Source of the DNA: a virus
DNA: 64,000 bases
Virus record (IMG/VR): IMGVR_UViG_3300032883_000188
Location: 1 to 64,000 of that record
Reading direction: 5' to 3' (one strand)
Shown: positions 1 to 64,000 of the stretch, one piece after another
Position numbering within the stretch: the stretch's first letter is position 1
How the letters are laid out: each line of letters begins with the position of its first letter
Program-made: the position numbers and the translations under genes
The notes under the pieces: generated by a model
What the model was told of the DNA's origin: nothing
What the model saw: only the letters and a program-made list of their open reading frames with translations
Database searches by the model: none

Positions 1-177
1 AGCTGGCTTCCAATAGAATTTGCAGAATCCATGCGACTATTAAAATTGCAGAATGATGATGGAACATGGAGCGATGGCTGGATGGTGCAGGAAATATACG
101 GGACACACACCAAGGAATTCGTACTGGAACATGAGAGAGACTTTGCAAGGCAAAGAAAGGCAAGCGACATATAAAGC

Positions 178-206
178 TTGACAAATACACGAAAGTGTGG
201 TATAAT
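178..206 (+). promoter_or_regulatory. sigma70-type early promoter
   Basis: TTGACA-17 bp-TATAAT with extended -10 TG. Confidence 0.85.
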
Positions 207-235
207 AAAAGTAACATTTTATCATAGGAGATATA

Positions 236-637
236 ATGAAATCAAACGTAACATATAGTAAAAGTAGTGGCATTACATCTAATGGCAATTGGATTTCTCT
301 TACCCCACTTCCAGTAACAACCAAGGATATAGATAAGCGTACACTTCTTCCAAAATCCGTTGATGTGCTGGATGACAGAAGCATCACCTTCAAGTGGGAA
401 GACGGGGATGTGATTACTGTTGTATGTGACCCGGAAGATACCTTCTCTCTTGACGTTGGCTATGATATTGCTCTTACTTATAAAATATTTGGTGGCAAGC
501 GTGAATTCAAAGACCGCTGGCTAAAGAAAATTGTCAAGATGGCTAAGTTCCATTATACTGACACTAATGTTAAAGCAGATAGGCTGTTGACTAAAGGAAG
601 ATTGGTCAAGAAGTTAAAAAAGGCTAAGGTAAAATAA
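236..637 (+). CDS. hypothetical phage protein
   Basis: 133-aa ORF with AGGAG RBS, just downstream of a promoter. Confidence 0.8.
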   Translation: MKSNVTYSKSSGITSNGNWISLTPLPVTTKDIDKRTLLPKSVDVLDDRSITFKWEDGDVITVVCDPEDTFSLDVGYDIALTYKIFGGKREFKDRWLKKIVKMAKFHYTDTNVKADRLLTKGRLVKKLKKAKVK

Positions 638-638
638 C

Positions 639-839
639 ATGTCTAAGTTGACGATTGAAGAAGTTGGAAAAGATGTAATCAAGCATACCCTCGGGCACTC
701 GATTGATATGCATATTACTGCCGGAGAGATAGAAGACCCTGAATTGTCTGCGCTCTGGTCTGATGCAGAAACAGCCATGAACGCTATTCAATTATTTTTA
801 GAAGAGAAATTGGGTGTAGATTTCTTTGATGTAATATAA
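639..839 (+). CDS. hypothetical protein
   Basis: ORF abutting the previous stop codon. Confidence 0.7.
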   Translation: MSKLTIEEVGKDVIKHTLGHSIDMHITAGEIEDPELSALWSDAETAMNAIQLFLEEKLGVDFFDVI

Positions 840-863
840 AATTATTTTAAATAGGAGACTGAG

Positions 864-1184
864 ATGGATAACTGGTTTAGATTTCCCAATGGTTTGGAAA
901 TTCGTGGTTCGCATGAAGCCATTGTTTATGCCGCAAGAAAATTGGGTTTTGGTGCTATGTTCGATGGCGAATATTATAATTCTAGCACCAAGGGGCTTAT
1001 CAGGATTGATGAAATGGATACAACCCACTTGCGCAATGCCATTCTAAAAATGCATAAGGATTGGGTCGATGGTCTGCGTGAAATAGTTGACCCGGAGAAG
1101 TTGATTTTTTGCTTGAAAAATGATTGCCAAGACCTTAGTTACAAGGCAATGGTAAGAGAATATAGCACTCGTGACCCTGAGTAA
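864..1184 (+). CDS. hypothetical protein
   Basis: AGGAG RBS, 106 aa. Confidence 0.75.
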   Translation: MDNWFRFPNGLEIRGSHEAIVYAARKLGFGAMFDGEYYNSSTKGLIRIDEMDTTHLRNAILKMHKDWVDGLREIVDPEKLIFCLKNDCQDLSYKAMVREYSTRDPE

Positions 1185-1203
1185 AGCAATTTTGCACAAC
1201 CCC

Positions 1204-1232
1204 TTGACAAACAAGGGGTTTTGTGCTATAAT
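1204..1232 (+). promoter_or_regulatory. sigma70-type promoter overlapping an inverted repeat
   Basis: TTGACA-17-TATAAT; CCCCTTG/CAAGGGG inverted repeat around the -35. Confidence 0.8.
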
Positions 1233-1277
1233 TAGAACAGATTAAACTTGTCGTTTTATGCGACTAAGGAGAAAACA

Positions 1278-1448
1278 ATGACACACGAAGAGAAAATTAA
1301 CAACATTGTTAGGATATTAAAAAGTTGGGAATCTCAGTTATCTGATGGATACGAGTGGTATTGTCCTCGCAGGGAGGCTGGAGTGGATGAAACTTTGAGA
1401 AAAATTGCAGTCGAGATTTATAACTCAACAGTAGATGATGCTGTATAA
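1278..1448 (+). CDS. hypothetical protein
   Basis: AAGGAG RBS precedes ATG 1278. Confidence 0.7.
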   Translation: MTHEEKINNIVRILKSWESQLSDGYEWYCPRREAGVDETLRKIAVEIYNSTVDDAV

Positions 1449-1475
1449 AATATGCGTTTTATTTGGAGATAGATT

Positions 1476-1652
1476 ATGGCGACAGAATATGACAGAATTG
1501 AGCATCTTGAGTATCAAGAGTTTCTTTTAGATAAAAAAATTATAAAGGTAGAGTATGATGCTTATTGGATTACTTTAACTCTTTATTTTGATGATGGGAC
1601 GTGTGCTGAAATTTGTCCCTCATATGCACAAGACATATCTATTCATTTATAA
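1476..1652 (+). CDS. small hypothetical protein (58 aa, below ORF-track cutoff)
   Basis: GGAG RBS; translated by hand MATEYDRIEH...SIHL. Confidence 0.65.
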   Translation: MATEYDRIEHLEYQEFLLDKKIIKVEYDAYWITLTLYFDDGTCAEICPSYAQDISIHL

Positions 1653-1661
1653 GAGGTTACA

Positions 1662-1868
1662 ATGAATGATAAACAAATAGTTAACGCGATTGCCTTCTTT
1701 ACAGCTACACCCGCTTTTGTTGGGGTAGCACTTGGGAGCATCCTGCTTATTGCTTGGGGGCTTGAATGGTGGAAAGTGTGGATAATTTCAACAATCTTTT
1801 TATTTTCCGGTGCTTGGGCACTGGCTTGTGGACAAACAAGGGATAAAGAACTTAAGGAGTTAAAATGA
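1662..1868 (+). CDS. small membrane protein
   Basis: Two hydrophobic segments, GAGG RBS. Confidence 0.7.
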   Translation: MNDKQIVNAIAFFTATPAFVGVALGSILLIAWGLEWWKVWIISTIFLFSGAWALACGQTRDKELKELK

Positions 1869-2017
1869 ATACTGTTGTAATCTCAATTTCTTTCGCACTT
1901 GCCGGAGCAAATCTAGCTTGTATGCTTAGTAAACAAGTTTCTTTTCCTGTTCGGGTTTTTAATGGAATTGCTTTTGGACTTTGTTTGGCACTTGGTATTA
2001 CTTCATTAATAAAATAA
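1865..2017 (+). CDS. small membrane protein (50 aa)
   Basis: AAGGAG RBS, ATGA overlap, two hydrophobic segments. Confidence 0.6.
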   Translation: MNTVVISISFALAGANLACMLSKQVSFPVRVFNGIAFGLCLALGITSLIK

Positions 2018-2046
2018 ATCTTTTATGCGAGGCTAATAGGTAAAAA

Positions 2047-2232
2047 ATGACCGAATTCTTAACAGTTTTTTGCGCCAAGATGTTTATATTCTGGTTCAAC
2101 CTGTTAGGCAGACTTGACCCGGACTTGGCGTTCGGTTTGCTTAATTCCATGAATGAGACTGTTGTGTGGATGAGAGAAAAAGATAAAATACAGGAAAACT
2201 ATTTGAATGCTGTGAAAGGAAAAGCAAAATGA
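2047..2232 (+). CDS. hypothetical protein
   Basis: ORF in tightly packed run. Confidence 0.6.
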   Translation: MTEFLTVFCAKMFIFWFNLLGRLDPDLAFGLLNSMNETVVWMREKDKIQENYLNAVKGKAK

Positions 2233-2447
2233 CATTTAGAGATGTGTTTGAAGTACTTAGAGAAATGCTTGGAACAATTATCTTCTTTCTAATTTACCCA
2301 TTCCTGCTCATTTACGATAATATTGCTGATGATATCCGTTTTAGAAAAGAGCAAAAGGAATGGCTGGCTAATTCCTTTCTGTTTGATGGATGTCGTTATA
2401 GCAAGGATACCTTTAAAGTAGTCGATGAAAAGATTGAATTCAAATAA
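2229..2447 (+). CDS. hypothetical membrane-anchored protein
   Basis: ATGA overlap, one hydrophobic segment. Confidence 0.65.
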   Translation: MTFRDVFEVLREMLGTIIFFLIYPFLLIYDNIADDIRFRKEQKEWLANSFLFDGCRYSKDTFKVVDEKIEFK

Positions 2448-2470
2448 AATACATAATTTAAGAGGTTAAT

Positions 2471-2749
2471 GTGAGAACAATTTGGAAATATCATCTCGAA
2501 GTAGAAGATAAGCAAACAATAGAAGTTCCATGGGGAGCAGTACCTATATCTCTCCAAACACAGTTTGAAATACCCTGCGTATGGGTAGATGTTCCGTATT
2601 CAGATACAGAGTTAAAAAGCAATATTACTTTCCTAACTTTTGGAACAGGTCACCCAATAGAAGGAAATATGGATTATTATACTTTTCTTGGCACATATCA
2701 ACTTACAGGCGGAAGCTTGATTTTTCATGTTTTTTATAACATAAGGTGA
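2471..2749 (+). CDS. hypothetical phage protein
   Basis: GAGG RBS; MRTIWKY...GTGHPI...LGTYQ...LIFHVF pattern typical of a small phage family. Confidence 0.75.
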   Translation: MRTIWKYHLEVEDKQTIEVPWGAVPISLQTQFEIPCVWVDVPYSDTELKSNITFLTFGTGHPIEGNMDYYTFLGTYQLTGGSLIFHVFYNIR

Positions 2750-2753
2750 GATA

Positions 2754-3038
2754 ATGAGTGAATACATGGTTGGTACGGCATATGCTCTTAAAGTAAACAT
2801 GCTTGGTAATCTGGCTGGCACGATTGGTTATGTATTTAACCAGTACGAAGATTATGATGATAAAACCAAGTTAGGAGTTCAAATAATATTTCCAAACGGG
2901 GAATATGATGGCTTCTCTGCAAAAGAACAGGAGAGATTTTTAGAGGTTGTTGGTTACAAATGGGAATACTGTACCTACCAGTTCACAAATGTTATACAGG
3001 TGGGTATCGATTTTGCCAAAGGATATTGGAAATGGTAG
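2754..3038 (+). CDS. hypothetical protein
   Basis: AAGGTG RBS, 94 aa. Confidence 0.7.
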   Translation: MSEYMVGTAYALKVNMLGNLAGTIGYVFNQYEDYDDKTKLGVQIIFPNGEYDGFSAKEQERFLEVVGYKWEYCTYQFTNVIQVGIDFAKGYWKW

Positions 3039-3196
3039 ATAACATCATTGCCACATATGCAATATGTCCTGATTGTGGCGAGCATACCCAACTCTGTGAT
3101 GAAGAAATGAGAGATGGTTATGTAAAGTGCTCCGGCTGTGAGCGCATACTTTTTCTTGGTGACCCGCTTGTGAAAATTTATGAGGAATTGGAGTAA
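3032..3196 (+). CDS. small Zn-ribbon protein
   Basis: CPDC...CSGC; internal ATG overlapping the previous stop region. Confidence 0.6.
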   Translation: MVDNIIATYAICPDCGEHTQLCDEEMRDGYVKCSGCERILFLGDPLVKIYEELE

Positions 3197-3202
3197 TAAG
3201 AA

Positions 3203-3586
3203 ATGGGAAATAAATATTATACCAATGTAAATTCTACGGCATCAAACTTATATGGTTTTGATAGCGCTACAACGGGAACGTATAGTTGGGAAAATACTAC
3301 CATAACTTATCCACAAAAACCATCCATTATATATCAAAACGATGATAGTGAATCGAAAGCTCTTAAAGAAAAGGTAAACCAGCTTGAGGCGTTATTCTTC
3401 CGCAAAGTGGTTTCCAAATGTCCTGCCTGTGGGCAGTGGGGCGCGGCACTGTGCGAGTGCAAGCACTGCGGACATCCTATTGACATGGGTGAAGCCCCCA
3501 AGGGCGTAGAAGCCCCGCCAGCACGACAGGATATTGCTGGACGAACATTTGTGGCAAATCCAATAACAGGAGTTAAATATGGCTGA
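3203..3586 (+). CDS. hypothetical Zn-ribbon protein
   Basis: CPAC...CKHC. Confidence 0.7.
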   Translation: MGNKYYTNVNSTASNLYGFDSATTGTYSWENTTITYPQKPSIIYQNDDSESKALKEKVNQLEALFFRKVVSKCPACGQWGAALCECKHCGHPIDMGEAPKGVEAPPARQDIAGRTFVANPITGVKYG

Positions 3587-3779
3587 GTTATCTGAACAAA
3601 CCAAGAAAATTCAAGAACGCATTGAAGAGATGAAGGGCGAAGAAGAACCTCGTATAAAGAGGGAATACTGCCCGATAATGAGTCGGCGCACAGGGGATGA
3701 TTATGTTGCATGTTTAAGAGACAAATGTGCAATGTGGAGTAATTATTATAGCATGTGCGGGCTTATACGTCCAGTTTAA
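3579..3779 (+). CDS. hypothetical Cys-rich protein
   Basis: AGGAG RBS; CP...C....CA.W......C. Confidence 0.7.
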   Translation: MAELSEQTKKIQERIEEMKGEEEPRIKREYCPIMSRRTGDDYVACLRDKCAMWSNYYSMCGLIRPV

Positions 3780-3791
3780 AAAGGTGATTTT

Positions 3792-3950
3792 ATGTTATAT
3801 TCCGTGATTGCCCTTATCAGTTTTTTTATATTTGGTTTTATATTTGGTTTTTTTCTTGCTTGTAAGGCAGTGAGCGAATTAGCCAAAGAAAACAGATGCT
3901 ATATAAAAGATAAGAAAGGCGTTTGGTATCCTAAAAATCCAACTCAATAA
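3792..3950 (+). CDS. small membrane protein (52 aa)
   Basis: ATG lies in the right arm of one boundary motif and TAA in the left arm of the next; N-terminal TM segment. Confidence 0.65.
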   Translation: MLYSVIALISFFIFGFIFGFFLACKAVSELAKENRCYIKDKKGVWYPKNPTQ

Positions 3951-3962
3951 AAGGGTAATTTT

Positions 3963-4181
3963 ATGACATATAAAGAATATAAAAAACCAAGAAAAACGGT
4001 AATAAACAAAAGAGATTCCAAGGCAGGAGAATATCATGTATATACCGTTACCTGTCCTTTTTGTAATACCAGAATGCAAGGGGATTTTCATGGAACACTA
4101 ATGTTCCAATGTTGGACTTGTAAAAACTCGATAGACCTTCGTGGAAAAGACGGTAAACCTGTTTATAAAAAAGAAGATTAA
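3963..4181 (+). CDS. Zn-ribbon protein
   Basis: CPFC...CWTC. Confidence 0.7.
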   Translation: MTYKEYKKPRKTVINKRDSKAGEYHVYTVTCPFCNTRMQGDFHGTLMFQCWTCKNSIDLRGKDGKPVYKKED

Positions 4182-4195
4182 AAGGAATATTTTAT

Positions 4196-4480
4196 ATGGA
4201 TGAAAAATTTACGATTCAATGTGATGGCAATAATATTATTATTAAATTACCAATTGACCTTTTGGTTTTTACCCAAGAACATAGAAATGAACCACCATAT
4301 ATCATAACCAATAAAGAAGAAATGGTTGAACATTTTAAAAAATATTTTCTTGAGTTCTATCAAACAAGAATGACTGACGAAGATGCATCTGATTTTGAGT
4401 ATGCAATTGATAGTTATTTTGATTTTGCATATGAAAACGGTGAAACTTGGATTGAAGAAGAAGAGATAAACGCTGAATAA
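4196..4480 (+). CDS. acidic hypothetical protein
   Basis: ORF bounded by motifs on both sides. Confidence 0.7.
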   Translation: MDEKFTIQCDGNNIIIKLPIDLLVFTQEHRNEPPYIITNKEEMVEHFKKYFLEFYQTRMTDEDASDFEYAIDSYFDFAYENGETWIEEEEINAE

Positions 4481-4494
4481 AAAGGATATTTTAT

Positions 4495-4707
4495 ATGGAT
4501 GAAAAATTTAAACGCGTAAATTTAGACAAAGTTCTTCGCGCAGATGCCGATGGTATGCCAGTATTCAGAAATTGCTTTGAACATGAAATACTCATGAATT
4601 TTTATGATGATGACGGCGCATATGAATTTGAAGATTGGTGGAATCTGGAAGGAAGCGCGTTATTTTATAAATATTTGGAAAATGCGAATCACTGGCTTGT
4701 TGGATAA
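4495..4707 (+). CDS. acidic hypothetical protein
   Basis: AAGGA RBS. Confidence 0.7.
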   Translation: MDEKFKRVNLDKVLRADADGMPVFRNCFEHEILMNFYDDDGAYEFEDWWNLEGSALFYKYLENANHWLVG

Positions 4708-4726
4708 AAAAACAAGGAGAAATAAA

Positions 4727-4951
4727 ATGGATTACGATTTAAATGTACGCTTTACATATCACAAACCTTTTGGAAATCAGCCTGCCCGATATGAAGAAAT
4801 TCGTGCAAGAGCATTAGATTTCGCTGATTATCTTATAAAGCATTGCCCCGATAGCAGGGAATTTTCTTTGGCTCTTACTAAATTAGAAGAGGTTGTCTTT
4901 TGGGCAAATGCGGAAATTGCTAGACACGAAGAAAATACAAGCGAGGAATAA
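4727..4951 (+). CDS. Acb2/Tad1-like helical-hairpin protein (predicted cyclic-nucleotide sponge)
   Basis: FTYH.P...Q..RY..IR...CPDSREFSLALTKLEEVVFWAN resembles the Tad1 C-terminal SRE..CALT..EEA.MW.N; start moved to the ATG after AAGGAG. Confidence 0.7.
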   Translation: MDYDLNVRFTYHKPFGNQPARYEEIRARALDFADYLIKHCPDSREFSLALTKLEEVVFWANAEIARHEENTSEE

Positions 4952-4962
4952 AAGGATGCTTT

Positions 4963-5196
4963 ATGGATGAAAAAGCACTAAGACAATTTGATTATCATCT
5001 TGCGGTTATCGGTTGGCATACGATGGCGATGAAGGCTCACACCAAGGAAATGCCAGAGAAAAGAATTTATATGCATTCTCTTCCTATAAACGTATTTTCA
5101 TCTAAGCTAATAAACCAATATACAAGTTCTTTGGAGAAAGAATTGAATGCTTTTCTCGATGGCAAGCCTTCTCCCTTTGAACCACAAAAGAAATAA
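4963..5196 (+). CDS. hypothetical protein
   Basis: AAGGA RBS. Confidence 0.65.
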   Translation: MDEKALRQFDYHLAVIGWHTMAMKAHTKEMPEKRIYMHSLPINVFSSKLINQYTSSLEKELNAFLDGKPSPFEPQKK

Positions 5197-5197
5197 G

Positions 5198-5359
5198 ATG
5201 AAGAATATGAAAAAAATAAAATGTCCTGATTGCAATAGAGGAAATTTAAGGGCAACACGTAGCATTGGAGGAGTGAAACTAATGTATTGCGGGGTATGCC
5301 ATCTTCTAAAATGGTTTCACCCTTTTGAACTAAAAGAATTAAAACAAATTGTTAAATAA
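5198..5359 (+). CDS. Zn-ribbon protein
   Basis: CPDC...CGVC. Confidence 0.6.
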   Translation: MKNMKKIKCPDCNRGNLRATRSIGGVKLMYCGVCHLLKWFHPFELKELKQIVK

Positions 5360-5371
5360 AAGAGGCATTTT

Positions 5372-5578
5372 ATGACAAATAAGGCAAAATATATTTTAGT
5401 AAACGGGGATTATGTAATGGGAATTGTCTATGAAAGTGATACATATGGAAGAACTCTTGTTTTGGAAAGACACTTAAATCCAAATTATCCATTACAAATT
5501 CATGAAATACATGGAAACCCGGTTATAGTAAAAGATGTTGATTTAATGGAATTTATTCATAGTCTACTTCCAAAATAA
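5372..5578 (+). CDS. hypothetical protein
   Basis: ORF exactly between two boundary motifs. Confidence 0.65.
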   Translation: MTNKAKYILVNGDYVMGIVYESDTYGRTLVLERHLNPNYPLQIHEIHGNPVIVKDVDLMEFIHSLLPK

Positions 5579-5601
5579 AATTCTTGTTTTACGAGGCACA
5601 A

Positions 5602-5919
5602 ATGACATACACTAAAAAGATGCATGATGCGGCAAGGCGTGAAACGATAGGAAAACATAATATTGTAACCGACTTGCTGGACGAAATTGAACGTTTACAA
5701 AACAAAAAACACGGGTATGTGCACCAAACCGATGACGGCGATTGGTATCTTGTGCCAGAAGATGAAACTGAATTATTTTTAACCTGTATTGATAGATTTC
5801 AAAGTGGTTGGAGCGCCGATGAGTTAAGAGATTGGCTTAACCTTTTTGATACAAAATTCAAAAAGTATCGTCTTTCTGGCGGTGTTGAATCTTTGAGCAT
5901 TCCAATGGAGCTAGAATGA
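5602..5919 (+). CDS. hypothetical protein
   Basis: GAGG RBS before ATG 5602. Confidence 0.65.
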   Translation: MTYTKKMHDAARRETIGKHNIVTDLLDEIERLQNKKHGYVHQTDDGDWYLVPEDETELFLTCIDRFQSGWSADELRDWLNLFDTKFKKYRLSGGVESLSIPMELE

Positions 5920-6158
5920 GTTGGGTCAGACCTGAAATGATTAAAGCATGGGAAGCGGAGTGGAAAGATATGCCCGAGTACATACAAGAAGACCTTGAAC
6001 CTGTAAAGGACATCATGGTGCACTTCGAAACAATTGAAGACATGGAAGCCTTTGCCGAGTTGGTGGGACAGGAAATCACGCTTAAGACAAAGGGTATATG
6101 GTATCCAGCCCACGAACGAAGAAGCAGAATAAACAAGGTATACATAGATGAATCCTAA
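5916..6158 (+). CDS. small protein coupled to the TAGT-like glycosyltransferase
   Basis: EWKDMPEYIQ...VHF...F..LVGQ.IT.KTK.IWYP; overlaps both neighbours. Confidence 0.7.
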   Translation: MSWVRPEMIKAWEAEWKDMPEYIQEDLEPVKDIMVHFETIEDMEAFAELVGQEITLKTKGIWYPAHERRSRINKVYIDES

Positions 6159-6978
6159 CTATCCCGTATATATTATATCCAAGGGCAGGTGGGAAAAGCG
6201 TCTCACTGCTAACTCCTTTGAGAAGATGGGTGTACCTTATCATATTGTGGTCGAGCCACAGGAATATGATAACTACGCGCAATACATTGACCCCGAAAAA
6301 ATATTTGTCCTGCCGTTCAGTAATTTGGGGCAAGGGTCAATACCAGCACGCAATTGGGTGTGGGAACATTCTATTGATACCGGGGCAAAGCGCCACTGGA
6401 TACTGGACGATAATATTGCAGGTTTCATCCGGCTTAATCGCAACGAAAGAATACCCGTTGCCTCCGGTACAATCTTCAAAGCCGCCGAGGATTTTGTTGA
6501 CAGATATACTAACATAGCCCTCGCTGGCTTCGGCTATCGCTTCATGGCAGGTGGACACAGGCGCAAGAAACCACCCTTCCGTCTTAATACCGGGGTATAT
6601 TCCTGCATCCTGATTAAAAATGATATTCCGTTCAGGTGGCGTGGACGCTACAATGAGGATTCAGATTTATCAATCAGAGTGTTAAAAGCTGGCTGGTGCA
6701 CATTGATATTCAATGCTTTCATGCAGAATAAAATGGCAACCATGTCTATGAAAGGCGGTAACACGGATGAGTTGTATGCGGGTGATGGACGCTTGAAGAT
6801 GGCACAATCCTTGCAAGAACAGCACCCGGATATTGTCACTGTACAGCGTAGGTTTAATCGCTGGCAACACGTAACTGATTATCGACCTTTTAAAAGAAAC
6901 ACGCTTATAAAAAAGGAAAACATATACATCCCTGACCGAGTAAATAATTACGGGATGATATTAGTTGACAAAAATTAA
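6148..6978 (+). CDS. GREB1-like / TET-associated (TAGT) GT-A glycosyltransferase
   Basis: YPVYIISKGR, IVVEPQE, ARNWVWEH, WILDDNI (DxD-like), YNEDSDL, KGGNTD. Confidence 0.75.
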   Translation: MNPNYPVYIISKGRWEKRLTANSFEKMGVPYHIVVEPQEYDNYAQYIDPEKIFVLPFSNLGQGSIPARNWVWEHSIDTGAKRHWILDDNIAGFIRLNRNERIPVASGTIFKAAEDFVDRYTNIALAGFGYRFMAGGHRRKKPPFRLNTGVYSCILIKNDIPFRWRGRYNEDSDLSIRVLKAGWCTLIFNAFMQNKMATMSMKGGNTDELYAGDGRLKMAQSLQEQHPDIVTVQRRFNRWQHVTDYRPFKRNTLIKKENIYIPDRVNNYGMILVDKN

Positions 6979-6993
6979 TTTTTGTGGTATAAT
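6965..6993 (+). promoter_or_regulatory. sigma70-type promoter
   Basis: TTGACA-17-TATAAT with TG. Confidence 0.85.
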
Positions 6994-7011
6994 AAAATAA
7001 GAGGAGAAAAA

Positions 7012-7170
7012 ATGTATTATATTGTTATAGGAGCACTTGCTACTTTCGGACTTGGCTGGTTGTTATGCGCGTTATATCCGCACACCGCCCTGTACGTCAT
7101 AGGTACTTGTTTGGCTCTCATCGTAGGCATGGCGGTATTCGCCAACAGAAAAAAGAAAGGGTCAAAATGA
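7012..7170 (+). CDS. small membrane protein
   Basis: GAGGAG RBS, two TM segments. Confidence 0.65.
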   Translation: MYYIVIGALATFGLGWLLCALYPHTALYVIGTCLALIVGMAVFANRKKKGSK

Positions 7171-7346
7171 TAGAAATGCAAAAAATTATAAAACCAAAAC
7201 CGGAAAATAAAGATACAGATGCAACAGTAAAAAAGATGTTGGACACATGGGATAAAATCAAATGCCATTATTGCGGCAAAGAAATCTCCATGTTTAACGC
7301 AAAACCAGTTGAAAACGGAAAATGGCTTGTTTGTAGGGAGCATTAA
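7167..7346 (+). CDS. small Zn-finger protein
   Basis: CHYC...C..H; ATGA overlap. Confidence 0.55.
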   Translation: MIEMQKIIKPKPENKDTDATVKKMLDTWDKIKCHYCGKEISMFNAKPVENGKWLVCREH

Positions 7347-7347
7347 A

Positions 7348-7608
7348 ATGGTACAATTCCACTTTCTTATGCTTGCGGCAGGTGAAGTTTTGAAGCACGA
7401 TAAATATGTCAACGCGCAGAAGGTGCAGGATTATATCCAGCAAGACGAATCTTTTGGAGTAAGACCACCTCTCGGTGAGTGCAGATTGGCACTAAGATTG
7501 CTGGAAGATTCTGGTTTTCTCATGCCAAGCGATACCAAGGAAGGGGATGAGCAAAAGTATGAACGCGCAACCCTGCTGATGGTATACGATAAGTGGAACA
7601 TCAAATGA
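7348..7608 (+). CDS. hypothetical protein (possible winged helix)
   Basis: GGGAG RBS; L..LEDSGFL pattern. Confidence 0.55.
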   Translation: MVQFHFLMLAAGEVLKHDKYVNAQKVQDYIQQDESFGVRPPLGECRLALRLLEDSGFLMPSDTKEGDEQKYERATLLMVYDKWNIK

Positions 7609-7841
7609 ATGAAGCCGAACAATATGTGCTAGGTTTGACTGATGAATTGGAAAGAATAAGGCAGAGGAAAGGCATAGGCTTATTCAAGGTGCACGAGAAA
7701 TTGACCAACAATATTGTTATCGAGATAGAGAGAACCTTTGGTACAAATCCTGCTTATTCTTTGGACATAAGAAAATGTCCACAGTGCACTCATGAATACG
7801 ATATAATTATAACAATAAGGTACACAAATGCCCAACTATGA
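7605..7841 (+). CDS. hypothetical protein
   Basis: ATGA overlap. Confidence 0.55.
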   Translation: MNEAEQYVLGLTDELERIRQRKGIGLFKVHEKLTNNIVIEIERTFGTNPAYSLDIRKCPQCTHEYDIIITIRYTNAQL

Positions 7842-8307
7842 TTTTAGTAAAGACCTGCCAGTTGCAATAAAAACAGAACAGGAAATAGCCGAAAGGCTGG
7901 AAAAAGTATATGGGTCTGTCATAATGCAGTTTGAAAAAACCAATAAATATGATTTATTGGTGCGTGCAAACGGTCTTGATTATGACCCAACCAAGATACT
8001 AAAAATAGAAATAAAAGAAGATTTCACCTGCGAGCGCACGGATAACGTTGGGCTTGAGTTCCAATGCAGGGGAAAACCATCCGGCATAAATGTAACCGAG
8101 GCAGATTATTATATCTACAAGTTGCATACCAAAACGGACGGAATCCAATATGTCATGCACTCCGTTCCCGCCCTTAGAAAAAAGATAGCTAACGGAGAAT
8201 ACTTTCGTATAGTTAGCGGCGGGGATGAAGGCTCTAACAGCATGAACTATTTGTTTAAGCGTAATATCTTTCTGAAAGACGGAAAAATACTGCCTCTTGA
8301 CAAATAG
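7828..8307 (+). CDS. PD-(D/E)XK-like nuclease-fold protein
   Basis: YDLL...IEIKED...TDNVGLEF...PSGINVTEADY. Confidence 0.6.
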   Translation: MPNYDFSKDLPVAIKTEQEIAERLEKVYGSVIMQFEKTNKYDLLVRANGLDYDPTKILKIEIKEDFTCERTDNVGLEFQCRGKPSGINVTEADYYIYKLHTKTDGIQYVMHSVPALRKKIANGEYFRIVSGGDEGSNSMNYLFKRNIFLKDGKILPLDK

Positions 8308-8325
8308 GGTAAAGTGTGGTATAAT
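8297..8325 (+). promoter_or_regulatory. sigma70-type promoter for the recombination/replication module
   Basis: TTGACA-17-TATAAT with TG. Confidence 0.85.
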
Positions 8326-8377
8326 AGTAGTAATATATTATTAGAAAAGGAGGTAGCTGGCAACTTAAGATAGATAT

Positions 8378-8740
8378 ATGAAATTGATAGTAATTACAGA
8401 TGGTAGTACGGAAAATTTTGAAAAAATGCTCGACATAGTGGGGAAAACGAAAATCCCTTCGCTTTTTATAATCACAAAACTTTGTGATGAAACGAGCGAA
8501 TACAACTTTCTACTTGATAATATCAAGTGGTTCTCGGAAAAAGGCGACCTGCAATTATTGGTTGCTAAATTCTCAGGCAGGGAAACCGTTGCCAACGAAT
8601 TGGGCGATGTGTGTCCTGAAATGATTGTCCCGCTTAGTTATAATAAACAAAGCAGATATTATGCGGAACAACCTGTAAAAACATTTTTAGACTTGGTTCA
8701 CATATTTAATAGAGGAGACTTAAATGGCATTAGAACTTAG
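8378..8740 (+). CDS. hypothetical protein
   Basis: 120-aa ORF. Confidence 0.65.
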   Translation: MKLIVITDGSTENFEKMLDIVGKTKIPSLFIITKLCDETSEYNFLLDNIKWFSEKGDLQLLVAKFSGRETVANELGDVCPEMIVPLSYNKQSRYYAEQPVKTFLDLVHIFNRGDLNGIRT

Positions 8741-9722
8741 AAAGGCACAACGTAGTAAAGCATACCTGAAATTAGGTCTGTCTGCTCCGAGTGGTGGTGG
8801 CAAGACTTTAGGTGCGCTCTTAATCGCTTATGGCTTGATGAAAGAGAAGTACCCCAAGGCAACTGACGCCGAACGTTGGAGCAAGATTGCAATTATCGAT
8901 ACCGAGAACGGTTCTGGTGAACTGTATGTCGGCAAGGAAATTTCTGGCATCAAAATCGGTGTATACGATGCAGTCACACTACATGCCCCATTTGAAGCAG
9001 ACAAGTATACTGAGGCGATTGCTTTATGCAAAGATAGCAATATTGAAGTCTGCATTATTGACTCCACCACCCATCTATGGAGTGGTGAAGGCGGCTTGCT
9101 CGAACAGCAAAACGCCGCCGCAAAACGCGGGGGCAACAGTTATACCGCATGGCGCGATATTACCCCGCAACACAACCGTTTTGTAAACGCCATGTTACAG
9201 ACCCCCATTCATATCATTGCAACCATGCGCGCCAAGCAAGAATACGTACAAGAAAAGGACTCGACTACCAATAAGACGACTGTCCGTAAACTTGGACTTG
9301 AACCTGAACAACGCAAGGGCATGGAGTACGAATTTACCACATTCTTGGACATTGATGCCGAGCATACCGCATTTGGTTCAAAGGATAGAACCAGCCTGTA
9401 TGACCAGAAGTACTTTAAGATTACCCCTGAAATCGGGACGGTAATGATGAAGTGGCTGGAAAGCGGCGTTGATAATGCACCAGAAGTTGTGGCTGTTTCC
9501 GTACATCCTGCCGAAAAGAAAAGTGCAATGACTGAGGTTGAAGACGATATTATTAATCGTTGCAGGGCGCTTGGCGGTAGTAAGAATGAAGCATTAATGG
9601 CGTTGGTTATGAAATACGCCCCCAACAAAAACCCGAAATCAATTAAGGACGAGGCAAAACTTGCCGAACTGCGCTCAGAGATAATTGAATTCGAGAAAGC
9701 AACCGCACCTACTGCGGCATAA
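8724..9722 (+). CDS. Sak4-like AAA ATPase (recombination)
   Basis: Walker A APSGGGKT, IIDTENGS, Walker B CIIDS; adjacent to SSB. Confidence 0.85.
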   Translation: MALELRKAQRSKAYLKLGLSAPSGGGKTLGALLIAYGLMKEKYPKATDAERWSKIAIIDTENGSGELYVGKEISGIKIGVYDAVTLHAPFEADKYTEAIALCKDSNIEVCIIDSTTHLWSGEGGLLEQQNAAAKRGGNSYTAWRDITPQHNRFVNAMLQTPIHIIATMRAKQEYVQEKDSTTNKTTVRKLGLEPEQRKGMEYEFTTFLDIDAEHTAFGSKDRTSLYDQKYFKITPEIGTVMMKWLESGVDNAPEVVAVSVHPAEKKSAMTEVEDDIINRCRALGGSKNEALMALVMKYAPNKNPKSIKDEAKLAELRSEIIEFEKATAPTAA

Positions 9723-9757
9723 TAGACTAATCGATTTATATTTAAGGAGACTATAGA

Positions 9758-10180
9758 ATGGCTAATCAAATTCAAAGACTTATGTACGAGGGTTATTTGG
9801 CAGAAGACCCTGATATGCGCTACACCCCTTCCGGCAAGAGCGTAACAAATTTTCGCATGGGGTCAAACCGTAGCTACAAGAATTCCAACGATGAAGTAGT
9901 CAAGGAAACCACTTGGTTGAAAGTGACCGCGTGGGGTAAGCTTGGCGAAATCGTCAGTCAACTTTGCGCCAAAGGTGCGCACGTGATTGTGGAAGGTATA
10001 CTGCGTGTTGGGGAAAACGGCTCACCCAATGTTTATCCACTAAAGAACGGAGAATATGGTGCATCCTATGAAGTCACCGCAAGTTCTGTGCGCGTTCTAG
10101 ATGGTAAGAAACCTCGCACCGAAAGCGGCGAATCTGCTCCAAGCGATGAACCAGCAGACAATAGCGACATTCCCTTCTAA
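9758..10180 (+). CDS. ssb: single-stranded DNA-binding protein
   Basis: OB-fold DPDMRYTPSGK...TTWLKVTAWG, acidic tail ending DIPF. Confidence 0.95.
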   Translation: MANQIQRLMYEGYLAEDPDMRYTPSGKSVTNFRMGSNRSYKNSNDEVVKETTWLKVTAWGKLGEIVSQLCAKGAHVIVEGILRVGENGSPNVYPLKNGEYGASYEVTASSVRVLDGKKPRTESGESAPSDEPADNSDIPF

Positions 10181-10194
10181 GTAACATTGTATAG

Positions 10195-10235
10195 AAAAGC
10201 AGGGGCTATGAAAGACAAGGTAGCCCCTGCTTTTT
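10195..10235 (+). terminator. intrinsic terminator
   Basis: AAAAGCAGGGGCTA...TAGCCCCTGCTTTTT. Confidence 0.8.
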
Positions 10236-10248
10236 ATGAAGGAGCAAT

Positions 10249-11076
10249 ATGAAACTTACAAAATTTGTAATTGACCTCGGTAGACCCGTTGCGTTCTATC
10301 CGGGGCTGAAAAAGATAACTGGTTCGACAACTGCTACTATAATGTTGTGCCAGTTTCTTTATTGGTCAACAAGGACAACGAATGATGGTTGGACTTGGAA
10401 GACAAGTGATGATATAGAAAATGAAACAGGCTTGACCTATAACGAGCAAAGAACAGCCAGAGAGATACTGGTTGATAAAAAACTACTTGAAATTAAAATT
10501 AAAAGAGATGAGCATCTTACTTATTACAGGGTTAACGAGGAAGAACTGAATAAGCAGTGGGAAGAGGAACAAGGCAAAGCCTCCGAACCAATTACACCAG
10601 TACATCAGCCATCCGAACTGGAAATACTTATGCTTAAAAGACCTGATGATTTAAATGTCAAGGAAAAAGAGCCTAGAGAGATTCCAGCAAAGAAGGGCGA
10701 CTTGGTGGACTTATTTATTGACCAGCGCAATTCCCCGGGCTACCTTAAAATGGAATCCAAAAAACTCATTAAGAGCAAGCTAGAAAAGCGCTTGCACATC
10801 AATGCGGACAGTAAGAAATGGGAAGAATTCATCGAGTTTATTTGGGGCAGGGAAACCAGAGAAAAAGAAAGTGTGGATACCTTCTTGAATTGGGCGGTAA
10901 AGGATTTTAATCCGATTTACTGGACACCAGAGAAGATGAAAACCCTTTGGCCTCAAGCTTTCCTGTATAATGATGCTTCAATTTTGGATGAGTTTGTTAA
11001 AACATCACCAGAAGAACCAGAAGAAGAAACCGCACCTATGCCAGAAGATTTGGGACGAGAAAAGAAATTATTTTAG
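10249..11076 (+). CDS. HTH replication initiator-like protein
   Basis: RPVAFYP.L..ITGS..A...L.QFLYW...W.WKT...ENETGLT..EQRTAR. Confidence 0.75.
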   Translation: MKLTKFVIDLGRPVAFYPGLKKITGSTTATIMLCQFLYWSTRTTNDGWTWKTSDDIENETGLTYNEQRTAREILVDKKLLEIKIKRDEHLTYYRVNEEELNKQWEEEQGKASEPITPVHQPSELEILMLKRPDDLNVKEKEPREIPAKKGDLVDLFIDQRNSPGYLKMESKKLIKSKLEKRLHINADSKKWEEFIEFIWGRETREKESVDTFLNWAVKDFNPIYWTPEKMKTLWPQAFLYNDASILDEFVKTSPEEPEEETAPMPEDLGREKKLF

Positions 11077-11084
11077 GAGACTAT

Positions 11085-13337
11085 ATGGCAAACATGCTTT
11101 CCGAAGCTTTAGATTATGCCAACCGAGGCTGGTATGTATTTCCCTGCCGAGAGAAGCCGGGTGAACCTTATATCAGAAACGGAGAGACCGTTACACCCGC
11201 TGAGAAGACCCCTTATACATCCAAAGGTTTGGATGATGCTACGCTAGATAAAGACCAGATTACCTCTTGGTGGACTAAATGGCAAAACGCCATGATAGGC
11301 ATCAATGCAGGAAAATCTGGTTTATTTGTCGTTGACATTGACCGAAAGCATGTCAACGGGCTGGATACTTTTACCACATGGAATATTAATGATGGTGCTG
11401 GTTTGCATTCCACAACCCCTTCGGGCGGTATGCACATCATTTTTACGGGCACAGGCAAGTCCAGCACCAATGCCAAGACAGGAATTGATACCCGCGGTGT
11501 AGGGGGTTATTTCATTGCGCCTCCGAGCAAGATATTAGTGGGCGAGAATCCCGGGGATTACAAGCGCTTTGATGATTGGAACAGGACACCCGGGGTCATA
11601 CCTGATGGTTTATTAGGAAACTTATTTCCAGATAAGACCATTGAATATGTAAAAGGCGCGCCTCTTCCTCCCGGGGTAACCAAGCAACTTTCCAGAACAA
11701 GCCTTAATTTTCTGGCAAACGGCGCACCCGCGGGAGAACGCAACAGCACACTATTCAAGGCGCTGGCTGATTTTGCTGGTTGTGGCTATACAAAGGAAGC
11801 CGCTAAAGAGGCAACCTTTAATGTTGCTATTCGTATAGGTTTGACCGAATCCGAGTTTGTGCAGGTATTGGAACACGCTTATTCCAAGCCTAGAACATCT
11901 TCCATACCCGATTCCATACAGGAAAAAATAATGGAGGGCGGTACAAAGGTTGTCAGTAAGATTACACCGGAAGAACAGGTGATAATGGAAGACGCACTAC
12001 TGGCTACCATGTTGACCAACAATACAATCATCCCGACCATTAATGATATCTTGAACTTTGATGATTTTCGTATATTGAAGAACAGGATGATTTACAAAGC
12101 CATAAATAGAATTGTTAAGTCTGGCATGAAAGCAGACCATATCACGGTTTCCAGCGAAGTAGAAAAGGAAAGTAAGAAGGTTACGCTGGATGATATTTCC
12201 AAACTGACCGAGCGTTACTTTATTGATATTGAAAATGCCATCACTTACGCACGTATCATCAAGGAAAAATCTGCCATTCGCAAACTTGAATCCGTACTGG
12301 ATAACAAGGCTGAATATTTAAAGAAGGGCAACCTGCTTGAGATAATCAACAATATTGAAAAGGATGTTTCAAATGTCGCGGTATACGGAGGCGCTAAGTC
12401 CACCAATGTATTGACCGCAGAACAAGCGTCCGATATGGTAATAGAACGCACCAAGCAGTTGATGAGTGGTGAAATTGAACAACTGAAAATTGGTTTCAGT
12501 GAGTATGACACCAAAGTTGGCGGGTTGGATTCTAATGAAATGGTAGTGCTTGCCGCACGTTCAGGAGATGGAAAATCAGCATTGCTCTTGAGCATCCTGA
12601 ATAACATTGCACTTGTACAGAATAAACCCTGCTTGTTGTTTTCTCTTGAAATGGCAACCCATGAGTCTGTTAACCGCCTTGTCTGCCAGTTGACGGGTAT
12701 TCCATATAAAAAAGTAAACCATGGAAAACTATCCCCGGATGAATGGAAAAGATATAAAGAAGCCATGGAGCGTATTAAGGACAGCAAATTATACTTTGAC
12801 GATAGTTATGGTATGACCGTACCTGAGATACGTTCCAAAATCAGACAACTGATGGAAAAAGACATTGTGCTTGTGGGCATCGACCAGCTTGAGCAGATAC
12901 AGGGTTATGCGGGTATGGCAACCCATATACGCTATGATAACATAGCCTATGATGTAAAAAATCTGACACAGGAGTTTAATATTCCTGTAATCTTAAATCA
13001 CCAGTTCAACAGGGGCATAACGGATAGAAGCTTAAAAAATCCAGAACCACAATTGGCTGACCTTAACCAAGCAGGTGAAAAACCAGCCAACCAAGTTTGG
13101 AGTATTTCCCACTTGAAGGATGAAAAGGGAGATATACTCCGTTCAAAAATAAAGGTCTTAAAGAACAGAAATGGGCCTAGAATTGAGTTTGCAGTAATGT
13201 TCGTTGGTGAGAGAATGCTGTTTTCAAGCCCTGCCCGGGAAGAGGATAAAATTGTGTTTCAATCAAAGGATTATGATGATGATATTGTTGGGCATGACCC
13301 CGAACCATTTTGGTCAAAACCAGATGAAGGTCATTAG
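11085..13337 (+). CDS. bifunctional Prim-Pol primase fused to a DnaB-type helicase
   Basis: GWYVFPC, VVDID, TPSGGMH, GERNSTLF; C-terminal AARSGDGKS, FSLEM, IDQL, KNRNG. Confidence 0.9.
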   Translation: MANMLSEALDYANRGWYVFPCREKPGEPYIRNGETVTPAEKTPYTSKGLDDATLDKDQITSWWTKWQNAMIGINAGKSGLFVVDIDRKHVNGLDTFTTWNINDGAGLHSTTPSGGMHIIFTGTGKSSTNAKTGIDTRGVGGYFIAPPSKILVGENPGDYKRFDDWNRTPGVIPDGLLGNLFPDKTIEYVKGAPLPPGVTKQLSRTSLNFLANGAPAGERNSTLFKALADFAGCGYTKEAAKEATFNVAIRIGLTESEFVQVLEHAYSKPRTSSIPDSIQEKIMEGGTKVVSKITPEEQVIMEDALLATMLTNNTIIPTINDILNFDDFRILKNRMIYKAINRIVKSGMKADHITVSSEVEKESKKVTLDDISKLTERYFIDIENAITYARIIKEKSAIRKLESVLDNKAEYLKKGNLLEIINNIEKDVSNVAVYGGAKSTNVLTAEQASDMVIERTKQLMSGEIEQLKIGFSEYDTKVGGLDSNEMVVLAARSGDGKSALLLSILNNIALVQNKPCLLFSLEMATHESVNRLVCQLTGIPYKKVNHGKLSPDEWKRYKEAMERIKDSKLYFDDSYGMTVPEIRSKIRQLMEKDIVLVGIDQLEQIQGYAGMATHIRYDNIAYDVKNLTQEFNIPVILNHQFNRGITDRSLKNPEPQLADLNQAGEKPANQVWSISHLKDEKGDILRSKIKVLKNRNGPRIEFAVMFVGERMLFSSPAREEDKIVFQSKDYDDDIVGHDPEPFWSKPDEGH

Positions 13338-13340
13338 AAG

Positions 13341-14126
13341 ATGAGTTCATTCGACTTTACTATTTCAAATATTCGTTTCTCATACTCATCGGTCTCTTCT
13401 TTTGACAACTGCCAGTATTCATTTAAGCTGGCATACATCGATGCAGTACAACCTAGAGCCAACAATTATTTTGGTGAATACGGTACACTGGTACATGAAT
13501 GCTTTGAGAAATATTTTTCCGGTGAACTGGATGTATTCGAGCTATCTCAATACTACAATGAGCGGTATAGGGAAATTATAAAAACACCAGCCCCGCACAT
13601 TTCTCCGGGGCTGGAAGAAAAATATCGTTTGCAGGGGCAAAACTTTTTTGACAATTTCTCGTTTGATAAGGAAGCTTACGATATTTTACTGGTTGAAGAT
13701 AAAATTGATTTTAAGTTGAATGATATAGACGTTGTGGCAAAACCAGACTTGGTTTTGAAAGAGAAATCCAGTGGAAAAATCTTACTATACGATTACAAAA
13801 CAGCCACACCGTTTTGGACTAGCGCCGCAGGAAAGGAAATGTCGGACAAAAAGAAACTCGAGGGTTATTACAAACAGATGCATCTTTATACTTATGCCCT
13901 GCGGGAAACAAAGGGCTTTAATATTGATGCTGTTTCCCTGTGGTTTGTCAGGCTTGGAAAAATAGTTACAGTTCCATGGGACAAGGAACTGGAAGACACA
14001 GCCATTGGAAATTTCACTCAGACTGTGGAAAAAATAAAGAACGAAGAAATTTTTGCTTATAATAACTCAAGCCCGTTCTTCTGCAATGAACTCTGTGGAG
14101 TAAGGGAGTTCTGCAAATACAGATAG
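13341..14126 (+). CDS. PD-(D/E)XK RecB/Cas4-like nuclease
   Basis: SYS...C, G.LVH, KPDLV, DYKT, Q..LY, C-terminal C...C.....C. Confidence 0.85.
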   Translation: MSSFDFTISNIRFSYSSVSSFDNCQYSFKLAYIDAVQPRANNYFGEYGTLVHECFEKYFSGELDVFELSQYYNERYREIIKTPAPHISPGLEEKYRLQGQNFFDNFSFDKEAYDILLVEDKIDFKLNDIDVVAKPDLVLKEKSSGKILLYDYKTATPFWTSAAGKEMSDKKKLEGYYKQMHLYTYALRETKGFNIDAVSLWFVRLGKIVTVPWDKELEDTAIGNFTQTVEKIKNEEIFAYNNSSPFFCNELCGVREFCKYR

Positions 14127-14133
14127 GTGAACC

Positions 14134-16410
14134 ATGAGATATGTTTATGATATTGAATGCTTGAAGAATCTGTTTACTGCAACTTTCGTTAATGTTGAAA
14201 ACGAAAGTGATATTCACGTATTCTATATTGGGCTGGATAGACCGGATTATACCGACTTATTGAAATTTCTAAAACAGGAAATGACCCTTGTCGGCTATAA
14301 CAATCGTTCTTATGACGACCCTATGCTCAGGTTTGTTATGGGTTACAACGGGGCAAAGATAAACACAGACCTGCACAACCTATCCGAAAAATTGGTCGAT
14401 GACAATTTCAGGGATGATAAGACCATCATTGAACTGCGCTATCCGCGCAGGGTAATTTATCCTTGGAATTCCATTGACCTTATGACCATCCTTGCCTTTG
14501 ACAAATTGGGTATTTCCTTGAAACAAACTGCCATCAATTTGAAGTGGCATAAGATTCAGGAAATGCCAATTAACCATAACGCTAGTGTACAGGATGTACA
14601 ACTGCCGGATGTTCTCTCTTATAACCTTAACGATGTTTTAATAACCAAGAAGTTATATGAAGAGATTACCCCTCTCAGGAAACTGCGTGAAAGCCTGAGT
14701 GTGATTTATGGTGTAAATTTAAACTCGGCTTCTGATTCCAAGATGGCTAATCTTATCTTGGAACAAATTTACGCCAGTGAATTAAAGATGGATATCCGCG
14801 CTGTACGGGACATGCGCACCAAGCGCTATAAGGTGTTGCTTGGCAACTGCATTGCAAAGTTTGTGCAGTTCCAGAGTCCCGAATTGAAAGAAATGCTGGA
14901 CAGAATATCCACCATGTATGTCTATGACTACACGTATTATAAATATTCTGAAAAGGTTTATTTTGCGAACAACACCTTTTCTCTCGGGATTGGCGGATTG
15001 CACAGCGAAGACGAGGCGGGTAAGTTTGAAACGGATGATAAACATATCATTCAGGATATGGATGTATCCAGTTATTACCCGAACCTTATCATCAACAATA
15101 ATTTTTATCCAGAGCATCTTGGAACTGACTTTATCAAGGTGCTAAAAAGGATTACCGAAGAACGCTTAGCCGCCAAAAAAGCCAAGGACAGGGTTAAGGC
15201 AGACGGTTTAAAGATTACCGTCAACTCTATTTTTGGAAAGATGGGTTCTGAGCATTTCTGGTTGCAGGATGCCAAGCAAATGCTTTCCACCACCCTGAGC
15301 GGACAGTTGGGTTTGCTGATGCTTATCGAGGGATTGCACTTAAACGGCATTCCAGTTATCAGTTGTAATACGGATGGAGTTGTTTGTAAGATACCAAGAG
15401 AACTGGAAAATAAATACTACGAGGTCGCCCACGCGTGGGAAAGGGCAACGCAGTGCGAGTTGGAATTTACACAGTATAAGAAATATGTAAGAAGAGATGT
15501 TAACTCCTATATCGTTGAAAAACAAGATGGTACTATCAAAGAAAAGGGAGCATTCCTTAAAGAAGTTGACCTTAAGAAGTCCTACCACATGCCGATTGTA
15601 GCCAAGGCGCTATACGGTTATTTCATCAAAGGTACGCCTATCAGGGATACCTTGAAAAACTGCAAGGATATCATGGAGTTTTGCATTTCCCAAAAGAGCG
15701 GGGCAGACTTTGAAATCGAATTGCATAAGATTAACAAGATAGAGCACCTGCAAAAGACCAACCGCTTCTACATCAGCAACAAAGGCGGCAGTCTGATTAA
15801 AAGGCAGATATACAGTAAAAAATTAACGGGTTTATACGTGGGGCATTTGGCAATGATATTAAATGATTACGACCCGGCTACGCCATTCAGGGAATACGAT
15901 GTTAATCTAGCTTTCTATGAGAAGGAAGTCATGAAGATAGTGGATGCCATCGAGCCACCTCAGCTTTCTCTATTTGAATTAGGGATTAACGAAAGAGGCA
16001 TAAAAACAAAGATGAGCGTTCCTGCTCATGATGATATTAATATGGGTTTATTTGATAGTCGAATTTCGGAAGATGTTATAACTGTTGATAGATTAAATAA
16101 ACTTGGAAAAAATCAGTTGGCAAAACGTCTGGAATCAGTTGTAGGAGATAATAAAAAGATAGGGAAAATAAGCCCCCGTTACATCTACATAATGGAATTC
16201 GATGCCAGAACAATGACTGCTGATATTTATTGCCTTGCAAAAGGCATTCAGCAATCCATCGGAATAAGCAAGGCGGCTTACAAGAAAAACAGGTTACAAA
16301 AGGGAGACCTTGTTTACTGTAGCAGGTTTGAGAAGATGGCTCGTGGACACATCATAGCTGACTATCGCATAACCGAAAAGATTGAGATAGATAAGAATCA
16401 GCTCATGTAA
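14134..16410 (+). CDS. polB: family B DNA polymerase with 3'-5' exonuclease
   Basis: YDIE, GYN..YD, YNLND, DVSSYYP, K...NSIFG, NTDG. Confidence 0.9.
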   Translation: MRYVYDIECLKNLFTATFVNVENESDIHVFYIGLDRPDYTDLLKFLKQEMTLVGYNNRSYDDPMLRFVMGYNGAKINTDLHNLSEKLVDDNFRDDKTIIELRYPRRVIYPWNSIDLMTILAFDKLGISLKQTAINLKWHKIQEMPINHNASVQDVQLPDVLSYNLNDVLITKKLYEEITPLRKLRESLSVIYGVNLNSASDSKMANLILEQIYASELKMDIRAVRDMRTKRYKVLLGNCIAKFVQFQSPELKEMLDRISTMYVYDYTYYKYSEKVYFANNTFSLGIGGLHSEDEAGKFETDDKHIIQDMDVSSYYPNLIINNNFYPEHLGTDFIKVLKRITEERLAAKKAKDRVKADGLKITVNSIFGKMGSEHFWLQDAKQMLSTTLSGQLGLLMLIEGLHLNGIPVISCNTDGVVCKIPRELENKYYEVAHAWERATQCELEFTQYKKYVRRDVNSYIVEKQDGTIKEKGAFLKEVDLKKSYHMPIVAKALYGYFIKGTPIRDTLKNCKDIMEFCISQKSGADFEIELHKINKIEHLQKTNRFYISNKGGSLIKRQIYSKKLTGLYVGHLAMILNDYDPATPFREYDVNLAFYEKEVMKIVDAIEPPQLSLFELGINERGIKTKMSVPAHDDINMGLFDSRISEDVITVDRLNKLGKNQLAKRLESVVGDNKKIGKISPRYIYIMEFDARTMTADIYCLAKGIQQSIGISKAAYKKNRLQKGDLVYCSRFEKMARGHIIADYRITEKIEIDKNQLM

Positions 16411-16411
16411 C

Positions 16412-16440
16412 TTGACAAACACAGCAAAATATGCTATAAT
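16412..16440 (+). promoter_or_regulatory. sigma70-type promoter
   Basis: TTGACA-17-TATAAT with TG. Confidence 0.85.
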
Positions 16441-16453
16441 AAGAGGAGATAAA

Positions 16454-16720
16454 ATGATTAGGAAAATAGAACGGTTCAATTATTCAACCCCATTTGGGAG
16501 GGTATATTCCTTACCTGACTTCTTTGCGCAGGTTGAGAAAAGGAAGATTACCCCACAAATGGGCACAATTTCAGAAGTCCTTATTGACGGGCAGGTTACA
16601 AATATCCTGATTGAGAATTGGGATATGTACCAGATAGACCCGGATTGTGAGATTATGAGTTTGCGGGAATTTGAAAAGCTTGATGGGTTAAAAGAAATCC
16701 TTTGGATTGCTAAAAAATAG
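16454..16720 (+). CDS. hypothetical protein
   Basis: GAGGAG RBS before ATG 16454. Confidence 0.7.
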   Translation: MIRKIERFNYSTPFGRVYSLPDFFAQVEKRKITPQMGTISEVLIDGQVTNILIENWDMYQIDPDCEIMSLREFEKLDGLKEILWIAKK

Positions 16721-16728
16721 GAATTAAA

Positions 16729-17118
16729 ATGATTCTATTCATCCTTCAAAACGCATATCGTTCTGAAAAATATAAATTCAAGAACAATGCAGAGTGGTTT
16801 AAAGACCTTGCACGTTCACATACCGGGCGCAGGTTAATGGAAATGATACCCGATGGTGCTGAGGCATATGTAATCAATTCTACACCGCTTATTGGAGATG
16901 ATGCCAAGAGTTGTTTTAAGTCCGACACTGGTTATATGAAGCTTATGATAGAACAGTATAACCCGATGGTTATTTGTGCCTGTGGAAAAATTGCGCAAGA
17001 AGGTTGTGAGAAACTAGGCGTAACACATATTAAAGCCCCACATCCTGCATGGCGCAGACTTTCTAAAGAAATTACGAGCGATATTAGGAGGCAGATTTAT
17101 GAGCAGACACGAAGTTAA
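16729..17118 (+). CDS. uracil-DNA-glycosylase-fold protein
   Basis: LFILQN, TGRRL, VICACGKIA, PHPA. Confidence 0.55.
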   Translation: MILFILQNAYRSEKYKFKNNAEWFKDLARSHTGRRLMEMIPDGAEAYVINSTPLIGDDAKSCFKSDTGYMKLMIEQYNPMVICACGKIAQEGCEKLGVTHIKAPHPAWRRLSKEITSDIRRQIYEQTRS

Positions 17119-17452
17119 AATGCAAGACGGTACAGCGATAGCCTACGGGTTTGATGCACCTACAGGTGGTTTTTTCTTTCAACTTTATGTCGATGACCCT
17201 GAGGCAAATTATAATGAACTTGATTTTAAAAACAGTTTAACATTAACCGCCCTTGTTGATGCTCTTGCTCTGTATAATATAGTTGTTCCAAAACAGGACT
17301 TGATTAAAGAATTCATCAAGACCGAAAAGCCAACACCCTTGCAGATAAATGTTGGTAAAATGTTTGGCAAGGATGTTATTGATATGCTTTCAAAGGTAGG
17401 TCTGGATATAATGGAAAATTATAGTCTGTTCTTACCTAGCGGTGAGCCATGA
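17099..17452 (+). CDS. hypothetical protein
   Basis: AGGAGG RBS. Confidence 0.7.
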   Translation: MSRHEVKMQDGTAIAYGFDAPTGGFFFQLYVDDPEANYNELDFKNSLTLTALVDALALYNIVVPKQDLIKEFIKTEKPTPLQINVGKMFGKDVIDMLSKVGLDIMENYSLFLPSGEP

Positions 17453-17931
17453 GAAATAGCATAATTGATTGGGAGAAAGCCCACCTGTTCATGCCCCATG
17501 AGGGCTGGTGCGGGGTTTCTACAATAAAGATGATATTCAATGCAACCGGAATTGAAGAACCAATTGATGAGATTGCCAGATATACGTGGAAGTGGTGGTA
17601 TGGTACGCCTTATATCCTGATGGTGGCTTATCTTAATAAATTCTTCTGGCTGGTAAACTACCGTACTGGCGCAACTCTTGAAGACATTAAAAAACATTTG
17701 AAAGCGGGGCATATTTGCATAATCAATTTTCAAGATGGGGATGATGGGCATTATGCGATTGTATCCAATTATAAAAAAGGTCTTCTTACCATTGTAGATT
17801 CGTCTATGGAAAGAAAGTGGACATATACCATGACACCCGCCGTTCTTCGCCAGCAATGGTATGATAATTTGACTGATTCCCTGTGGCACGAAAGGTTGTT
17901 GATTTGGGTTGACCCCAAGACAAAGAAGTAA
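17449..17931 (+). CDS. C39-like cysteine peptidase
   Basis: WCG...GHY...D catalytic pattern. Confidence 0.7.
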   Translation: MRNSIIDWEKAHLFMPHEGWCGVSTIKMIFNATGIEEPIDEIARYTWKWWYGTPYILMVAYLNKFFWLVNYRTGATLEDIKKHLKAGHICIINFQDGDDGHYAIVSNYKKGLLTIVDSSMERKWTYTMTPAVLRQQWYDNLTDSLWHERLLIWVDPKTKK

Positions 17932-17939
17932 GGAGGCAC

Positions 17940-18137
17940 ATGCCGCTATACGAATATCAATGTAATAAGTGTGACAAAGAATTTATCATGTCGGCTGATA
18001 AGCCACCTAAGACAAACCCAACCTGTCCGAACTGTGGCAGTGAGAATACAATGAGATTGTGGAATGCTCCGACAGTAATATTTAGAGGAAACGGTTTTTA
18101 CACAACCGACAATAAGGAAAAGAAAGATGATACCTAA
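17940..18137 (+). CDS. FmdB-family zinc-ribbon protein
   Basis: MPLYEYQC..C...CPNCGS...IFRGNGFYTTD. Confidence 0.9.
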   Translation: MPLYEYQCNKCDKEFIMSADKPPKTNPTCPNCGSENTMRLWNAPTVIFRGNGFYTTDNKEKKDDT

Positions 18138-18678
18138 TACTGTGATTGCCTGTGATGTAGACGGGGTAATAGCCGATGTACTTACCAATTGGCTGGCTCG
18201 CTATAACCGAGACTATAACGATAATTTGAAACACGATGATATCACCGCATGGGATACATCTATTTTTGTGAAAGCCGAATGTGGTAAAAAGATATTTGCT
18301 TATCTTGACGACCCTAGCCTTTATGATGATGTTTTGCCTTACCCCGGGGCGCTGGATGCCGTTAAGGAATTAAAGAAACTCGGAAGGGTTGTTTATGCTA
18401 CATCATCCCCCGCTAAATCTTATGGCAGAAAATTCTTCTGGTTAAAAGAGCATGGCTTTTTAAGTGACCAGTTGGATTACTTCGAAACACGAGATAAAAG
18501 TTTGGTAAGGGCAGATTTCCTGATAGATGATTATTACAAGAATTTGGATACCTTTGTAGGCAAGAAAATTTTGCTTGCGCAACCATGGAACTACAGTCTT
18601 GAAAAAGACCCCGACTATGTCTATGGTACTTCTTGGAAAAAGATAATAGGATATATAAAAAATGACCTCGGACTATGA
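18127..18678 (+). CDS. 5'(3')-deoxyribonucleotidase (HAD/NT5C)
   Basis: DVDGVIAD, PYPGA, LIDD, QPWN. Confidence 0.85.
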   Translation: MIPNTVIACDVDGVIADVLTNWLARYNRDYNDNLKHDDITAWDTSIFVKAECGKKIFAYLDDPSLYDDVLPYPGALDAVKELKKLGRVVYATSSPAKSYGRKFFWLKEHGFLSDQLDYFETRDKSLVRADFLIDDYYKNLDTFVGKKILLAQPWNYSLEKDPDYVYGTSWKKIIGYIKNDLGL

Positions 18679-19603
18679 CCACATTCATTTGATACCTAAA
18701 GAAAGAAGTCAACTAGCCCACAGGGGAGATGTGGATTTAAGAAGTTCTCTTTATGGACTTTACCCAATCATCTCTTCCCCAATGAGGGGCATAAGTGGGG
18801 CTAGGCTGGTTATTGAAATGGGGAAAAATAATTGCTTGGGAATCTTGCATCGTTTTGGCAGTTTCAATGAGAGATTTGATTCTATTGTTAAAGTAATCGA
18901 GGCAAAAGTTCCCTTCGGACTTGCCATTGGTTTTGGAAAAGATAAGAACGAATTTATAAATTCAGAAATGAAACTAGCTAAGATGGCTGTTGATGCCGGA
19001 GCAATTATGCTTTGCGTGGATGTTGCTAATGGATATCTGCCACAGCACAAAGAACGCGGAGAATTATTAAGAACACTATTTCCAAGTATACACCTTATGA
19101 GCGGAAACGTTGTAACCCAAGAAGGGGCATACTATTTATTAAATTCTGGTTTTGATTATGTTCGTGTTGGAATTGGGCATGGTGCTAACTGTACCACCAG
19201 AAAAGCAACCGGAATAGGCAGAAATCAACTGGCGGCGCTCAAAGATTGCTCTGCTGTTGACGCACATTTGGTCATAGATGGGGGCATTGATGAAGCAGGT
19301 AAAGCGGTAAAGGCTTTTGCATTCGGGGCTGAGTTTGTAATGGTTGGAAGACTGCTTGCTGAAAGTCTTGAAGCCGAACATGAAGGCATACTGTACGGCA
19401 TGGCTTCTGTTCATAATATGATAGTAAACGGCATGGAAATTAAATCTGTTGAGGGCAAGGAAACAAAGGTTGAAAAAATAAAACCCCTCAAGGACATATT
19501 AACAGAATTTTTGTGGAACATAAGAAGTGCGTGCACATATTTAAACGCAAAACATTATACCCAAATAGGGGTTAAAGCACATGTTGTGGAGGTGAACGAG
19601 TGA
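18662..19603 (+). CDS. IMP dehydrogenase / GMP reductase family protein
   Basis: ISSPM, ILHRF, CVDVANG, GNVVT, VGIGHGANCTTR, DGGI, SACTY. Confidence 0.85.
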   Translation: MTSDYDHIHLIPKERSQLAHRGDVDLRSSLYGLYPIISSPMRGISGARLVIEMGKNNCLGILHRFGSFNERFDSIVKVIEAKVPFGLAIGFGKDKNEFINSEMKLAKMAVDAGAIMLCVDVANGYLPQHKERGELLRTLFPSIHLMSGNVVTQEGAYYLLNSGFDYVRVGIGHGANCTTRKATGIGRNQLAALKDCSAVDAHLVIDGGIDEAGKAVKAFAFGAEFVMVGRLLAESLEAEHEGILYGMASVHNMIVNGMEIKSVEGKETKVEKIKPLKDILTEFLWNIRSACTYLNAKHYTQIGVKAHVVEVNE

Positions 19604-19775
19604 TTATTGTAGGATTACTTATTCTATTTGCTCTGATTATACTTGGGGTTATTTGGTATGTTGCAAGAGAAGGTTTAAAAATAATAAACGCAATAGATAG
19701 ATTTGAAGCAGAATTGAATGACGAGCCGAAACTAGACTGATGGAATAAAATCCGTCTTTTATAAAATGGAGGACG

Positions 19776-21482
19776 ATGGAAAATATTACTTTTGAGAACG
19801 TTAGACCTTTATCTCAAACCGCAAAACAGATACTAAACAAAAGGTATATGCAAGAAGGCGAAAAGACTTGGGATGAACTTGTTGATAGGGTAATGAATAC
19901 CATTGTTCCCAAGGAAAGTGATGACTTTTTACCTACTAAGGAAATGATTAGTCATCGTTATTTTCTTCCTAATTCCCCTTGTCTGGCTAATGCAGGAAAA
20001 GAAGGGGCTGGTTTATGCGCTTGCTATGTGGTTGATTTTAAAGATACTACCGAAGGCATTATCAAGACCAAAGCCGACTTTATTTATGTCGCCCGTAAAG
20101 GAGGCGGCTGTGGCACAAGCTTGAGCAAATTACGTCCAAAAGGCTCTATTGTTGCACATAGTTCGCATGGCTATGCGGGAGGGCCGGTGGGTTTCGCTGA
20201 TACGATTTCACACGACATGAAAGTATTTACGCAGGGAGGTTTGCGTGGCATGGCAATTATGTTTACCATGTCTGTTTATCATCCTGATGTGATTGATTTT
20301 ATACAAGCCAAACAAAACGAAGAGGACAGGAAAATAGAGAATGCCAACATGTCCGTGGTGGTTGACAATCGCTTCATGGAATTGGTTAAGGCGGATGCTA
20401 AATACTGGACTGAATTTAATGGAGTAAAGTACAAGGAATATAACGCTCGAGACATTTTTAACTTGATTATAGAAGGCGCATGGAGAAATGGAGAGCCGGG
20501 ATTATTGTTTCAAGACGCCATCGATAACTCCCCCTACATGCACACCGGACAGAAAATACAGGCTACGAACCCGTGCTCTGAACAGCCCTTGCCCCCAAAC
20601 GGGGTTTGTAATCTAGGTTCGCTAGACCTTTCAAAATTTGTTGGCAAAGATAAAATAATGGATTTTTCCAAACTGGAATATGCCACCCGCTTGGGTACAC
20701 GCTTCCTTGATAGAGTAGTGGACAAGTCTGTTTATCCGACACCTGAAATCAGCGAATGGGCGCAGGAAAATCGTGCCATTGGTATGGGTATCATGGGTTT
20801 TGCGGATTATTGTTTGATGAGGCAGATTGCCTATGGCTCAGAACAGTCCATATTAGAACTGGACTATATTTTGTTTAATATATACGCATGGACAAGAGAT
20901 GAATCCGAGAAATTAGGCAAGACTCTCGGAGTACCCAAGGAATGCAGAAAATTACCCGCTCCCCGCAGGAATATCACGATTACAACTGTTGCCCCAACTG
21001 GTACGGTAAGCCTTATAGCGGGATGCTCGAGTGGAATTGAACCCATCTTTTCAGAGATTACTATACGCAATGATAAAACTGGTACGTATGTTTTCGAAGA
21101 TAAGCTGGCAGATAAACCCTATTTTCGTTGTGCGGTTTCAGCCAACGGCGCGCAGGAAGTTACTTGGGAAGAGCATGTAAGTGTGCTGGCAACCGCACAG
21201 AAGAATGTTGACTCCGGCGTAAGCAAGACCATTAACTTCCCAACCATGACCCACAGGGACACGATTTCAAAAGCTGTCTTTATGGCGTGGGAGAAAGGCT
21301 GTAAAGGTATTGCGGTTTACCGTAATGGCAGTCGCAAGATTGAAGTTCTTACACCTAAGAACATCAAGCAGGACAAGTGCCCGAACTGCGAAACCCCGCT
21401 GGTGATGATTGCCAATGTAAGAAGTTGTCCTTCCTGTGGTTGGAAGGTTAAGATTGAGACCGAAGTTAAAGTAGAGGCATAA
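19776..21482 (+). CDS. nrdJ: class II (B12-dependent) ribonucleotide reductase
   Basis: PNSPCL.NAG, NGEPG, TNPCSEQPL, CNLGSL, VAPTGT; no beta subunit nearby. Confidence 0.85.
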   Translation: MENITFENVRPLSQTAKQILNKRYMQEGEKTWDELVDRVMNTIVPKESDDFLPTKEMISHRYFLPNSPCLANAGKEGAGLCACYVVDFKDTTEGIIKTKADFIYVARKGGGCGTSLSKLRPKGSIVAHSSHGYAGGPVGFADTISHDMKVFTQGGLRGMAIMFTMSVYHPDVIDFIQAKQNEEDRKIENANMSVVVDNRFMELVKADAKYWTEFNGVKYKEYNARDIFNLIIEGAWRNGEPGLLFQDAIDNSPYMHTGQKIQATNPCSEQPLPPNGVCNLGSLDLSKFVGKDKIMDFSKLEYATRLGTRFLDRVVDKSVYPTPEISEWAQENRAIGMGIMGFADYCLMRQIAYGSEQSILELDYILFNIYAWTRDESEKLGKTLGVPKECRKLPAPRRNITITTVAPTGTVSLIAGCSSGIEPIFSEITIRNDKTGTYVFEDKLADKPYFRCAVSANGAQEVTWEEHVSVLATAQKNVDSGVSKTINFPTMTHRDTISKAVFMAWEKGCKGIAVYRNGSRKIEVLTPKNIKQDKCPNCETPLVMIANVRSCPSCGWKVKIETEVKVEA

Positions 21483-21841
21483 TGGATATATATGAATATA
21501 TGAAGGAAGTGGAAAGAACCTGCCCCCGATTAAAAGGGGAGTTCTATGATGAACTCCATATGGCAATTGGTGCGGCTACAGAAGCAGGAGAACTTTTGGA
21601 TGCATATAAAAAAGACTTTGCTTATGGTAAACCGATTGATAAAATAAACGTTGCAGAAGAGATAGGCGACCAATTATGGTATCTTGTGAATCTAATGCGC
21701 ATGTTGGATTTAGACCCTGCCGATGTGTTTGAAATAAACCTAAATAAACTTCGTGCAAGATATCCAGAAAAATTTACAGAATATAATGCATTAAACAGAG
21801 ATTTAAAAAAAGAAAGAGAGATATTGGAAAATGGCGGATAG
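21482..21841 (+). CDS. MazG-like nucleotide pyrophosphohydrolase
   Basis: EAGELLD..KK...EEIGD.LWY...N..KL.ARYP. Confidence 0.9.
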   Translation: MDIYEYMKEVERTCPRLKGEFYDELHMAIGAATEAGELLDAYKKDFAYGKPIDKINVAEEIGDQLWYLVNLMRMLDLDPADVFEINLNKLRARYPEKFTEYNALNRDLKKEREILENGG

Positions 21842-22121
21842 TATTGGCGTTGGTTTTGGTCTAGCCTTGGCTATGCTCAAAGAGGGAAGGCGAGTATATC
21901 GCATGGGTTGGAATGGCAAAGGCATGTGGCTGGTGATTGCTTACCAGACAGCAAATGAATTCAAAAAAGAAAAACCTATTAAATTCAATAAACAATATGA
22001 AGATATGGATGTGCTATATCTTGAAAACTTTATTGCTATGAAAACAGTGGATGGTAAACTTGTGCCATGGTTGGCTTCTCAAACCGATATACTCGCAGAA
22101 GATTGGTGTATGATAGATTAA
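21831..22121 (+). CDS. Tad2 / DUF2829 anti-defence sponge family
   Basis: FG.AL..LKEG..V.R.GWNGKGM...W..SQTD.LAEDW. Confidence 0.85.
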   Translation: MADSIGVGFGLALAMLKEGRRVYRMGWNGKGMWLVIAYQTANEFKKEKPIKFNKQYEDMDVLYLENFIAMKTVDGKLVPWLASQTDILAEDWCMID

Positions 22122-22150
22122 AATGAGCTTTTTATAACCTTCAAAACAGT

Positions 22151-22190
22151 AAAAAATACGGTATGCTGTGTTTCAAGCATACCGTATTTT
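22151..22190. terminator. bidirectional terminator at the arm convergence
   Basis: AAAAATACGGTATGCT-loop-AGCATACCGTATTTTT. Confidence 0.85.
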
Positions 22191-22376
22191 CTATTTTATA
22201 TATGCGGAGAAAGCAATATTATCAAGGCGAGATTGCAATTCTTTTAACTCCCCTTTTATTTTTTCAAGTTCATTTTTTTTGGCACATTGAGAACTGGTAT
22301 TTAATATATAACCAAAAGAACACACGCCCGATAAAAACCCTAGAAAAGAAAGAATTAGTAATCCAACATCGTTCAT
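22191..22376 (-). CDS. small membrane protein with coiled coil
   Basis: GGAAGG RBS, N-terminal TM. Confidence 0.55.
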   Translation of the reverse strand: MNDVGLLILSFLGFLSGVCSFGYILNTSSQCAKKNELEKIKGELKELQSRLDNIAFSAYIK

Positions 22377-22387
22377 GAATACCTTCC

Positions 22388-22735
22388 TTACAGGTTTAAC
22401 TTTTTCTCCTTTGCTTTTTTCTCTGGATGTGCAATAGCGTCTGGATGAACCGGGTCACCAAATGCGCTCATTTCGGGTACATCGATGTTGTGGTCAACCA
22501 AAATTTTTCGAAGCATAAGAACGCAACTATAGAGATTGTCATACTTCGTGCGCCAGTTTTCATTGGCGGAAGTAAGCTGTTCTACACGCTCCTGTAGGCG
22601 TGAAACTTCGTCTCTAAGTAAGGAAATTTCATCCCTGTGTGCCGCTCGTTTATCGACAGCACGGGAACTGATGAAGGCAAGGATACCAGTTATAATACCG
22701 CCGATGGCGAGAAGCAGGGTTGCATCTATTTGCAT
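22388..22735 (-). CDS. TM plus coiled-coil protein (lysis-associated candidate)
   Basis: N-terminal TM, heptad region, position at end of the tail module. Confidence 0.6.
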   Translation of the reverse strand: MQIDATLLLAIGGIITGILAFISSRAVDKRAAHRDEISLLRDEVSRLQERVEQLTSANENWRTKYDNLYSCVLMLRKILVDHNIDVPEMSAFGDPVHPDAIAHPEKKAKEKKLNL

Positions 22736-23124
22736 ATTGACCTCCCTTTTCTTCTCATATCAGCCAGTATCTCCATGTAGCCAAGCCACGCGCAAATACC
22801 GAACACAAACATGTTAATAACGCCTGTACTTCTAAAATCCCCGAAGGCATATAATACCATCATTGTAAAACAGGCGAACATGGATAAACCCGCCATAACC
22901 ATACGAGGGGTTAAACTGCCTTTGAAAACAAAGAATAATTGGAATAAACCAATTAGCATAACGGTTAATCCCCATACCCATTCTGGCGCAAGTGAGTTCA
23001 TAAAGACATATGCGCTCGAAGCGTGAAATGTTTCCCACCAAGGGGAAAGTACCCACAGACCCCATAGGGAGAGAAACAGCCCGGGTATAAATTCAAGCTG
23101 TTTCTTTTGTATTGTAAAAGTCAT
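22726..23124 (-). CDS. 4-TM membrane protein (holin-like candidate)
   Basis: Four hydrophobic helices. Confidence 0.6.
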   Translation of the reverse strand: MTFTIQKKQLEFIPGLFLSLWGLWVLSPWWETFHASSAYVFMNSLAPEWVWGLTVMLIGLFQLFFVFKGSLTPRMVMAGLSMFACFTMMVLYAFGDFRSTGVINMFVFGICAWLGYMEILADMRRKGRSICK

Positions 23125-23154
23125 TTTGCATTACCTCCTTATAAAAGTCTGAGT

Positions 23155-23919
23155 TTAATATGTTACAGTAATTTGTGGCTCTGTGTAAGTCACATTATCC
23201 CAAGATGCCGCATATCTATAACCCGTTGTGGGTAAGCTTCCACGCGTAATCCATATGCCAACTGTCTTTCCTGCACTACCTCCGCCCCAACTGGCAAGCT
23301 TTATTATTTCCTGTACCTGCCCGGTAATATCGAAAGTATATAGTGTGCCAGCCACCCAAGACGGTAGAGCATCCACAGATGTAACTGCGGCAGTCGGACT
23401 AACCGCACTCAATTCGTTATAATTGGTTGGTGCTACGGCGTTTGCTCGGTTATCGCCATATATTTTTATACTGACATCGCTGGAACTGCTTTCCGCCGCA
23501 TATATTTTCAAGGTTGCCGATTTAATAGTGCCTCCCTGCGTCAAATCAGAAGCCACAAAAGGCATCCAGTTCTTGTAATTTCCTGTTACCACACCTCCTG
23601 TAGTTTCACTACCAATCCATAAACCCAATCCTAGCGTACTGAAAGAGTCGGCTCTACCCTGCACAATACCACAGTCTGCGGTAGTTGTGCTGTAGGTTTT
23701 AGTCGTTGTGCCTGTAGTTACCGCACTGCTTGTGGCACTAAGAGTTGGTTTATTTGACACCATCGCCGCTGATACTCCTGCCGCCATGGTGGGAGTAGCC
23801 ACAAGCGCAACGGGATTTACCACCATTCTGGCGGCAGTGTTTTGCTGAGTGAACTGGTTGGATATAGATATAGTAAGAGCGTTGGTTAAATTCCTTTTGA
23901 TGGTAAATGTATCTGCCAT
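23155..23919 (-). CDS. virion beta-sandwich tail-associated protein
   Basis: T/S/G-rich; IKSATLKIY...FDITGQVQ...PQITVTY. Confidence 0.6.
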   Translation of the reverse strand: MADTFTIKRNLTNALTISISNQFTQQNTAARMVVNPVALVATPTMAAGVSAAMVSNKPTLSATSSAVTTGTTTKTYSTTTADCGIVQGRADSFSTLGLGLWIGSETTGGVVTGNYKNWMPFVASDLTQGGTIKSATLKIYAAESSSSDVSIKIYGDNRANAVAPTNYNELSAVSPTAAVTSVDALPSWVAGTLYTFDITGQVQEIIKLASWGGGSAGKTVGIWITRGSLPTTGYRYAASWDNVTYTEPQITVTY

Positions 23920-23928
23920 GGTAAACCT

Positions 23929-24360
23929 TTAGATTGTAATTACAATCGTGGCACTGGCAAACGTAACCTGCGTACCGACCTGTACAACGATGCTTGGATT
24001 AAGAATTATATACCATAAAATGTTTCCAAGTCTTGTGGTAGCGTTATCTGATATAAAAAGACTCTGCATTGTGCCCCAAGGACTGCTTGAACAAGATGGA
24101 AACTGTACGTTATGCGCATTGTTTAATGTTTGCGCGGTTGCGTTGCTCCACCATGCTGTCTGGCTGTTGGTAAAAGAAACTCTGGCATAACCGTTGCCCG
24201 AAGGTTCGGCTGTACCAATGGTTGACCCAAGTACAATGGTTGGGTCAAGAATGCTGGTGCACATCCCCCAATACATTGTAGCGGGGTTAGCCGGGTTATA
24301 AGTCACGATACCAAAGTTGTAGTTTAAAATGTTGTTAAGTGTTACATTGGTTGCTGGCAT
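23929..24360 (-). CDS. minor tail/fibre-associated protein
   Basis: EPSGNGYARV...FP.....WGT...I.D....GN.LWY. Confidence 0.7.
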   Translation of the reverse strand: MPATNVTLNNILNYNFGIVTYNPANPATMYWGMCTSILDPTIVLGSTIGTAEPSGNGYARVSFTNSQTAWWSNATAQTLNNAHNVQFPSCSSSPWGTMQSLFISDNATTRLGNILWYIILNPSIVVQVGTQVTFASATIVITI

Positions 24361-24381
24361 TTATTTTCTCCTTTCTATATA

Positions 24382-25152
24382 TTATATAGTATAATTTCCA
24401 CTAAGGTACATGGTTCTTCCGTCACCCCCGGGATAACCATTGCTATAAGTTACACAGCCCATATTCTCTGATGCAAATGATACGCCCTGTAATAAATATC
24501 CTGTAGAGGTTATTTCCCGACCTTGGATTACAATATTAGTGGTGGGTGCTATTGGTAGTGTTAAGTTAACAACGCCAGCCGCAGTTCCATTGGTTGTAAT
24601 AGTAATCGTAATTCTTACAAAAACGTTTCTTCCAACAAATACATAATGTCCTATTGACGAAACAGTTGTAAATGTTCCGCTGGCGGCGGTTATTGTCGGC
24701 GTATAATAGAAGAAAGCCGGAAAAGCAACCGGAGTTGCGTCTTTACTGAAATATGTATTTGTTATTGCACCTCCGGCAAAACTATTTCCTATAATATACA
24801 TGAAGTTGGCGTCCAGTATATTTGCGACATATCCACATTTATATGATGTTGAATCATCTTTCCATCTAACTTTATCTCCAATACTGTATGCGCTTGTGGT
24901 AGTAGCAACTACTGACCCGGAGTAATATAACCATTGATAAGGAGTAGCAATCCATCCATCATGCGTTCCTTTAAATAGAGGAGACGAATATACTTTATTT
25001 GTTAAAGTTTGTGTATATGAACCGATGGCACTCATGATGGTTGCCCATGTTTTACTCTTATGATTGTGAGTAGTAGATACATTCTCTACTGTGGGCAATA
25101 TATCTGTGTCAACAGGAGTGGTAGAACTGACAGTTAATTGGTCTAATCTCAT
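24382..25152 (-). CDS. tail fibre/receptor-binding paralog 3
   Basis: Shared N-terminus MRLDQL...PTVENVSTTH.HKSKTWATIM and shared C-terminal beta domain. Confidence 0.7.
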   Translation of the reverse strand: MRLDQLTVSSTTPVDTDILPTVENVSTTHNHKSKTWATIMSAIGSYTQTLTNKVYSSPLFKGTHDGWIATPYQWLYYSGSVVATTTSAYSIGDKVRWKDDSTSYKCGYVANILDANFMYIIGNSFAGGAITNTYFSKDATPVAFPAFFYYTPTITAASGTFTTVSSIGHYVFVGRNVFVRITITITTNGTAAGVVNLTLPIAPTTNIVIQGREITSTGYLLQGVSFASENMGCVTYSNGYPGGDGRTMYLSGNYTI

Positions 25153-25167
25153 TTTATCATCTCCTTT

Positions 25168-25947
25168 TTAAATCATATACATCCCGCTCAACCAGCATCT
25201 ACAGTTAGTTCCCCCCGGAAAGGTATTGTTATATTTTCCAATATCCATGCTTGCTCCCCCATAAGTACCCCCAAATAGTAATACTCCTCCCGATAATATG
25301 TCTTCTCTTCCAACAATAACTGCCGCATCAGCAGATGCAATCGGCAATGTTGAAATATATAAACCCGATGCTGTGCCAGCATTGGTTATAGTAAAAGTAA
25401 AATTAACAAAAATAGTCTTTCGATTCAAAAAGCAATATCCGGAAGAAGTATAGGATGTAATACTCCCTGCGGAGGCGGTTATTACAGGCGTCCATGTAAA
25501 AACCTGTGGAAAACCAACTGGCGTTAAATCGTGGCTATAATAGTTGGACGAAAGGGTAACATTTGTTACCGCGTTTCCTAAAACAGTTAAAGTAGTGTCT
25601 GCAACACCCACTACATACGCATATTTTTGAGAAGCACTTGCAGTCCATGTTATTCTATCTCCAATGGCATATTTTGTTAATCCACCAGAAGGAATAGTTA
25701 TTGTTGTTGCAGAAGCATATGCCCATGTTTCATTTGGATTTACCCAACCATCAACTATACCAATAAAAGCAGTTCCACCACCAATTGTTTTGTTTGTCAA
25801 GCTTTGCGTATATGAAGCAATGGCGTTCATGATGGTTGTCCATGTTTTACTCTTGTGAAGGTGAGTGGTAGATACGTTTTCTACTGTAGGAAATATATCT
25901 GCACCAACCGGAGAAGCGGTACTTGGAGTTAATTCATCAAATCTCAT
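25168..25947 (-). CDS. tail fibre/receptor-binding paralog 2
   Basis: Paralogous to both neighbours. Confidence 0.7.
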   Translation of the reverse strand: MRFDELTPSTASPVGADIFPTVENVSTTHLHKSKTWTTIMNAIASYTQSLTNKTIGGGTAFIGIVDGWVNPNETWAYASATTITIPSGGLTKYAIGDRITWTASASQKYAYVVGVADTTLTVLGNAVTNVTLSSNYYSHDLTPVGFPQVFTWTPVITASAGSITSYTSSGYCFLNRKTIFVNFTFTITNAGTASGLYISTLPIASADAAVIVGREDILSGGVLLFGGTYGGASMDIGKYNNTFPGGTNCRCWLSGMYMI

Positions 25948-25962
25948 TTTATCTTCTCCTTT

Positions 25963-26745
25963 TTATATCACGTAATAACCAGACATTAGAATGGTTCTAC
26001 CAGTTGCCCCTGAATATGTAGTATCATAATTATAAATGTATAAATTTGTACCAGTTATATAGCCTTCCTGCTGGTTGCCTGTTGATGTTACTTCTCTTCC
26101 AGTGATAATACAAATATAAGGGCATGATATTGGCAGAGTTGCAAGTATATAAGTTGCGGCTGTTCCATTGGTTGTGATGGTAACAGTAACAACCACGTGT
26201 ATCAGGCGTGCATTCATTTGATAAGTGCCTGTTGCCGAAACGGATGTAAACGTTCCGCTTCCAGCAGTTATTGTCGGTGTATATGAAAAATATGCCGGAA
26301 AATTCTTAGGACTTACTTTTTTACTATAAAAATTATTTGTGATAGTATAGTTTGTTACTGCATTTCCCAAAACTGTCAAAAGAGTACTTGTAACTCCTAC
26401 TACATAAGCATAAAGTACAACACTATTAGCAGTCCACATTATTCTATCTCCAATAGAATATTTCAGCGTAGCGTTTGATGGTACAGTGATTGTTGTGGAT
26501 GATGCATAAGTCCAAGTTTCATTCGCACTAATCCATAAGTCTGTTAGACCACTATAACTAACAGGAGAGGCAATTGTTTTATTTGTATATGTTCCGCCCC
26601 ATGCTCCAACCGCGCTCATTATGGTTGCCCATGTCTTTCTTTTATGGTCATGAGTAGTGGCTACATTTTCAACTGTTGGAAAAATATCCGTATCAGCGGG
26701 AGTTGTGGCACTTGAGGGTAATTGGTCTAATCTTAAATTTGCCAT
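25963..26745 (-). CDS. tail fibre/receptor-binding paralog 1
   Basis: Paralogous to neighbours. Confidence 0.7.
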   Translation of the reverse strand: MANLRLDQLPSSATTPADTDIFPTVENVATTHDHKRKTWATIMSAVGAWGGTYTNKTIASPVSYSGLTDLWISANETWTYASSTTITVPSNATLKYSIGDRIMWTANSVVLYAYVVGVTSTLLTVLGNAVTNYTITNNFYSKKVSPKNFPAYFSYTPTITAGSGTFTSVSATGTYQMNARLIHVVVTVTITTNGTAATYILATLPISCPYICIITGREVTSTGNQQEGYITGTNLYIYNYDTTYSGATGRTILMSGYYVI

Positions 26746-26757
26746 CCGTCACGCTCC

Positions 26758-27117
26758 TTAACTATGAATAGCAGGGGATATGAATACAAGTCCTTGCCCG
26801 GGTCTGAATACTTTTCCAGAAACATCTTGTATGGAAAGTTGCTGTATATATTTACCACTAAAACTGGTGGTATCTGTATCAAGAATTGTTATCGTAAACA
26901 CACCGTTGGTTGGGTCTGTAAGTGTACCTGTCTTTTGCAGACTAATGATACTCGTTTGCCCCCACGGGCAGAGATACCATGTTACGGTTGCTCCGGTTAA
27001 ATTTACCTTGTCTATACCGTTTTCTGCATAGCAGGTAAAGGTGAGGGTTTTATCTGTCCCGGCTATAAAAGGTAAGTCTGCTATATTATTAACAGAATCA
27101 TATACTGTAATTGGCAT
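26758..27117 (-). CDS. BppU-N-like baseplate protein
   Basis: LTFT...VNLTGATV...DPTNG.F...L..DT....GKY. Confidence 0.65.
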   Translation of the reverse strand: MPITVYDSVNNIADLPFIAGTDKTLTFTCYAENGIDKVNLTGATVTWYLCPWGQTSIISLQKTGTLTDPTNGVFTITILDTDTTSFSGKYIQQLSIQDVSGKVFRPGQGLVFISPAIHS

Positions 27118-27486
27118 TTAGCCCTCCTTATTTTCTGGTTCGAACATCCATTCAACCAGCAATAAATCGAATGCAGAAATACCAGAAAGCTTTTCTGGAT
27201 TTATGGGTAGAATGTTTATTTCAACTTCTTGCTCTAACACTATATTGAATTCTTTAAAATAAGCGTCTTTCTTATCGTCCAACACTTCTATATCCCCGTT
27301 TTCTTTTGGTGTACCATATCTTTTTACAAGTTCCAATCTTGCTTTTTCTATATCTTCCAATTCTGCTCCTATAATTTTTATGTTTTTATAGAGCCTGTAA
27401 GATGTTACACCATCGTTGAACGTCATCAGTCCTAACTTTTCAATGATGTTTTTAGAATCCAATAGATTAAATAATTTGACTTTCAT
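27118..27486 (-). CDS. hypothetical tail-region protein
   Basis: Helical 122-aa ORF in the tail operon. Confidence 0.65.
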   Translation of the reverse strand: MKVKLFNLLDSKNIIEKLGLMTFNDGVTSYRLYKNIKIIGAELEDIEKARLELVKRYGTPKENGDIEVLDDKKDAYFKEFNIVLEQEVEINILPINPEKLSGISAFDLLLVEWMFEPENKEG

Positions 27487-27487
27487 C

Positions 27488-27802
27488 TTATTTTCCTTTT
27501 TCTAGAATTTCTATTCTTTCAAGTAATTGCTGAACTGCTACTGTGAGCATGGAAACCATTGCGCCCAAGTCCCTTCCTTCTATTGTTTCTTGTCCTGTTA
27601 TTACATTTTCTGGCGGAAGGATTTCACCGTGTTGGTCTTTCAATGGTTTTCCATGTTTATCTAATGGTTGAACAAGTTCTTTTATATCTTTTTTTATATT
27701 TCTTTTTGCAAATGTTGGAACGGTTGACATGTCCAAATGACCATCAACAGTTCCTTTTATTTGTTTTATTTCGCTTAAAGCATCTCCAAAATAATATCCC
27801 AT
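27488..27802 (-). CDS. stand-alone intramolecular-chaperone-like (S74-type) domain
   Basis: GDALSEIK...GRDLGAMVSMLTVAVQQLLERIEILE with C-terminal coiled coil; own AAGGAG RBS. Confidence 0.6.
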   Translation of the reverse strand: MGYYFGDALSEIKQIKGTVDGHLDMSTVPTFAKRNIKKDIKELVQPLDKHGKPLKDQHGEILPPENVITGQETIEGRDLGAMVSMLTVAVQQLLERIEILEKGK

Positions 27803-27814
27803 TTTACTCTCCTT

Positions 27815-30800
27815 TTATGGTCTATCTGTAAACGATAAGGCAGAACAATTATTATCAATCCAACAGTTTCCACCATAATCAAAAAAGAACCTCCCATCGG
27901 GGTATGGGCCGCCGTTGAATGGGGCTAGATATATTCTAGTATGGGTATCATCATCTTGCCTTACTGCATAAACTCCACCCGCTAACTGAGGATTCGTCAT
28001 ACCAGTATCTTGGAAGGAAAACAGAATACCAGCGCCAAAACCATTAGCCATATCCCCTGTTGTATTCACATTAAAAAGCGAAACTCCGCTCCAACCTGAT
28101 GTAGTTCCTGTCTTCATTCTTGTAAATCGAGCGGCATAATTATATGTGGTAGTGCTGGTATCTCCTGCAACATCCAAAGGATATATTGGAAGAGATGTGC
28201 CAATACCAATTCCATTAGAATTCAATCTTACTATTGAGTCTGTTGCTGTTCCGGCAATAAGTGTACCATCGGTATCAACATAAAGTTGTGTGGTTGTACC
28301 ACCGCGGAAATTAAGCCGTTTTGTGGAAATATCCCATAACATGTTGGCATATCCGGTTGTATTGCTTCCAAACAAGATGTCTCCCGCACCCATAGCTTCT
28401 CCGTTATAAGTTTGGGCTGTATGAAATATTGTAAATGCGGTTGAGTTCGCAGATGTAACATCATCTCCAAAAATAGTAATATCTTTTGTTAAATGAGCGT
28501 GTACTGACAAAGAAGACCAAGGAAAACCATCATGAGTAAAGATATCAAAAGTTGGGGCTGAAACAGATGACATGGAGATGCCTCCCCCGCCAACTGTCCC
28601 ATAACTAACTACTGCTTGTCCTTTTTTCCAAGCAGGATTTGCATCTGCACCATAGGCAGATGCCATGTCTCTTCTGACGCTGTAGGTAGGGGCTGAACCA
28701 GTATAAAGAACGGATAACCATTCATCATCAATACCGTCTTTCATTCTAAGAATATCGTTTTGAGAAAAGGTCGTATCCCCGGAAATAGTAATGCTTCCAA
28801 GAATTTCTGTATTTAAGCTTGTTCCGTTTTCCTCTGTTAGAGTATTGGAACTTTCATCGGTAAAAACAACAGATGCGCCACCATCAGATGCGGTCATATC
28901 AGCGGATAAAACGTCTGAGTTAAGCACGAGTAATGACCCGCCAACGGCTGAAACAATATCCTTTTCAAAGACAGTACTTTTTAATTTTCCTCTAATGACT
29001 ACGTTGGAAAACTCTGCATCACCCGTATCAGAATTAATATTAAAACCAGTATAACCTGTTAGGAAGTTGCTGGAACGGATGCGTTTACTAGCACCATCGA
29101 TAAGAATGTAAGTTCCCGCGGTGTCTCCAACCTTGATTACTGGAACAGAACTGTCCATGCTGATTCCGACATTTGCGGCAAGGCTGTAAATTCTGGTTGC
29201 ATCAATCGTCCAGCCGCCAATATGTCCTGTCAAGGCGGTAATATCTCCGCTCAGGGTGGCGCTGGTAGCTGTGATGTTACCGAGAGAATCAAGAGTAAAG
29301 TTTACAGCACGCACCAAAAGTTTTGTACCGTCCCATTGCAAATAGTTTTTTTCGTTTGAGTAAAGGGATATTTTTGGCGCATTTGAATAACCTAACCAAG
29401 CCCCAACATTATTGCCGTACTCGGATGGAGGATTTACACCAAAAGAGATATATCCTTTGCTGTTTATCTGAGCATTGGGCAGGGAAATACTGCCGATGTT
29501 TACCGTCCAACCCGCAATCGAACCCGCATTAAAGGCGCTTGCGCCCGTATTACTGCCAAGTTGTCCGGCTGTACCCAATATATCCGAATAGATGAAGGAA
29601 GAATTGTCCAAGCGCAAACTGTTCCCAAAGGTCATGGCAAAAGATGATGGGTCATCGTATGTAATGGAGAGTTCCAAAAGAGCCGCTTCTATGGTAGCCT
29701 GTGTATCGTCTTTCTTTATATTAATTACTTTTCCCAAGTCCAATGCGCTTGTGAACGCCGCGTAATCGGTAAGTGATACAAAATTTGCAAAATCTCCGGT
29801 AAATTCGTATCTCGGTTGGGATGTTTTTGCAAGAACTGTAACGGCTTGGTTATATAATATTTGTGATTGTGACTGTATTTCTGCGGGAGTCATAATATCC
29901 GTGGTGATAATGTTGTTGTTTGTATATGTATTGTCATAAATATATGATGTCAATTCCAGATGTTGAGCGTCCGTCATGTTGCTTGGATAAGAAATTATAT
30001 CCAAATAGGCGTATAATTTTGTAAGTATATCTTCCAGAGAAGCGGTGATGGTAGTGGTAGGAATAATGCTCATGAATGCGGCATATAGACTTCCCACTTC
30101 GCTTATTAAATCGTTAATATAATTTGTCAGTGTAGTAATGTCTGCGGCTACAGGAGGATAGGAAGAGAATCCTGCGGCTATAAAATTAAAAAGCGTGTTT
30201 ATATCTATACGAATTACTTCCAGAAGATTGGTAATCGTTGGGGTTAAAGCTGTTAAAGTAGCAGGGTTGAAGTTTGGAAAAGTGGATGTAGAATTATAAA
30301 TATTTGTCCAACTGGTAATAATATTTCCAATGGTCAACTGCATGTTTGCCACATCTTCTTCAAAGTTATGATAAGAAACCCTGCTGGTAAAGAACAGACT
30401 GTGAACTATCCTTCTTAATATTATTTGTACAGTATCAGAAAGCCCCTGCATGTTTTCTATATCTATTTGTTTGGTGGCAAGCAGAATTTTCTGTGCCGCA
30501 ATCTGTGCATCAATTTCGGTGGTATCCAACTGCTGTTGTGTTCTAGCCTCTTTAATATCCAACATGCTTTTTAATTGATTGTTCAAATCAGTAAAATCTG
30601 ATTTCATAGCAACCAATTGAATGTTGTAATTCTCCAAAAGAGTCAACTTTGCTGTATAATTCGCCTGATTTGCCGCTACTTTAGCTTCCCATGTTGTGAG
30701 AACATTGATAAGCGCTTGACTCATCCATTGCGATGTTTTAAAATAACTAAAATTGTATATTACGTTATTTCCAGTAGGATTGACATAATGAATATCAAGA

Positions 30801-31489
30801 CCAGCGCCCCCATAGCAGTAGAGTGCTGTGCAAATTTCGGATGTGATTTCCTTAAACTGAGTACTTTTTACAAGATTGTCAAAGGAAAGCAATATGTTCG
30901 TATTTGCGCCGGAGAGTACGTTTGTCTTGGCTGATACGGTTCTAGCAATCGTATCGAATACAAATATGCACCCGTAGGCTTTTTCCATATCGTTGACCAA
31001 GAAGTTATAAGCCGTATTGTTATTGGATGAGAAAGTTCTATAAAGAGGAAGCAGAGATGCATCAATCGTACCGATTGTCCAAGCGGGTTTAAGGTCTAAC
31101 ACGGTTTGCAGTAATGTTTCAAACTGGTATGTACCTATAAAACCCGTAAGTCTTGGAGAAAGAAGTTCTGCTTCCAAGGAAAGGCAGGTCACGTTTTTAA
31201 CGGGCACACTTCCAGAATTATCCTCGGGGCAACTATCAATTATGTAATAACCAACCCCCTCTACAAAGACAATCATCTTGCCCTTAATAAACACATAAGC
31301 CGGGTCAATGGTTGCACCTGCGTCAGCGGATTGTGGATATACAAAGGTAAGTTCTGAGATTGCGTTATAACGTAATGTATTTTTTATTGTATATGCCAAA
31401 CCCAAGGAATAAAGCTTGTCTAGGTGAGGAGTGCATAGTGTTAGGGCAGGAACTTCTGCTTGGCTGTAGTAGTTAAATAATTGATTCAC
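27815..31489 (-). CDS. large tail spike/baseplate hub (Tal-like) with coiled coil and fibre region
   Basis: Follows Dit; G.IGGWTI repeats, GIGIGTSLP.YPLDVAG. Confidence 0.75.
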   Translation of the reverse strand: MNQLFNYYSQAEVPALTLCTPHLDKLYSLGLAYTIKNTLRYNAISELTFVYPQSADAGATIDPAYVFIKGKMIVFVEGVGYYIIDSCPEDNSGSVPVKNVTCLSLEAELLSPRLTGFIGTYQFETLLQTVLDLKPAWTIGTIDASLLPLYRTFSSNNNTAYNFLVNDMEKAYGCIFVFDTIARTVSAKTNVLSGANTNILLSFDNLVKSTQFKEITSEICTALYCYGGAGLDIHYVNPTGNNVIYNFSYFKTSQWMSQALINVLTTWEAKVAANQANYTAKLTLLENYNIQLVAMKSDFTDLNNQLKSMLDIKEARTQQQLDTTEIDAQIAAQKILLATKQIDIENMQGLSDTVQIILRRIVHSLFFTSRVSYHNFEEDVANMQLTIGNIITSWTNIYNSTSTFPNFNPATLTALTPTITNLLEVIRIDINTLFNFIAAGFSSYPPVAADITTLTNYINDLISEVGSLYAAFMSIIPTTTITASLEDILTKLYAYLDIISYPSNMTDAQHLELTSYIYDNTYTNNNIITTDIMTPAEIQSQSQILYNQAVTVLAKTSQPRYEFTGDFANFVSLTDYAAFTSALDLGKVINIKKDDTQATIEAALLELSITYDDPSSFAMTFGNSLRLDNSSFIYSDILGTAGQLGSNTGASAFNAGSIAGWTVNIGSISLPNAQINSKGYISFGVNPPSEYGNNVGAWLGYSNAPKISLYSNEKNYLQWDGTKLLVRAVNFTLDSLGNITATSATLSGDITALTGHIGGWTIDATRIYSLAANVGISMDSSVPVIKVGDTAGTYILIDGASKRIRSSNFLTGYTGFNINSDTGDAEFSNVVIRGKLKSTVFEKDIVSAVGGSLLVLNSDVLSADMTASDGGASVVFTDESSNTLTEENGTSLNTEILGSITISGDTTFSQNDILRMKDGIDDEWLSVLYTGSAPTYSVRRDMASAYGADANPAWKKGQAVVSYGTVGGGGISMSSVSAPTFDIFTHDGFPWSSLSVHAHLTKDITIFGDDVTSANSTAFTIFHTAQTYNGEAMGAGDILFGSNTTGYANMLWDISTKRLNFRGGTTTQLYVDTDGTLIAGTATDSIVRLNSNGIGIGTSLPIYPLDVAGDTSTTTYNYAARFTRMKTGTTSGWSGVSLFNVNTTGDMANGFGAGILFSFQDTGMTNPQLAGGVYAVRQDDDTHTRIYLAPFNGGPYPDGRFFFDYGGNCWIDNNCSALSFTDRP

Positions 31490-31501
31490 CTTTCCTCCTT
31501 T

Positions 31502-32305
31502 TTAGCCGCCTACTTTAACGGCAATAGGGGTTGTAATCTCAATCTTATATACATTTCCACTAATACTAAGAGTGTTAACTCCCGGCAATAATCTCAGCCA
31601 ATGCTGATTCAATAAATTATAAAGCGGGTATGTAACCAATGTTGAAGATATAATCTGATGGTCGCAGTCCAAGGTTACAACCTCATTTGGAAGAACATTT
31701 AGAGTAAACACTCTACTGTTGTCCGTGATATTGGTAATGGTAACACTACCACCAAATGTGTTGGCTGTAATCTTTAATGGGGTCGGATAAGTGTAGAAGC
31801 CATTTGCGCTTTCGTTTAAAAATGATACAGTATCCGAAATACTATATGAATTAGGATTATAAGTATAACTATAATATTTTGGAACTTTCCAGCCCCACGG
31901 TGCATCACAAGTAACCGTAGTGGTAAAACCACGTATGATGTTTCCTTGACGCACCACTTGCGGGGCTGTTAGAAAGCAGTTAAAATAAACATCCTGCATG
32001 TCCGGTTGACAAATTCTTAATTTTTTATAAGCTTGTTGTGCAAACAACCATGTCGAAATGGTCGAATACTGCATGGCATCAATTTCTTTTGCATCCGAAT
32101 ACATGGAAAGAGGGAACTGTAACACCGGGGTTTGCTCCGCGCCCCAAAACAAAGGCACGGGTCTGCGGAATAATTTAAGAGTAAGTAGAGATAAATCGTT
32201 GCTTGCGGATGTTGTAGCATCTCCTGACCCGCTGAATTCCCCAAGATATAAGCTGTAAAATTCTGACGGTTTATCGTCAAAGATGAACGTTTTTGCATAA
32301 AACAT
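31502..32305 (-). CDS. distal tail protein (Dit-like)
   Basis: After TMP; CDAPWGW, WLRLLPGVNTL. Confidence 0.8.
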   Translation of the reverse strand: MFYAKTFIFDDKPSEFYSLYLGEFSGSGDATTSASNDLSLLTLKLFRRPVPLFWGAEQTPVLQFPLSMYSDAKEIDAMQYSTISTWLFAQQAYKKLRICQPDMQDVYFNCFLTAPQVVRQGNIIRGFTTTVTCDAPWGWKVPKYYSYTYNPNSYSISDTVSFLNESANGFYTYPTPLKITANTFGGSVTITNITDNSRVFTLNVLPNEVVTLDCDHQIISSTLVTYPLYNLLNQHWLRLLPGVNTLSISGNVYKIEITTPIAVKVGG

Positions 32306-32308
32306 ATT

Positions 32309-33001
32309 CTATCCTCCTTTTATATAATCGTTTGGAAAATTTAATTTTGCTTCTTTTCCATATAGAAAAAAGGCGGCAGAATCATATGCTTTAGCCGCAT
32401 CACTTTCGGAATAATATGCACCAAGTCTAAAAACCATCTTTTCGTATGTTATTTGAACTTCAAACTTTTTTCTGTATTTTCTTTTACATACACCTAAATA
32501 ACTGCTGGTTTTTATTTTTTTCTTACCGCGTTGTTTTCCAAGCATTGCTTCTGATATTTTTCTATTTTCTTCGACTGTGTGGATTCTTTTTTTACTATAA
32601 ATAGAAATTGTTTTTCTAACTTCATCCGAACGAATTTTTCCTTTATTTGACAAAGATGCTTTCATTCTAGACTCTTCGCTAGGAATACGCCCCAATGTTC
32701 CCTCTCCACCGTCTGTTAAATTATAACCAAAGTCTCTATTTTTTGTTTTATATTTTTTTATAAAATGTATTTCTTTTATTGCTAAAGAATCTTTTTCACA
32801 TTTTTCTAAAATATAAAAGTTAAAATTTTTTATTCCATATTTGTTATAAGAATATTGCAGATATGGATTTGGGTGTCTGTTTTCATGCAAGTCTCTTTTA
32901 TGCCCGGTAAATCTATAAGAAATATCAATTGATTTTCCTATATATTTTTTATTATTAATTATATTTTCAATACAATAAATTCCGGCTATTTTTTCTTGCA
33001 T
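32309..33001 (-). CDS. free-standing GIY-YIG homing endonuclease with NUMOD3 and AP2 domains
   Basis: GIYCI...YIGKS, GYNLTDGGEG, SEESR.K.S repeats, SSYLGV...LG.Y..E..AAKAYD..A...G..AKLNFP. Confidence 0.9.
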   Translation of the reverse strand: MQEKIAGIYCIENIINNKKYIGKSIDISYRFTGHKRDLHENRHPNPYLQYSYNKYGIKNFNFYILEKCEKDSLAIKEIHFIKKYKTKNRDFGYNLTDGGEGTLGRIPSEESRMKASLSNKGKIRSDEVRKTISIYSKKRIHTVEENRKISEAMLGKQRGKKKIKTSSYLGVCKRKYRKKFEVQITYEKMVFRLGAYYSESDAAKAYDSAAFFLYGKEAKLNFPNDYIKGG

Positions 33002-33019
33002 TTTTATTCACCGCCTTTC

Positions 33020-36000
33020 TTAGTTAACGTACTGGTTGGTCGCTCTGGTTACGCCTCTTTTGCGAAACGTATCATTCATTTTTTCCATCAACTTGTCTGC
33101 AATACGCTCAATATCGGGTATAACATTCTTGTCCAGATTACCCATTACCGTGATTGGCATGGAAACACTTGCGTTACCCATGCTCCCACTCTTGTTCAAG
33201 TTATTTAGTGCGGATAGACCAATGGAATCTACGATGTTTTTCCTTAGAACGAATTCTCCGGGCATCAACATAGTATTAACAGAATCTTGATTAGGAATAC
33301 CACCTGTAATTAAACCGCCCTCGGCTACTGGCGTAGCTATTGGTCTCATCGGTGTTGCTTTTTTACGTCTACTTACAGTTATAGTACCGTCAGACCAAGC
33401 AGTATCACTTATTTCATATGTCTTATCGGTGGGGTCTGTTCTCCATGCTGATATGCTCATTGGTGTTCTTTGAGTCTTTTGAGTAGTACCACCACCAACA
33501 CTTCCCCCTACACCCCCTTTGTTACCCATTTTATCTAGAATTTCTTTTAAGGCTTCTCTAAGCTTTTCTATGAATTTGTCAATCAAGTCTATTTGAGCAT
33601 TTATCATGTCTTCATAGATTCTATATTCTTTATCCAAGGCTTCAACTTGAAGGTTGTAGCTTCTGTCGGCTTGGGTTTTTTCCAAGTCCGCCTGTGCTTT
33701 ATCCAAATTTTCCTGTAATTGCAAGCGCTTTGCCTGTGCTTCTTCGCTGTTGTCGAGTGAAATGGCAAGTAATTCAGCTTGTATCTTGGAAACACTTTTC
33801 TGTTTATCACGCAGGGTATCTTGATAATCAGATTCGTCTTTCATAGCCTTTAAGATGGCTTTACGAGCATCGATGATTTTCTTAAAGCCTTCCAGTTTAT
33901 CTTTTAAGGCTTTCTTTTCGTTTTCGGCATCTTTTATTTTCAGGTCATATTCGTCTTGAATCTTTTTTCTAGCCGCATCTGCACCGCCTCCGCCCCCACC
34001 CCCACTAGCAGAAGCTTTCCCAAGAGAATTCAATTGAGCTACAAGTGCTTGTATTTGCAACACTTGCGCGTGAGTCATTCTTGAGCCTACGGCTTCAATT
34101 TCCGCAAACACATACAAACCATTGGCGGCTACTTTAAGAGCACCAACAAGATTATAAAGAGCAAGTTGATGATTTATTAATTCTATCAGATGGGTCTTTG
34201 CGGATTGTGTATCAAAAATAAAAGCATCTCCAACCATGGTTATATATTGTGCCAGTTGAGGATATTTACTAATAAGGTTATTAACAGTATCCGCGGTTAT
34301 TGAATTGTTCTTTGCTTGCTCTATTGCCGCATTATTTATAGCATCGAATTCAGAGTTAAGTTCATCAAATGTTGGAATTGCCGAAGCAACACTATTGTTT
34401 AAATTAATAACAGCATTGGCGGCGCGCATTTGAGCATCTGTCAAATCATTAGCACCAAATATCATATTCATTAATGTTTCTGAATATGATGATGCAGATT
34501 CATTTCCTATTTCCCATTTACCGTTTACATTGTCTATTCTTACGCCCAATACTTCCCAATCTTCTATTTCTTTTGAAGTAATAGTTCCCTTGCTAATTTT
34601 ATCCTGTAAATCCCTAAAGTCTTTCCAAGCCGCTTGCAGTTTTGCCATACCAACAGCAAAACCAGATGGGTCAAGCGTTGGCTTTATTACTGGTTGAGCG
34701 CCAAATTCTGCTTCTCTTGCCTTAGCATACAAATTGTAAAGATTTTCAGTATTTGTTTTTGTTGCCTCATCCCACATGCTCTTATAGAAATCTGAAAATT
34801 CCTTTTTCAAATCAGGGTCTACAAGTTTAGCCATAAAAGCTTTTTGGGCTTCCATACCCATATTGCTAAAATCAACTTTTGCCTTTGCAATAGCTTCTCT
34901 GTACTCTGCTTCTTCCATTGGGGTAAGTTTATTTTTTGAAACCCAACCTGTTCCACCGCTCTTCCCCCCGGGTTTGTTAAGAGTATATTTTGCTTCATTA
35001 AGAGCCTGTGCTTCCAAATTATAGGCTTCTTTATTTTGTAAATCTAGAAGCGCTTTCTTCGCATCTATTTCCTCTAAAATTGCTTGCGTTTGGGCTTTTA
35101 TACTATCGGTACTGGTGATTATGAAGTTTCCATAAGTGTCATAATAACCTATCAACCCCGGCAAGATTGATTTTAATTGATTTTGAACATCAGTTAGTCT
35201 TTGTGTTTCGTCCGCTGTTTTCTTTGTATTTGCGCTTAAAGTTTTAAACTCTTCTGAAAGATTATAAATACTTTTTTTGTTTGCATAAAGGTCGTCAAGC
35301 ACTGTTTTAGTATCTTTTATTTCGCCCTGTATATCAACTAATTCTTCTTTTGCACTTTTTGTATTTATTATAAATAATGCAAGAGCACCAATCGCTAAGG
35401 AAAGAACTAGTCCTATTCCTCCTGCGCTTGTAAGAAAAGCGAGTACTGATGCTGTAACCGTATCTATTGCCCCGGCTGTTATCCATAAAGCCGCATCTAA
35501 AACTGAAAGTCCTGCGGCATCAGCCAGTGCCGCCGTAACCATACCCACAAAACTAATAATAAGTTTTCCAACCTGTTCTCTATAAAGTATTGTAATAGCA
35601 ACCCCTAATGCTATTATAACAGCCTTTAATCCACCAATCTTTGTTATCCAGTTAACGATAGATGCCAAAGTATTATTAAGGGTTATAATTAAACCATTAA
35701 AATCTTTTCCGCTTTGTACAAGTCCCTGAAAGGATGCCTTTAATCTGTTTTGTGAGGCTTCAACATTTCTCAAATAAATGGAATATCTATCCATTGCCAA
35801 ACCAGCGGAATTAGCTTCTATTCCCTGTAACTTTAAAGCCATGTTCATGTTCTGCATGAGAACATTAAACATGTTACGCTGACGTACACCCGCGATTGCT
35901 TTACCAATATTCGCCTGTTCTACTTCGTTAAGAGTATTCCATTTACCAGCAAGTTCTTCAAGCACTGCACTAAAATCTCTAAAAGAGACATCGCTATCAC

Positions 36001-37324
36001 GTAATTTTATGTTTACTCTTGATAAAGCAATTTCAACATTGTTTATACCTGTTGCACCATCTAGACCGCCTTGCCTAATATCCTGCATACGGGTTAAAAT
36101 GGTCTTCATTGCCTGACCGACCATTTCAGCATTCTGTCTGGTTACAGAAGATACAGTACCAATATAAGAAACAAGTTTATCAAAAGATACGCCTACTTCG
36201 GATGCGGCGGCGGCAGAATATCTCAACGCCGTTGCCAATTCACCAGCACTGGTGGCGCTTTGGTTGTCTACTGCTACCAGTTTGTCAACCACAACGGCGG
36301 CTTCATCTACACTCATTGCATAAGAGTTAATTGTTGAAGTTAAATAGTTGGTTGCGTCTGCTGAACTTAATGCGCCAAGTTTAGAAAGCATTAGAGATGC
36401 TTGTAATAGTTTTTGGGTTTCTGCAATAGTTCTACCCTGTCTTAACCACTCTACACTTCCCTGCGCAACTTCAAGAGTCGTAACACCCATTTGCTGTGCT
36501 AATACATTAAAAGATTGTGCCAAAGAATAAATTTGTTCCGGGGTTTGTGCTCCTGCTACTTGCAATACTTGAATCTTTACCATTTCTTTGTTAAGTTCAA
36601 TGGTATATTGTATAGCATCATTTAATAATTTTTGTGCTTCTCTTACTACACCTAAAGAAAGACTATAAGAGATAGTCTGCATAAAAGCGCGCTGAATGTT
36701 AGCCGCCCAACTTTGCATGGCGGTAGCCGCTCTTTTAGTAACAGATGTAGTGGCTTCAAACTCTCCGTTTAATTTCTGAATACTAGGTATAAGTTTTTGC
36801 GCCGCGGCTGTTTGTCCGGTTTCTGCAAGTTGTTTGTAAAGATTTATCTCATTCATCAAAGCAGTGGCGCTTCCCTGAATGGCTTTCTTTTCGGTCTCTC
36901 CCATGCTTTGTGCACGGTTAGCCCAATCTGCCGCTTTCTTACCCATGGCGTCAAACTGCGTTATGTTCTTGGTGATGCCAGTTAAAGTATTGTCAATATT
37001 CTTGCTGAATGTACCAACTTCGCCAGTTGCACCTTTAAAACTACCACTCAAACCAACTATTTCTACTTTTAATTGTCCGGTAGCTGTTTCCATTAGTTGT
37101 AGTTTTGTGGTTACACCTGTTAATACTCCGCCCTCCGCCTTGACAGAAGTATTAAAAGCATCAAGTGCTTTTTGAGCGGCGCTTGTATCAACACCAGAAA
37201 GTGCCTTTACACCACCAAGATTGAGGGGATTATTCTTTAAATCACCGGAGAAAACCTTAAGGCTCTCTGTCAGTGATTTGGTATCAGCTTTAAAACCTAC
37301 ATTAAAGGTAAACGCATTTGCCAT
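33020..37324 (-). CDS. tape measure protein
   Basis: 1434 aa, helical, TP901-type core, TM stretch, C-terminal GG.I.GG...DSV..ML.PGEFV. Confidence 0.9.
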   Translation of the reverse strand: MANAFTFNVGFKADTKSLTESLKVFSGDLKNNPLNLGGVKALSGVDTSAAQKALDAFNTSVKAEGGVLTGVTTKLQLMETATGQLKVEIVGLSGSFKGATGEVGTFSKNIDNTLTGITKNITQFDAMGKKAADWANRAQSMGETEKKAIQGSATALMNEINLYKQLAETGQTAAAQKLIPSIQKLNGEFEATTSVTKRAATAMQSWAANIQRAFMQTISYSLSLGVVREAQKLLNDAIQYTIELNKEMVKIQVLQVAGAQTPEQIYSLAQSFNVLAQQMGVTTLEVAQGSVEWLRQGRTIAETQKLLQASLMLSKLGALSSADATNYLTSTINSYAMSVDEAAVVVDKLVAVDNQSATSAGELATALRYSAAAASEVGVSFDKLVSYIGTVSSVTRQNAEMVGQAMKTILTRMQDIRQGGLDGATGINNVEIALSRVNIKLRDSDVSFRDFSAVLEELAGKWNTLNEVEQANIGKAIAGVRQRNMFNVLMQNMNMALKLQGIEANSAGLAMDRYSIYLRNVEASQNRLKASFQGLVQSGKDFNGLIITLNNTLASIVNWITKIGGLKAVIIALGVAITILYREQVGKLIISFVGMVTAALADAAGLSVLDAALWITAGAIDTVTASVLAFLTSAGGIGLVLSLAIGALALFIINTKSAKEELVDIQGEIKDTKTVLDDLYANKKSIYNLSEEFKTLSANTKKTADETQRLTDVQNQLKSILPGLIGYYDTYGNFIITSTDSIKAQTQAILEEIDAKKALLDLQNKEAYNLEAQALNEAKYTLNKPGGKSGGTGWVSKNKLTPMEEAEYREAIAKAKVDFSNMGMEAQKAFMAKLVDPDLKKEFSDFYKSMWDEATKTNTENLYNLYAKAREAEFGAQPVIKPTLDPSGFAVGMAKLQAAWKDFRDLQDKISKGTITSKEIEDWEVLGVRIDNVNGKWEIGNESASSYSETLMNMIFGANDLTDAQMRAANAVINLNNSVASAIPTFDELNSEFDAINNAAIEQAKNNSITADTVNNLISKYPQLAQYITMVGDAFIFDTQSAKTHLIELINHQLALYNLVGALKVAANGLYVFAEIEAVGSRMTHAQVLQIQALVAQLNSLGKASASGGGGGGGADAARKKIQDEYDLKIKDAENEKKALKDKLEGFKKIIDARKAILKAMKDESDYQDTLRDKQKSVSKIQAELLAISLDNSEEAQAKRLQLQENLDKAQADLEKTQADRSYNLQVEALDKEYRIYEDMINAQIDLIDKFIEKLREALKEILDKMGNKGGVGGSVGGGTTQKTQRTPMSISAWRTDPTDKTYEISDTAWSDGTITVSRRKKATPMRPIATPVAEGGLITGGIPNQDSVNTMLMPGEFVLRKNIVDSIGLSALNNLNKSGSMGNASVSMPITVMGNLDKNVIPDIERIADKLMEKMNDTFRKRGVTRATNQYVN

Positions 37325-37343
37325 ATAACCTCCTCAACTCAAA

Positions 37344-38342
37344 CTATATTTTCAAATTTTCTAATTCCTTGTATGTCCTGTCCTTCGCGGAAGAATCATC
37401 ATAAACCGAAACCATGCTTAAATCTGACCACCCGAATATTTCCTTAATAAGAACGTGGGGTATATTCTGCTTGGAAAGCAGAGTGGTCAGATAATGTCTT
37501 AGCGCATGAGTATAAAATGGGACTTTTAAGCGCTTTTCAAACGCTCTTACCCACCCGCGCACGGTTGCGCCAGTAGCCGGAGTGCCATTCAGTTTAACAA
37601 AAAGAAAGTTATGATTTAACTTCTTGGCTTTTAAAAGTTTGGCACGCTCGAGTAACCACGCCTTGTAATAAGGCAGGAATTTTTCAGCCAGTATATACTT
37701 GTAAAGAAGTTTACCCGCTTTACCCCTGCCCTTGGTCTTTAACTGGCGGGTTGTTTCCAAGAACAACGTACCAAAAGCAGTCCTGTTTTCGTCTATCATG
37801 TCTGTTTCGAAGATTAGTAATTCTGAAAACCTAGCCCCACTACAAATCGCCAGTGCCAGCCAACAAGCCTGTTGCTTGTTGTGCTTTGACAGATATTTAA
37901 GAAGACTTTCAATTTGCTCGGCTGTCAGAATGGTTTTCTCTCTGCGCATCTCTTTTGGAGTAGATTCGACTACACGCAGAATAACATTGCGGAAAGTTGG
38001 GTATTCTTCATCGTAAAATTTTTCAATAAATGTTGACAGAGATGATAACACACTGCGCATATTATTTAACTTGGAAGAACCAACCCGTAATTCATCAACG
38101 GCAAAACTAAAGAAGTCTGCAAATTCCAACTTCTTGATATCTACAAAGAACTTGTTCTCGTTGTGTAACAAGTTCCACGTAAAGAACATTTTTAGATTGG
38201 ATTCGTAGACCACAATGGTTTTGTCGCTTGTGCGGGTGGATTTCTCTTTTAGAAATCTTTGCATCAAGTCGATATTCTTTGGGTTTATCTGTTTAGTCAA
38301 TTCGTCCGAAGTTATCTTGTTACGAAAAGTTATTCTTGGCAT
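37344..38342 (-). CDS. tyrosine recombinase
   Basis: GARFSE (R), KGRG (K), HALRH, GW...Y catalytic set. Confidence 0.9.
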   Translation of the reverse strand: MPRITFRNKITSDELTKQINPKNIDLMQRFLKEKSTRTSDKTIVVYESNLKMFFTWNLLHNENKFFVDIKKLEFADFFSFAVDELRVGSSKLNNMRSVLSSLSTFIEKFYDEEYPTFRNVILRVVESTPKEMRREKTILTAEQIESLLKYLSKHNKQQACWLALAICSGARFSELLIFETDMIDENRTAFGTLFLETTRQLKTKGRGKAGKLLYKYILAEKFLPYYKAWLLERAKLLKAKKLNHNFLFVKLNGTPATGATVRGWVRAFEKRLKVPFYTHALRHYLTTLLSKQNIPHVLIKEIFGWSDLSMVSVYDDSSAKDRTYKELENLKI

Positions 38343-38805
38343 TATGATAACCCCCTGTAAATTTAAAATAAGTTATACCAACCGCAAAGGCGTCTGATTC
38401 ATCAAAACTATTAAATTTAATATCAGGATTTTCTTTTAGAATGACATTTCTTAGTTCTTCCTTACTCATATTACCCTTTCCACCAACAACTTTTTTAACC
38501 GTAGTAGCCGGATAATATATTTGTTCATAATTACAAAAAATATAATTTGCAATGCCGTGTACTCTGAATATTGCCTGAGTGCTTTTATTATATAGGGTAA
38601 AACCCTGCTCGATAACAATTACCTCAGGCGTGTATTTTTTAATTAATCTAATAAATTCTTTACCAATCATTCTAAGTTTCAGCTTGGATTCATCCTCGCT
38701 TTTCGTGTCTATGGTTATCGCTTCTACGAATTTACCATCATTGGTAAAAATACAAACACCTGTGGAATTAAGGGATAAGTCAAGTGCGTAAACGTATGTT
38801 TCCAT
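38320..38805 (-). CDS. RuvC-like Holliday junction resolvase
   Basis: ALDLSLNSTG, VIEQGF, VKK..G.G.M.KEE, DESDA. Confidence 0.85.
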   Translation of the reverse strand: METYVYALDLSLNSTGVCIFTNDGKFVEAITIDTKSEDESKLKLRMIGKEFIRLIKKYTPEVIVIEQGFTLYNKSTQAIFRVHGIANYIFCNYEQIYYPATTVKKVVGGKGNMSKEELRNVILKENPDIKFNSFDESDAFAVGITYFKFTGGYHNAKNNFS

Positions 38806-38859
38806 GTGTGCTCCCATAAAAGGAAGGGTGAGGCGTTTTGCCCCACCCTTCCAAATTAT

Positions 38860-39069
38860 TTATTTTTTCAATGCGTCTTTAAGACCGGAAACAACAGCTT
38901 TTGCCGCCTCTTCAACGGTTAAAGAACCGATTACCACAAGCAGGATAGCATCGATGGCTACCCAAATATCCTGCGGTACTTTGAAGTAATTAAGCACAAG
39001 CGTCTGTAGCAGAGCTACAACTGCCAGCCAAAAAGTTCTATTCTTAAGTAATGCTAAAATTCCACTCAT
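38860..39069 (-). CDS. holin-like small membrane protein
   Basis: LLKNRTFW followed by two TM segments. Confidence 0.6.
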   Translation of the reverse strand: MSGILALLKNRTFWLAVVALLQTLVLNYFKVPQDIWVAIDAILLVVIGSLTVEEAAKAVVSGLKDALKK

Positions 39070-39085
39070 TTTTTATTTCTCCTTT

Positions 39086-40015
39086 TTATGATATTACATC
39101 AAAACCGAATTCTGTTTTTCCTGAAATAAAAGCTAACTTCATTTCCTTCATTAATTTCCAAAAGTTAGCTCTTTCCCCGGCATTTGTTTTTATGTCGTTT
39201 AACAAATCGAGATGATATAGATATAGTTTTGCAAATTTATATATATCGTTTATTTTTACTATACTTATTTTTACAGTAAAGGCTTTTTTTAATTCTTTTT
39301 TGTTCCATTCTCCGCTATCAGACCAGACAACATTGTCATACATTTTTCCGTAAATCATATCATATAATTTTTGTAAAATTAAAACCATATGTAAAGTAAT
39401 CTCTTTAAACCCCATATGTATAACACCATTACCCATAACAGGTTCTATTTTAAAAAACAAAAAGTTTTGCATTTTTATTACCATTTTATATAAAGAAATA
39501 AGTTTTTTAATTGCGGCTTTGTCTCCTATTGTTTCGGTTTCTGAAAAATTATATACCGTAACACCACCAACAGAAAGAATATCTTTTTTACCAGAGTGAA
39601 CTTTAATTTCTGTTGATATTGCTAATAAGTCAGCCATCGGGTTTGTGCTTTTTTCCAAGCCAAACAATTTTGCTTCTATAAATTCCCCATACCAACCGCC
39701 CATTGCTCTTGCGTCATGTATGTTTTTAAATTGAGATGTTTCTACATCTATGTAAGATTTTTCAATCATTTCATTCAAAAGGTCAACCGACATAGCCGCC
39801 GCAATATTTTCTTTTACATAATTTATTATAATTTCTTTTTTATCAAGATACATTTTTTGAAATTCATTTCCGGGGGTAAACTTTTTTCCGTCTGCATCTT
39901 GAAGTAATGTTGCCGCCTGTTCTTTTATCTTTTTATCAAGCCATTGCTCCAACTCGGGGAGGGTCATGGTTTGTCCGGTCTCTTCGTTGGTTACTGTTAT
40001 ATCGTTATAGGGCAT
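39086..40015 (-). CDS. MutH/Sau3AI/MvaI-like PD-(D/E)XK nuclease candidate
   Basis: G..GEFIE..L.G........ADL.....EIK. Confidence 0.5.
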   Translation of the reverse strand: MPYNDITVTNEETGQTMTLPELEQWLDKKIKEQAATLLQDADGKKFTPGNEFQKMYLDKKEIIINYVKENIAAAMSVDLLNEMIEKSYIDVETSQFKNIHDARAMGGWYGEFIEAKLFGLEKSTNPMADLLAISTEIKVHSGKKDILSVGGVTVYNFSETETIGDKAAIKKLISLYKMVIKMQNFLFFKIEPVMGNGVIHMGFKEITLHMVLILQKLYDMIYGKMYDNVVWSDSGEWNKKELKKAFTVKISIVKINDIYKFAKLYLYHLDLLNDIKTNAGERANFWKLMKEMKLAFISGKTEFGFDVIS

Positions 40016-40032
40016 AATCCCTCCTTACAAGG

Positions 40033-40239
40033 TTAAATCTCTTCTTCTTTTCTGCGTCTCCTCTTTTGTTCCACTTCCCGCTCATACTCACAGTTCTTGT
40101 TCGAACAGGAGATATGCTCCTTGGGAGTGGTAACCCGTATTCCATCGATTAATGTTACGATGTCCAGCACCCTTACTTGTAGTACTTTCCCGCATTCAGG
40201 ACAGCGCTCTTTCAGGGTGTGTTTCAACCTGCCAATCAT
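40033..40239 (-). CDS. Zn-ribbon protein
   Basis: CPECG...CSNKNC. Confidence 0.65.
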   Translation of the reverse strand: MIGRLKHTLKERCPECGKVLQVRVLDIVTLIDGIRVTTPKEHISCSNKNCEYEREVEQKRRRRKEEEI

Positions 40240-40241
40240 GG

Positions 40242-40790
40242 TTACGCTGTACCCTTAATGGCATCCTGCAAAATAGAAGAATTCTCGATTTTTTCGGCAA
40301 GTTCCTTGGTGTTCTTTTGAAGCGTTTCAATTTGCTCCGGGCTGACATTGGCAACCTTGTCCAGCAAGTCCTGCAATTTCTCAATGAAATTGGTAAGAAC
40401 TGCGCCAGCAGTCTTTTGTGCCTTGACCTCATCAATAACATATCTCAGTTTTTGCATGAAAGCGCCATAATTTACAATGCGAGAAGTTATTGCGTCTACA
40501 AAATCAGGGTCAGCATAGAGTTCTTTATCGAGACTTTCCACTTCCAAATTTGTATTGGCTTGAAAGATATAGTTCAAAAGTTCGAACTGCGCCTCAAAGT
40601 ATGCATACTTAGAACCGGAAACAACCCCATCCACGGTTTCGAAGTAGGTTGTCAAGTAATGATTTACCAGAAACGCCTGTTCTGCCATGGTCAAGAAGGG
40701 GTCTATTTCAATCTCAACACCCTTATAAACCGCCCTTATCTTTTCCATGGGCTTGTATTCGAATTTAACCTTATCCATTTGAATCTCCAT
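40242..40790 (-). CDS. hypothetical protein (possible tail assembly chaperone)
   Basis: Located between the tail tube gene and TMP. Confidence 0.55.
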   Translation of the reverse strand: MEIQMDKVKFEYKPMEKIRAVYKGVEIEIDPFLTMAEQAFLVNHYLTTYFETVDGVVSGSKYAYFEAQFELLNYIFQANTNLEVESLDKELYADPDFVDAITSRIVNYGAFMQKLRYVIDEVKAQKTAGAVLTNFIEKLQDLLDKVANVSPEQIETLQKNTKELAEKIENSSILQDAIKGTA

Positions 40791-40804
40791 ATTGGGAATT
40801 AAAA

Positions 40805-40838
40805 AAGTACACCGCTGTCTTTAGACAACGGTGTACTT
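40805..40838 (-). terminator. intrinsic terminator
   Basis: AAGTACACCG-loop-CGGTGTACTT with a U-tract on the - strand. Confidence 0.7.
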
Positions 40839-40843
40839 ATTGT

Positions 40844-41080
40844 TTATAAAGGGATAATATCCCCTATTTTTGCTTTCTTGTTTTCTTCGGTAATGCCAAC
40901 TCTGTAGCCATTACCATTGCTGTCCACCAGATACAGGTGTCCCTTTGCAATACTGTAAACTTTCGCCTCTAGTTTTTTGGAGGCGGGTTTACTCCTGACG
41001 GGTTCTTGTACGGGTTTGTCCTCTTCTTTGAGAACATCCTCGTCCTCGAAAATATTCATTTCGTCTTTCTTTTTAGCCAC
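40844..41080 (-). CDS. hypothetical protein
   Basis: GGAGG RBS, GTG start. Confidence 0.65.
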   Translation of the reverse strand: MAKKKDEMNIFEDEDVLKEEDKPVQEPVRSKPASKKLEAKVYSIAKGHLYLVDSNGNGYRVGITEENKKAKIGDIIPL

Positions 41081-41098
41081 TTTTTACCTCCAAACAAG

Positions 41099-41118
41099 AG
41101 GGCGGGTTACCCCGCCCA
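41099..41118 (-). repeat. 20-bp GNRA hairpin, identical copy at 45431-45450
   Basis: AGGGCGGGTTACCCCGCCCA in both intergenic positions. Confidence 0.8.
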
Positions 41119-41129
41119 ATTTTAGATTG

Positions 41130-42245
41130 TTATGGTACTACTGTTACAGTAACGAATGTGTCAATTCCGGTATTGCCGTGGATTTTTGCACTGAATTGTG
41201 CTGTACCCGTTTGTAATGCCGCAGTGATGACACCCGTGGTTGCATTGATGGTTGTGCCTGTAGCAGTTGGAGAACCAACCAAGGCAAAGTCAATTTCACC
41301 ACCATAAGGGGCTTTGAAAGCCGCACCTGATGTTGGAACTGCATAAACGTTCAGGGTAGAGTTAGTGCTCTTTGGCATACTGAAATCACCGCCAATTACG
41401 CTCAAACCGATAACATTATCGTACCAGTTGGCGGCTGAGATGACTTCAATAATCTTGGCGTAGTAAGGCTCGTTCGCGCAAGCGTCCGTGCCGGGCGCGC
41501 CGTTATAAGCCAATGCACTTGCGGTCAAAGGTGTGTTGGACACGCCATCAGACTTCATTGAGATAGTGAAAGCACCAGACAGGGTTACGGTTGGAGCAAT
41601 AATCTGCACAACACCAATCTTGTTGGTGGTAACATCAGCAGAGTTCAACTGAGTTTCCATGACAAGTTTGATAACTTTTGGAATCATGTTGGCACTGACG
41701 GTTACGTAGCTTGCCGCAGACTTCAAAGCGTAATAGCGAACACAAACCTTATCTCCTGTTGTTACAGGGTCTTTACCACCACTAAGAACGTTAGGGGAAG
41801 TATCGGAAGTAAACGCCTTGGCTGTGAAAGTACCGGGATAAGTATAACCCGCGGCGGTAACAGCCCAACCCAAAATGGCAACTTTGCCATACTGTACAAG
41901 CGGAGTGTCGGTGACGTTGTTCAGAACAAACGGAGACGCGCCGCCACCGCTGGCAACTGTAACACTTTCTTCCTCATAAATATTAATACCTGTACCAACA
42001 TCTGAACCAATTGTTGCGCCCAACATCTGCAAGTTCCATTGGGTATCTGTCAGATTGAACTTCATTTCGCCAGTGTGGTAATAGACATATTGCAACTGAT
42101 TACCACGCCCACCACGTACAGGCGTAGAACCGAGAGTAACATCAATGGAGCTATCCAGCAATGTTTTCGCGGTGAATACAATAGCATCGTTATTGTCATA
42201 ACCATAGACATTAGCGACACTTGTCAAGAATTTTCTTATAGCCAT
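41130..42245 (-). CDS. major tail tube protein with C-terminal Ig-like domain
   Basis: Position; G/T/A-rich; RGG.GN.L..YYH; TG.ITA..TGTA...VTVTV. Confidence 0.75.
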   Translation of the reverse strand: MAIRKFLTSVANVYGYDNNDAIVFTAKTLLDSSIDVTLGSTPVRGGRGNQLQYVYYHTGEMKFNLTDTQWNLQMLGATIGSDVGTGINIYEEESVTVASGGGASPFVLNNVTDTPLVQYGKVAILGWAVTAAGYTYPGTFTAKAFTSDTSPNVLSGGKDPVTTGDKVCVRYYALKSAASYVTVSANMIPKVIKLVMETQLNSADVTTNKIGVVQIIAPTVTLSGAFTISMKSDGVSNTPLTASALAYNGAPGTDACANEPYYAKIIEVISAANWYDNVIGLSVIGGDFSMPKSTNSTLNVYAVPTSGAAFKAPYGGEIDFALVGSPTATGTTINATTGVITAALQTGTAQFSAKIHGNTGIDTFVTVTVVP

Positions 42246-42260
42246 AAGATTTCAAACCTC

Positions 42261-43061
42261 CTAATTTTGTGGTAGAGCACTCTTTTTAGCGCTCTCTAAA
42301 GAAAGGATATTTTCAATTGTAGTTAACTCTACGGAAACATCCTTGTATTTATTATCTTCTAGTCCAGACAGCCAGTGTTTTATAAATGACTTGTCCTTGA
42401 ATTCAACCATGCCAGACATGGAAGCAGATAGAAAGATTTTGTAATGAATATAAGTATCCAGCCTTCTGAGACATTTTGTAAATTTCTTCACGCTCATGGA
42501 GTAAACATACTCGAGCGTCCAACCTGTGACGATAGAAAGTGAGACGATGTAATCCTCAAGGGAAGCCTGTGTTTCACCGGATATTTTTCTTTTATATTCC
42601 TTGGCATCATCCAGTGAATCTCTTACCTCTTTGGATACATTTTCATCCGGTATTTCTATGTCATTCTGCAAACAGATTATCTTTTTTAACTCATCATAAT
42701 CTTTGCTGTTATATTTCCTGTTTCCAATCGTGAAATACGGTTTTCCTTTTTCATCATAATTGAATCTGGTTATGCTCTTTTCAGGTTCTTTGAATTCATC
42801 GGCATTGTCTTTTAAACAAAGCCCCAAGAGCCTGTCGAACAAAACCAATGGTGCATTCACCTCCGCTTGTTGGGTAAGATAGAACAGGTATTCCAGTTCG
42901 GTCATTGTCAGTATTTTTGCATCTGGAATGCTGTTTTTATCCAGCAAAAAGCATTGCTCATAAGTCATCAGGTTCATATAGTCTTTTAGATATACCGGAT
43001 ATAAGGTTAAGTCCTTATAAGTAATTGGCAAATCAAAGGTAATGCTGTTTGTAATGTCCAT
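42261..43061 (-). CDS. virion morphogenesis protein
   Basis: ORF in the neck/tail block. Confidence 0.6.
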   Translation of the reverse strand: MDITNSITFDLPITYKDLTLYPVYLKDYMNLMTYEQCFLLDKNSIPDAKILTMTELEYLFYLTQQAEVNAPLVLFDRLLGLCLKDNADEFKEPEKSITRFNYDEKGKPYFTIGNRKYNSKDYDELKKIICLQNDIEIPDENVSKEVRDSLDDAKEYKRKISGETQASLEDYIVSLSIVTGWTLEYVYSMSVKKFTKCLRRLDTYIHYKIFLSASMSGMVEFKDKSFIKHWLSGLEDNKYKDVSVELTTIENILSLESAKKSALPQN

Positions 43062-43070
43062 TTTTGTCCC

Positions 43071-43640
43071 TTATGCTGAATAGGTTGAGAAGAATATCTG
43101 TTTGCCTCCAAAGGGTATCTGCCCTGTTGAAATTGCTCTGGAACTCTGGTCAGCCATTTTGTCAAAACTTAAAAGTCCCAAACCCCCGATATCCACACCA
43201 TTAAAAAGAGCAAGTAACTCTTCGGTAATCGTATCGACCCGGGTCTGGTAATTTGTCAGGTGGTTTATTTTATAGTGCGCATATACTTCCATGCTAACCT
43301 CTATATAACCAAGAGTTCTGTTCATGCCAATTGCCCCGTAAGGGCATATCCTTACCATGGCAACTTCTTTTGTTAAAACGTCCGGCTGTTTTACATCCAT
43401 GAAGACATTAAATTCGGATGTATCTTTTTGTCCAGCATATATCAACGCCCCTTTTTCTACCTGTGTTAAATCTGGTTTACTCCAAGCATCCGGGGTCGTA
43501 TGTTTTAACAACTTCCAAATCAATTCATTGTTATCCATCATGTATTTTACACAATTGTAGGATAGTTTTGAAAATTGTCTGAACTTATTATAGGCGTCCT
43601 CCCCAATGTCGGGGATTGGAATTAGATTAGGCAATGTCAT
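43071..43640 (-). CDS. tail completion/terminator-like protein
   Basis: Position; RVD.I.EE...LFNG. Confidence 0.55.
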   Translation of the reverse strand: MTLPNLIPIPDIGEDAYNKFRQFSKLSYNCVKYMMDNNELIWKLLKHTTPDAWSKPDLTQVEKGALIYAGQKDTSEFNVFMDVKQPDVLTKEVAMVRICPYGAIGMNRTLGYIEVSMEVYAHYKINHLTNYQTRVDTITEELLALFNGVDIGGLGLLSFDKMADQSSRAISTGQIPFGGKQIFFSTYSA

Positions 43641-44940
43641 TCAACCACGCTCCTCTCAGATAAATGTCAAACGCTTTTATGTTTGCTCCGCTTGTGCAGG
43701 TTATGGTTAGATAGGAATCAACACATCTCAAAACATTTACGATTGAGAAATGATTACCATCGGTCTCCAAGAACCTGTAACTGGTTGCAGGTACACTGCG
43801 CGCATTTATCGAATAAGTAAAGGTATCTGTTTGTATAGCATTGTCCTCATATAAATAGACAGTGAACGCCTGTGTAACGCCTTCCAAGACATAGTTAATG
43901 TTTGGATTAAGCACCACATCGTTGTTTATTGCTGGTGTAGCTTTAACTGTTACCGAACAAGTATCGCTTGTCGTGTTGTCTACAATGTTTACAGTAATAG
44001 TACAATTACCGTTCTTAATAAACGTGACCAAGCCTGTAGCACTTACTGTGGCAATGGTAGTATTACTACTTGTCCATGCAAGTGGTCTTGTAATTGTATC
44101 GCCGTTATAAGTAACCACTGCGGACAATTGAAATGTATCTGCCACTGCGCCTTCAAGAGCATCCCTGCTGATGGTCAGCGTATAAAGATTCTTATAAACA
44201 TCCGCAATACCATTAACAATATCGTCCAGCGAATCGTTGACAAAGTTTGCCGCTAAATCCAGCGACAAAACGTTGGCACTGCTATTATCAAGGGTTTCCT
44301 GATTTTTAAAATCATTCAAACCTGTTGCCACAACCTTGTAGCAAGTCCAATGCTCACGATTACCGAATAGGAAACGCTGGTTTTCGTTTATAAGATTGGT
44401 TCTTTCGTTAAACTGTGTAAAAATCTTGACGAAGCCCCCGGGTGTCATGAACGGAGAACCGCCTGTGGCATAATCCCTTGGCTCTTTGACCATATATTCG
44501 ATTGAGCATGGCTCTATATAATAAGCACCTGTTTTTTCATCAAGCCACCTGAGAGTATTATTGCATCTACGAATAGTTGCTGTACCAGCAAGGTTCTTTA
44601 TCACTTCCGTGTTGATGGTAAGCCAGTAGTTGTTATCGAACTTGTAATATTTTCCAAGTTCTATTTCGTGGTCTATATCTCTGAACAGCAAAGACTTCCA
44701 GTCATCCCCCAACTTTAAACCTGTTTCAGCATTAATAAGTGTGGTAATGCGAACATCCATTGGTTGATAAACTTGAGAACCAATAGCTGTTTCTTCCTCT
44801 ATGTTCCACCAATCGGAAGAATTGTAAAACTGTTGATTCAAAGTTTCTTGAAACAGGTCAACATATTGCTTCTTCGGGTCTGTGCCTCCCGCTGGTTGAG
44901 CGGCTTGGGAAGCAGGTATGTATTTATAGTTATAGCTCAT
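43627..44940 (-). CDS. head-closure/neck protein with BIG2 Ig-like domain
   Basis: WTSSNTTIATVSATGLVT...G..TITV. Confidence 0.7.
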   Translation of the reverse strand: MSYNYKYIPASQAAQPAGGTDPKKQYVDLFQETLNQQFYNSSDWWNIEEETAIGSQVYQPMDVRITTLINAETGLKLGDDWKSLLFRDIDHEIELGKYYKFDNNYWLTINTEVIKNLAGTATIRRCNNTLRWLDEKTGAYYIEPCSIEYMVKEPRDYATGGSPFMTPGGFVKIFTQFNERTNLINENQRFLFGNREHWTCYKVVATGLNDFKNQETLDNSSANVLSLDLAANFVNDSLDDIVNGIADVYKNLYTLTISRDALEGAVADTFQLSAVVTYNGDTITRPLAWTSSNTTIATVSATGLVTFIKNGNCTITVNIVDNTTSDTCSVTVKATPAINNDVVLNPNINYVLEGVTQAFTVYLYEDNAIQTDTFTYSINARSVPATSYRFLETDGNHFSIVNVLRCVDSYLTITCTSGANIKAFDIYLRGAWLNDIA

Positions 44941-44942
44941 GG

Positions 44943-45398
44943 TTAGCCCCCAAATTCTTGATTACGCCATTCGTCCCAAGTGACTCTTTTATAGCCATAA
45001 TCCTGTAACAGTTGAGAGCACTGTTCTTTGATAACATTCAAATATGAAGCTTTTTCCCTTAGGTTCATTGACTCGGAAGCAACCTTAAAGTCCCTATCCG
45101 TGACATGCAGGTTCATTTGAGTTATATCATTTACATTCTTTTGTAACCAATACTTCATCATCAGGGTAGCTAGTATGATTTTATTCTCTCTGGTCAAAAT
45201 AACGGTAAACAAGCCCGTCTCTTCGTCATAATCTAAAGCTTGGTCGCATATGCTGAACTCAGCAATTGAGTATTCCAGCCATGCTTGAAGATAATTTTCG
45301 AAATCTGGTTCTGAGGTATTGAAGAGGTCAATTAACCTGTAGTCATTAACGAGTTGCATGAAGAGGTCATAGACCTCGCTTACATAAGTATTTGCCAT
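44943..45398 (-). CDS. head-tail adaptor-like protein
   Basis: Position after the capsid block, helical. Confidence 0.55.
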   Translation of the reverse strand: MANTYVSEVYDLFMQLVNDYRLIDLFNTSEPDFENYLQAWLEYSIAEFSICDQALDYDEETGLFTVILTRENKIILATLMMKYWLQKNVNDITQMNLHVTDRDFKVASESMNLREKASYLNVIKEQCSQLLQDYGYKRVTWDEWRNQEFGG

Positions 45399-45461
45399 CA
45401 GACCCTCCTTTCTTCAATTATCAAATATGTAGGGCGGGTTACCCCGCCCATTTTATTTGGT

Positions 45462-46100
45462 TTATTCTCTTGTTGGTTCTTGTATTGGGGCTGATTCAGG
45501 AGATATTAAAAATCTACCGTCCTCTACCTTTTCCATTATCTTAACGCCGGAAGCACGACTGAGTTTGTCGATAATATTCAAATCAATACTGTTTGGGTAT
45601 TGAATAAGTTTGCTTACGACCAAATCAATGATGACGCTCTTTTGCTTATCGTTAGCGGAAGTATAGAGTGCTACAGTCTCAGAAGACCCTTCAAGAATTT
45701 GTTCGATTTTTTCCTTGGTGAGAAGTTTATTGTACGCCTCGTCAAGTCCATGGATACGAACGACCTTCGGGTTAAGGATGATAAAATAACCGTTTTTTAG
45801 GAATTCAGCATTAACTTCAATGATATCTACCAAATCCGAATATATTATTCTTTTAACTTGATAAAGATTATCGAACCTGTAAACTTTACCCTGCCCTCTT
45901 TCACGAGTGCATAAGTTAAGACGCCAGCCCAATAAGCTCATTACCTTGATATATTCAGTTTGACCGACAACAAGGTTATCTTCTTTGTCAAGACTTTCCT
46001 TGCTTTCATATACTGCCAATCTGTCTTCCAGTTCTTTCACGTAAGCGTTGTGGTCATTGCCAGCCGCTACTTTTTTAGTACCATTAGTACTTCTAGCCAT
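45462..46100 (-). CDS. hypothetical protein downstream of the capsid gene
   Basis: AAGGAG RBS, 212 aa. Confidence 0.7.
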   Translation of the reverse strand: MARSTNGTKKVAAGNDHNAYVKELEDRLAVYESKESLDKEDNLVVGQTEYIKVMSLLGWRLNLCTRERGQGKVYRFDNLYQVKRIIYSDLVDIIEVNAEFLKNGYFIILNPKVVRIHGLDEAYNKLLTKEKIEQILEGSSETVALYTSANDKQKSVIIDLVVSKLIQYPNSIDLNIIDKLSRASGVKIMEKVEDGRFLISPESAPIQEPTRE

Positions 46101-46120
46101 TTTAAACTCCTTGGTTTATG

Positions 46121-46145
46121 AAAGGGCTGGCATTTCGCCAGCCCC
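46121..46145 (-). terminator. hairpin/terminator after the major capsid gene
   Basis: GGGGCTGGC-GAAAT-GCCAGCCCTTT. Confidence 0.6.
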
Positions 46146-46158
46146 ATTCATTATAAAA

Positions 46159-47298
46159 TTAAGCAATATTAATTCTTGCACCAACAGCGTTGGTTGCAAT
46201 AGCAGAACCCCAAGACTTAGTTAAAGTAGAGGTCTGTAGTAAGTTTGCATTTGCATATACATCCGTGGTGTAAGCAAGGGTGCTTCCTTCCAATACTGCC
46301 TTTACAAGTTTCTGTGAAGAAGGAGAGATGATGTAAATATCAGTATCAGAAAGCTTCAGTGCAAATGGGTTAGTCCAATCGGCAATCTGTGGGATAACCA
46401 TAAGGTCAACACCAGCAAGAGTGCGGATATAGCCAATCTTCAGGTATTCGCTTTCAACATCATAACGATAGTTAGCATCGTTAGGGAATACGGTAGAAAG
46501 GGCATTCAGTGTGCCAATAGCAATAGCCTTAGCGCCACCATTCCATGCGGTAACTTTCTGTGAAAGATTGACGAAATCGGACTGTGTATAACCAGTTACC
46601 TGTAAACCAGTTACAGCGGTAGAGCTAAGAGCCGCCATAGCGGTTGTGAAGGTGCTGTATACATCGTATGTAAAGGCAAGTTCCATAGAGCGAACAACCT
46701 TGGCTACGAATTCGGCAAGGGATTCCTTACCAGCAAGAACACGGTAGAGTGAAACACCAACGGTGATTTCACGTGGCTCAGGATTGATGACAACCTGCCC
46801 CTTGAACTGCTTGCGCATTTCGGTAGAGCGCTTGCCACGACCAGCCTTGCTTACTACGAACAAATCACGAGGCTCAACATCGAATGCGGCAGAATCGCCC
46901 CATCCGATTGCACGTACATCACTGTACATGCCGATGCTCTCGATGATACTTTCAGGCAAAATCATGTCCACCATTGCAGAAACGATGGCGAAGGTAGCCC
47001 ACTTCAACATAGGGTGTGAAGCCCATGTTTCCAGAGGGAACTCGGCAAAGTTTGTAACATTGGCGATACGCATAACTTCGCGCTTGAAAGCGGCGTTCAT
47101 AGCCTCTTCCTTCTCAGCGAATGAGATGGAGACAACCTCGCCCTTATCGTTTACGGTTGTGGTCTGGAATTCAAGGTTCTTCGCCTTCTCGTTGATAGTG
47201 CGATACTGATTCCAGTAATCACGGAACTGCTTGTAAACTCCAAGATGCTCTTCACCACCTGCGAACAATACTACGTTTGCGGGAATTTTATAAGACAT
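46159..47298 (-). CDS. major capsid protein
   Basis: 379 aa after scaffold and decoration genes, AGGAGG RBS; start corrected to MSYKIP. Confidence 0.8.
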   Translation of the reverse strand: MSYKIPANVVLFAGGEEHLGVYKQFRDYWNQYRTINEKAKNLEFQTTTVNDKGEVVSISFAEKEEAMNAAFKREVMRIANVTNFAEFPLETWASHPMLKWATFAIVSAMVDMILPESIIESIGMYSDVRAIGWGDSAAFDVEPRDLFVVSKAGRGKRSTEMRKQFKGQVVINPEPREITVGVSLYRVLAGKESLAEFVAKVVRSMELAFTYDVYSTFTTAMAALSSTAVTGLQVTGYTQSDFVNLSQKVTAWNGGAKAIAIGTLNALSTVFPNDANYRYDVESEYLKIGYIRTLAGVDLMVIPQIADWTNPFALKLSDTDIYIISPSSQKLVKAVLEGSTLAYTTDVYANANLLQTSTLTKSWGSAIATNAVGARINIA

Positions 47299-47326
47299 TG
47301 TATTTTTCCTCCTATATGAATTTTGA

Positions 47327-47881
47327 TTAAAGACCCACAACTTCCATCGTGTAAGCGAGTAGGCGTTGTTCGTCTATAGCACCAGTAGCAATACTGATGT
47401 AATCGGTTGATAAATATTTGACAGAAAGTACAGAGGCGGTTTGAGAAGCACCCCATACGAATTTCCACTGTCCGTTCGTTGCATTTCCGTGGGTATTTCC
47501 AGCCCCACCCTTTGCACCCGTGAAGCAATCTGAACTCATTAACAAAATGTCATGAAGTTGTGGCAGAAATGCTGTAAATACATAGCGGGATGAACCGCTT
47601 GTTGCAGGTACAAGGAAGTTACGAACATCAGGGTCTAACCCACGATAGTTACCTGTCCTGACAAGTTCAGGCTCGTAAGCCATCCAAAGGTCAGTCAAAT
47701 GTGAGCCAGCCGCGGCTGGTTGTGTGGCAACCCATACTTCGCTTTCATCTGCAACAGCAGACTTGGTAAGCAGAGCCATGATATTGCCATTTTCTACTGC
47801 CGTTGCACAATATGCGGAACGTACCCAAGCATCTACGTTACTTGCGGCAATAAGTTTTGGGATAATAACACCATAAGCCAT
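47327..47881 (-). CDS. capsid decoration/cement paralog B
   Basis: ENGNI..L, W...PELV...NYRGLDPDVRNF. Confidence 0.65.
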   Translation of the reverse strand: MAYGVIIPKLIAASNVDAWVRSAYCATAVENGNIMALLTKSAVADESEVWVATQPAAAGSHLTDLWMAYEPELVRTGNYRGLDPDVRNFLVPATSGSSRYVFTAFLPQLHDILLMSSDCFTGAKGGAGNTHGNATNGQWKFVWGASQTASVLSVKYLSTDYISIATGAIDEQRLLAYTMEVVGL

Positions 47882-47913
47882 TAAATTTTCCTCCTTAGAT
47901 TATTGAGTCGCCG

Positions 47914-48453
47914 TTATACGTGAACGACTTCGAATTGATAGGCTACTATGCGCTGAGTATCGATACCACCAGTACCCAAGCTAAAGTAGGTTTTCTTTAA
48001 ATACTGCGCCGCAAAAATGCTTGAGCCAGCGCTCGCCGCCCATTCCATTTTTACACCACTTGCATCAGTACAGTTAACAAAAGCGCTTTCCGCTCCTGTG
48101 CCTGTTGCCAAACCATCACCAGTAATGGTGAATATGTCGTGAGCACGTGGTTGATAGATTGACATAATTCTAGTTGCTTTAACATAGAAGTTACGTACGT
48201 CAGGGTCAAGACCGCGATAGTTGCTAGTCCAGACAAGTTCAGGGTCATAGACCATCCAAACATCTGTCAGTCCAGCGCCTACAGACGGAGCAATTGCTGT
48301 CCAGACTTCTTTCTGTCCAGCGGCTACACCATAGGTGCTCAAAAGAACAATGTTGCCATTGTCCAAGTCCACCGCAGATACAGCAGAACGATTCAATGAA
48401 TCAATATTCGTTGCGGCAATCTGGTTGGGAACTAAAATTGCATGAGTTGCCAT
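47914..48453 (-). CDS. capsid decoration/cement paralog A
   Basis: DNGNI..L, W...PELV...NYRGLDPDVRNF. Confidence 0.65.
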   Translation of the reverse strand: MATHAILVPNQIAATNIDSLNRSAVSAVDLDNGNIVLLSTYGVAAGQKEVWTAIAPSVGAGLTDVWMVYDPELVWTSNYRGLDPDVRNFYVKATRIMSIYQPRAHDIFTITGDGLATGTGAESAFVNCTDASGVKMEWAASAGSSIFAAQYLKKTYFSLGTGGIDTQRIVAYQFEVVHV

Positions 48454-48471
48454 TGTTTATTTTCCTCCTTG

Positions 48472-50298
48472 TTAGTCTTTCTTAGTACCCGCCCAAATAT
48501 CATTCTGAGGTGCAGGAATCTTTGTAGTAAATGGTAAACCCATTCTTACAATTTTTTCTTCGCCCTTAGCGGGTTGCTTTACGGCGAAATCGTACACTTT
48601 AGCCTTGCACTCGTTTTTCCAAGCGTCAATCTCAGCATAGGAGAATTTTTCAGCACTTGCGCGCATTTCAGCCATGGTCTCATCAGGAATAACGACTTTT
48701 TCAGCCATTTCCTTTAAGCACATTTCGACTTCTTCTTTCTTTTGATTGGCTTCGGCATCTGCCTTGTACTTCCTGAGTTGCGCCATTTCCTCTTCTTGCT
48801 TTGCGAACTTGGCGCTCAACTTGCACATCTTGGCATACATTGCGGACATGATGCTGGCAGGATTGCAGTATTCTTTAGCCATTTCTTCCTTGGCTTCGGC
48901 ATACTTGGCAACCATTTCCGCGTTATCATCCGTCTCTGCTTCCAAATAGGCAAGCATAGCCGCAACATCCAGATAAGCATCCAAAGACATGCGCTTCATG
49001 GATGGCTTATCTTTCATTTCATCACCATCCGGTTCAGCTTCCATCTTCTCTTCCTTATCTTCTTTCTTTTCTTCCTCAGGAGATTCGGTTTTTTCTTCCT
49101 CGGGGTCTTCTCCCTTCTCTTCGGGAGCGGCGGCTTCCAGTTTCTCTTCTTCCGCCATTTCTTCCTTTGGTTTTACTTCTTCCGCCATCTCTTCTTTTTC
49201 CTTATCGGACATACTTTCCTCCTTGTTTTTCTTTACCCACTTGCCATCTACAACTTTGTGAGTTTTCTTAAAGCTAGAAATGGCAACAGCCCATCCGTTT
49301 ACCTTGTCGGTTGTGCCAACGGCATCGGCTTGTTTTGCTATTTCATTGGCTTGCCCTAAAGTAATCGGAGGGGTAATACCCTTTAAAGCAGGGTTAATTT
49401 CACTTACATTTTTATAGGGCATTGTAAGTAATCCTCCTTCGCCAAAGTAGCTTTGGCTAGAATCAATTTTTTCAATGGCATCAAAAATATCCTTGCTCCA
49501 CAACGCGCCTTCCTTGCCGCCAAAAAAGTTGACACGAGTATCAACTGGCTTGCTAAAGAATTTAACCATCTGGCGCACAATTGTAGGAGTTACTTTTTCA
49601 TTTGTTGCCAGATATTCAGCCATTGCCAAAGAAACAGATGTTGCTTTTATGCTATTACTGTGATGTAATTCCAAAGCCATCTGCACGTTTTTCTTCACAT
49701 CCTCGGGAATAGCAAAGTCAATGCCTTCATATTTTGCAAATTCCTTATTATAGGCATCTTTGTATTCCTTAGAGAATTGAAGAACGGTAGCCTTTGCCAT
49801 GGGAATGGCGGGAGTTACGAACGTACCCAATACCGTCACTGCTTCGAACCTGTAGTCTTTCAACTCGATAAGGTTACCCTGCATTTGGGCGGAATCCAGT
49901 ACATTCATTTCAACACTGACGGGTTTTTCCCCGTCCCTCTTGAAGAAATCCAAGAGTTTACCGCTGTATCTTTTCCAAACATAGGACAAGACACTCAGCA
50001 TGGTTCTACCATCGTCCATCTTTCTGCTCTTTATCTCTGTATCCTGAGGAATAAACCCGCATGGGGCTTCCTCAGGGTCATGTGTGCCTATATCATCCAA
50101 TATCGGGTCATACTTCCAAACAACCGGGCAATTTTTAATTGTATCGGCTGTTTTCAGTAATGTCTCTTCGGAAACATAAGTATCATGTTTGTTCTTTCCA
50201 GAGGCAAAGAAATCCAAGGAAAGAAGGGCAAAGCTAGAGTCCGGGTTTTCATTTACGAGTTCTGCATTGCTAATTGTAAAACTAAGTTTTTGGGTCAA
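48472..50298 (-). CDS. prohead protease-scaffold fusion
   Basis: H...G.IP...VWKRY...VSVEM...LG..V.PA; acidic coiled-coil C-terminus. Confidence 0.75.
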   Translation of the reverse strand: MTQKLSFTISNAELVNENPDSSFALLSLDFFASGKNKHDTYVSEETLLKTADTIKNCPVVWKYDPILDDIGTHDPEEAPCGFIPQDTEIKSRKMDDGRTMLSVLSYVWKRYSGKLLDFFKRDGEKPVSVEMNVLDSAQMQGNLIELKDYRFEAVTVLGTFVTPAIPMAKATVLQFSKEYKDAYNKEFAKYEGIDFAIPEDVKKNVQMALELHHSNSIKATSVSLAMAEYLATNEKVTPTIVRQMVKFFSKPVDTRVNFFGGKEGALWSKDIFDAIEKIDSSQSYFGEGGLLTMPYKNVSEINPALKGITPPITLGQANEIAKQADAVGTTDKVNGWAVAISSFKKTHKVVDGKWVKKNKEESMSDKEKEEMAEEVKPKEEMAEEEKLEAAAPEEKGEDPEEEKTESPEEEKKEDKEEKMEAEPDGDEMKDKPSMKRMSLDAYLDVAAMLAYLEAETDDNAEMVAKYAEAKEEMAKEYCNPASIMSAMYAKMCKLSAKFAKQEEEMAQLRKYKADAEANQKKEEVEMCLKEMAEKVVIPDETMAEMRASAEKFSYAEIDAWKNECKAKVYDFAVKQPAKGEEKIVRMGLPFTTKIPAPQNDIWAGTKKD

Positions 50299-50315
50299 TA
50301 GAATTACCTCCTTTC

Positions 50316-50513
50316 CTACAATATTTTTTCAGAAACAGAAATCCAAATAGGTACTTCTTCCAGTGCCTTTTCTAGCGCAGTTGTTTTAGCGAAGTACCAT
50401 ATGTTTCCCTCCCGGGCAAGCAGGGGAAGATTCTTATTATATATCAGAAATCTGGCAAGATGTTTTTTGCAAGCATATTTTTTAGGGATGGTCTCGGGGT
50501 TTGTTATATACAT
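50316..50513 (-). CDS. small hypothetical protein
   Basis: 65-aa ORF in the head module. Confidence 0.6.
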   Translation of the reverse strand: MYITNPETIPKKYACKKHLARFLIYNKNLPLLAREGNIWYFAKTTALEKALEEVPIWISVSEKIL

Positions 50514-50521
50514 ATTCTACC

Positions 50522-51007
50522 CTACTTTTGTCCGTCCCAAACCATGACCTTGAACCAATCTGTACCACAGATTTGAGCATGGTCGTTCCAATCCATTGCC
50601 TCTTCGTATTCAGCCTGTTGCAATAAAAGCATCTGGCGCATACGTTCTTCAACAACCGGATTGCCATCGTCTATCGCTTGCCTTTTAATTTCATCAAGGG
50701 AGGTCGTAGTGATTATCTCCCTTTCCAAATATGCGCTGGCGATATCGGTTACAAAACCGATGCGCAGGATAACTTCATCAACCCTGTGTAACATCACAGG
50801 TGCATTTAAATCCGTCAACAAATTATAAATAATCAGAGAGTGCCCGGTCTCTTCCTCGTGTTGCTGTTCAAAATGCTTGGCGAGATTATTGAAGCCCCTG
50901 TTTTTAAGGTCAGCGGCAATAAACAAATAGATATTCGCATTATATTTTTCTGCCGCTAATTGCTGACAGAGTGATGCGCATAGACCATCATTAATTAATT
51001 TTATCAT
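50522..51007 (-). CDS. ferritin
   Basis: E..NA.IY, HF..Q.EEE.GH, LERE, Q.E ferroxidase-centre pattern. Confidence 0.85.
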   Translation of the reverse strand: MIKLINDGLCASLCQQLAAEKYNANIYLFIAADLKNRGFNNLAKHFEQQHEEETGHSLIIYNLLTDLNAPVMLHRVDEVILRIGFVTDIASAYLEREIITTTSLDEIKRQAIDDGNPVVEERMRQMLLLQQAEYEEAMDWNDHAQICGTDWFKVMVWDGQK

Positions 51008-52689
51008 CTAGGCTTACCTCCTCTACTTACATTAGCACCTGTTGCCCTTGTTTGTGCGCCTTCTTCCCCCAATTTGGACGCTGGCTTTTTAGGTCTGCCA
51101 GCAGAACCGGCAGGTTCTTTTAGAGCTACAGGCGGCTTAACTCCCGCACCGCCCGGAGCGGGTGGTTTAGGCTGTGCTTTGATTACTGCAATCTGGTTGG
51201 CAACCATAGGAGGCGTAAGTTTCTTCATAAAGTCCTGTGCGGCGGCTTCTTCCATATGCCTTCTAAAATCAGCAGGTTTCATACCCAATGCGGCGGAAAT
51301 TTTCTGCGGCATTATAATACCCTTTTCGAACAGAGCCATTGCTTTTTCAAATCTTGAATCCCTGTCCAAGAAGAAGTCCGTACCTTCAAACGCTAGTCTG
51401 AATTTGAATGTCTTTGTCAGTTTGCCAATAAAGTAGTTCATAAAATCTTCGAACTGTGGATACAGCCCTTCCATCATCTGTTCATCAACGTTCAGGCTCA
51501 ACTGCGTTTCGATTGCATTTGGCTTGACATTGCTGGTAAAGATAAGGTTGGTGTTAACACCGCTTAAAGCATAAACAGTCCTAGAAAAACTGTCATACAT
51601 GTTTACTTCTGTATCAAAACTTATACCTTTCATATTGGTAAGAGGCGCAGATGCAACCTTGATTGCTTCGGAGATGGCGCTTTTCACCAGCGACATGAAC
51701 TTGCCTAGCAAGTCAGGGCTGATGGCAATGCTGTCCTTTACAGTAGCCTTGGCAGTTTTGTCAAGCATGGGTACTTCACCCATAATCAACTTGCTTGCCG
51801 CCGCCATATTCATGTTCTTTTGCAGATTACGCATAAGCGGTTGCAAAATTAAATCATTGAACAAAGGACTGAAATAAGGCAGTCTTGTAGCCAGTTCAGG
51901 TGTCAGCTTAAAGCAAACACCAAGCGTGGTTGGTACATCCACCCAATAAATCCAAGTAGACCTGCTTCTTGCTTCGGGTGGCAGGGATGGATTATAAGTT
52001 CTGGTTGGGTCTCCATCACCCCATAATTCTTTGTATTTCTTTGTAAAGAATGGGGGGTACATATCAAGAGAAACGCCCGGTTGCAAGAACCAATACATAT
52101 TAAAGCTGAACAGGAAACCGCCTTCCCACCTGCCTGTTATTTTACAGTATTCGGAAGGAAGTTCTTGTAGCACATACTGGTTACCAGTATCCATAAAACA
52201 CGCAAAGAATGCGTCATTTCTTAACATCTCTTTTACAGCTAAACGGAGTTCTTTTTTATATTCGAACTTTTCCAGAAAACTCTCTACAGCTTTAAGGTCT
52301 TTCTTGTATTTTGGAGTATCATAATCATCTGGTTCTGCGTTGGCTGTATAAGTCACATCGAAAGCCAGCATGTCTGCCAGATAAGAAATCAACTTCTTAT
52401 AAATCATGGAACTGAGTTCAAAATTCTGTGAGAATTCTTGCAGTTCCTTTTCACTTGATTTTGGACTTGTCAGAGCCTTGTCCAACATGGCTTGTGTTGC
52501 CGCCATCGGATTAAGCGTAATATCCTGCATACGTGCAGAAACCAAATCAGGTGTCAAGATAGTTGCGCCGTAAATGCCGCCGCTGTAACTTCTTGCATAT
52601 TCGATAATACTCCAAACTTGCTCTTCGCTAAGGAGGGGCTTGTCTTCAACGGGAGCAACTTTTGTTTTATTGTTAGTTCCTTTTGCCAT
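51004..52689 (-). CDS. portal protein
   Basis: 561 aa directly after TerL; low-complexity C-terminus with GRP. Confidence 0.8.
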   Translation of the reverse strand: MAKGTNNKTKVAPVEDKPLLSEEQVWSIIEYARSYSGGIYGATILTPDLVSARMQDITLNPMAATQAMLDKALTSPKSSEKELQEFSQNFELSSMIYKKLISYLADMLAFDVTYTANAEPDDYDTPKYKKDLKAVESFLEKFEYKKELRLAVKEMLRNDAFFACFMDTGNQYVLQELPSEYCKITGRWEGGFLFSFNMYWFLQPGVSLDMYPPFFTKKYKELWGDGDPTRTYNPSLPPEARSRSTWIYWVDVPTTLGVCFKLTPELATRLPYFSPLFNDLILQPLMRNLQKNMNMAAASKLIMGEVPMLDKTAKATVKDSIAISPDLLGKFMSLVKSAISEAIKVASAPLTNMKGISFDTEVNMYDSFSRTVYALSGVNTNLIFTSNVKPNAIETQLSLNVDEQMMEGLYPQFEDFMNYFIGKLTKTFKFRLAFEGTDFFLDRDSRFEKAMALFEKGIIMPQKISAALGMKPADFRRHMEEAAAQDFMKKLTPPMVANQIAVIKAQPKPPAPGGAGVKPPVALKEPAGSAGRPKKPASKLGEEGAQTRATGANVSRGGKPR

Positions 52690-52703
52690 TTATCCTCCTT
52701 TGC

Positions 52704-54533
52704 TTAGTATACTCTCGCAAATTCGAGAAATTCTTTTTCACTGTCACCATCGTATTTTTCCTTTAGAAGTTCAATATCCATTAATGAAACATAGTAATTC
52801 AGATAGCTACAAGAAGTATATCTATCTTTTCTTGCGCCTTCTGGTTCTATTAATTTTATTAAACCGTTGACCATTGTCATTTCAAGAGATATGGATTCGT
52901 TTATTAACAGGCTTGTTTGTAAATTTGCCTGTAGTAAATAAGCACGCATAGCCATGTCTTCGTCTTGGTCTAGAATATCCTTGTTACCGGACTTTATTAA
53001 AAATTCTTCCTCGGAGTTATCGTCAACCAAGAAGCTGACCAACTTCTTCTTGAGCCTTTCCTTGAACTTTACTGCAATAAGCGAGTTTAAACCCGCATTT
53101 GCATAGATTGGAAAGATACAACCGAGAGCATCCTGTCCAAGTGTTCTGCTAATCAATTCTTCGTAAACTTTATCATCCACGTTTTCAGAATTCATTACGG
53201 TATAAGCAGGATATTCAACCCCGCGCACTTCATCTTTGGTAACAGAAGAAAGCGCATCAAAGACGCTGATACCTGCGTTAGCAATATCCAGTACAAGAAC
53301 ATCCCCTTGAAACTCCTGATATATCTGTTTTACCCTTAGTGCCTGAGAGTTTGTATTTTTACCATTATGGGATTCCAAATAAACTATTTCTGTAATCCAA
53401 CCTTTTTTACTCGGTAGAAGTCTTGCACAAGTAATAATCGTATTATCGTTCGTAGCACCCGCACGCATAGCCACATCCACGGATACAAGACGCATCTCAT
53501 CGGATAATTTAATAATGTCATACGGGTTTTTTCTGGTCTCTATATAAGTTTCATCCTTTATGGGACGCCATGCCCTTTTAATGTTGCGATTAAAAAGACC
53601 AAGCTTGTAAAAAGATGTTGTAGATGAGCCATATGGGATATTCCCATATTCCATCAAGAATGTGATAGGGTCTAAGTTTTCCTTTTCGCTTATCATCTGC
53701 TTCTTGGTTTTAATGCCGTGACGCAGTAAGATAAAGTAATCAAGGAAGATAGCCTTTACATCCGGGTCACCGTTTGCAATCTTTCTCAAGAATCTCTTTG
53801 TTTCAGCCCACCACTCGTATGACTTGTAGTGCGCGCTGGTGATGATTATTTCCTGTGGCTCTTCTTTAAGTTCTTCAATTTCAGCATATTCTGGTTTTTT
53901 CAAATAGGCTGGCTGTCTGGCGACCAAGAAAGGGCGGATAATAGAATCAATGATAATATTTGGAATCAAACGTCTTTCTTCCAAAACAGTAACATGGCTA
54001 CGGTGTCCACGACCACCCTCTGCGGATACCACCACGTTTATCTTTGAACCGTTGTGAAACGTCATTTCCCACTTGTTCTGGTTGGTGACGATATTTGTTG
54101 TTTCTCTCTGGATGTTCGGATGCTCATCATGGAGCATCTGGCATTTTTCAGAGATAATCAAACCTGCCTGTGCCTTTGTAGAGGACGCAAGTGCGACAAT
54201 CGTGCCCGGGTACAAAATGCATCTGGCAATTGAATAAACTCCAATCAGCCAAGATTTTGCACTGGCACGGGAAGCAATTCCTATAAACTCGGTAGAGCGC
54301 GCAATCATGTTAATCCAAAAACGCTGATATGGATAAAGAGTAACCCCCATATAATGTTCCACGAAATAACTTGGGTTCTTGCGATAAAAGGTTATCCAAG
54401 ATTTGAGTCTTTCTTTTTTCTCTTTAGCTATTTCCACCTCGGTCAGCATTTGATTGACTTTTTGGTTTGCTCTTGTAAAAGGCTTCATTCCTTTCAAATA
54501 AGGAAACGGCTTTATTTGCGTTTTTTTGGACAT
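52704..54533 (-). CDS. terL: terminase large subunit
   Basis: LYPYQ, ASRASAKS, GRGHR...LEE, VDVAM, LD..NAG, KDRY. Confidence 0.9.
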   Translation of the reverse strand: MSKKTQIKPFPYLKGMKPFTRANQKVNQMLTEVEIAKEKKERLKSWITFYRKNPSYFVEHYMGVTLYPYQRFWINMIARSTEFIGIASRASAKSWLIGVYSIARCILYPGTIVALASSTKAQAGLIISEKCQMLHDEHPNIQRETTNIVTNQNKWEMTFHNGSKINVVVSAEGGRGHRSHVTVLEERRLIPNIIIDSIIRPFLVARQPAYLKKPEYAEIEELKEEPQEIIITSAHYKSYEWWAETKRFLRKIANGDPDVKAIFLDYFILLRHGIKTKKQMISEKENLDPITFLMEYGNIPYGSSTTSFYKLGLFNRNIKRAWRPIKDETYIETRKNPYDIIKLSDEMRLVSVDVAMRAGATNDNTIITCARLLPSKKGWITEIVYLESHNGKNTNSQALRVKQIYQEFQGDVLVLDIANAGISVFDALSSVTKDEVRGVEYPAYTVMNSENVDDKVYEELISRTLGQDALGCIFPIYANAGLNSLIAVKFKERLKKKLVSFLVDDNSEEEFLIKSGNKDILDQDEDMAMRAYLLQANLQTSLLINESISLEMTMVNGLIKLIEPEGARKDRYTSCSYLNYYVSLMDIELLKEKYDGDSEKEFLEFARVY

Positions 54534-54543
54534 GCTTGCTCCT

Positions 54544-55542
54544 CTAGTCTAGTTCACCATCCTTAATTAAATCATTGTCCATCCTTGTAGCGGTTTCAAC
54601 CAATTCATCATCAACCTCTTCTGAATCATCGATATTGAAGTCCTTGCTACCTGTTATGGCATTTTTTAATGGACGAACTATGAACTTTTGAAAATACTCT
54701 TCCGTATTGCCGACATCCCTGTATATATCCCCGCGCGGGTCTGTTTTCAACCATTGTGCAGGTTCACTGCGTTCGATATCTGCTATCCATAAACCAAAAG
54801 CATCTCCGCCCTGCGCTCCCCCCGTTGCTTTTGTGTTAGGGGAAACAGCCAGAGTTTTCATCAATGTCTGTAGTTCTTTTATAAGGTCGCTCGTATCGTG
54901 GTCGGCTTTTCTTTCATCTTCTATTTTAAGAAGAGTATAACATACCTGTTTTAATAAAACTATTTCAGCATATGTTTCTGCTTTATGGGTTTGCTTGAAA
55001 TTAGCATATTGCATTTCCAAGAATGGTATTTTTTCTCTGCTTATACTATCACCCCAAAACTCAAGTACGTCTTGAGGAATAGGTGTTTCCTTGGTATTAA
55101 TTGCTTTGTCGGTAAAAATAGTACCCACATCCTCATAGGTATTATCTTCCATGGCACTCTTGTCCATGCTTTTATTGGTAGCAATAAGCTTCTGCCTGTA
55201 AATTCCGAAAATCGAAGTTACATTCTTGCCTCCCTGTATAAGCGTATTGATATGCGCTTTGGTGGCATCCATGGCTTCATTCGAAAACTTTACATTCAAA
55301 GACATGCACATCTTGTGCACGGTCTTTTCCATGCTTTGATTTTGTGCAAAGAGTTCATCATATATCTTTTGTATGCATTCTTTACATACACTAAATAAAC
55401 CGTTGGCGTCTATAAAACCTTTATCGTTACATTCGTGAAAGTCTTTTGCCGGAAGGCTTTTCATACACTTGCGACAATAACTTAAGGTTACCGTCTGTCC
55501 CGTCTTGGTAGTGACCGCCTCGGGTGGTTTGATAATTGGCAT
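54544..55542 (-). CDS. Zn-finger protein upstream of TerL (terminase small subunit candidate)
   Basis: CRKC...CKEC; GGAGG RBS before MPIIK. Confidence 0.6.
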   Translation of the reverse strand: MPIIKPPEAVTTKTGQTVTLSYCRKCMKSLPAKDFHECNDKGFIDANGLFSVCKECIQKIYDELFAQNQSMEKTVHKMCMSLNVKFSNEAMDATKAHINTLIQGGKNVTSIFGIYRQKLIATNKSMDKSAMEDNTYEDVGTIFTDKAINTKETPIPQDVLEFWGDSISREKIPFLEMQYANFKQTHKAETYAEIVLLKQVCYTLLKIEDERKADHDTSDLIKELQTLMKTLAVSPNTKATGGAQGGDAFGLWIADIERSEPAQWLKTDPRGDIYRDVGNTEEYFQKFIVRPLKNAITGSKDFNIDDSEEVDDELVETATRMDNDLIKDGELD

Positions 55543-55618
55543 TTTTTCCTCCACGAAATAAAATTCGTATTTTAAATGCTTAGGGGAGAATTGAACTCCC
55601 CCAAACACCAGTTAAGCA

Positions 55619-56335
55619 TTAAATTTTTCTAAACATTCCCAAGAATGCGGCAAAACAACCGTTTGGTTTAGGAGGTTGTGGAACGCCATTAACCTTTTCC
55701 ACAGCCGCCAGTGCTTCACCGCCATATCTGAATAAAACTGAAAATTCTGAAATCGGTATGTAGGCTCTGCCCATTATACCCCATTCATTGCCCCAAGAGT
55801 TCTGAATACCGAATAAGGCGTCATCTTTGACCTCGTTAATAAGGTAAGCGTGCCCTCCGGCAACATCCCCTGTTGGGTGAATTACGTTTTCGGAATCCGG
55901 GGTGAACATATCATTTGTCCAATCCGTACCAATAATCAGTGGGCCTTTGTTCACCAGCCAGTATTTAATTTCATTGACAGAGGAGGCAAATGCATAAGCA
56001 TCAATCATGCCTTCCTGCCTGAGTACAGTTGCCGCAGAACGAACGGTTGAACCATTTTCCTGCTCGGGTTCGCCATCCACAATCTTGCATTTGTAATAGA
56101 AACTGTGTCCGTTCGCATTTGTAAAAGCATCCTGTACAGGAAAGCAAATGCCCCAATCTGCCATGGAAAATCCAACACAGTGTCCGGTGTCACCTTGGTT
56201 CAATGTAGGGAGCGCAAACTCCCAACGTGTATCAGGTGCAACAAAAGCATTCGCGCCTTTTCTCGGCATGAATGCTGAAAGGGAATAATCCCTTGCATCG
56301 AACTTGGAGCGATTTCTACCTAAAGGATATATCAT
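55619..56335 (-). CDS. papain-like (C1A) cysteine peptidase
   Basis: NQG.TGHCVGFS, GGHA, QNSWG..WG..G. Confidence 0.9.
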   Translation of the reverse strand: MIYPLGRNRSKFDARDYSLSAFMPRKGANAFVAPDTRWEFALPTLNQGDTGHCVGFSMADWGICFPVQDAFTNANGHSFYYKCKIVDGEPEQENGSTVRSAATVLRQEGMIDAYAFASSVNEIKYWLVNKGPLIIGTDWTNDMFTPDSENVIHPTGDVAGGHAYLINEVKDDALFGIQNSWGNEWGIMGRAYIPISEFSVLFRYGGEALAAVEKVNGVPQPPKPNGCFAAFLGMFRKI

Positions 56336-56385
56336 AAACTGCCTCCTGCTTTGGGGGAGGAATTAACCTCCCCCTTATATATTGT

Positions 56386-57042
56386 TTAGATAACCACAAA
56401 GTACAAATCAACGAATTTTACGCCGTTGAGAGTACCAGCAGGTGTATAAAGGCTGGTAGGAAGAGTACCGCTAGTTGCAACTGTACCTGCATCTACTGCG
56501 CCATCGAAGTTCTTAACAAGTACCTGTCCTGTATTATAAACAAGAACAGGTAGACCAATCTGGTCATGCACACCAATGGATACGGTGTCTGTACCGCCAT
56601 GTGTTTCAGGTGGTACATGAATGTTAGTAACAGTCTTGAAGGCTTTTACACCATCAATCTCACTAGCACCGCTTAAAGCGATTGTGTCTGTAATAGCCGC
56701 ACCATTAAAATCAGTACCACTAATTACAACGTTACCAGAGCATCCACCCGCATTAGCCTTAGCGCTAACAATACGGGGTACATCCGGGTTAGTGATACCT
56801 GTGGTAATGTCCTGTCCACCACCAGCGGCAGTCAGCGGAATAGCGGCATGTACATAAACAGCAGTACCCAAAACAGGTGCAGTTCTATATTTAACTACAG
56901 ATGCAGGTGCTATGCTTCCCGCGGCGGGGCTGGCAACACCGCCATATTCCAAACTATCAATACGAGTACCTAAAGTACCCTTTTGTGCGGCTTTATTCAT
57001 ATTGTTTAACTGTGTCTTTTGCTTAGTTGTTAATCTTGCCAT
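56386..57042 (-). CDS. putative virion structural protein
   Basis: G/A/T/V-rich; AAGGAG RBS before MARLTT. Confidence 0.65.
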   Translation of the reverse strand: MARLTTKQKTQLNNMNKAAQKGTLGTRIDSLEYGGVASPAAGSIAPASVVKYRTAPVLGTAVYVHAAIPLTAAGGGQDITTGITNPDVPRIVSAKANAGGCSGNVVISGTDFNGAAITDTIALSGASEIDGVKAFKTVTNIHVPPETHGGTDTVSIGVHDQIGLPVLVYNTGQVLVKNFDGAVDAGTVATSGTLPTSLYTPAGTLNGVKFVDLYFVVI

Positions 57043-57140
57043 TATAAATCTCCTTTTATTAGCCATGTATTTTACGGGGCACGCCCCCGTGATAACGACA
57101 TAGCGCAAGGCGGCTACAGCTTGCACTCAAATCCGATAGC

Positions 57141-57168
57141 AAAAACCCCTGAATTAATCAGGGGTTTT
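57141..57168. terminator. bidirectional terminator
   Basis: AAAAACCCCTGA-loop-TCAGGGGTTTT. Confidence 0.8.
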
Positions 57169-57170
57169 AG

Positions 57171-57243
57171 AGCCTCCAGATGGGCATTGAACCATCATCC
57201 TCCGCTTACAGGGCGGTAGCATCTCCGTTTATGCTTTGAAGGC
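57171..57243 (-). tRNA. tRNA-Thr(TGT), atypical
   Basis: GCCTTCA/TGGAGGC acceptor stem, loop CC-TGT-AA, 8-nt T loop. Confidence 0.65.
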
Positions 57244-57254
57244 AGATGCAAGGA

Positions 57255-57437
57255 TTAATCACAATCCTTGCAATTTATTTCTGTAACATGTCTGCTTACG
57301 ACAAAGACAATGTTTTTCCAATGTGCCTTTGTTCTGGCAGGTAGCTCTTCCCATTTTGCCACATCATCGTTGTTTATTCCAACATGGGCTTCATAGGCTT
57401 TTTGAGCCAATTTGTTTATTTCATCTTCTTCTAACAT
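57255..57437 (-). CDS. small hypothetical protein
   Basis: AGGAGG RBS before MLEEDE. Confidence 0.6.
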   Translation of the reverse strand: MLEEDEINKLAQKAYEAHVGINNDDVAKWEELPARTKAHWKNIVFVVSRHVTEINCKDCD

Positions 57438-57582
57438 TTTCCTCCTTTTGGTAGAGTAAACGGGCGGGGAGGGGTTCTGCGCCAATTAGTCTATCTAAAA
57501 ACTGCCACCCCGAATAAACGGAATAAACAACTAATAAATAGGATTCCCACTTTGTAAGCTGGCGAGGCTTGCCCGACTACGC

Positions 57583-59142
57583 TTATATCGTAACAGCGCT
57601 GTACTCTTCGGAGTTCAATACTTCTAGCATTGCGTCATAGGCAGTTACACCTACGGCGTTTAAAATGCCCTTAAATACACTTGGAGACTGTCCGCTTGCA
57701 AGCTGGATACCGTGCTCATCCTTGGTGGCGTGAAACACGTTGCCGTTGCGGGAGTCAACATTCCAATAAACCATGTCTGGTAGTTCGTAACCAGCATGTG
57801 CGAATCTGGTCTTTAGCTCGGTAGTGAAGTCAACCTTGCGGCTGGTGCTACGACTATTACGGCTCATGAAACTATAACCGTTTTGAACACTATCGATTTC
57901 CATATCGGAGATAACCACAATCTTTGCTGGCATGTCTTCCTGAGAAACCTTGTTCTTTACAGCAACATCCAGAAGCAGTTCGAAAACAGCTTCCAAGTTG
58001 GTGTTGGAGTCGTCATGGTCAACGCAAGCAACCTTGTCCTTAAGAGTTGCACCCTTAAGCGTAATGAAATGAGGTGTGCTTGAGAAGGTCATGAACTGGT
58101 TGTGGAACTGCCCCTTATTGTGCTCGGCAAAGTAAATACCAAGACCAATGGAGGTGCAAACAGGACGACCCTGCATAGAACCGGAAGTGTCCGCAACAAT
58201 CAAGACATTCTCCCCGTTTTCCACATAATTAGGAAGAGCATTCCACTGTGCTTCAAGAGTCTCATCCCAAGAGGCAAGACCGTATACATCATGACGACCA
58301 CTATAATAACCGCGTCTTCCATCCGTATAGTAACCTGCGCTCAAACCAGCCTTTTCCAAGATATCGTAAGGGTAAAGAGTTGCAGAGTGAATAACTGCAT
58401 CACCCTTCTTGACAGCCTCAAGATACTTGACAAAACGCTCACCATCGTGCTTTGAGAACGCCTTACGGCTGTTCGTCATAGCCTTACTGCAAACCTTCTC
58501 GAAATCAATTTCATTCCAGTTGTTTGCAGACATTTTCTTTTCAACAACCGCATTACCCAACGCACCACGAATGTTGGAAAGGATTCTGCGGTAATCGCGC
58601 TCGGAGAAACCCAACTTGTTGGCGGTATAACGTCCCAAAGCGCGGGTCTTCAAAGAAGATGAGTTAACGGACTTGAGCCACTTTGCAAGCAAAGAAGGAC
58701 TCTTGCCCTTGGTACGGATTGTCTTAATATCCTCTACCAATTGGGTGCTAATAAAGCCCCACATCTCATTTTCTATTGGAGTATCAATGAACATATACAG
58801 GTCGTCCCAACGTCCAAAGACAGGAACAAGGTGCATGTTCTTTTTCATGATTTCTGGTACGTTAATAGCCAACCAGCGCCACATGAAACGGCTGACAGTA
58901 CGCTCACCCAAGCCACCGCGAATGTTACGTGCATAGAAACTTAACTTGGTAGCAAGCAAGCGGTCTTCCGCAAAAGCGGATGCGAACATGTCGATTACAT
59001 CGCCCGGGCGGGTGCGCAATGCACCAACCGTGCCATATAAATCGAGTAAAGAACTTCCAGTGCTGGAACGAGCAATCTGTCCGTTCTCCGTGAAAGTCCA
59101 GTTGAATTCCTCACCCAATAGAGTTGCGAAATTCTTGTTCAT
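57583..59142 (-). CDS. DUF2828-family TROVE/Ro60-like protein with vWA domain
   Basis: TENG, R.IRGG.GER, GRWDDL, SLLAKWL, LYPYDI, QW..LP.Y, MIDAS DTSGSM, ISDME.D, YWNV. Confidence 0.85.
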   Translation of the reverse strand: MNKNFATLLGEEFNWTFTENGQIARSSTGSSLLDLYGTVGALRTRPGDVIDMFASAFAEDRLLATKLSFYARNIRGGLGERTVSRFMWRWLAINVPEIMKKNMHLVPVFGRWDDLYMFIDTPIENEMWGFISTQLVEDIKTIRTKGKSPSLLAKWLKSVNSSSLKTRALGRYTANKLGFSERDYRRILSNIRGALGNAVVEKKMSANNWNEIDFEKVCSKAMTNSRKAFSKHDGERFVKYLEAVKKGDAVIHSATLYPYDILEKAGLSAGYYTDGRRGYYSGRHDVYGLASWDETLEAQWNALPNYVENGENVLIVADTSGSMQGRPVCTSIGLGIYFAEHNKGQFHNQFMTFSSTPHFITLKGATLKDKVACVDHDDSNTNLEAVFELLLDVAVKNKVSQEDMPAKIVVISDMEIDSVQNGYSFMSRNSRSTSRKVDFTTELKTRFAHAGYELPDMVYWNVDSRNGNVFHATKDEHGIQLASGQSPSVFKGILNAVGVTAYDAMLEVLNSEEYSAVTI

Positions 59143-59169
59143 TGTGAATCTCCCTTAGAATTTTAGTCT

Positions 59170-59947
59170 AGGCACATTTCGGAAAACGCTGTTAGTGCCT
59201 GAATTCTTATTTGGCTAGACACCCTTTTCTCCAATTATCATTTGGGTTTTCATTTGGGTTGCTGTAGGCGTCTAATTTTATAATTGCATCAAGACAGTTT
59301 GTTTTTATTAAAAATCGCATTGCAATTTTTCTCGGAATCGAACCAAGTTTATCCAGTTGTTGTGTCGCTGTAACTGTCTTTCTTATATAATCTTATGCAA
59401 GACCCGTAAACATTTCACATTAACAGTGTGGGTTTTTTGAGTTGCAGTGAGGGTCTTAAATTTATTATTTTATGCAAGGCACTATTAACATTTTCATCCA
59501 TTGAAAGGTTTGTTTGGGTTGCTGTGAGTGCCTTCTTACTTGCTGACCATTATCAGCCTTTCTTTCACTCTTTTCTATTTTCACGGCTCATTTTGAAGTG
59601 ACATTCAATTTTTTGGGGTCATTTTGTATTTGGGTTGCTGTATAAGCCGTAATTTATATATTCATTATACCATATTTTTCATATTTTGTCAAGACTCGGT
59701 TTTTAGCCTTTTTTCTCCGTCATGCTTGGGACGCAATATCCATAACTGTAAGTATGAATGCTGTACAAAGTCTTTAGAATATGAATTCGTGCCGGGACGC
59801 ATATATTGCGCTTTATCCCGGTGACATCCCATGGATTAGACCCCTACTTTTTTTATATCCAAGGCTCGTTTTTTTCGGGGCTAACCCTCGGGATGGCTGT
59901 GCCATCAGACGGTTTTTCAACCAAGTTTGGGTTGCTGTATGAGCCTT
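59170..59947 (-). ncRNA. array of 8 structured RNA units (closing stem + ACAGC(A/G) + variable cargo)
   Basis: Units 59170-59200, 59216-59274, 59291-59380, 59399-59457, 59476-59534, 59583-59650, 59691-59774, 59861-59947; terminal stems differ in sequence but always pair. Confidence 0.75.
59664..59692 (-). promoter_or_regulatory. sigma70-type promoter inside the RNA array
   Basis: TTGACA-17-TATAAT with TG on the - strand. Confidence 0.8.
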
Positions 59948-59951
59948 ATAG

Positions 59952-60023
59952 CTGGCGGGAAAGGATTCGAACCTCTAACCTTGACGTTCAGAGCGTCCTG
60001 CGCTACCGTTGCGCTACTCGCCA
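59952..60023 (-). tRNA. tRNA-Gln(CTG)
   Basis: Cloverleaf, loop CT-CTG-AA, GGTTCGAATCC. Confidence 0.85.
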
Positions 60024-60027
60024 ATGT

Positions 60028-60606
60028 TTAAGCACATTTTAATGTGCCATATGCCTTTTGCCTATATGCTATAATATTATCATCCCTTATAACATAAGAA
60101 AAATCGCTTTTTGAAAGTCTTTGCATTTCCCTATTTATTTCAGAAGGATTGCAATTGCGCCATTCAAAAGTAATACTATCTATTGCGTCTACATCGAACT
60201 GCTTCAATATCTCGCAATCATGACCTTCGGCATCTATTTTCAAATAATCAATCTTTTCAACTTTATGTTTTTCAAGAAGGTCTGCAACTGTTATCATTGG
60301 TAGTACTATTTCACTCAAAATGTTTCTTGCATTATCAGTATGGTATTTATGTAAAGAGCCTACACCTCTCATCCAATCTCCCAAATTCATCCTCTTTATG
60401 GTTTCTTGGGTGACATAGTAAAAAGGAAAATTTCCTCTTTCAGTTCCGATAATTGAATTTTCGTAGGATACACCTTCTACACGCTCAATCAGATTAAAAT
60501 ACTCGGGCACTGGTTCTACAACCAAGCCATTCCAGCCCTCATCACGAGCCAGATAAACAAGATTTGAAAAGTAGTTTGCACCAATTTCTACAAAGAATTT
60601 TTTCAT
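60028..60606 (-). CDS. FkbM-family methyltransferase
   Basis: FVEIGAN, VVEPV, YLKIDAEGHD. Confidence 0.85.
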   Translation of the reverse strand: MKKFFVEIGANYFSNLVYLARDEGWNGLVVEPVPEYFNLIERVEGVSYENSIIGTERGNFPFYYVTQETIKRMNLGDWMRGVGSLHKYHTDNARNILSEIVLPMITVADLLEKHKVEKIDYLKIDAEGHDCEILKQFDVDAIDSITFEWRNCNPSEINREMQRLSKSDFSYVIRDDNIIAYRQKAYGTLKCA

Positions 60607-60625
60607 TGACTCCTCTTAAATAAGG

Positions 60626-60696
60626 CAGGTAGTGAGAGATTCGAACTCCCGTCAGAAGTTTTGGAGACAACTATCCTTCCACTAGACGAACCACCT
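60626..60696 (-). tRNA. tRNA-Trp(CCA)
   Basis: Cloverleaf, loop CT-CCA-AA; two U.U mismatches in the anticodon stem. Confidence 0.75.
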
Positions 60697-60757
60697 GTGC
60701 ATCAGACGCCATTACTGGCGTCTAAAGAACTTTTTGTACACATGGTACATAAGGCTG

Positions 60758-60830
60758 TGGAGCAGGTGGGTTTCGAACCCGCGACCTCTTCAATGCCATT
60801 GAAGCGCTCTCCCAATTGAGCTACAACCCC
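60758..60830 (-). tRNA. tRNA-Ala(GGC)
   Basis: G3.U70, loop AT-GGC-AT. Confidence 0.85.
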
Positions 60831-60834
60831 ATAG

Positions 60835-60907
60835 TGGACTAGACGAGACTCGAACTCGTAATCTTCTCGTTGCGGACGAGACGCGTTCCCGCTTGCGCTA
60901 CAAGCCC
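60835..60907 (-). tRNA. tRNA-Ala(CGC)
   Basis: G3.U70, loop TC-CGC-AA (C33). Confidence 0.8.
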
Positions 60908-60925
60908 ATACTAATTGTGTTACAG

Positions 60926-60999
60926 TGGACACGGCGAGACTCGAACTCGCAATTCCTTCTTGCAAAGGAGGCGTTTTCCCGATTGGCTACTACGCGCCC
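60926..60999 (-). tRNA. tRNA-Ala(TGC)
   Basis: G3.U70, loop TT-TGC-AA. Confidence 0.8.
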
Positions 61000-61084
61000 A
61001 TTTTGGGGGATATTATTCCCCCTTTTTTAACTTTTAATTGAGGAGCAGGAGAGTCGTATACCTGCCAATTTAAGCATGAATAAT

Positions 61085-61113
61085 ATTATACCACATAAAC
61101 TTGCATTTGTCAA
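61085..61113 (-). promoter_or_regulatory. sigma70-type promoter for the tRNA cluster
   Basis: TTGACA-17-TATAAT with TG. Confidence 0.85.
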
Positions 61114-61204
61114 GGGCTATTATCCATAGGCTTGCGAGTATTTATTGACGGACTTTAACCGTCTCAAAACCCATACGGGTTTTCTCATCCTCAATCTATA
61201 TATC

Positions 61205-61233
61205 ATTATACCACACTTTTGTTATTTTGTCAA
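61205..61233 (-). promoter_or_regulatory. second tandem sigma70-type promoter
   Basis: TTGACA-17-TATAAT with TG. Confidence 0.85.
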
Positions 61234-61251
61234 GGGTATAAAATCTTTATT

Positions 61252-61782
61252 TTAATAGTGATTGGTCAATAACAATCTACCAATTACGGTCTGTTCCCCA
61301 CTGGCTTGATATGTTACATAAACGTGCCATAGCCTTACCGTATAATCCGTATGGCTTCCTGACCATGGATTTACTGGCATAGCGGCATATGAATTGGTAT
61401 CGTCTTTAAATGAATTTTGACCAGTTGTAGTGCCATAGTAAGCCAACGTTGTGGAGGTTGTGCTGGCTTCTGCGCCGAACCAGTACGTAGTATTGTTTGC
61501 CAAAGCATATGGGGTATTGAAGGTTACCGTAAACCAATTAAGTGATATTACTCCAAATGTAGCTTGTCCATTAGCCAAAAGATTGTTTGGAAGATTGCTG
61601 GAATCAGAATATAAAGCAACTTTCATATCTCCGGTAGTAGTTGCATTTAGATACCAACTCATGCTTACAGCATTTTGTCCACTCACAGTACCGTCTGTTG
61701 TAAATTGGGCATATTTTGCCGTACCGCCTGTATCAATATAGGAACTTGCACCACCTGTGTCCTGATTACCAAACCAGCCCAT
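61252..61782 (-). CDS. beta-rich putative virion protein
   Basis: VALYSD....P..LLA...W.TV.F..P..L....TYW. Confidence 0.65.
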   Translation of the reverse strand: MGWFGNQDTGGASSYIDTGGTAKYAQFTTDGTVSGQNAVSMSWYLNATTTGDMKVALYSDSSNLPNNLLANGQATFGVISLNWFTVTFNTPYALANNTTYWFGAEASTTSTTLAYYGTTTGQNSFKDDTNSYAAMPVNPWSGSHTDYTVRLWHVYVTYQASGEQTVIGRLLLTNHY

Positions 61783-61791
61783 ATTCCCTCC

Positions 61792-62898
61792 TTATATCTT
61801 TTTGAACCATATAGTTCCAAAAACACCATCCGGTTTTCCAAATTTGTCTGTCACCGCTCTTACAACCTCGGGGAAATTATTTGGGTCATAATCATGCCCA
61901 CATATTAATTTTTTTGCTTTAGGATACCAGTTATTGATGTCTGATAATGTTTCTAGATATGTATGCCCCGCATCAATAAAAACCATGTCCACTGATTTAG
62001 TAGTAAATCTCTGTGATGCTTCATTGGTAGTCATTTTTAAAACATTTATATTTTTAAATTCTTTTGTATTTTTCAAGAACTCGGAATAAATATCCTCGCT
62101 TTCGGAAAGTTCTTTTGTTCTATCTCCAATACTTCCAAGCCAGTGGTCTACACACCACACCGTTCCTTTGCAACCGCTGGCTAAAGCGTGTGTACTTCTA
62201 CCTTTCCAAGAACCTAGTTCTACTATACTGTCCATTTGTTTTGCTTGATTATATAAAAACTCCATTTCACTTGGAAACATCCAGCCTTCGATTTCCGGTA
62301 CAACATACTCTGAAACAGCGTAATTATCCACTCCTAATTTTATTTTACCAACATGATGTACGTTCTGGCTTAAATCATGGTCAATCCATATTTTATAACC
62401 ATATTTTCTGGCTAACTCACAAAAATAAATGTCTTCTCCCAAATAATAAGTACCCATCCAAGGCATGTTGAAACGAGGAAGGGGCAGTTTTTTAAGCACA
62501 TCCGTCTTTATTAAAACAAGCCCCATCCCAATCGAATCAACTTCTTGTATACCTGTTTTACCTACTGAACTCACTCCTTGATGGTTTATCATGGCTGTCC
62601 ATTTCTCTTGCTCAACTCTTTGTATATAATTTGCACCAATAATATCTTTATCGCGAGAACGTAACCTTTCAATCGAATCTTTTGGAAACATCATATCGGA
62701 ATCAATAAAAGATAAATGGGTTGCACCTATTTTGGAAACCGCATCCGCCGCGCCTTCTCTTAGTGTTTGTATATAAGAGCCAACAACGGCGGCGAAAGAA
62801 TATTCTGGATTTGTACGAAGCAATTCGACCAAATCACAATGAGTATTTACGTCTATCACATCTCTGGTGAGCGTGCATACGTATATCATTTTTATCAC
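61792..62898 (-). CDS. GT-A glycosyltransferase fused to a class I SAM methyltransferase
   Basis: FIDSD, GEDIYFC; VELGSWKGRS, FIDAGH, GHDY. Confidence 0.85.
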   Translation of the reverse strand: MIKMIYVCTLTRDVIDVNTHCDLVELLRTNPEYSFAAVVGSYIQTLREGAADAVSKIGATHLSFIDSDMMFPKDSIERLRSRDKDIIGANYIQRVEQEKWTAMINHQGVSSVGKTGIQEVDSIGMGLVLIKTDVLKKLPLPRFNMPWMGTYYLGEDIYFCELARKYGYKIWIDHDLSQNVHHVGKIKLGVDNYAVSEYVVPEIEGWMFPSEMEFLYNQAKQMDSIVELGSWKGRSTHALASGCKGTVWCVDHWLGSIGDRTKELSESEDIYSEFLKNTKEFKNINVLKMTTNEASQRFTTKSVDMVFIDAGHTYLETLSDINNWYPKAKKLICGHDYDPNNFPEVVRAVTDKFGKPDGVFGTIWFKKI

Positions 62899-62915
62899 AA
62901 TCTCCTGATAATTTT

Positions 62916-64000
62916 TTAACCAAAGTTACCACCAAAAGCGGCTGTATCTGCACCGAGTTCTGATATACGGAAAAAACTATCAGCCTGTACAAGAACTGTT
63001 GTACCCGGTGCGGCACTAAATTGAAATTGTGGAATAATTGTTCCACCTGTGTTTATTCTCATAATTCCAGAAGCCCTAAGCCACCATGCTGTAGTACCCG
63101 TTGCAACTATAACTGTTGCGGCGGCTGTTTGTACATGGGTACTGCTTTGGGCTGTACCCGTGGTATCCTCGGCAACAAATTGCCCTAAGCCCATATATCT
63201 TATTCTTGTATAGGTTGCCGTACCACCAAAAGCCAAAGCCTTTGTGCATGTGGTTGTACCATTGGTTACAGAAATAAATAAATCAAACCAATAGGTTTTA
63301 TTTGCGGAGGCTGTAAATGCATCATGCGCGGCAGGAAAACACGGTTGTACTGCACCCGAACCACCCGTGTTGTAGCCTGTATAGTCGCCTGTATTAGAAC
63401 ACCAATAAACAGTTGCGCCTGTAGCGCCTACGACACCTGTTGCTCCTGTTATACCTTGTATACCTGCGCCCGTTTGACCTTGGATACCAGTTTGACCCTG
63501 TATACCCGTTTGTCCTGTAGCACCTTGAGTACCACCACCTGTTGTACCTTGTATACCTGTAACACCTGTTAAGCCCTGTAAACCTGTACCTCCCTGAGAA
63601 ACCCATATATCCCATTTTGTAGGAGATGAAGAAGGAGGGTTGCCTTGGTTAGCACCTGTTTTGGAAATATAGGCAGAGCCAGTATAAGATACAGCATCGG
63701 CAGTAGTATAAGTAGTACCTGTAACCCAAGCGCCATACCAAGAACCTTGTACGCTTTGTCCTGTAACACCTGTTAAACCTTGCAAACCTGTAACACCAGT
63801 TATACCCTGCGTACCCCCACCAGTTTGTCCTTGGATACCTGTTTGCCCCTGTATACCCGTTACACCTGTTAAACCTTGCGTACCTGCGCCTGTCTGACCT
63901 TGTATACCAGTTTGACCTTGTATGCCTGTAACACCTGTTAAGCCCTGTGTACCTGCACCAGTTTGTCCCTGAATACCTGTTTGCCCTTGTATACCCGTAA
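62916..64000 (-). CDS. collagen-like fibre protein (5' end lies beyond the window)
   Basis: Frame stays open to the window edge; G-X-T/G-X-Q triplets; W..GTTY...D.V.Y.GS.Y module. Confidence 0.85.
63410..64000 (-). repeat. collagen-coding tandem repeat, 69-bp (23-aa) period in the distal part
   Basis: Unit [13 protein letters not shown](A/G)GTQGLTGVT recurs at 63812, 63881, 63950. Confidence 0.85.

Follow-up and report, generated by a model that had tools for sequence, protein, structure and literature searches.

A spacing-specific TAAAA-N6-TTTTA palindrome at gene junctions of SPbeta-like phages, a possible dif-like site for exchange of accessory genes

Chromosomal dif sites occur once per chromosome, serve dimer resolution and have arms of about 11 bp. 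Many dif-like sites (pdif) on Acinetobacter plasmids bound modules that differ between related replicons; they alternate in orientation and use the host's XerC/XerD, whereas the phage sites described here have two-fold symmetry, share bases with stop and start codons and stay in the same order. The single-recombinase difH/XerH system of Campylobacterales has inverted A- and T-tract arms around a 6-bp centre (consensus TGAAAA-CTATAA-TTTTCA), and altering its four As abolishes recombination (PMC3325230). Short repeats between small non-essential early genes are also known from T4-type phages, where the PeSL element, a sigma70-like promoter plus terminator stem-loop, recombines by homology and shuffles accessory genes between relatives (PMC2839356, PMC4122927). 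Repeated elements may likewise serve regulation. In Cluster A mycobacteriophages, a monomeric immunity repressor binds the stoperators, which lack symmetry and are aligned with the direction of transcription (PMC6550527, PMC9283540), and in the phage family of the palindrome reported here, the recurrent intergenic element SPBRE is bound by MrpR, a protein of tyrosine-recombinase fold (PMC10516654).

Here, we analyse the palindrome TAAAA-N6-TTTTA in a window of 64,000 nucleotides (positions 1 to 64,000 of IMG/VR record IMGVR_UViG_3300032883_000188). The window holds 14 exact copies, as compared to 0.60 +/- 0.75 expected from 100 dinucleotide-preserving shuffles (largest 3), which bears out the view of a previous sequence-only reading that the motif is far commoner than chance. 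The arms were found only 0-3 times at any spacer other than N6; counts in the window for spacers N0 to N12 were 0, 0, 1, 1, 2, 0, 14, 0, 2, 2, 2, 1 and 0. The N6 count alone is raised, with N5 and N7 empty, and the excess is therefore specific to N6. The whole 81.8-kb contig contains 15 copies and no copy of the reversed control ATTTT-N6-AAAAT. A sharp N6 excess is also apparent in phage relatives with 62-83% protein identity to the window's phage (11, 10, 17 and 7 copies in G001, G002, G004 and G005; 0-7 at other spacers) and in Bacillus phage SPbeta (34 copies versus 0-4 at other spacers). Tsamsa, with 23 copies versus 3 for the reversed control, the sole comparison made for this phage, probably has an N6 excess as well. 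Unrelated phage loci totalling 1 Mb, many of which are AT-rich, showed no such excess. Among five-base dyads, TAAAA-N6 ranks first in G000, G001 and SPbeta, and about 40 of 55 motif copies fall between genes in genomes with a coding density of about 90%. A flanking A and T extend the motif from 5+6+5 to 6+6+6, (A)TAAAA-N6-TTTTA(T). The motif is thus a real, N6-specific and selected site, and the palindrome of the window is identical with the one found throughout SPbeta-like phages at their gene junctions. We found no published description of it in the literature. The terminase of the window's lineage is only 35% identical to that of SPbeta, and survival of the motif across this distance points to a protein partner that is old and conserved.

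In the first 5.6 kb, where 11 copies had been reported from the letters alone, nine junction copies are exact and two (2445 and 4948) are degenerate. The intergenic gaps of this early array measure only 11-29 nt. Its first exact site (206-221, centre GTAACA) starts at the last -10 base of the consensus early promoter at 178-206 and covers the likely transcript start. A near-copy with an N3 spacer lies at 837, and a one-mismatch copy, TAAAC TTGTCG TTTTA (1243-1258), lies between the promoter at 1204-1232 and gene 1278-1448. The stop codon of this gene is the TAA of the next exact site (1446-1461, TATGCG), and the Shine-Dalgarno (SD) sequence of the gene that follows is located downstream of the site. 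At 2010-2025 (TAAATC) the stop of 1865-2017 falls within the centre, while the degenerate copy at 2445-2460, with right arm ATTTA, provides the stop of 2229-2447. The site at 3777-3792 supplies the stop of 3579-3779, contains the SD in its centre (AGGTGA) and overlaps with its right arm the ATG of 3792-3950. The site at 3948-3963 (GGGTAA) combines the stop of 3792-3950 with the start of 3963-4181, and those at 4179-4194 (GGAATA) and 4478-4493 (AGGATA) lie within the left (4169-4211) and right (4468-4510) copies of a 43-nt direct repeat that flanks gene 4196-4480. The second degenerate copy (TAAAAGGATGCTTTA / TAAAAGGATGCTTTAT, 4948-4963) separates 4727-4951 from 4963-5196; gene 4727-4951 is Acb2/Tad1-like. 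The site at 5357-5372 (GAGGCA) joins the stop of 5207-5359 to the start of 5372-5578, whose own stop is in the last site of the early array (5576-5591, TTCTTG). Based on the gene starts assigned in the present analysis, the left-arm TAA is an in-frame stop in nine of the 11 copies, as originally counted; it is not at 206, where a promoter precedes the site, nor at 2010, with the stop in the spacer. An ATG in or just after the right arm was likewise recovered at 3777, 3948, 4179, 4478, 5357 and 4948, and ORFs 3792-3950, 3963-4181, 4196-4480 and 5372-5578 are indeed exact motif-to-motif units.

The remaining exact copies are scattered. They lie upstream of the ribonucleotide reductase gene 19776-21482 (19746-19761), at the turn between plus-strand and minus-strand gene blocks (22119-22134), upstream of the YonG-like first late gene (55559-55574), and at 61239-61254, where the minus-strand TAA is the stop of 61252-61782 and the site lies 5 nt upstream of the -35 box of a consensus promoter. 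One further copy (37513-37528, minus strand) is inside a recombinase gene, where it codes for LKVPFY just before the HxLRH box; it recurs at the equivalent place in G001 and G005 and is probably kept by the protein sequence.

Five copies combine an SD-like centre with an ATG at the right arm, and one-mismatch variants with SD centres occur at 21531 and 57043. The palindrome might on this account be a by-product of composition, in which TAA, an A-rich lead, an SD hexamer, a U-rich spacer and ATG follow each other in an AT-rich compact genome. However, at least nine copies lack an SD in the centre, so that ribosome-binding context is insufficient to explain the motif, as had been argued before. 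Empty N5 and N7 classes and AT-rich unrelated phage loci that lack the excess also speak against this explanation, and the GC content of the early region is just a few points below that elsewhere. Moreover, replication-gene junctions of the same phage (6-22 kb) consist of TAG or TAA plus a short SD without arms, hence the motif is not the phage's general stop-RBS-start habit. We give a compositional origin hardly any credence.

A one-directional array of tiny promoterless genes that end in a repeated site, including the four exact motif-to-motif ORFs, is reminiscent of integron-style capture, in which attC-like cassette ends allow circles to excise and insert at any other site. Yet the phage recombinase (see below) scores only 20.7 bits on the integron-integrase model TIGR02249, far below the cut-off of 265, and perfect dyads of 16 bp do not resemble attC folds of 57-141 nt. 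Within a genome all centres differ, in SPbeta relatives each centre holds its own place in the order and does not move, and no other occurrence was found of the motif pattern linked with the shared MDEK start. Integron-like capture is consequently very improbable. Of the proposed capture and shuffling system, the part that stands is the reassortment of flanks exactly at the palindrome in SPbeta-like phages; the notion of interchangeable cassette ends finds no support, as the copies act as position-specific joints with their own centres. In the window itself, the site-containing direct repeats on either side of 4196-4480 may be a trace of exchange; 25 nt including the first five codons at the 4478 repeat are identical to the left copy. 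Ordinary short-homology recombination fits this repeat better than exchange inside the centre, because the repeat runs 17 nt past the right arm.

The comparison of SPbeta with five relatives shows the same six-base centres in the same order, with left and right flank types in all combinations that switch exactly at the 16-mer; centres are retained even where both flanks are non-homologous. The yoqD unit, bounded by two sites, is 99.9% identical between SPbeta and Goe13, whereas its neighbours are 88-94% identical. phi3T lacks the motif-to-motif unit that SPbeta has between sites 87599 and 88400; it has a single site at this place, and its left-hand homology stops within the arm of that site. 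Across the whole SPbeta and phi3T genomes, 12 of 42 junction breakpoints fall at motif junctions, which make up 12% of junctions (p = 0.003-0.014), and the other 30 at junctions without the motif. Motif junctions were thus hit about 2.4 times as often as others, in agreement with the earlier expectation that breakpoints between relatives, here SPbeta-like phages, would coincide with the motif. In a laboratory phi3T-SPbeta hybrid the crossovers lie inside long identical tracts and have no bearing on site use.

No segment of at least 85% identity is shared between the window's phage and the relatives compared, and crossover at the sites in its own lineage would follow by analogy with SPbeta. Orthologous sites differ in their centres where nucleotide identity is about 70%. 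Orthologues of site 55559 in G001 (3248) and G005 (34590) have kept 10 of 10 arm bases with differing centres, and retention of the arms while centre and flanks diverge indicates selection on the arms. Orthologous placement is also kept 75-255 nt upstream of the tape-measure gene. The outer arms in SPbeta (TYTARA-TAAAA) give an 11-6-11-like layout, while the window's lineage conserves six bases per arm; recombinase arms are usually longer than these 6+6 bases.

Almost every copy is a junction that is transcribed, and a UAAAA-N6-UUUUA hairpin at stop/start junctions could be the target of a translational repressor or of a processing nuclease. Such an RNA element would accommodate the five copies with the SD in the would-be loop and AUG directly after, as well as the mild strand asymmetry (38 of 41 oriented copies begin their centre with G or T). 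However, a stem of five A-U pairs is unstable by itself, and arm bases never change into another set of complementary bases. Compensatory variation is absent from the outer flanks (2.53 observed versus 2.68 expected in SPbeta, 1.83 versus 1.95 in the window's lineage), no Rfam family reached its threshold at those sites that were searched, and some copies lie at strand switches or abut -35 boxes. The RNA-processing hairpin that had been listed as an alternative is hence disfavoured, and we consider an RNA element improbable. Two halves without covariation rather suggest a DNA site for a dimeric protein.

The main rival to a crossover reading is a regulatory operator, in which a regulator from the phage or the host occupies the dyads and shuts off or paces early genes, maybe a recombinase-fold repressor like MrpR; recombination would then be a by-product, since the sites are small conserved islands. 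Dyad symmetry with exact spacing and the enrichment of copies in early transcription units are in line with this proposal, as are site 206 over a -10 box and transcript start, sites 61239 and 83118 of G004 next to -35 boxes, and the orthologous placements upstream of the first late gene and near the tape-measure gene. There are precedents in the stoperators of L5, with 20-30 sites per genome and mostly off promoters (PMC6550527), and in a tyrosine-recombinase fold acting as repressor on a repeated SPbeta element (PMC10516654). The palindrome resembles stoperators in that a genome holds tens of them and most are remote from promoters, but is symmetric, and no repressor was identified in the phage. 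It also differs from SPBRE, for which 10 promoter peaks compare with 34 junction sites of other sequence in SPbeta. The palindrome as the MrpR site itself was rejected, as the MrpR ChAP-seq peak genes share not the TAAAA dyad but a different motif, with the core AATATGTATA upstream of nine of the ten. Most copies are off promoters and exactly on stop codons inside operons, and no conserved HTH regulator common to the window's lineage and SPbeta was detected. A pure operator, moreover, predicts neither the exact flank switch at the 16-mer nor the centres kept between non-homologous flanks. We regard an operator or roadblock as possible, yet doubtful.

A PeSL-type element does not match, as the palindrome is a 16-bp dyad without a stable stem and mostly off promoters. 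Consensus promoters were found only at 178, 1204, 6965 and 8297, and no terminator-like hairpin was found at the sites. The exact 5+6+5 geometry is instead that of Xer/dif cores, with inverted arms around a centre of 6-8 bp, and its close likeness to difH (TGAAAA-N6-TTTTCA) substantiates the tyrosine-recombinase geometry recognized initially (PMC3325230). Differently from dif, there are 15-34 such predicted sites per genome, each with its own centre and at gene junctions. The candidate partner is a YomM-like, Xer-like tyrosine recombinase (37344-38342, minus strand) with the catalytic R-K-H-R-H/W-Y residues conserved (R171, K204, H279, R282, W305, Y314) and XerA, XerD and the simple Xer-type recombinase XerH (5jjv) among its best solved matches. 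A RuvC-like Holliday-junction resolvase (38320-38817, minus strand), with orthologs listed for G001 and G002, is encoded next to it. The putative link between this recombinase and the site is weakened by homologues in phages without motif excess (G009, G008, SEP9 and Enterococcus phage nattely).

It is therefore tempting to propose, with a probability of roughly 40%, that the palindrome is a dyad DNA site for a dimeric protein that functions as a dif-like crossover core. In the window's phage, the palindrome sits in the short non-coding gaps that separate early accessory and anti-defence genes of small size, and its TAA also serves as the stop codon of the upstream gene; at the tightest junctions, the free six-base centre holds the ribosome-binding site, with the ATG after the right arm. 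One recombinase monomer might bind each arm and cleave at the edges of the centre. As each copy has its own centre, exchange would be completed only with the corresponding junction of a relative that co-infects the cell or of a prophage resident in it, and gene blocks would be traded at fixed joints with their order left intact. For the enzyme and the strand-exchange chemistry we infer a Xer-type tyrosine recombinase, either the phage's own or that of the host. More tentatively, and in our estimate doubtful, SPbeta-like phages including the window's lineage could carry addressed recombination joints, whose centres are position labels read by the Xer-type recombinase, perhaps aided by the RuvC-like protein, and through which co-infecting relatives and prophages trade anti-defence and other accessory genes blockwise with their order kept.

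If the palindromes are crossover joints, they would explain by a specific mechanism the mosaic make-up that has long been noted in phage accessory regions, and anti-defence genes such as the Acb2/Tad1-like gene could be exchanged without breaking operons. SPbeta and phi3T are genetically tractable in Bacillus subtilis, which makes the crossover idea directly testable. If they are operators instead, they would reveal, in a model phage, a layer of regulation across the whole genome that has so far gone undescribed.

The window contains 14 copies of the palindrome TAAAA-N6-TTTTA, where 0.6 would be expected, and a scan of spacers from N0 to N12 gives only 0-2 copies at every length other than N6, which bears out the N6 excess anticipated by the sequence-only reading of this DNA. 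Of the 11 copies that this reading had counted within 206-5591, nine are exact and two (2445 and 4948) are degenerate; additional near-copies lie at 1243 and 837. The in-frame stop codon is the left-arm TAA in 9 of the 11 early sites, the same count as obtained before. Also as described earlier, some of the six-base centres hold a ribosome-binding site and others do not: six junctions of 11-14 nt have the form TAA-AA-(SD-like hexamer)-TTTT-(AT)ATG, and in the remaining copies the centre is without SD and the true SD is downstream of the site. Junctions between the replication genes of this phage (e.g., TAGgagactatATG) differ clearly from the motif junctions, and early-region GC content lies just a few points below that of the rest. 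Both points argue that the motif does not reflect a genome-wide translational habit. An artefact of composition, i.e., copies arising from base content alone, is likewise disfavoured. One copy, at 37513, is located within a recombinase gene; it codes for LKVPFY there, and constraint on the recombinase protein sequence probably explains its retention.

The window is taken from an 81.8-kb IMG/VR viral contig (estimated completeness 57%), of which it represents the initial 64 kb. Genes from 1 to 21.8 kb are on the plus strand: some 26 very small early genes reach to 6.1 kb, and a module at 5916-6978 is followed by a replication block encoding a Sak4-like AAA_24 protein, SSB, a replication O-like protein, a primase-helicase, a PD-(D/E)XK nuclease, DNA polymerase, NT5C, ribonucleotide reductase, and MazG. 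Structural genes follow on the minus strand from 22.4 kb onward. The small early gene 4727-4951 encodes a protein with the Acb2/Tad1 hairpin domain (Pfam, E = 1.4e-16) that probably acts as a sponge sequestering CBASS/Thoeris signalling nucleotides, and the proposed presence of anti-defence genes in the early region is thus supported. Early gene 2471-2749 matches DUF7352 (E = 6e-22). The module at 5916-6978 consists of an 80-aa protein and a 276-aa protein, the latter matching PHROG 842 'beta-glucosyl-HMC-alpha-glucosyltransferase', and is found in >570 viral contigs of widely differing GC content at 62-69% identity and with differing adjoining genes. The 80 loci drawn by the g24/g25 anchor (6148-6978) have only this two-gene module in common and served as negative control for the motif.

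Searches with an anchor protein (8724-9722) and with recombinase 37344-38342 yielded relatives of the phage at 62-83% protein identity, and four motif-bearing genomes (G001, G002, G004, and G005) were compared as whole sequences. They contain 11, 10, 17, and 7 N6 copies, respectively, versus 0-7 at other spacers, and TAAAA-N6 is the top five-base dyad in G001 as well as in the window's phage; 1 Mb of unrelated phage loci had no N6 excess. With coding sequence making up ~90% of these genomes, about 40 of the 55 copies are intergenic, and the five copies within the first 1.7 kb of G002 separate small early genes that have no relationship to the window's early genes. Upstream of the YonG-like first late gene, orthologous sites are present in the window's phage (55559), G001 (3248), and G005 (34590), with 10 of 10 arm bases kept and different centres and flanks. 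The motif consensus is A-TAAAA-(t)NNNN(a)-TTTTA-T; a possible N7 variant in the comparison genome G006 has seven copies in inconsistent context. SPbeta c2 (NC_001884) has 34 N6 copies versus 0-4 at other spacers. The window's phage encodes homologues of SPbeta YonF terminase (35% identity), YonG, tape measure, YomG, and YomM and is a distant SPbeta-like phage. The recombinase-fold repressor MrpR binds an element named SPBRE; identity of the motif with SPBRE was rejected, as 9 of 10 ChAP-seq peak genes have another core, AATATGTATA, upstream. A literature search for the motif string returned an unrelated archaeal regulator only and no paper describing the motif in the present sense. Taken together, the motif is real, specific, and old.

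An alternative proposal is that the two arms pair in RNA, yet such a hairpin would have a weak stem of five A-U pairs. In a covariation test of the left flank against the complement of the right flank outside the fixed arms, matches were no commoner within a site than between shuffled sites, both in SPbeta (2.53 vs. 2.68) and in the window's lineage (1.83 vs. 1.95). No Rfam family reached the threshold at the motif sites searched, and a second hairpin of centre and downstream bases is confined to few sites (1243, 5576, 55559, and 27237 in G004). The lack of covariation, the weak stem, and the Rfam result disfavour an RNA hairpin and favour two independent protein half-sites on DNA. The motif is most likely a protein-binding DNA dyad. 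Such a dyad could be a regulatory operator or roadblock, which is a serious rival to a recombination site, and the two functions could coexist, as in PeSLs.

Four perfect sigma-A-type promoters (TTGACA-17-TGnTATAAT) are located at 178, 1204, 6965, and 8297. They belong to a near-identical strong promoter family (cccTTGACAaaa...TGTGGTATAAT) at 178-206, 1204-1232, 6965-6993, 8297-8325, and 16412, and on the minus strand at 59692, 61113, and 61233, which is also abundant in G001 and G004, often immediately 3' of tRNA genes. A hairpin of terminator-like form (CCCCTTG-ACAAA-CAAGGGG-TTTT) at 1199-1232 shares bases with the -35 box of the following consensus promoter and resembles a PeSL-type terminator-promoter unit. 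Just upstream of site 55559 is a tRNA-like 3' part with a GGTTCGATTCC-like T-arm and acceptor strand that is conserved in three phages (window 55575-55640, minus strand; G001 3190-3247; G005 34606-34660) and terminates in CCA in G005; in all three, ARAGORN found no tRNA and Rfam matches were sub-threshold only. Other over-represented dyads are GGGCC/TGGGC-N2/AAGGG-N7 in G004 (with 12 copies of each, close to the promoters at 125 and 62833) and ACCGG-N5-CCGGT in G005 (50 copies). In SPbeta (NC_001884), the yopM-yopR lysogeny operon lies between two annotated palindromes unlike the motif, TTGTAATGCATTACAA and GTAAACCATATGGTTTAC (77856-77871 and 82394-82411).

The candidate partner of the site is a two-domain tyrosine recombinase (37344-38342, minus strand) whose best solved relatives are XerA, XerH, Tn1549 Int, and XerD, and whose best NCBIfam models (XerA, XerD, XerC, and XerS) are all below cut-off. 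The lineage retains residues R171, K204, H279, R282, W305, and Y314 throughout, and the recombinase ranks with its best-conserved proteins (67-83% identity). The recombinase adjoins a RuvC-like resolvase, the two forming a conserved pair beside the tape-measure gene (37344-38817, minus strand). Large Firmicutes siphoviruses commonly encode homologues of the recombinase, among them SPbeta (YomM), Tsamsa, the Lactococcus 949 group, Staphylococcus SEP9, and Enterococcus phages. The closest described site is difH of XerH (TGAAAA-CTATAA-TTTTCA), in which changing the four As abolishes recombination (PMC3325230). Motif excess and homologue occur together in SPbeta, in the window's lineage, and probably in Tsamsa (23 copies vs. 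3 of the reversed control). The link is weakened, however, by homologues in phages without motif excess, namely G009 (138 kb), G008, Staphylococcus phage SEP9, and Enterococcus phage nattely.

Comparison of SPbeta 83-96 kb with phi3T, SPbetaL8, Goe13, SPbetaL3, and Goe11 revealed a shared order of centres (GATGCA, GTAAAA, AGACTG, GATAGT, TATTTA, ACGATA, GTAATT). For each centre, left- and right-flank types combine differently among the relatives, and the change in similarity falls exactly on the 16-mer boundaries. Between SPbeta and Goe13, the yoqD unit, which is bounded by two sites, has 99.9% identity, against 88-94% for its neighbours. The SPbeta unit between sites 87599 and 88400 is missing from phi3T, which has a single site there, and left-hand homology stops inside the arm of that site. 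As mosaic boundaries occur at gene junctions anyway, whole SPbeta and phi3T were compared as a stricter control: 42 of 73 block ends are at gene junctions, and 12 of these 42 fall in the 12% of junctions with a motif (p = 0.003, length-weighted 0.014). The association is real, but about 2.4-fold and not exclusive. Both crossovers of the phi3T-SPbeta hybrid PP526179 lie within kilobase-long identical tracts, and the hybrid is therefore uninformative on crossover at the motif.

For the window's own lineage, the ten genomes G000-G009 were compared for recently exchanged segments: segments of at least 85% identity were absent from all pairs with a motif-bearing genome, the only match being G007-G008. 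Three proteins (P0001, P0003, and P0004), on contigs of 1.4-2.2 kb, are relatives of the gene 4196-4480 product at ≥85% identity. No match was obtained in two metagenome scans for closer contigs or in a viral scan with P0012, and the motif joined to the shared MDEK start had no other occurrence in viral contigs. A scan of genome contigs returned a single distant homologue, in a Clostridium sp. scaffold whose 8.9 kb are free of motif copies. One freshwater DNA sequencing run, which contained 5% of the words, yielded 151-nt scraps only and showed no joints; no RNA run was listed. Direct repeats of 43 nt that include the site lie on either side of gene 4196-4480, and the two flanked genes are not paralogues. 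Since the repeat continues 17 nt beyond the right arm and DEKF is native to the family of this gene, the arrangement looks like short-homology recombination near the site, not exchange within the centre. P0012, on a 70.5-kb contig, is identical to residues 7-105 of the gene 5602-5919 product, and its contig has no member in the clusters of nine other early proteins looked up, which hints at a breakpoint near site 5576, with a contig edge as an alternative.

The sequence-only reading had likened the palindromes to cassette sites of an integron-style system; such gene capture is disfavoured. Instead, the comparative evidence from the SPbeta relatives makes a fixed joint for swapping gene blocks between related phages the best-supported reading, at which an Xer-type recombinase would act and the identity of the centre would serve as address.

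What the first reader, a model, noticed from the sequence alone, without database searches (positions are those of the whole stretch)
59216..59947. Cargo of the array units looks like isolated tRNA parts (anticodon arms and a D/T elbow): possible decoys
Seen on the - strand: unit 59399-59457 has CACA-CUGUUAA-UGUG, a canonical Asn(GUU) 7-nt anticodon loop. Unit 59216-59274 has CCAA-AUGAUAA-UUGG, Ile(GAU)-like. Unit 59291-59380 has a fully paired T arm CUUGG-UUCGAUU-CCGAG preceded by D-loop-like AACUGGAUA. Weaker cases: UUGAA-UGUCAC-UUCAA (Asp GUC, 6-nt loop), GGU-UGAAAA-ACC (Phe GAA), CAUA-CUUACAG-U-UAUG (Val UAC). These anticodons do not overlap the intact tRNAs in the window (Ala x3, Trp, Gln, Thr). 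Inference: the units present anticodon mimics to titrate host anticodon nucleases or tRNA-modifying enzymes, or they derive from tRNAs captured into a constant scaffold.
Basis: partly seen in the sequence, partly recalled or inferred. Interest (0 to 1): 0.8.

Follow-up and report, generated by a model that had tools for sequence, protein, structure and literature searches.

The report
tRNA-arm RNAs beside phage Ro60-like gene
A phage encodes eight small RNAs that share one constant stem-plus-ACAGCAA scaffold and carry pieces of tRNA (anticodon arms, a T arm) next to a Ro60-shaped protein gene; this looks like an uncatalogued relative of the Ro60/Y-RNA particle, and it may bait enzymes that attack or handle tRNA.

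Summary
Three hold up. U5 (59399-59457) has a CUGUUAA Asn loop, U7 (59216-59274) an AUGAUAA loop, and U6 (59291-59380) a G-C-closed UUCGAUU T arm after a GG D-loop remnant. The three "weaker" cases are non-canonical and unsupported here.

The window alone is marginal (2 of 7 units, P=0.035). Hairpins with CUNNNAA loops occur in 12 of 90 and 21 of 107 non-redundant cargos, against about 0.3 in shuffles. T loops occur in 21 of 128 and 28 of 174, against about 0.3.

Every unit has a 7-bp stem (AAGRYRC), 2 nt, ACAGCAAY, cargo, the 3' strand and a G. A covariance model gave 183 and 171 hits, all on the strand of the adjacent DUF2828/vWA gene. That protein's model matches only Ro60 structures at the top.

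No unit reaches Rfam YrlA or tRNA, and my paper searches found no description. This scan has already noted the same system in at least 64 other genomes.

Descent of the cargo from tRNA is supported. The decoy role is untested. It fits a cargo spectrum led by Lys(UUU) and Asn(GUU), which are known anticodon-nuclease targets.

The parts
59861..59947 (-). U1: scaffold unit (AAGGCUC-AU-ACAGCAAC ... GAGCCUU-G) with a 63-nt cargo of three hairpins, starting 4 nt after tRNA-Gln
   Evidence: Unit finder. R1 model 27.5 bits, E 7e-4. The MFE fold keeps the closing stem, z -4.13. The GGU-UGAAAA-ACC hairpin is non-canonical.
59690..59772 (-). U2: degenerate unit (ACAGCAUU); its 3' strand overlaps the -35 of the internal promoter
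   Evidence: Seen in the sequence. It folds no better than shuffles, z -0.16. R1 does not find it. It is a doubtful member.
59664..59692 (-). Perfect sigma-70-type promoter (TTGACA-17-TATAAT with TG) that would drive U3-U8 and the protein gene
   Evidence: 12 of 12 consensus match. This is a consensus match only; transcription is not shown.
59581..59652 (-). U3: scaffold unit; the cargo holds UUGAA-UGUCAC-UUCAA (6-nt loop, Asp GUC-like)
   Evidence: Unit finder. R1 21.8 bits, E 0.003. Closing stem in the MFE fold, z -2.53. 7-nt CUGUCAA and CUGUCAC loops occur in relatives.
59476..59534 (-).
   Evidence: R1 40.7 bits. Similar GG loops occur in many relatives.
59399..59457 (-). U5: scaffold unit with an anticodon-arm mimic, CACA-CUGUUAA-UGUG (Asn GUU), at 59430-59416
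   Evidence: R1 56 bits, E 1.7e-11. The same loop sits on other stems in L009, L141 and L185. The 4-bp stem is not in the MFE fold.
59291..59380 (-). U6: scaffold unit with a D-loop remnant AACUGGAUA (59358-59350), a T arm CUUGG-UUCGAUU-CCGAG (59347-59331) and a capped 9-bp hairpin (59330-59310)
   Evidence: The MFE fold contains the T arm and the hairpin, z -3.71. T-loop cargos: 21 of 128 against 0.29 in shuffles. A GG motif lies upstream of the T arm in 32 of 46.
59216..59274 (-). U7: scaffold unit with CCAA-AUGAUAA-UUGG (Ile GAU-like, A32) at 59245-59231
   Evidence: R1 50.9 bits. CUGAUAA units occur in L138, L163 and L168. A 12-nt duplication gives a rival CCAA partner.
59167..59200 (-). 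U8: minimal unit (AGGCAC-UA-ACAGCG-11 nt-GUGCCU-AG) in the 5' leader, 25 nt before the start codon
   Evidence: R1 16.5 bits, E 0.08. MFE hairpin, z -1.98. Cargo-less units sit just before the ribosome-binding site in L129 and L181-L184 too.
57583..59142 (-). Gene for a 519-aa DUF2828 + DUF7788 (vWA) protein with a Ro60 fold; presumed partner of the RNAs
   Evidence: Pfam and PHROG 850. Model pLDDT 82.6. The top 12 PDB matches are all Ro60/TROVE. The MIDAS residues D318, S320, G321, S322, T381 and D413 are invariant.
59951..60023 (-). tRNA-Gln(CUG) directly upstream of U1
   Evidence: ARAGORN. Rfam 57.4 bits.
57171..57243 (-). tRNA-Thr(UGU) downstream of the protein gene, with C33 in its anticodon loop (CCUGUAA)
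   Evidence: Rfam tRNA 39.1 bits. ARAGORN does not call it.

Best explanation
The stretch is an array of eight small RNAs. At least six (U3-U8) would be co-transcribed with the adjacent Ro60-fold gene. They belong to a large uncatalogued RNA family. Each unit has a constant scaffold: a 7-bp stem AAGRYRC/GYRYCUU, 2 nt, single-stranded ACAGCAAY, and a conserved G after the 3' strand. The scaffold encloses a variable cargo that descends from tRNA. In this window the cargos are an Asn anticodon arm (U5), an Ile-like anticodon arm (U7), a D-loop remnant with a T arm (U6), a GG-loop hairpin (U4) and less clear cargos (U1-U3).

Most likely mechanism: the scaffold docks on the DUF2828/vWA ring as a Y-RNA stem docks on Ro60. 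Docking stabilises the RNA and leaves the tRNA arm exposed. The exposed arm is then bound by proteins that read anticodon arms or tRNA elbows. In a phage the most likely clients are host tRNA-targeting defence nucleases, so the particle would act as bait or decoy, possibly holding the nuclease on the vWA/MIDAS side.

Shown: the family, its architecture, its strand and position linkage to the gene, the tRNA-like nature of the cargos, and the Ro60 fold of the protein.

Inferred: RNA-protein binding, expression as discrete RNAs, and the clients. I put the decoy sub-claim alone at about 0.3.
For: The motif and closed units are strongly biased to the gene strand: 347 motifs and 218 units against 45 and 13, and 294 and 224 against 80 and 22 in a second set. 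The units cluster 0-750 nt upstream or 0-250 nt downstream of the gene.

Model R1 gave 183 hits in viral loci and 171 in bacterial-genome loci, all on the gene strand. In this 81.8-kb record the six best hits (E 2e-12 to 0.08) all lie in 59167-59947 on the gene strand, against two weak ones (E about 0.8) elsewhere.

RNAalifold predicted the 7-bp closing stem unaided, with compensatory changes in 6 of 7 pairs.

CUNNNAA loops occur in 12 of 90 cargos (shuffle mean 0.31, max 3) and in 21 of 107 (mean 0.34, max 2). T loops occur in 21 of 128 and 28 of 174, against about 0.3.

The loops equal natural ones: CUUUUAA, CUGUUAA, CUGAUAA, CUGCUAA, CUGCAAA.

The cargo spectrum differs from the loci's own tRNA genes (Fisher 8e-12; on the non-redundant set 4e-6).

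Protein: Ro60 fold and an intact MIDAS site.

Precedents: Ro60 binds Y RNAs encoded nearby on the same strand, and YrlA mimics tRNA (PMC4201824). A phage Ro60 binds two upstream Y-like RNAs (PMC12135203). PARIS AriB cleaves tRNA-Lys(UUU), Thr(UGU) and Asn(GUU) (PMC12409363).
Against: There is no expression, end-mapping or binding data for any member.

In this window the two anticodon stems are only 4 bp and are absent from the MFE folds. U7 has A32. Window-only enrichment is marginal (P=0.035).

The second sample shows a broader spectrum (Tyr, Asp, Phe, Ser, Arg, Met, Leu), so the cargos are not confined to known nuclease targets. A/U-rich loops with A37 are also what AT-rich phages use most.

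Phage tRNA-Lys genes in these loci carry the same canonical loop as the cargos, so there is no contrast between a sensitive bait and a resistant tRNA.

My unit finder and the choice of sequences for alignment A2 required the stems, so part of the pairing statistics holds by construction.
Confidence: 0.55

Rival explanations
1. The particle is the same, but the cargo tethers the Ro-like ring to tRNA repair, processing or modification enzymes (RtcB, RNase P/Z, TruB, t6A or queuosine enzymes, class II synthetases) or to PNPase. This is what is proposed for YrlA and RYPER. On this reading the system serves tRNA or RNA quality control during infection and does not act as a decoy.
For: YrlA is a substrate of tRNA-modifying enzymes, and Ro/Y RNA tethers PNPase (PMC4201824, PMC12135203). 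The gene sits in tRNA gene clusters in Bacillus phage Tsamsa, Felixounavirus and Listeria phages. RtcB lies 1.3 kb downstream in Listeria phage LP-083-2, and an ORF I read by eye as RtcB-like lies upstream in L011. U6-type cargos keep the D/T elbow that such enzymes read.
Against: This record has no RtcB or Rnl-type ligase, although it is only 57% complete. Isolated anticodon arms lack the elbow and acceptor end that most processing enzymes need. The skew to Lys and Asn is not predicted by a general quality-control role.
Confidence: 0.25
2. The cargos are decaying remains of tRNA genes. Only the scaffold is functional, for example as a protein-binding or processing signal, and the tRNA-like arms have no role of their own.
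For: There is a continuum from whole tRNA bodies to single arms. Several window cargos (U1-U3) have no clear tRNA feature. Cargo-less minimal units exist.
Against: Exact 7-nt loops are kept while their stems change on both sides, between loci whose proteins are only 37-45% identical. The Asn-arm then T-arm order is kept between the window and L009. The enrichment over shuffles is 40- to 60-fold.
Confidence: 0.08
3. The array acts in cis as a structured leader and processing platform. It would control translation or stability of the DUF2828 mRNA and of neighbouring tRNAs, through autoregulation by the protein binding its own leader.
For: U3-U8 and the gene share one promoter-like site. The minimal unit U8 lies 25 nt before the start codon, and similar cargo-less units precede the ribosome-binding site in L129 and L181-L184.
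Against: Units also lie downstream of the gene and between tRNA genes. This reading does not explain cargos with exact anticodon loops. It can hold together with the trans-acting model.
Confidence: 0.07
4. The resemblance of the cargos to tRNA parts is due to chance in AT-rich hairpins.
For: Window-only statistics are weak (P=0.035). Three of the six quoted cases are non-canonical. The 4-bp stems are not in the MFE folds.
Against: None of 1000 shuffles in the first sample or 500 in the second reached the observed counts. T loops closed by a G-C pair occur in 49 cargos. There are orthologous units in relatives.
Confidence: 0.03

Closest known systems
Bacterial and phage Ro60 (Rsr) with YrlA-type Y RNAs (Rfam RF02553; Chen et al. 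2014, PMC4201824)
   Same: Both have a ring protein with the TROVE + vWA/MIDAS fold. Small RNAs are encoded within a few kb on the same strand. The RNA ends pair into a stem. A second module mimics tRNA with a T arm and D-loop features.
   Different: The protein is DUF2828/DUF7788, not Pfam TROVE, and is related only at fold level. The RNAs do not reach the YrlA model. The conserved element is a 7-bp stem plus single-stranded ACAGCAAY, not the bulged Ro-binding helix. The arrays hold 3-14 units. Many cargos are bare anticodon arms with real anticodon loops, which YrlA lacks.
Thermus phage phiLo Ro60 with Yrl1/Yrl2 (PMC12135203; PDB 9KOP, 9L5Y)
   Same: It is a phage-encoded Ro60 with Y-like RNAs just upstream of the gene. 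It is the best structural match of the model (TM 0.53-0.58).
   Different: The phiLo protein is a canonical TROVE protein. Its RNAs are recognised through a CGAA motif in a stem bulge and carry no described tRNA arms. Only two RNAs were reported.
Phage tRNAs that neutralise tRNA-cleaving defences (T5 tRNA-Lys, Thr and Asn against PARIS AriB; PMC11464382, PMC12409363)
   Same: These are phage RNA genes in tRNA clusters, and their anticodons (Lys UUU, Asn GUU, Thr UGU) overlap the leading cargos.
   Different: Those are complete, functional tRNAs that replace cleaved host tRNAs. The units here score as no tRNA. They lack CCA and an acceptor end, and most lack a T arm.

Membership tests
Ro60 / TROVE-vWA proteins (for the neighbouring gene) | Ring of HEAT-like repeats followed by a vWA domain (overall fold) | tested here: met
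   Model pLDDT 82.6, pTM 0.80. The top 12 Foldseek PDB hits are all Ro60/TROVE, full length, probability 1.0, TM about 0.5.
Ro60 / TROVE-vWA proteins (for the neighbouring gene) | MIDAS motif DxSxS plus T and D in the vWA domain | tested here: met
   D318, S320, G321, S322, T381 and D413 are invariant in 36 sequences.
Ro60 / TROVE-vWA proteins (for the neighbouring gene) | Sequence match to TROVE/Ro60 proteins (Pfam family, solved structures) | tested here: not met
   Pfam gives DUF2828, DUF7788 and a weak VWA_2 only. A family profile against the PDB Ro60 chains reaches E 0.37.
Ro60 / TROVE-vWA proteins (for the neighbouring gene) | Binds Y RNA stems and misfolded RNA ends | not testable with these tools
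   This needs EMSA, RIP or a structure.
Y RNA / YrlA (Rfam RF02553) | Score at or above the family's gathering threshold | tested here: not met
   There is no YrlA hit in the array even at E up to 10, none in 20 related loci at the gathering score, and none at E up to 1 in four cultured-phage loci.
Y RNA / YrlA (Rfam RF02553) | Encoded near the Ro60 gene and on the same strand | tested here: met
   every significant hit is on the gene strand and next to the gene.
Y RNA / YrlA (Rfam RF02553) | 5' and 3' ends pair into the protein-binding stem, with the conserved bulged helix (CGAA-type motif) | tested here: inconclusive
   A terminal 7-bp stem is present and covaries. The conserved element is ACAGCAAY after the stem, not the known helix. 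Binding is untested.
Y RNA / YrlA (Rfam RF02553) | tRNA-like module with T arm and D-loop features | tested here: met
   This is met in U6 and in the T-arm class in relatives. U4, U5 and U7 carry single hairpins only.
tRNA (RF00005) | Cloverleaf scoring at or above 29 bits | tested here: not met
   There is no tRNA hit inside 59150-59950 at E up to 10.
tRNA (RF00005) | 7-nt anticodon loop with U33 and purine 37 on a 5-bp stem | tested here: inconclusive
   The U5 loop is canonical and the U7 loop has A32. Both stems are 4 bp. Most relatives have 5 bp.
tRNA (RF00005) | Acceptor end: 7-bp stem, discriminator, CCA (encoded or added) | tested here: not met
   There is a 7-bp stem and a conserved G at +1 (261 of 292), but U or A follows and no CCA is encoded. 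Only U7 happens to read GCCA.

The most novel reading that the evidence does not exclude
These phages use an RNA-based counter-defence. A Ro60-like ring displays interchangeable single tRNA arms, above all the anticodon arms of Lys(UUU), Asn(GUU) and other A/U-rich tRNAs. The arms act as bait that captures or saturates host anticodon nucleases (PrrC/RloC, PARIS AriB, colicin-E5-like enzymes), with the vWA/MIDAS face holding the enzyme. The cargo repertoire of each phage would then record which tRNA-cleaving defences its hosts carry.
Probability: 0.28. Interest if true: 0.9.

Novelty: new variant of a known kind. Interest (0 to 1): 0.75.

Why it matters
Ro60 and Y RNAs have been studied for decades, yet the purpose of the tRNA-like module of bacterial Y RNAs is still open.

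Here a second, fold-level Ro60 family is widespread in phages of Clostridia, Bacillus, Listeria, Mycobacterium and enterobacteria. Its partner RNAs reduce the mimicry to its parts: one scaffold carrying one tRNA arm. That makes the question testable arm by arm.

tRNA cleavage has recently emerged as a major antiphage strategy. An RNA decoy or tether that displays exactly the loops those nucleases cut would be a new class of counter-measure.

The family also explains unannotated gaps next to 'RNA-binding protein' genes in cultured phages (Tsamsa, the Listeria phage LP-083-2 (genus Pecentumvirus) and Mycobacterium phage Itos (Faithunavirus)). It also shows that some tRNA hits of 103-135 nt carry the same module as an insert.

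Tried and rejected
- Exact 14-mer scan of viral contigs: only single, apparently chance matches. It was useless for finding relatives.
A1 was used instead.
- Sequencing runs: no RNA holder listed and only small DNA shares. No reads were laid.
- Rfam: no YrlA, Y_RNA or tRNA hit on any window unit.
- RtcB and Rnl-type ligase families: absent from this 57%-complete record.
- Thermodynamic folding does not recover the 4-bp anticodon stems of U5 and U7. Their support is comparative only.
- Idea that cargos are limited to ANN-decoding (t6A) tRNAs or to Lys/Asn/Ile: dropped after the second sample showed Tyr, Asp, Phe, Ser(UGA), Cys, Leu and Met loops.
- Idea that phage tRNA-Lys genes carry escape loops while the cargos keep the sensitive loop: not supported, because both are CUUUUAA.
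- Reading the units as working minimal tRNAs: rejected. They have no CCA, most have no T arm, they score as no tRNA, and U or A follows the conserved G.
- The three weaker window cases (Asp, Phe, Val): not accepted as anticodon mimics on present evidence.
- Complex prediction was not used, because it takes no RNA.

Full report
WHAT IS THERE

On the - strand, tRNA-Gln (59951-60023) is followed by eight hairpin-closed units and then by a 519-aa gene (57583-59142). The sequence and a unit finder place the units as follows:
- U1 59947-59861
- U2 about 59772-59690
- U3 59652-59581
- U4 59534-59476
- U5 59457-59399
- U6 59380-59291
- U7 59274-59216
- U8, a minimal unit, 59200-59167

The 13-mer ACAGCAACCCAAA occurs four times without mismatch and twice in degenerate form, only here and only on this strand.

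A perfect TTGACA-17-TGNTATAAT promoter-like site (59692-59664) lies between U2 and U3. U3-U8 and the gene would therefore form one transcript. The window is part of an 81.8-kb phage record with a terminase and tail genes.

THE OBSERVATION

All quoted strings are present. Details of each case:
- U5 holds CACA-CUGUUAA-UGUG (59430-59416).
- U7 holds CCAA-AUGAUAA-UUGG (59245-59231).
- U6 holds AACUGGAUA (59358-59350), then CUUGG-UUCGAUU-CCGAG (59347-59331), then a capped 9-bp hairpin.
- The Asp-like case has a 6-nt loop.
- The Phe-like case has a 3-bp stem and a 6-nt loop.
- The Val-like case lies in U2, which folds no better than shuffles.

Within the window, 2 of 7 cargos have a hairpin of 4 bp or more with an NUNNNRN 7-nt loop, against 0.32 in dinucleotide shuffles (P=0.035). 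Minimum-free-energy folds keep the closing stems in seven of eight units and the U6 T arm. They do not keep the 4-bp anticodon stems of U5 and U7. The window alone is only suggestive.

RELATIVES DECIDE IT

The neighbouring protein has homologues in 709 phage records. I fetched 86 related loci from viral collections and 80 from bacterial genome assemblies, mostly Clostridia MAGs.

The motif ACAGCRAY with a closing stem is strongly biased to the gene strand. The counts are 347 motifs and 218 units against 45 and 13, then 294 and 224 against 80 and 22. The units pile up just upstream, and less often just downstream, of the gene.

The architecture is constant (n=292): a 7-bp stem AAGRYRC, 2 nt, ACAGCAA(Y/A), cargo, GYRYCUU, then G in 89% of units.

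RNAalifold predicted the 7-bp stem unaided, with compensatory changes in 6 of 7 pairs. Counting on alignment A2 gave 93% paired cells against 36-46% for slid partners. The A2 sequences were chosen for having the inner hairpin, so its 100% pairing holds by construction.

A covariance model built from 15 units found 183 and 171 hits at E up to 0.01, all on the gene strand. In this genome the six best hits all lie in 59167-59947, against two weak ones (E about 0.8) elsewhere. It also hits unannotated gaps beside the gene in Bacillus phage Tsamsa, Listeria phage LP-083-2 and Mycobacterium phage Itos. Weaker units lie between tRNA genes of the E. coli Felixounavirus AYO145A.

In 90 non-redundant short cargos:
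- A hairpin of 4 bp or more with a CUNNNAA loop occurs in 12 (shuffle mean 0.31, max 3 of 1000).
- A YUNNNRN loop occurs in 22 (shuffle mean 4.9, max 12).

In an independent set, made non-redundant against the first, the figures are 21 of 107 (mean 0.34, max 2) and 30 of 107 (mean 3.6, max 11).

UUCRANN T loops on stems of 4 bp or more occur in 21 of 128 and 28 of 174 cargos, against about 0.3. In 32 of 46 of these a WGG(N1-2)A D-loop-like motif lies upstream, against 14.2 expected and a maximum of 23.

The loops are letter-for-letter natural anticodon loops: CUUUUAA (Lys), CUGUUAA (Asn), CUGAUAA (Ile), CUGCUAA and CUUGAAA (Ser), CUGCAAA (Cys). The second set adds Tyr, Asp, Phe, Arg, Met and Leu.

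U5 has an evident orthologue in the closest locus, L009. It has the same loop, a stem changed on both sides, and a T-arm unit following it before the gene, as U6 follows U5 here.

DESCENT FROM tRNA

Relatives show every intermediate form:
- whole tRNA bodies (D arm, anticodon arm, T arm) between the scaffold strands;
- circularly permuted tRNA-like cargo with a capped acceptor stem, for example the Asn-like unit of phage Itos;
- about 21 Rfam tRNA hits of 103-135 nt in which a capped scaffold hairpin plus ACAGCAAY is inserted between the D arm and the anticodon arm;
- single arms;
- cargo-less units in the mRNA leader.

THE PARTNER PROTEIN

Pfam gives DUF2828 + DUF7788, and PHROG 850 reads 'RNA-binding protein'. 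A model built on 36 sequences (pLDDT 82.6) has only Ro60/TROVE structures as its top 12 PDB matches. These are the Thermus phage phiLo Ro60, Xenopus and human Ro60, and Deinococcus Rsr. The MIDAS residues are invariant. Sequence profiles do not reach these structures, so the relation is at fold level only.

COMPARISON WITH WHAT IS KNOWN

Ro60 proteins bind Y RNAs encoded nearby on the same strand, and bacterial YrlA carries a tRNA-like domain (PMC4201824). A phage Ro60 binds two upstream Y-like RNAs through a CGAA motif and engages host PNPase (PMC12135203).

The present RNAs do not reach the YrlA model. They use a different conserved element, come in arrays, and often carry only an anticodon arm. 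'DUF2828' occurs in no phage-related paper in the library, and my other searches found no description.

This scan has already noted the same system in at least 64 other genomes. Earlier follow-ups reached the same reading. I looked those notes up after my own analysis.

FUNCTION

The cargo spectrum is not a sample of the phages' own tRNA genes. Lys(UUU) makes up 15 of 30 canonical cargos against 8 of 265 tRNA genes in the same loci (Fisher 8e-12; 6 of 12 on the non-redundant set, 4e-6). Met, Leu, Gly, Pro, Gln, Glu, Tyr and Arg make up about 60% of the genes but none of those 30 cargos.

Lys(UUU), Asn(GUU) and Thr(UGU) are the targets of PARIS AriB (PMC12409363), and Lys is the target of PrrC (PMC1484252). 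This fits a bait or decoy role, but it does not show it.

Several points count against the decoy reading:
- The second sample is broader.
- A/U-rich loops are also those that AT-rich phages use most.
- Phage tRNA-Lys genes share the canonical loop.
- A tether role for repair or modification enzymes is equally open. RtcB lies near the gene in some phages, though it is absent from this record.

VERDICT

The 'tRNA parts on a constant scaffold' reading is right. The decoy mechanism is the most attractive reading but is unproven.

Noticed in passing
L136:2112-2228, L176:1930-2054, L154:1842-1969, L197:1961-2086, L010:1570-1690, L009:1494-1620 and about 15 more: Rfam calls full-length tRNAs of 103-135 nt. 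They carry an insert of about 50 nt between the D arm and the anticodon arm, made of a capped hairpin plus ACAGCAAY. This is the same scaffold in circularly permuted topology. ARAGORN misses them. None is in this window.
   Followed up: partly
window 59167-59200 (-); also L129:2432-2464, L181:2411-2441, L182-L184 about 2407-2439: A cargo-less minimal unit (stem + ACAGC.. + 8-11 nt) sits directly before the ribosome-binding site of the DUF2828 gene in several lineages. It is a candidate operator for autoregulation by the protein.
   Followed up: partly
window 57171-57243 (-): The phage's tRNA-Thr(UGU) has C33 in place of the near-universal U33 (loop CCUGUAA; Rfam 39.1 bits, missed by ARAGORN). 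Thr(UGU) is a published PARIS AriB target, so this could be an escape variant.
   Followed up: no
window 61233-61085 (-), hairpin at 61163-61147: Two further perfect TTGACA-17-TGNTATAAT promoter-like sites lie upstream of the tRNA-Ala genes. The first would drive a short RNA of about 100 nt with a T-arm-like hairpin, GACGG-UUAAAGU-CCGUC. The same UUAAAGU loop occurs in a cargo of L011.
   Followed up: no
L210:1462-2013 (Listeria phage LP-083-2): A ROOL RNA match (87.4 bits, below the gathering score of 99.1) lies about 1 kb upstream of the DUF2828 gene, among tRNA genes. An RtcB gene lies 1.3 kb downstream of it.
   Followed up: no
window 59476-59534 (U4); L211:4463-4514; L208 about 4900-4960; L210:2656-2713: A recurrent cargo class has GG in the hairpin loop (AUGGA, UUGGAUA, AAUGGGUG). 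The identical 7-nt loop UGCGGAU occurs in Mycobacterium phage Itos and in E. coli phage AYO145A. It may mimic a D arm.
   Followed up: partly
window 59238-59260 (-): A 12-nt tandem duplication (ACCCAAAUGA..) inside U7 creates two alternative CCAA partners for UUGG. The MFE fold picks the one that does not give the 7-nt loop.
   Followed up: partly
window 60028-60606 (-): An FkbM-family methyltransferase gene is wedged between tRNA-Gln and tRNA-Trp inside the RNA gene cluster. Its substrate is unknown.
   Followed up: no
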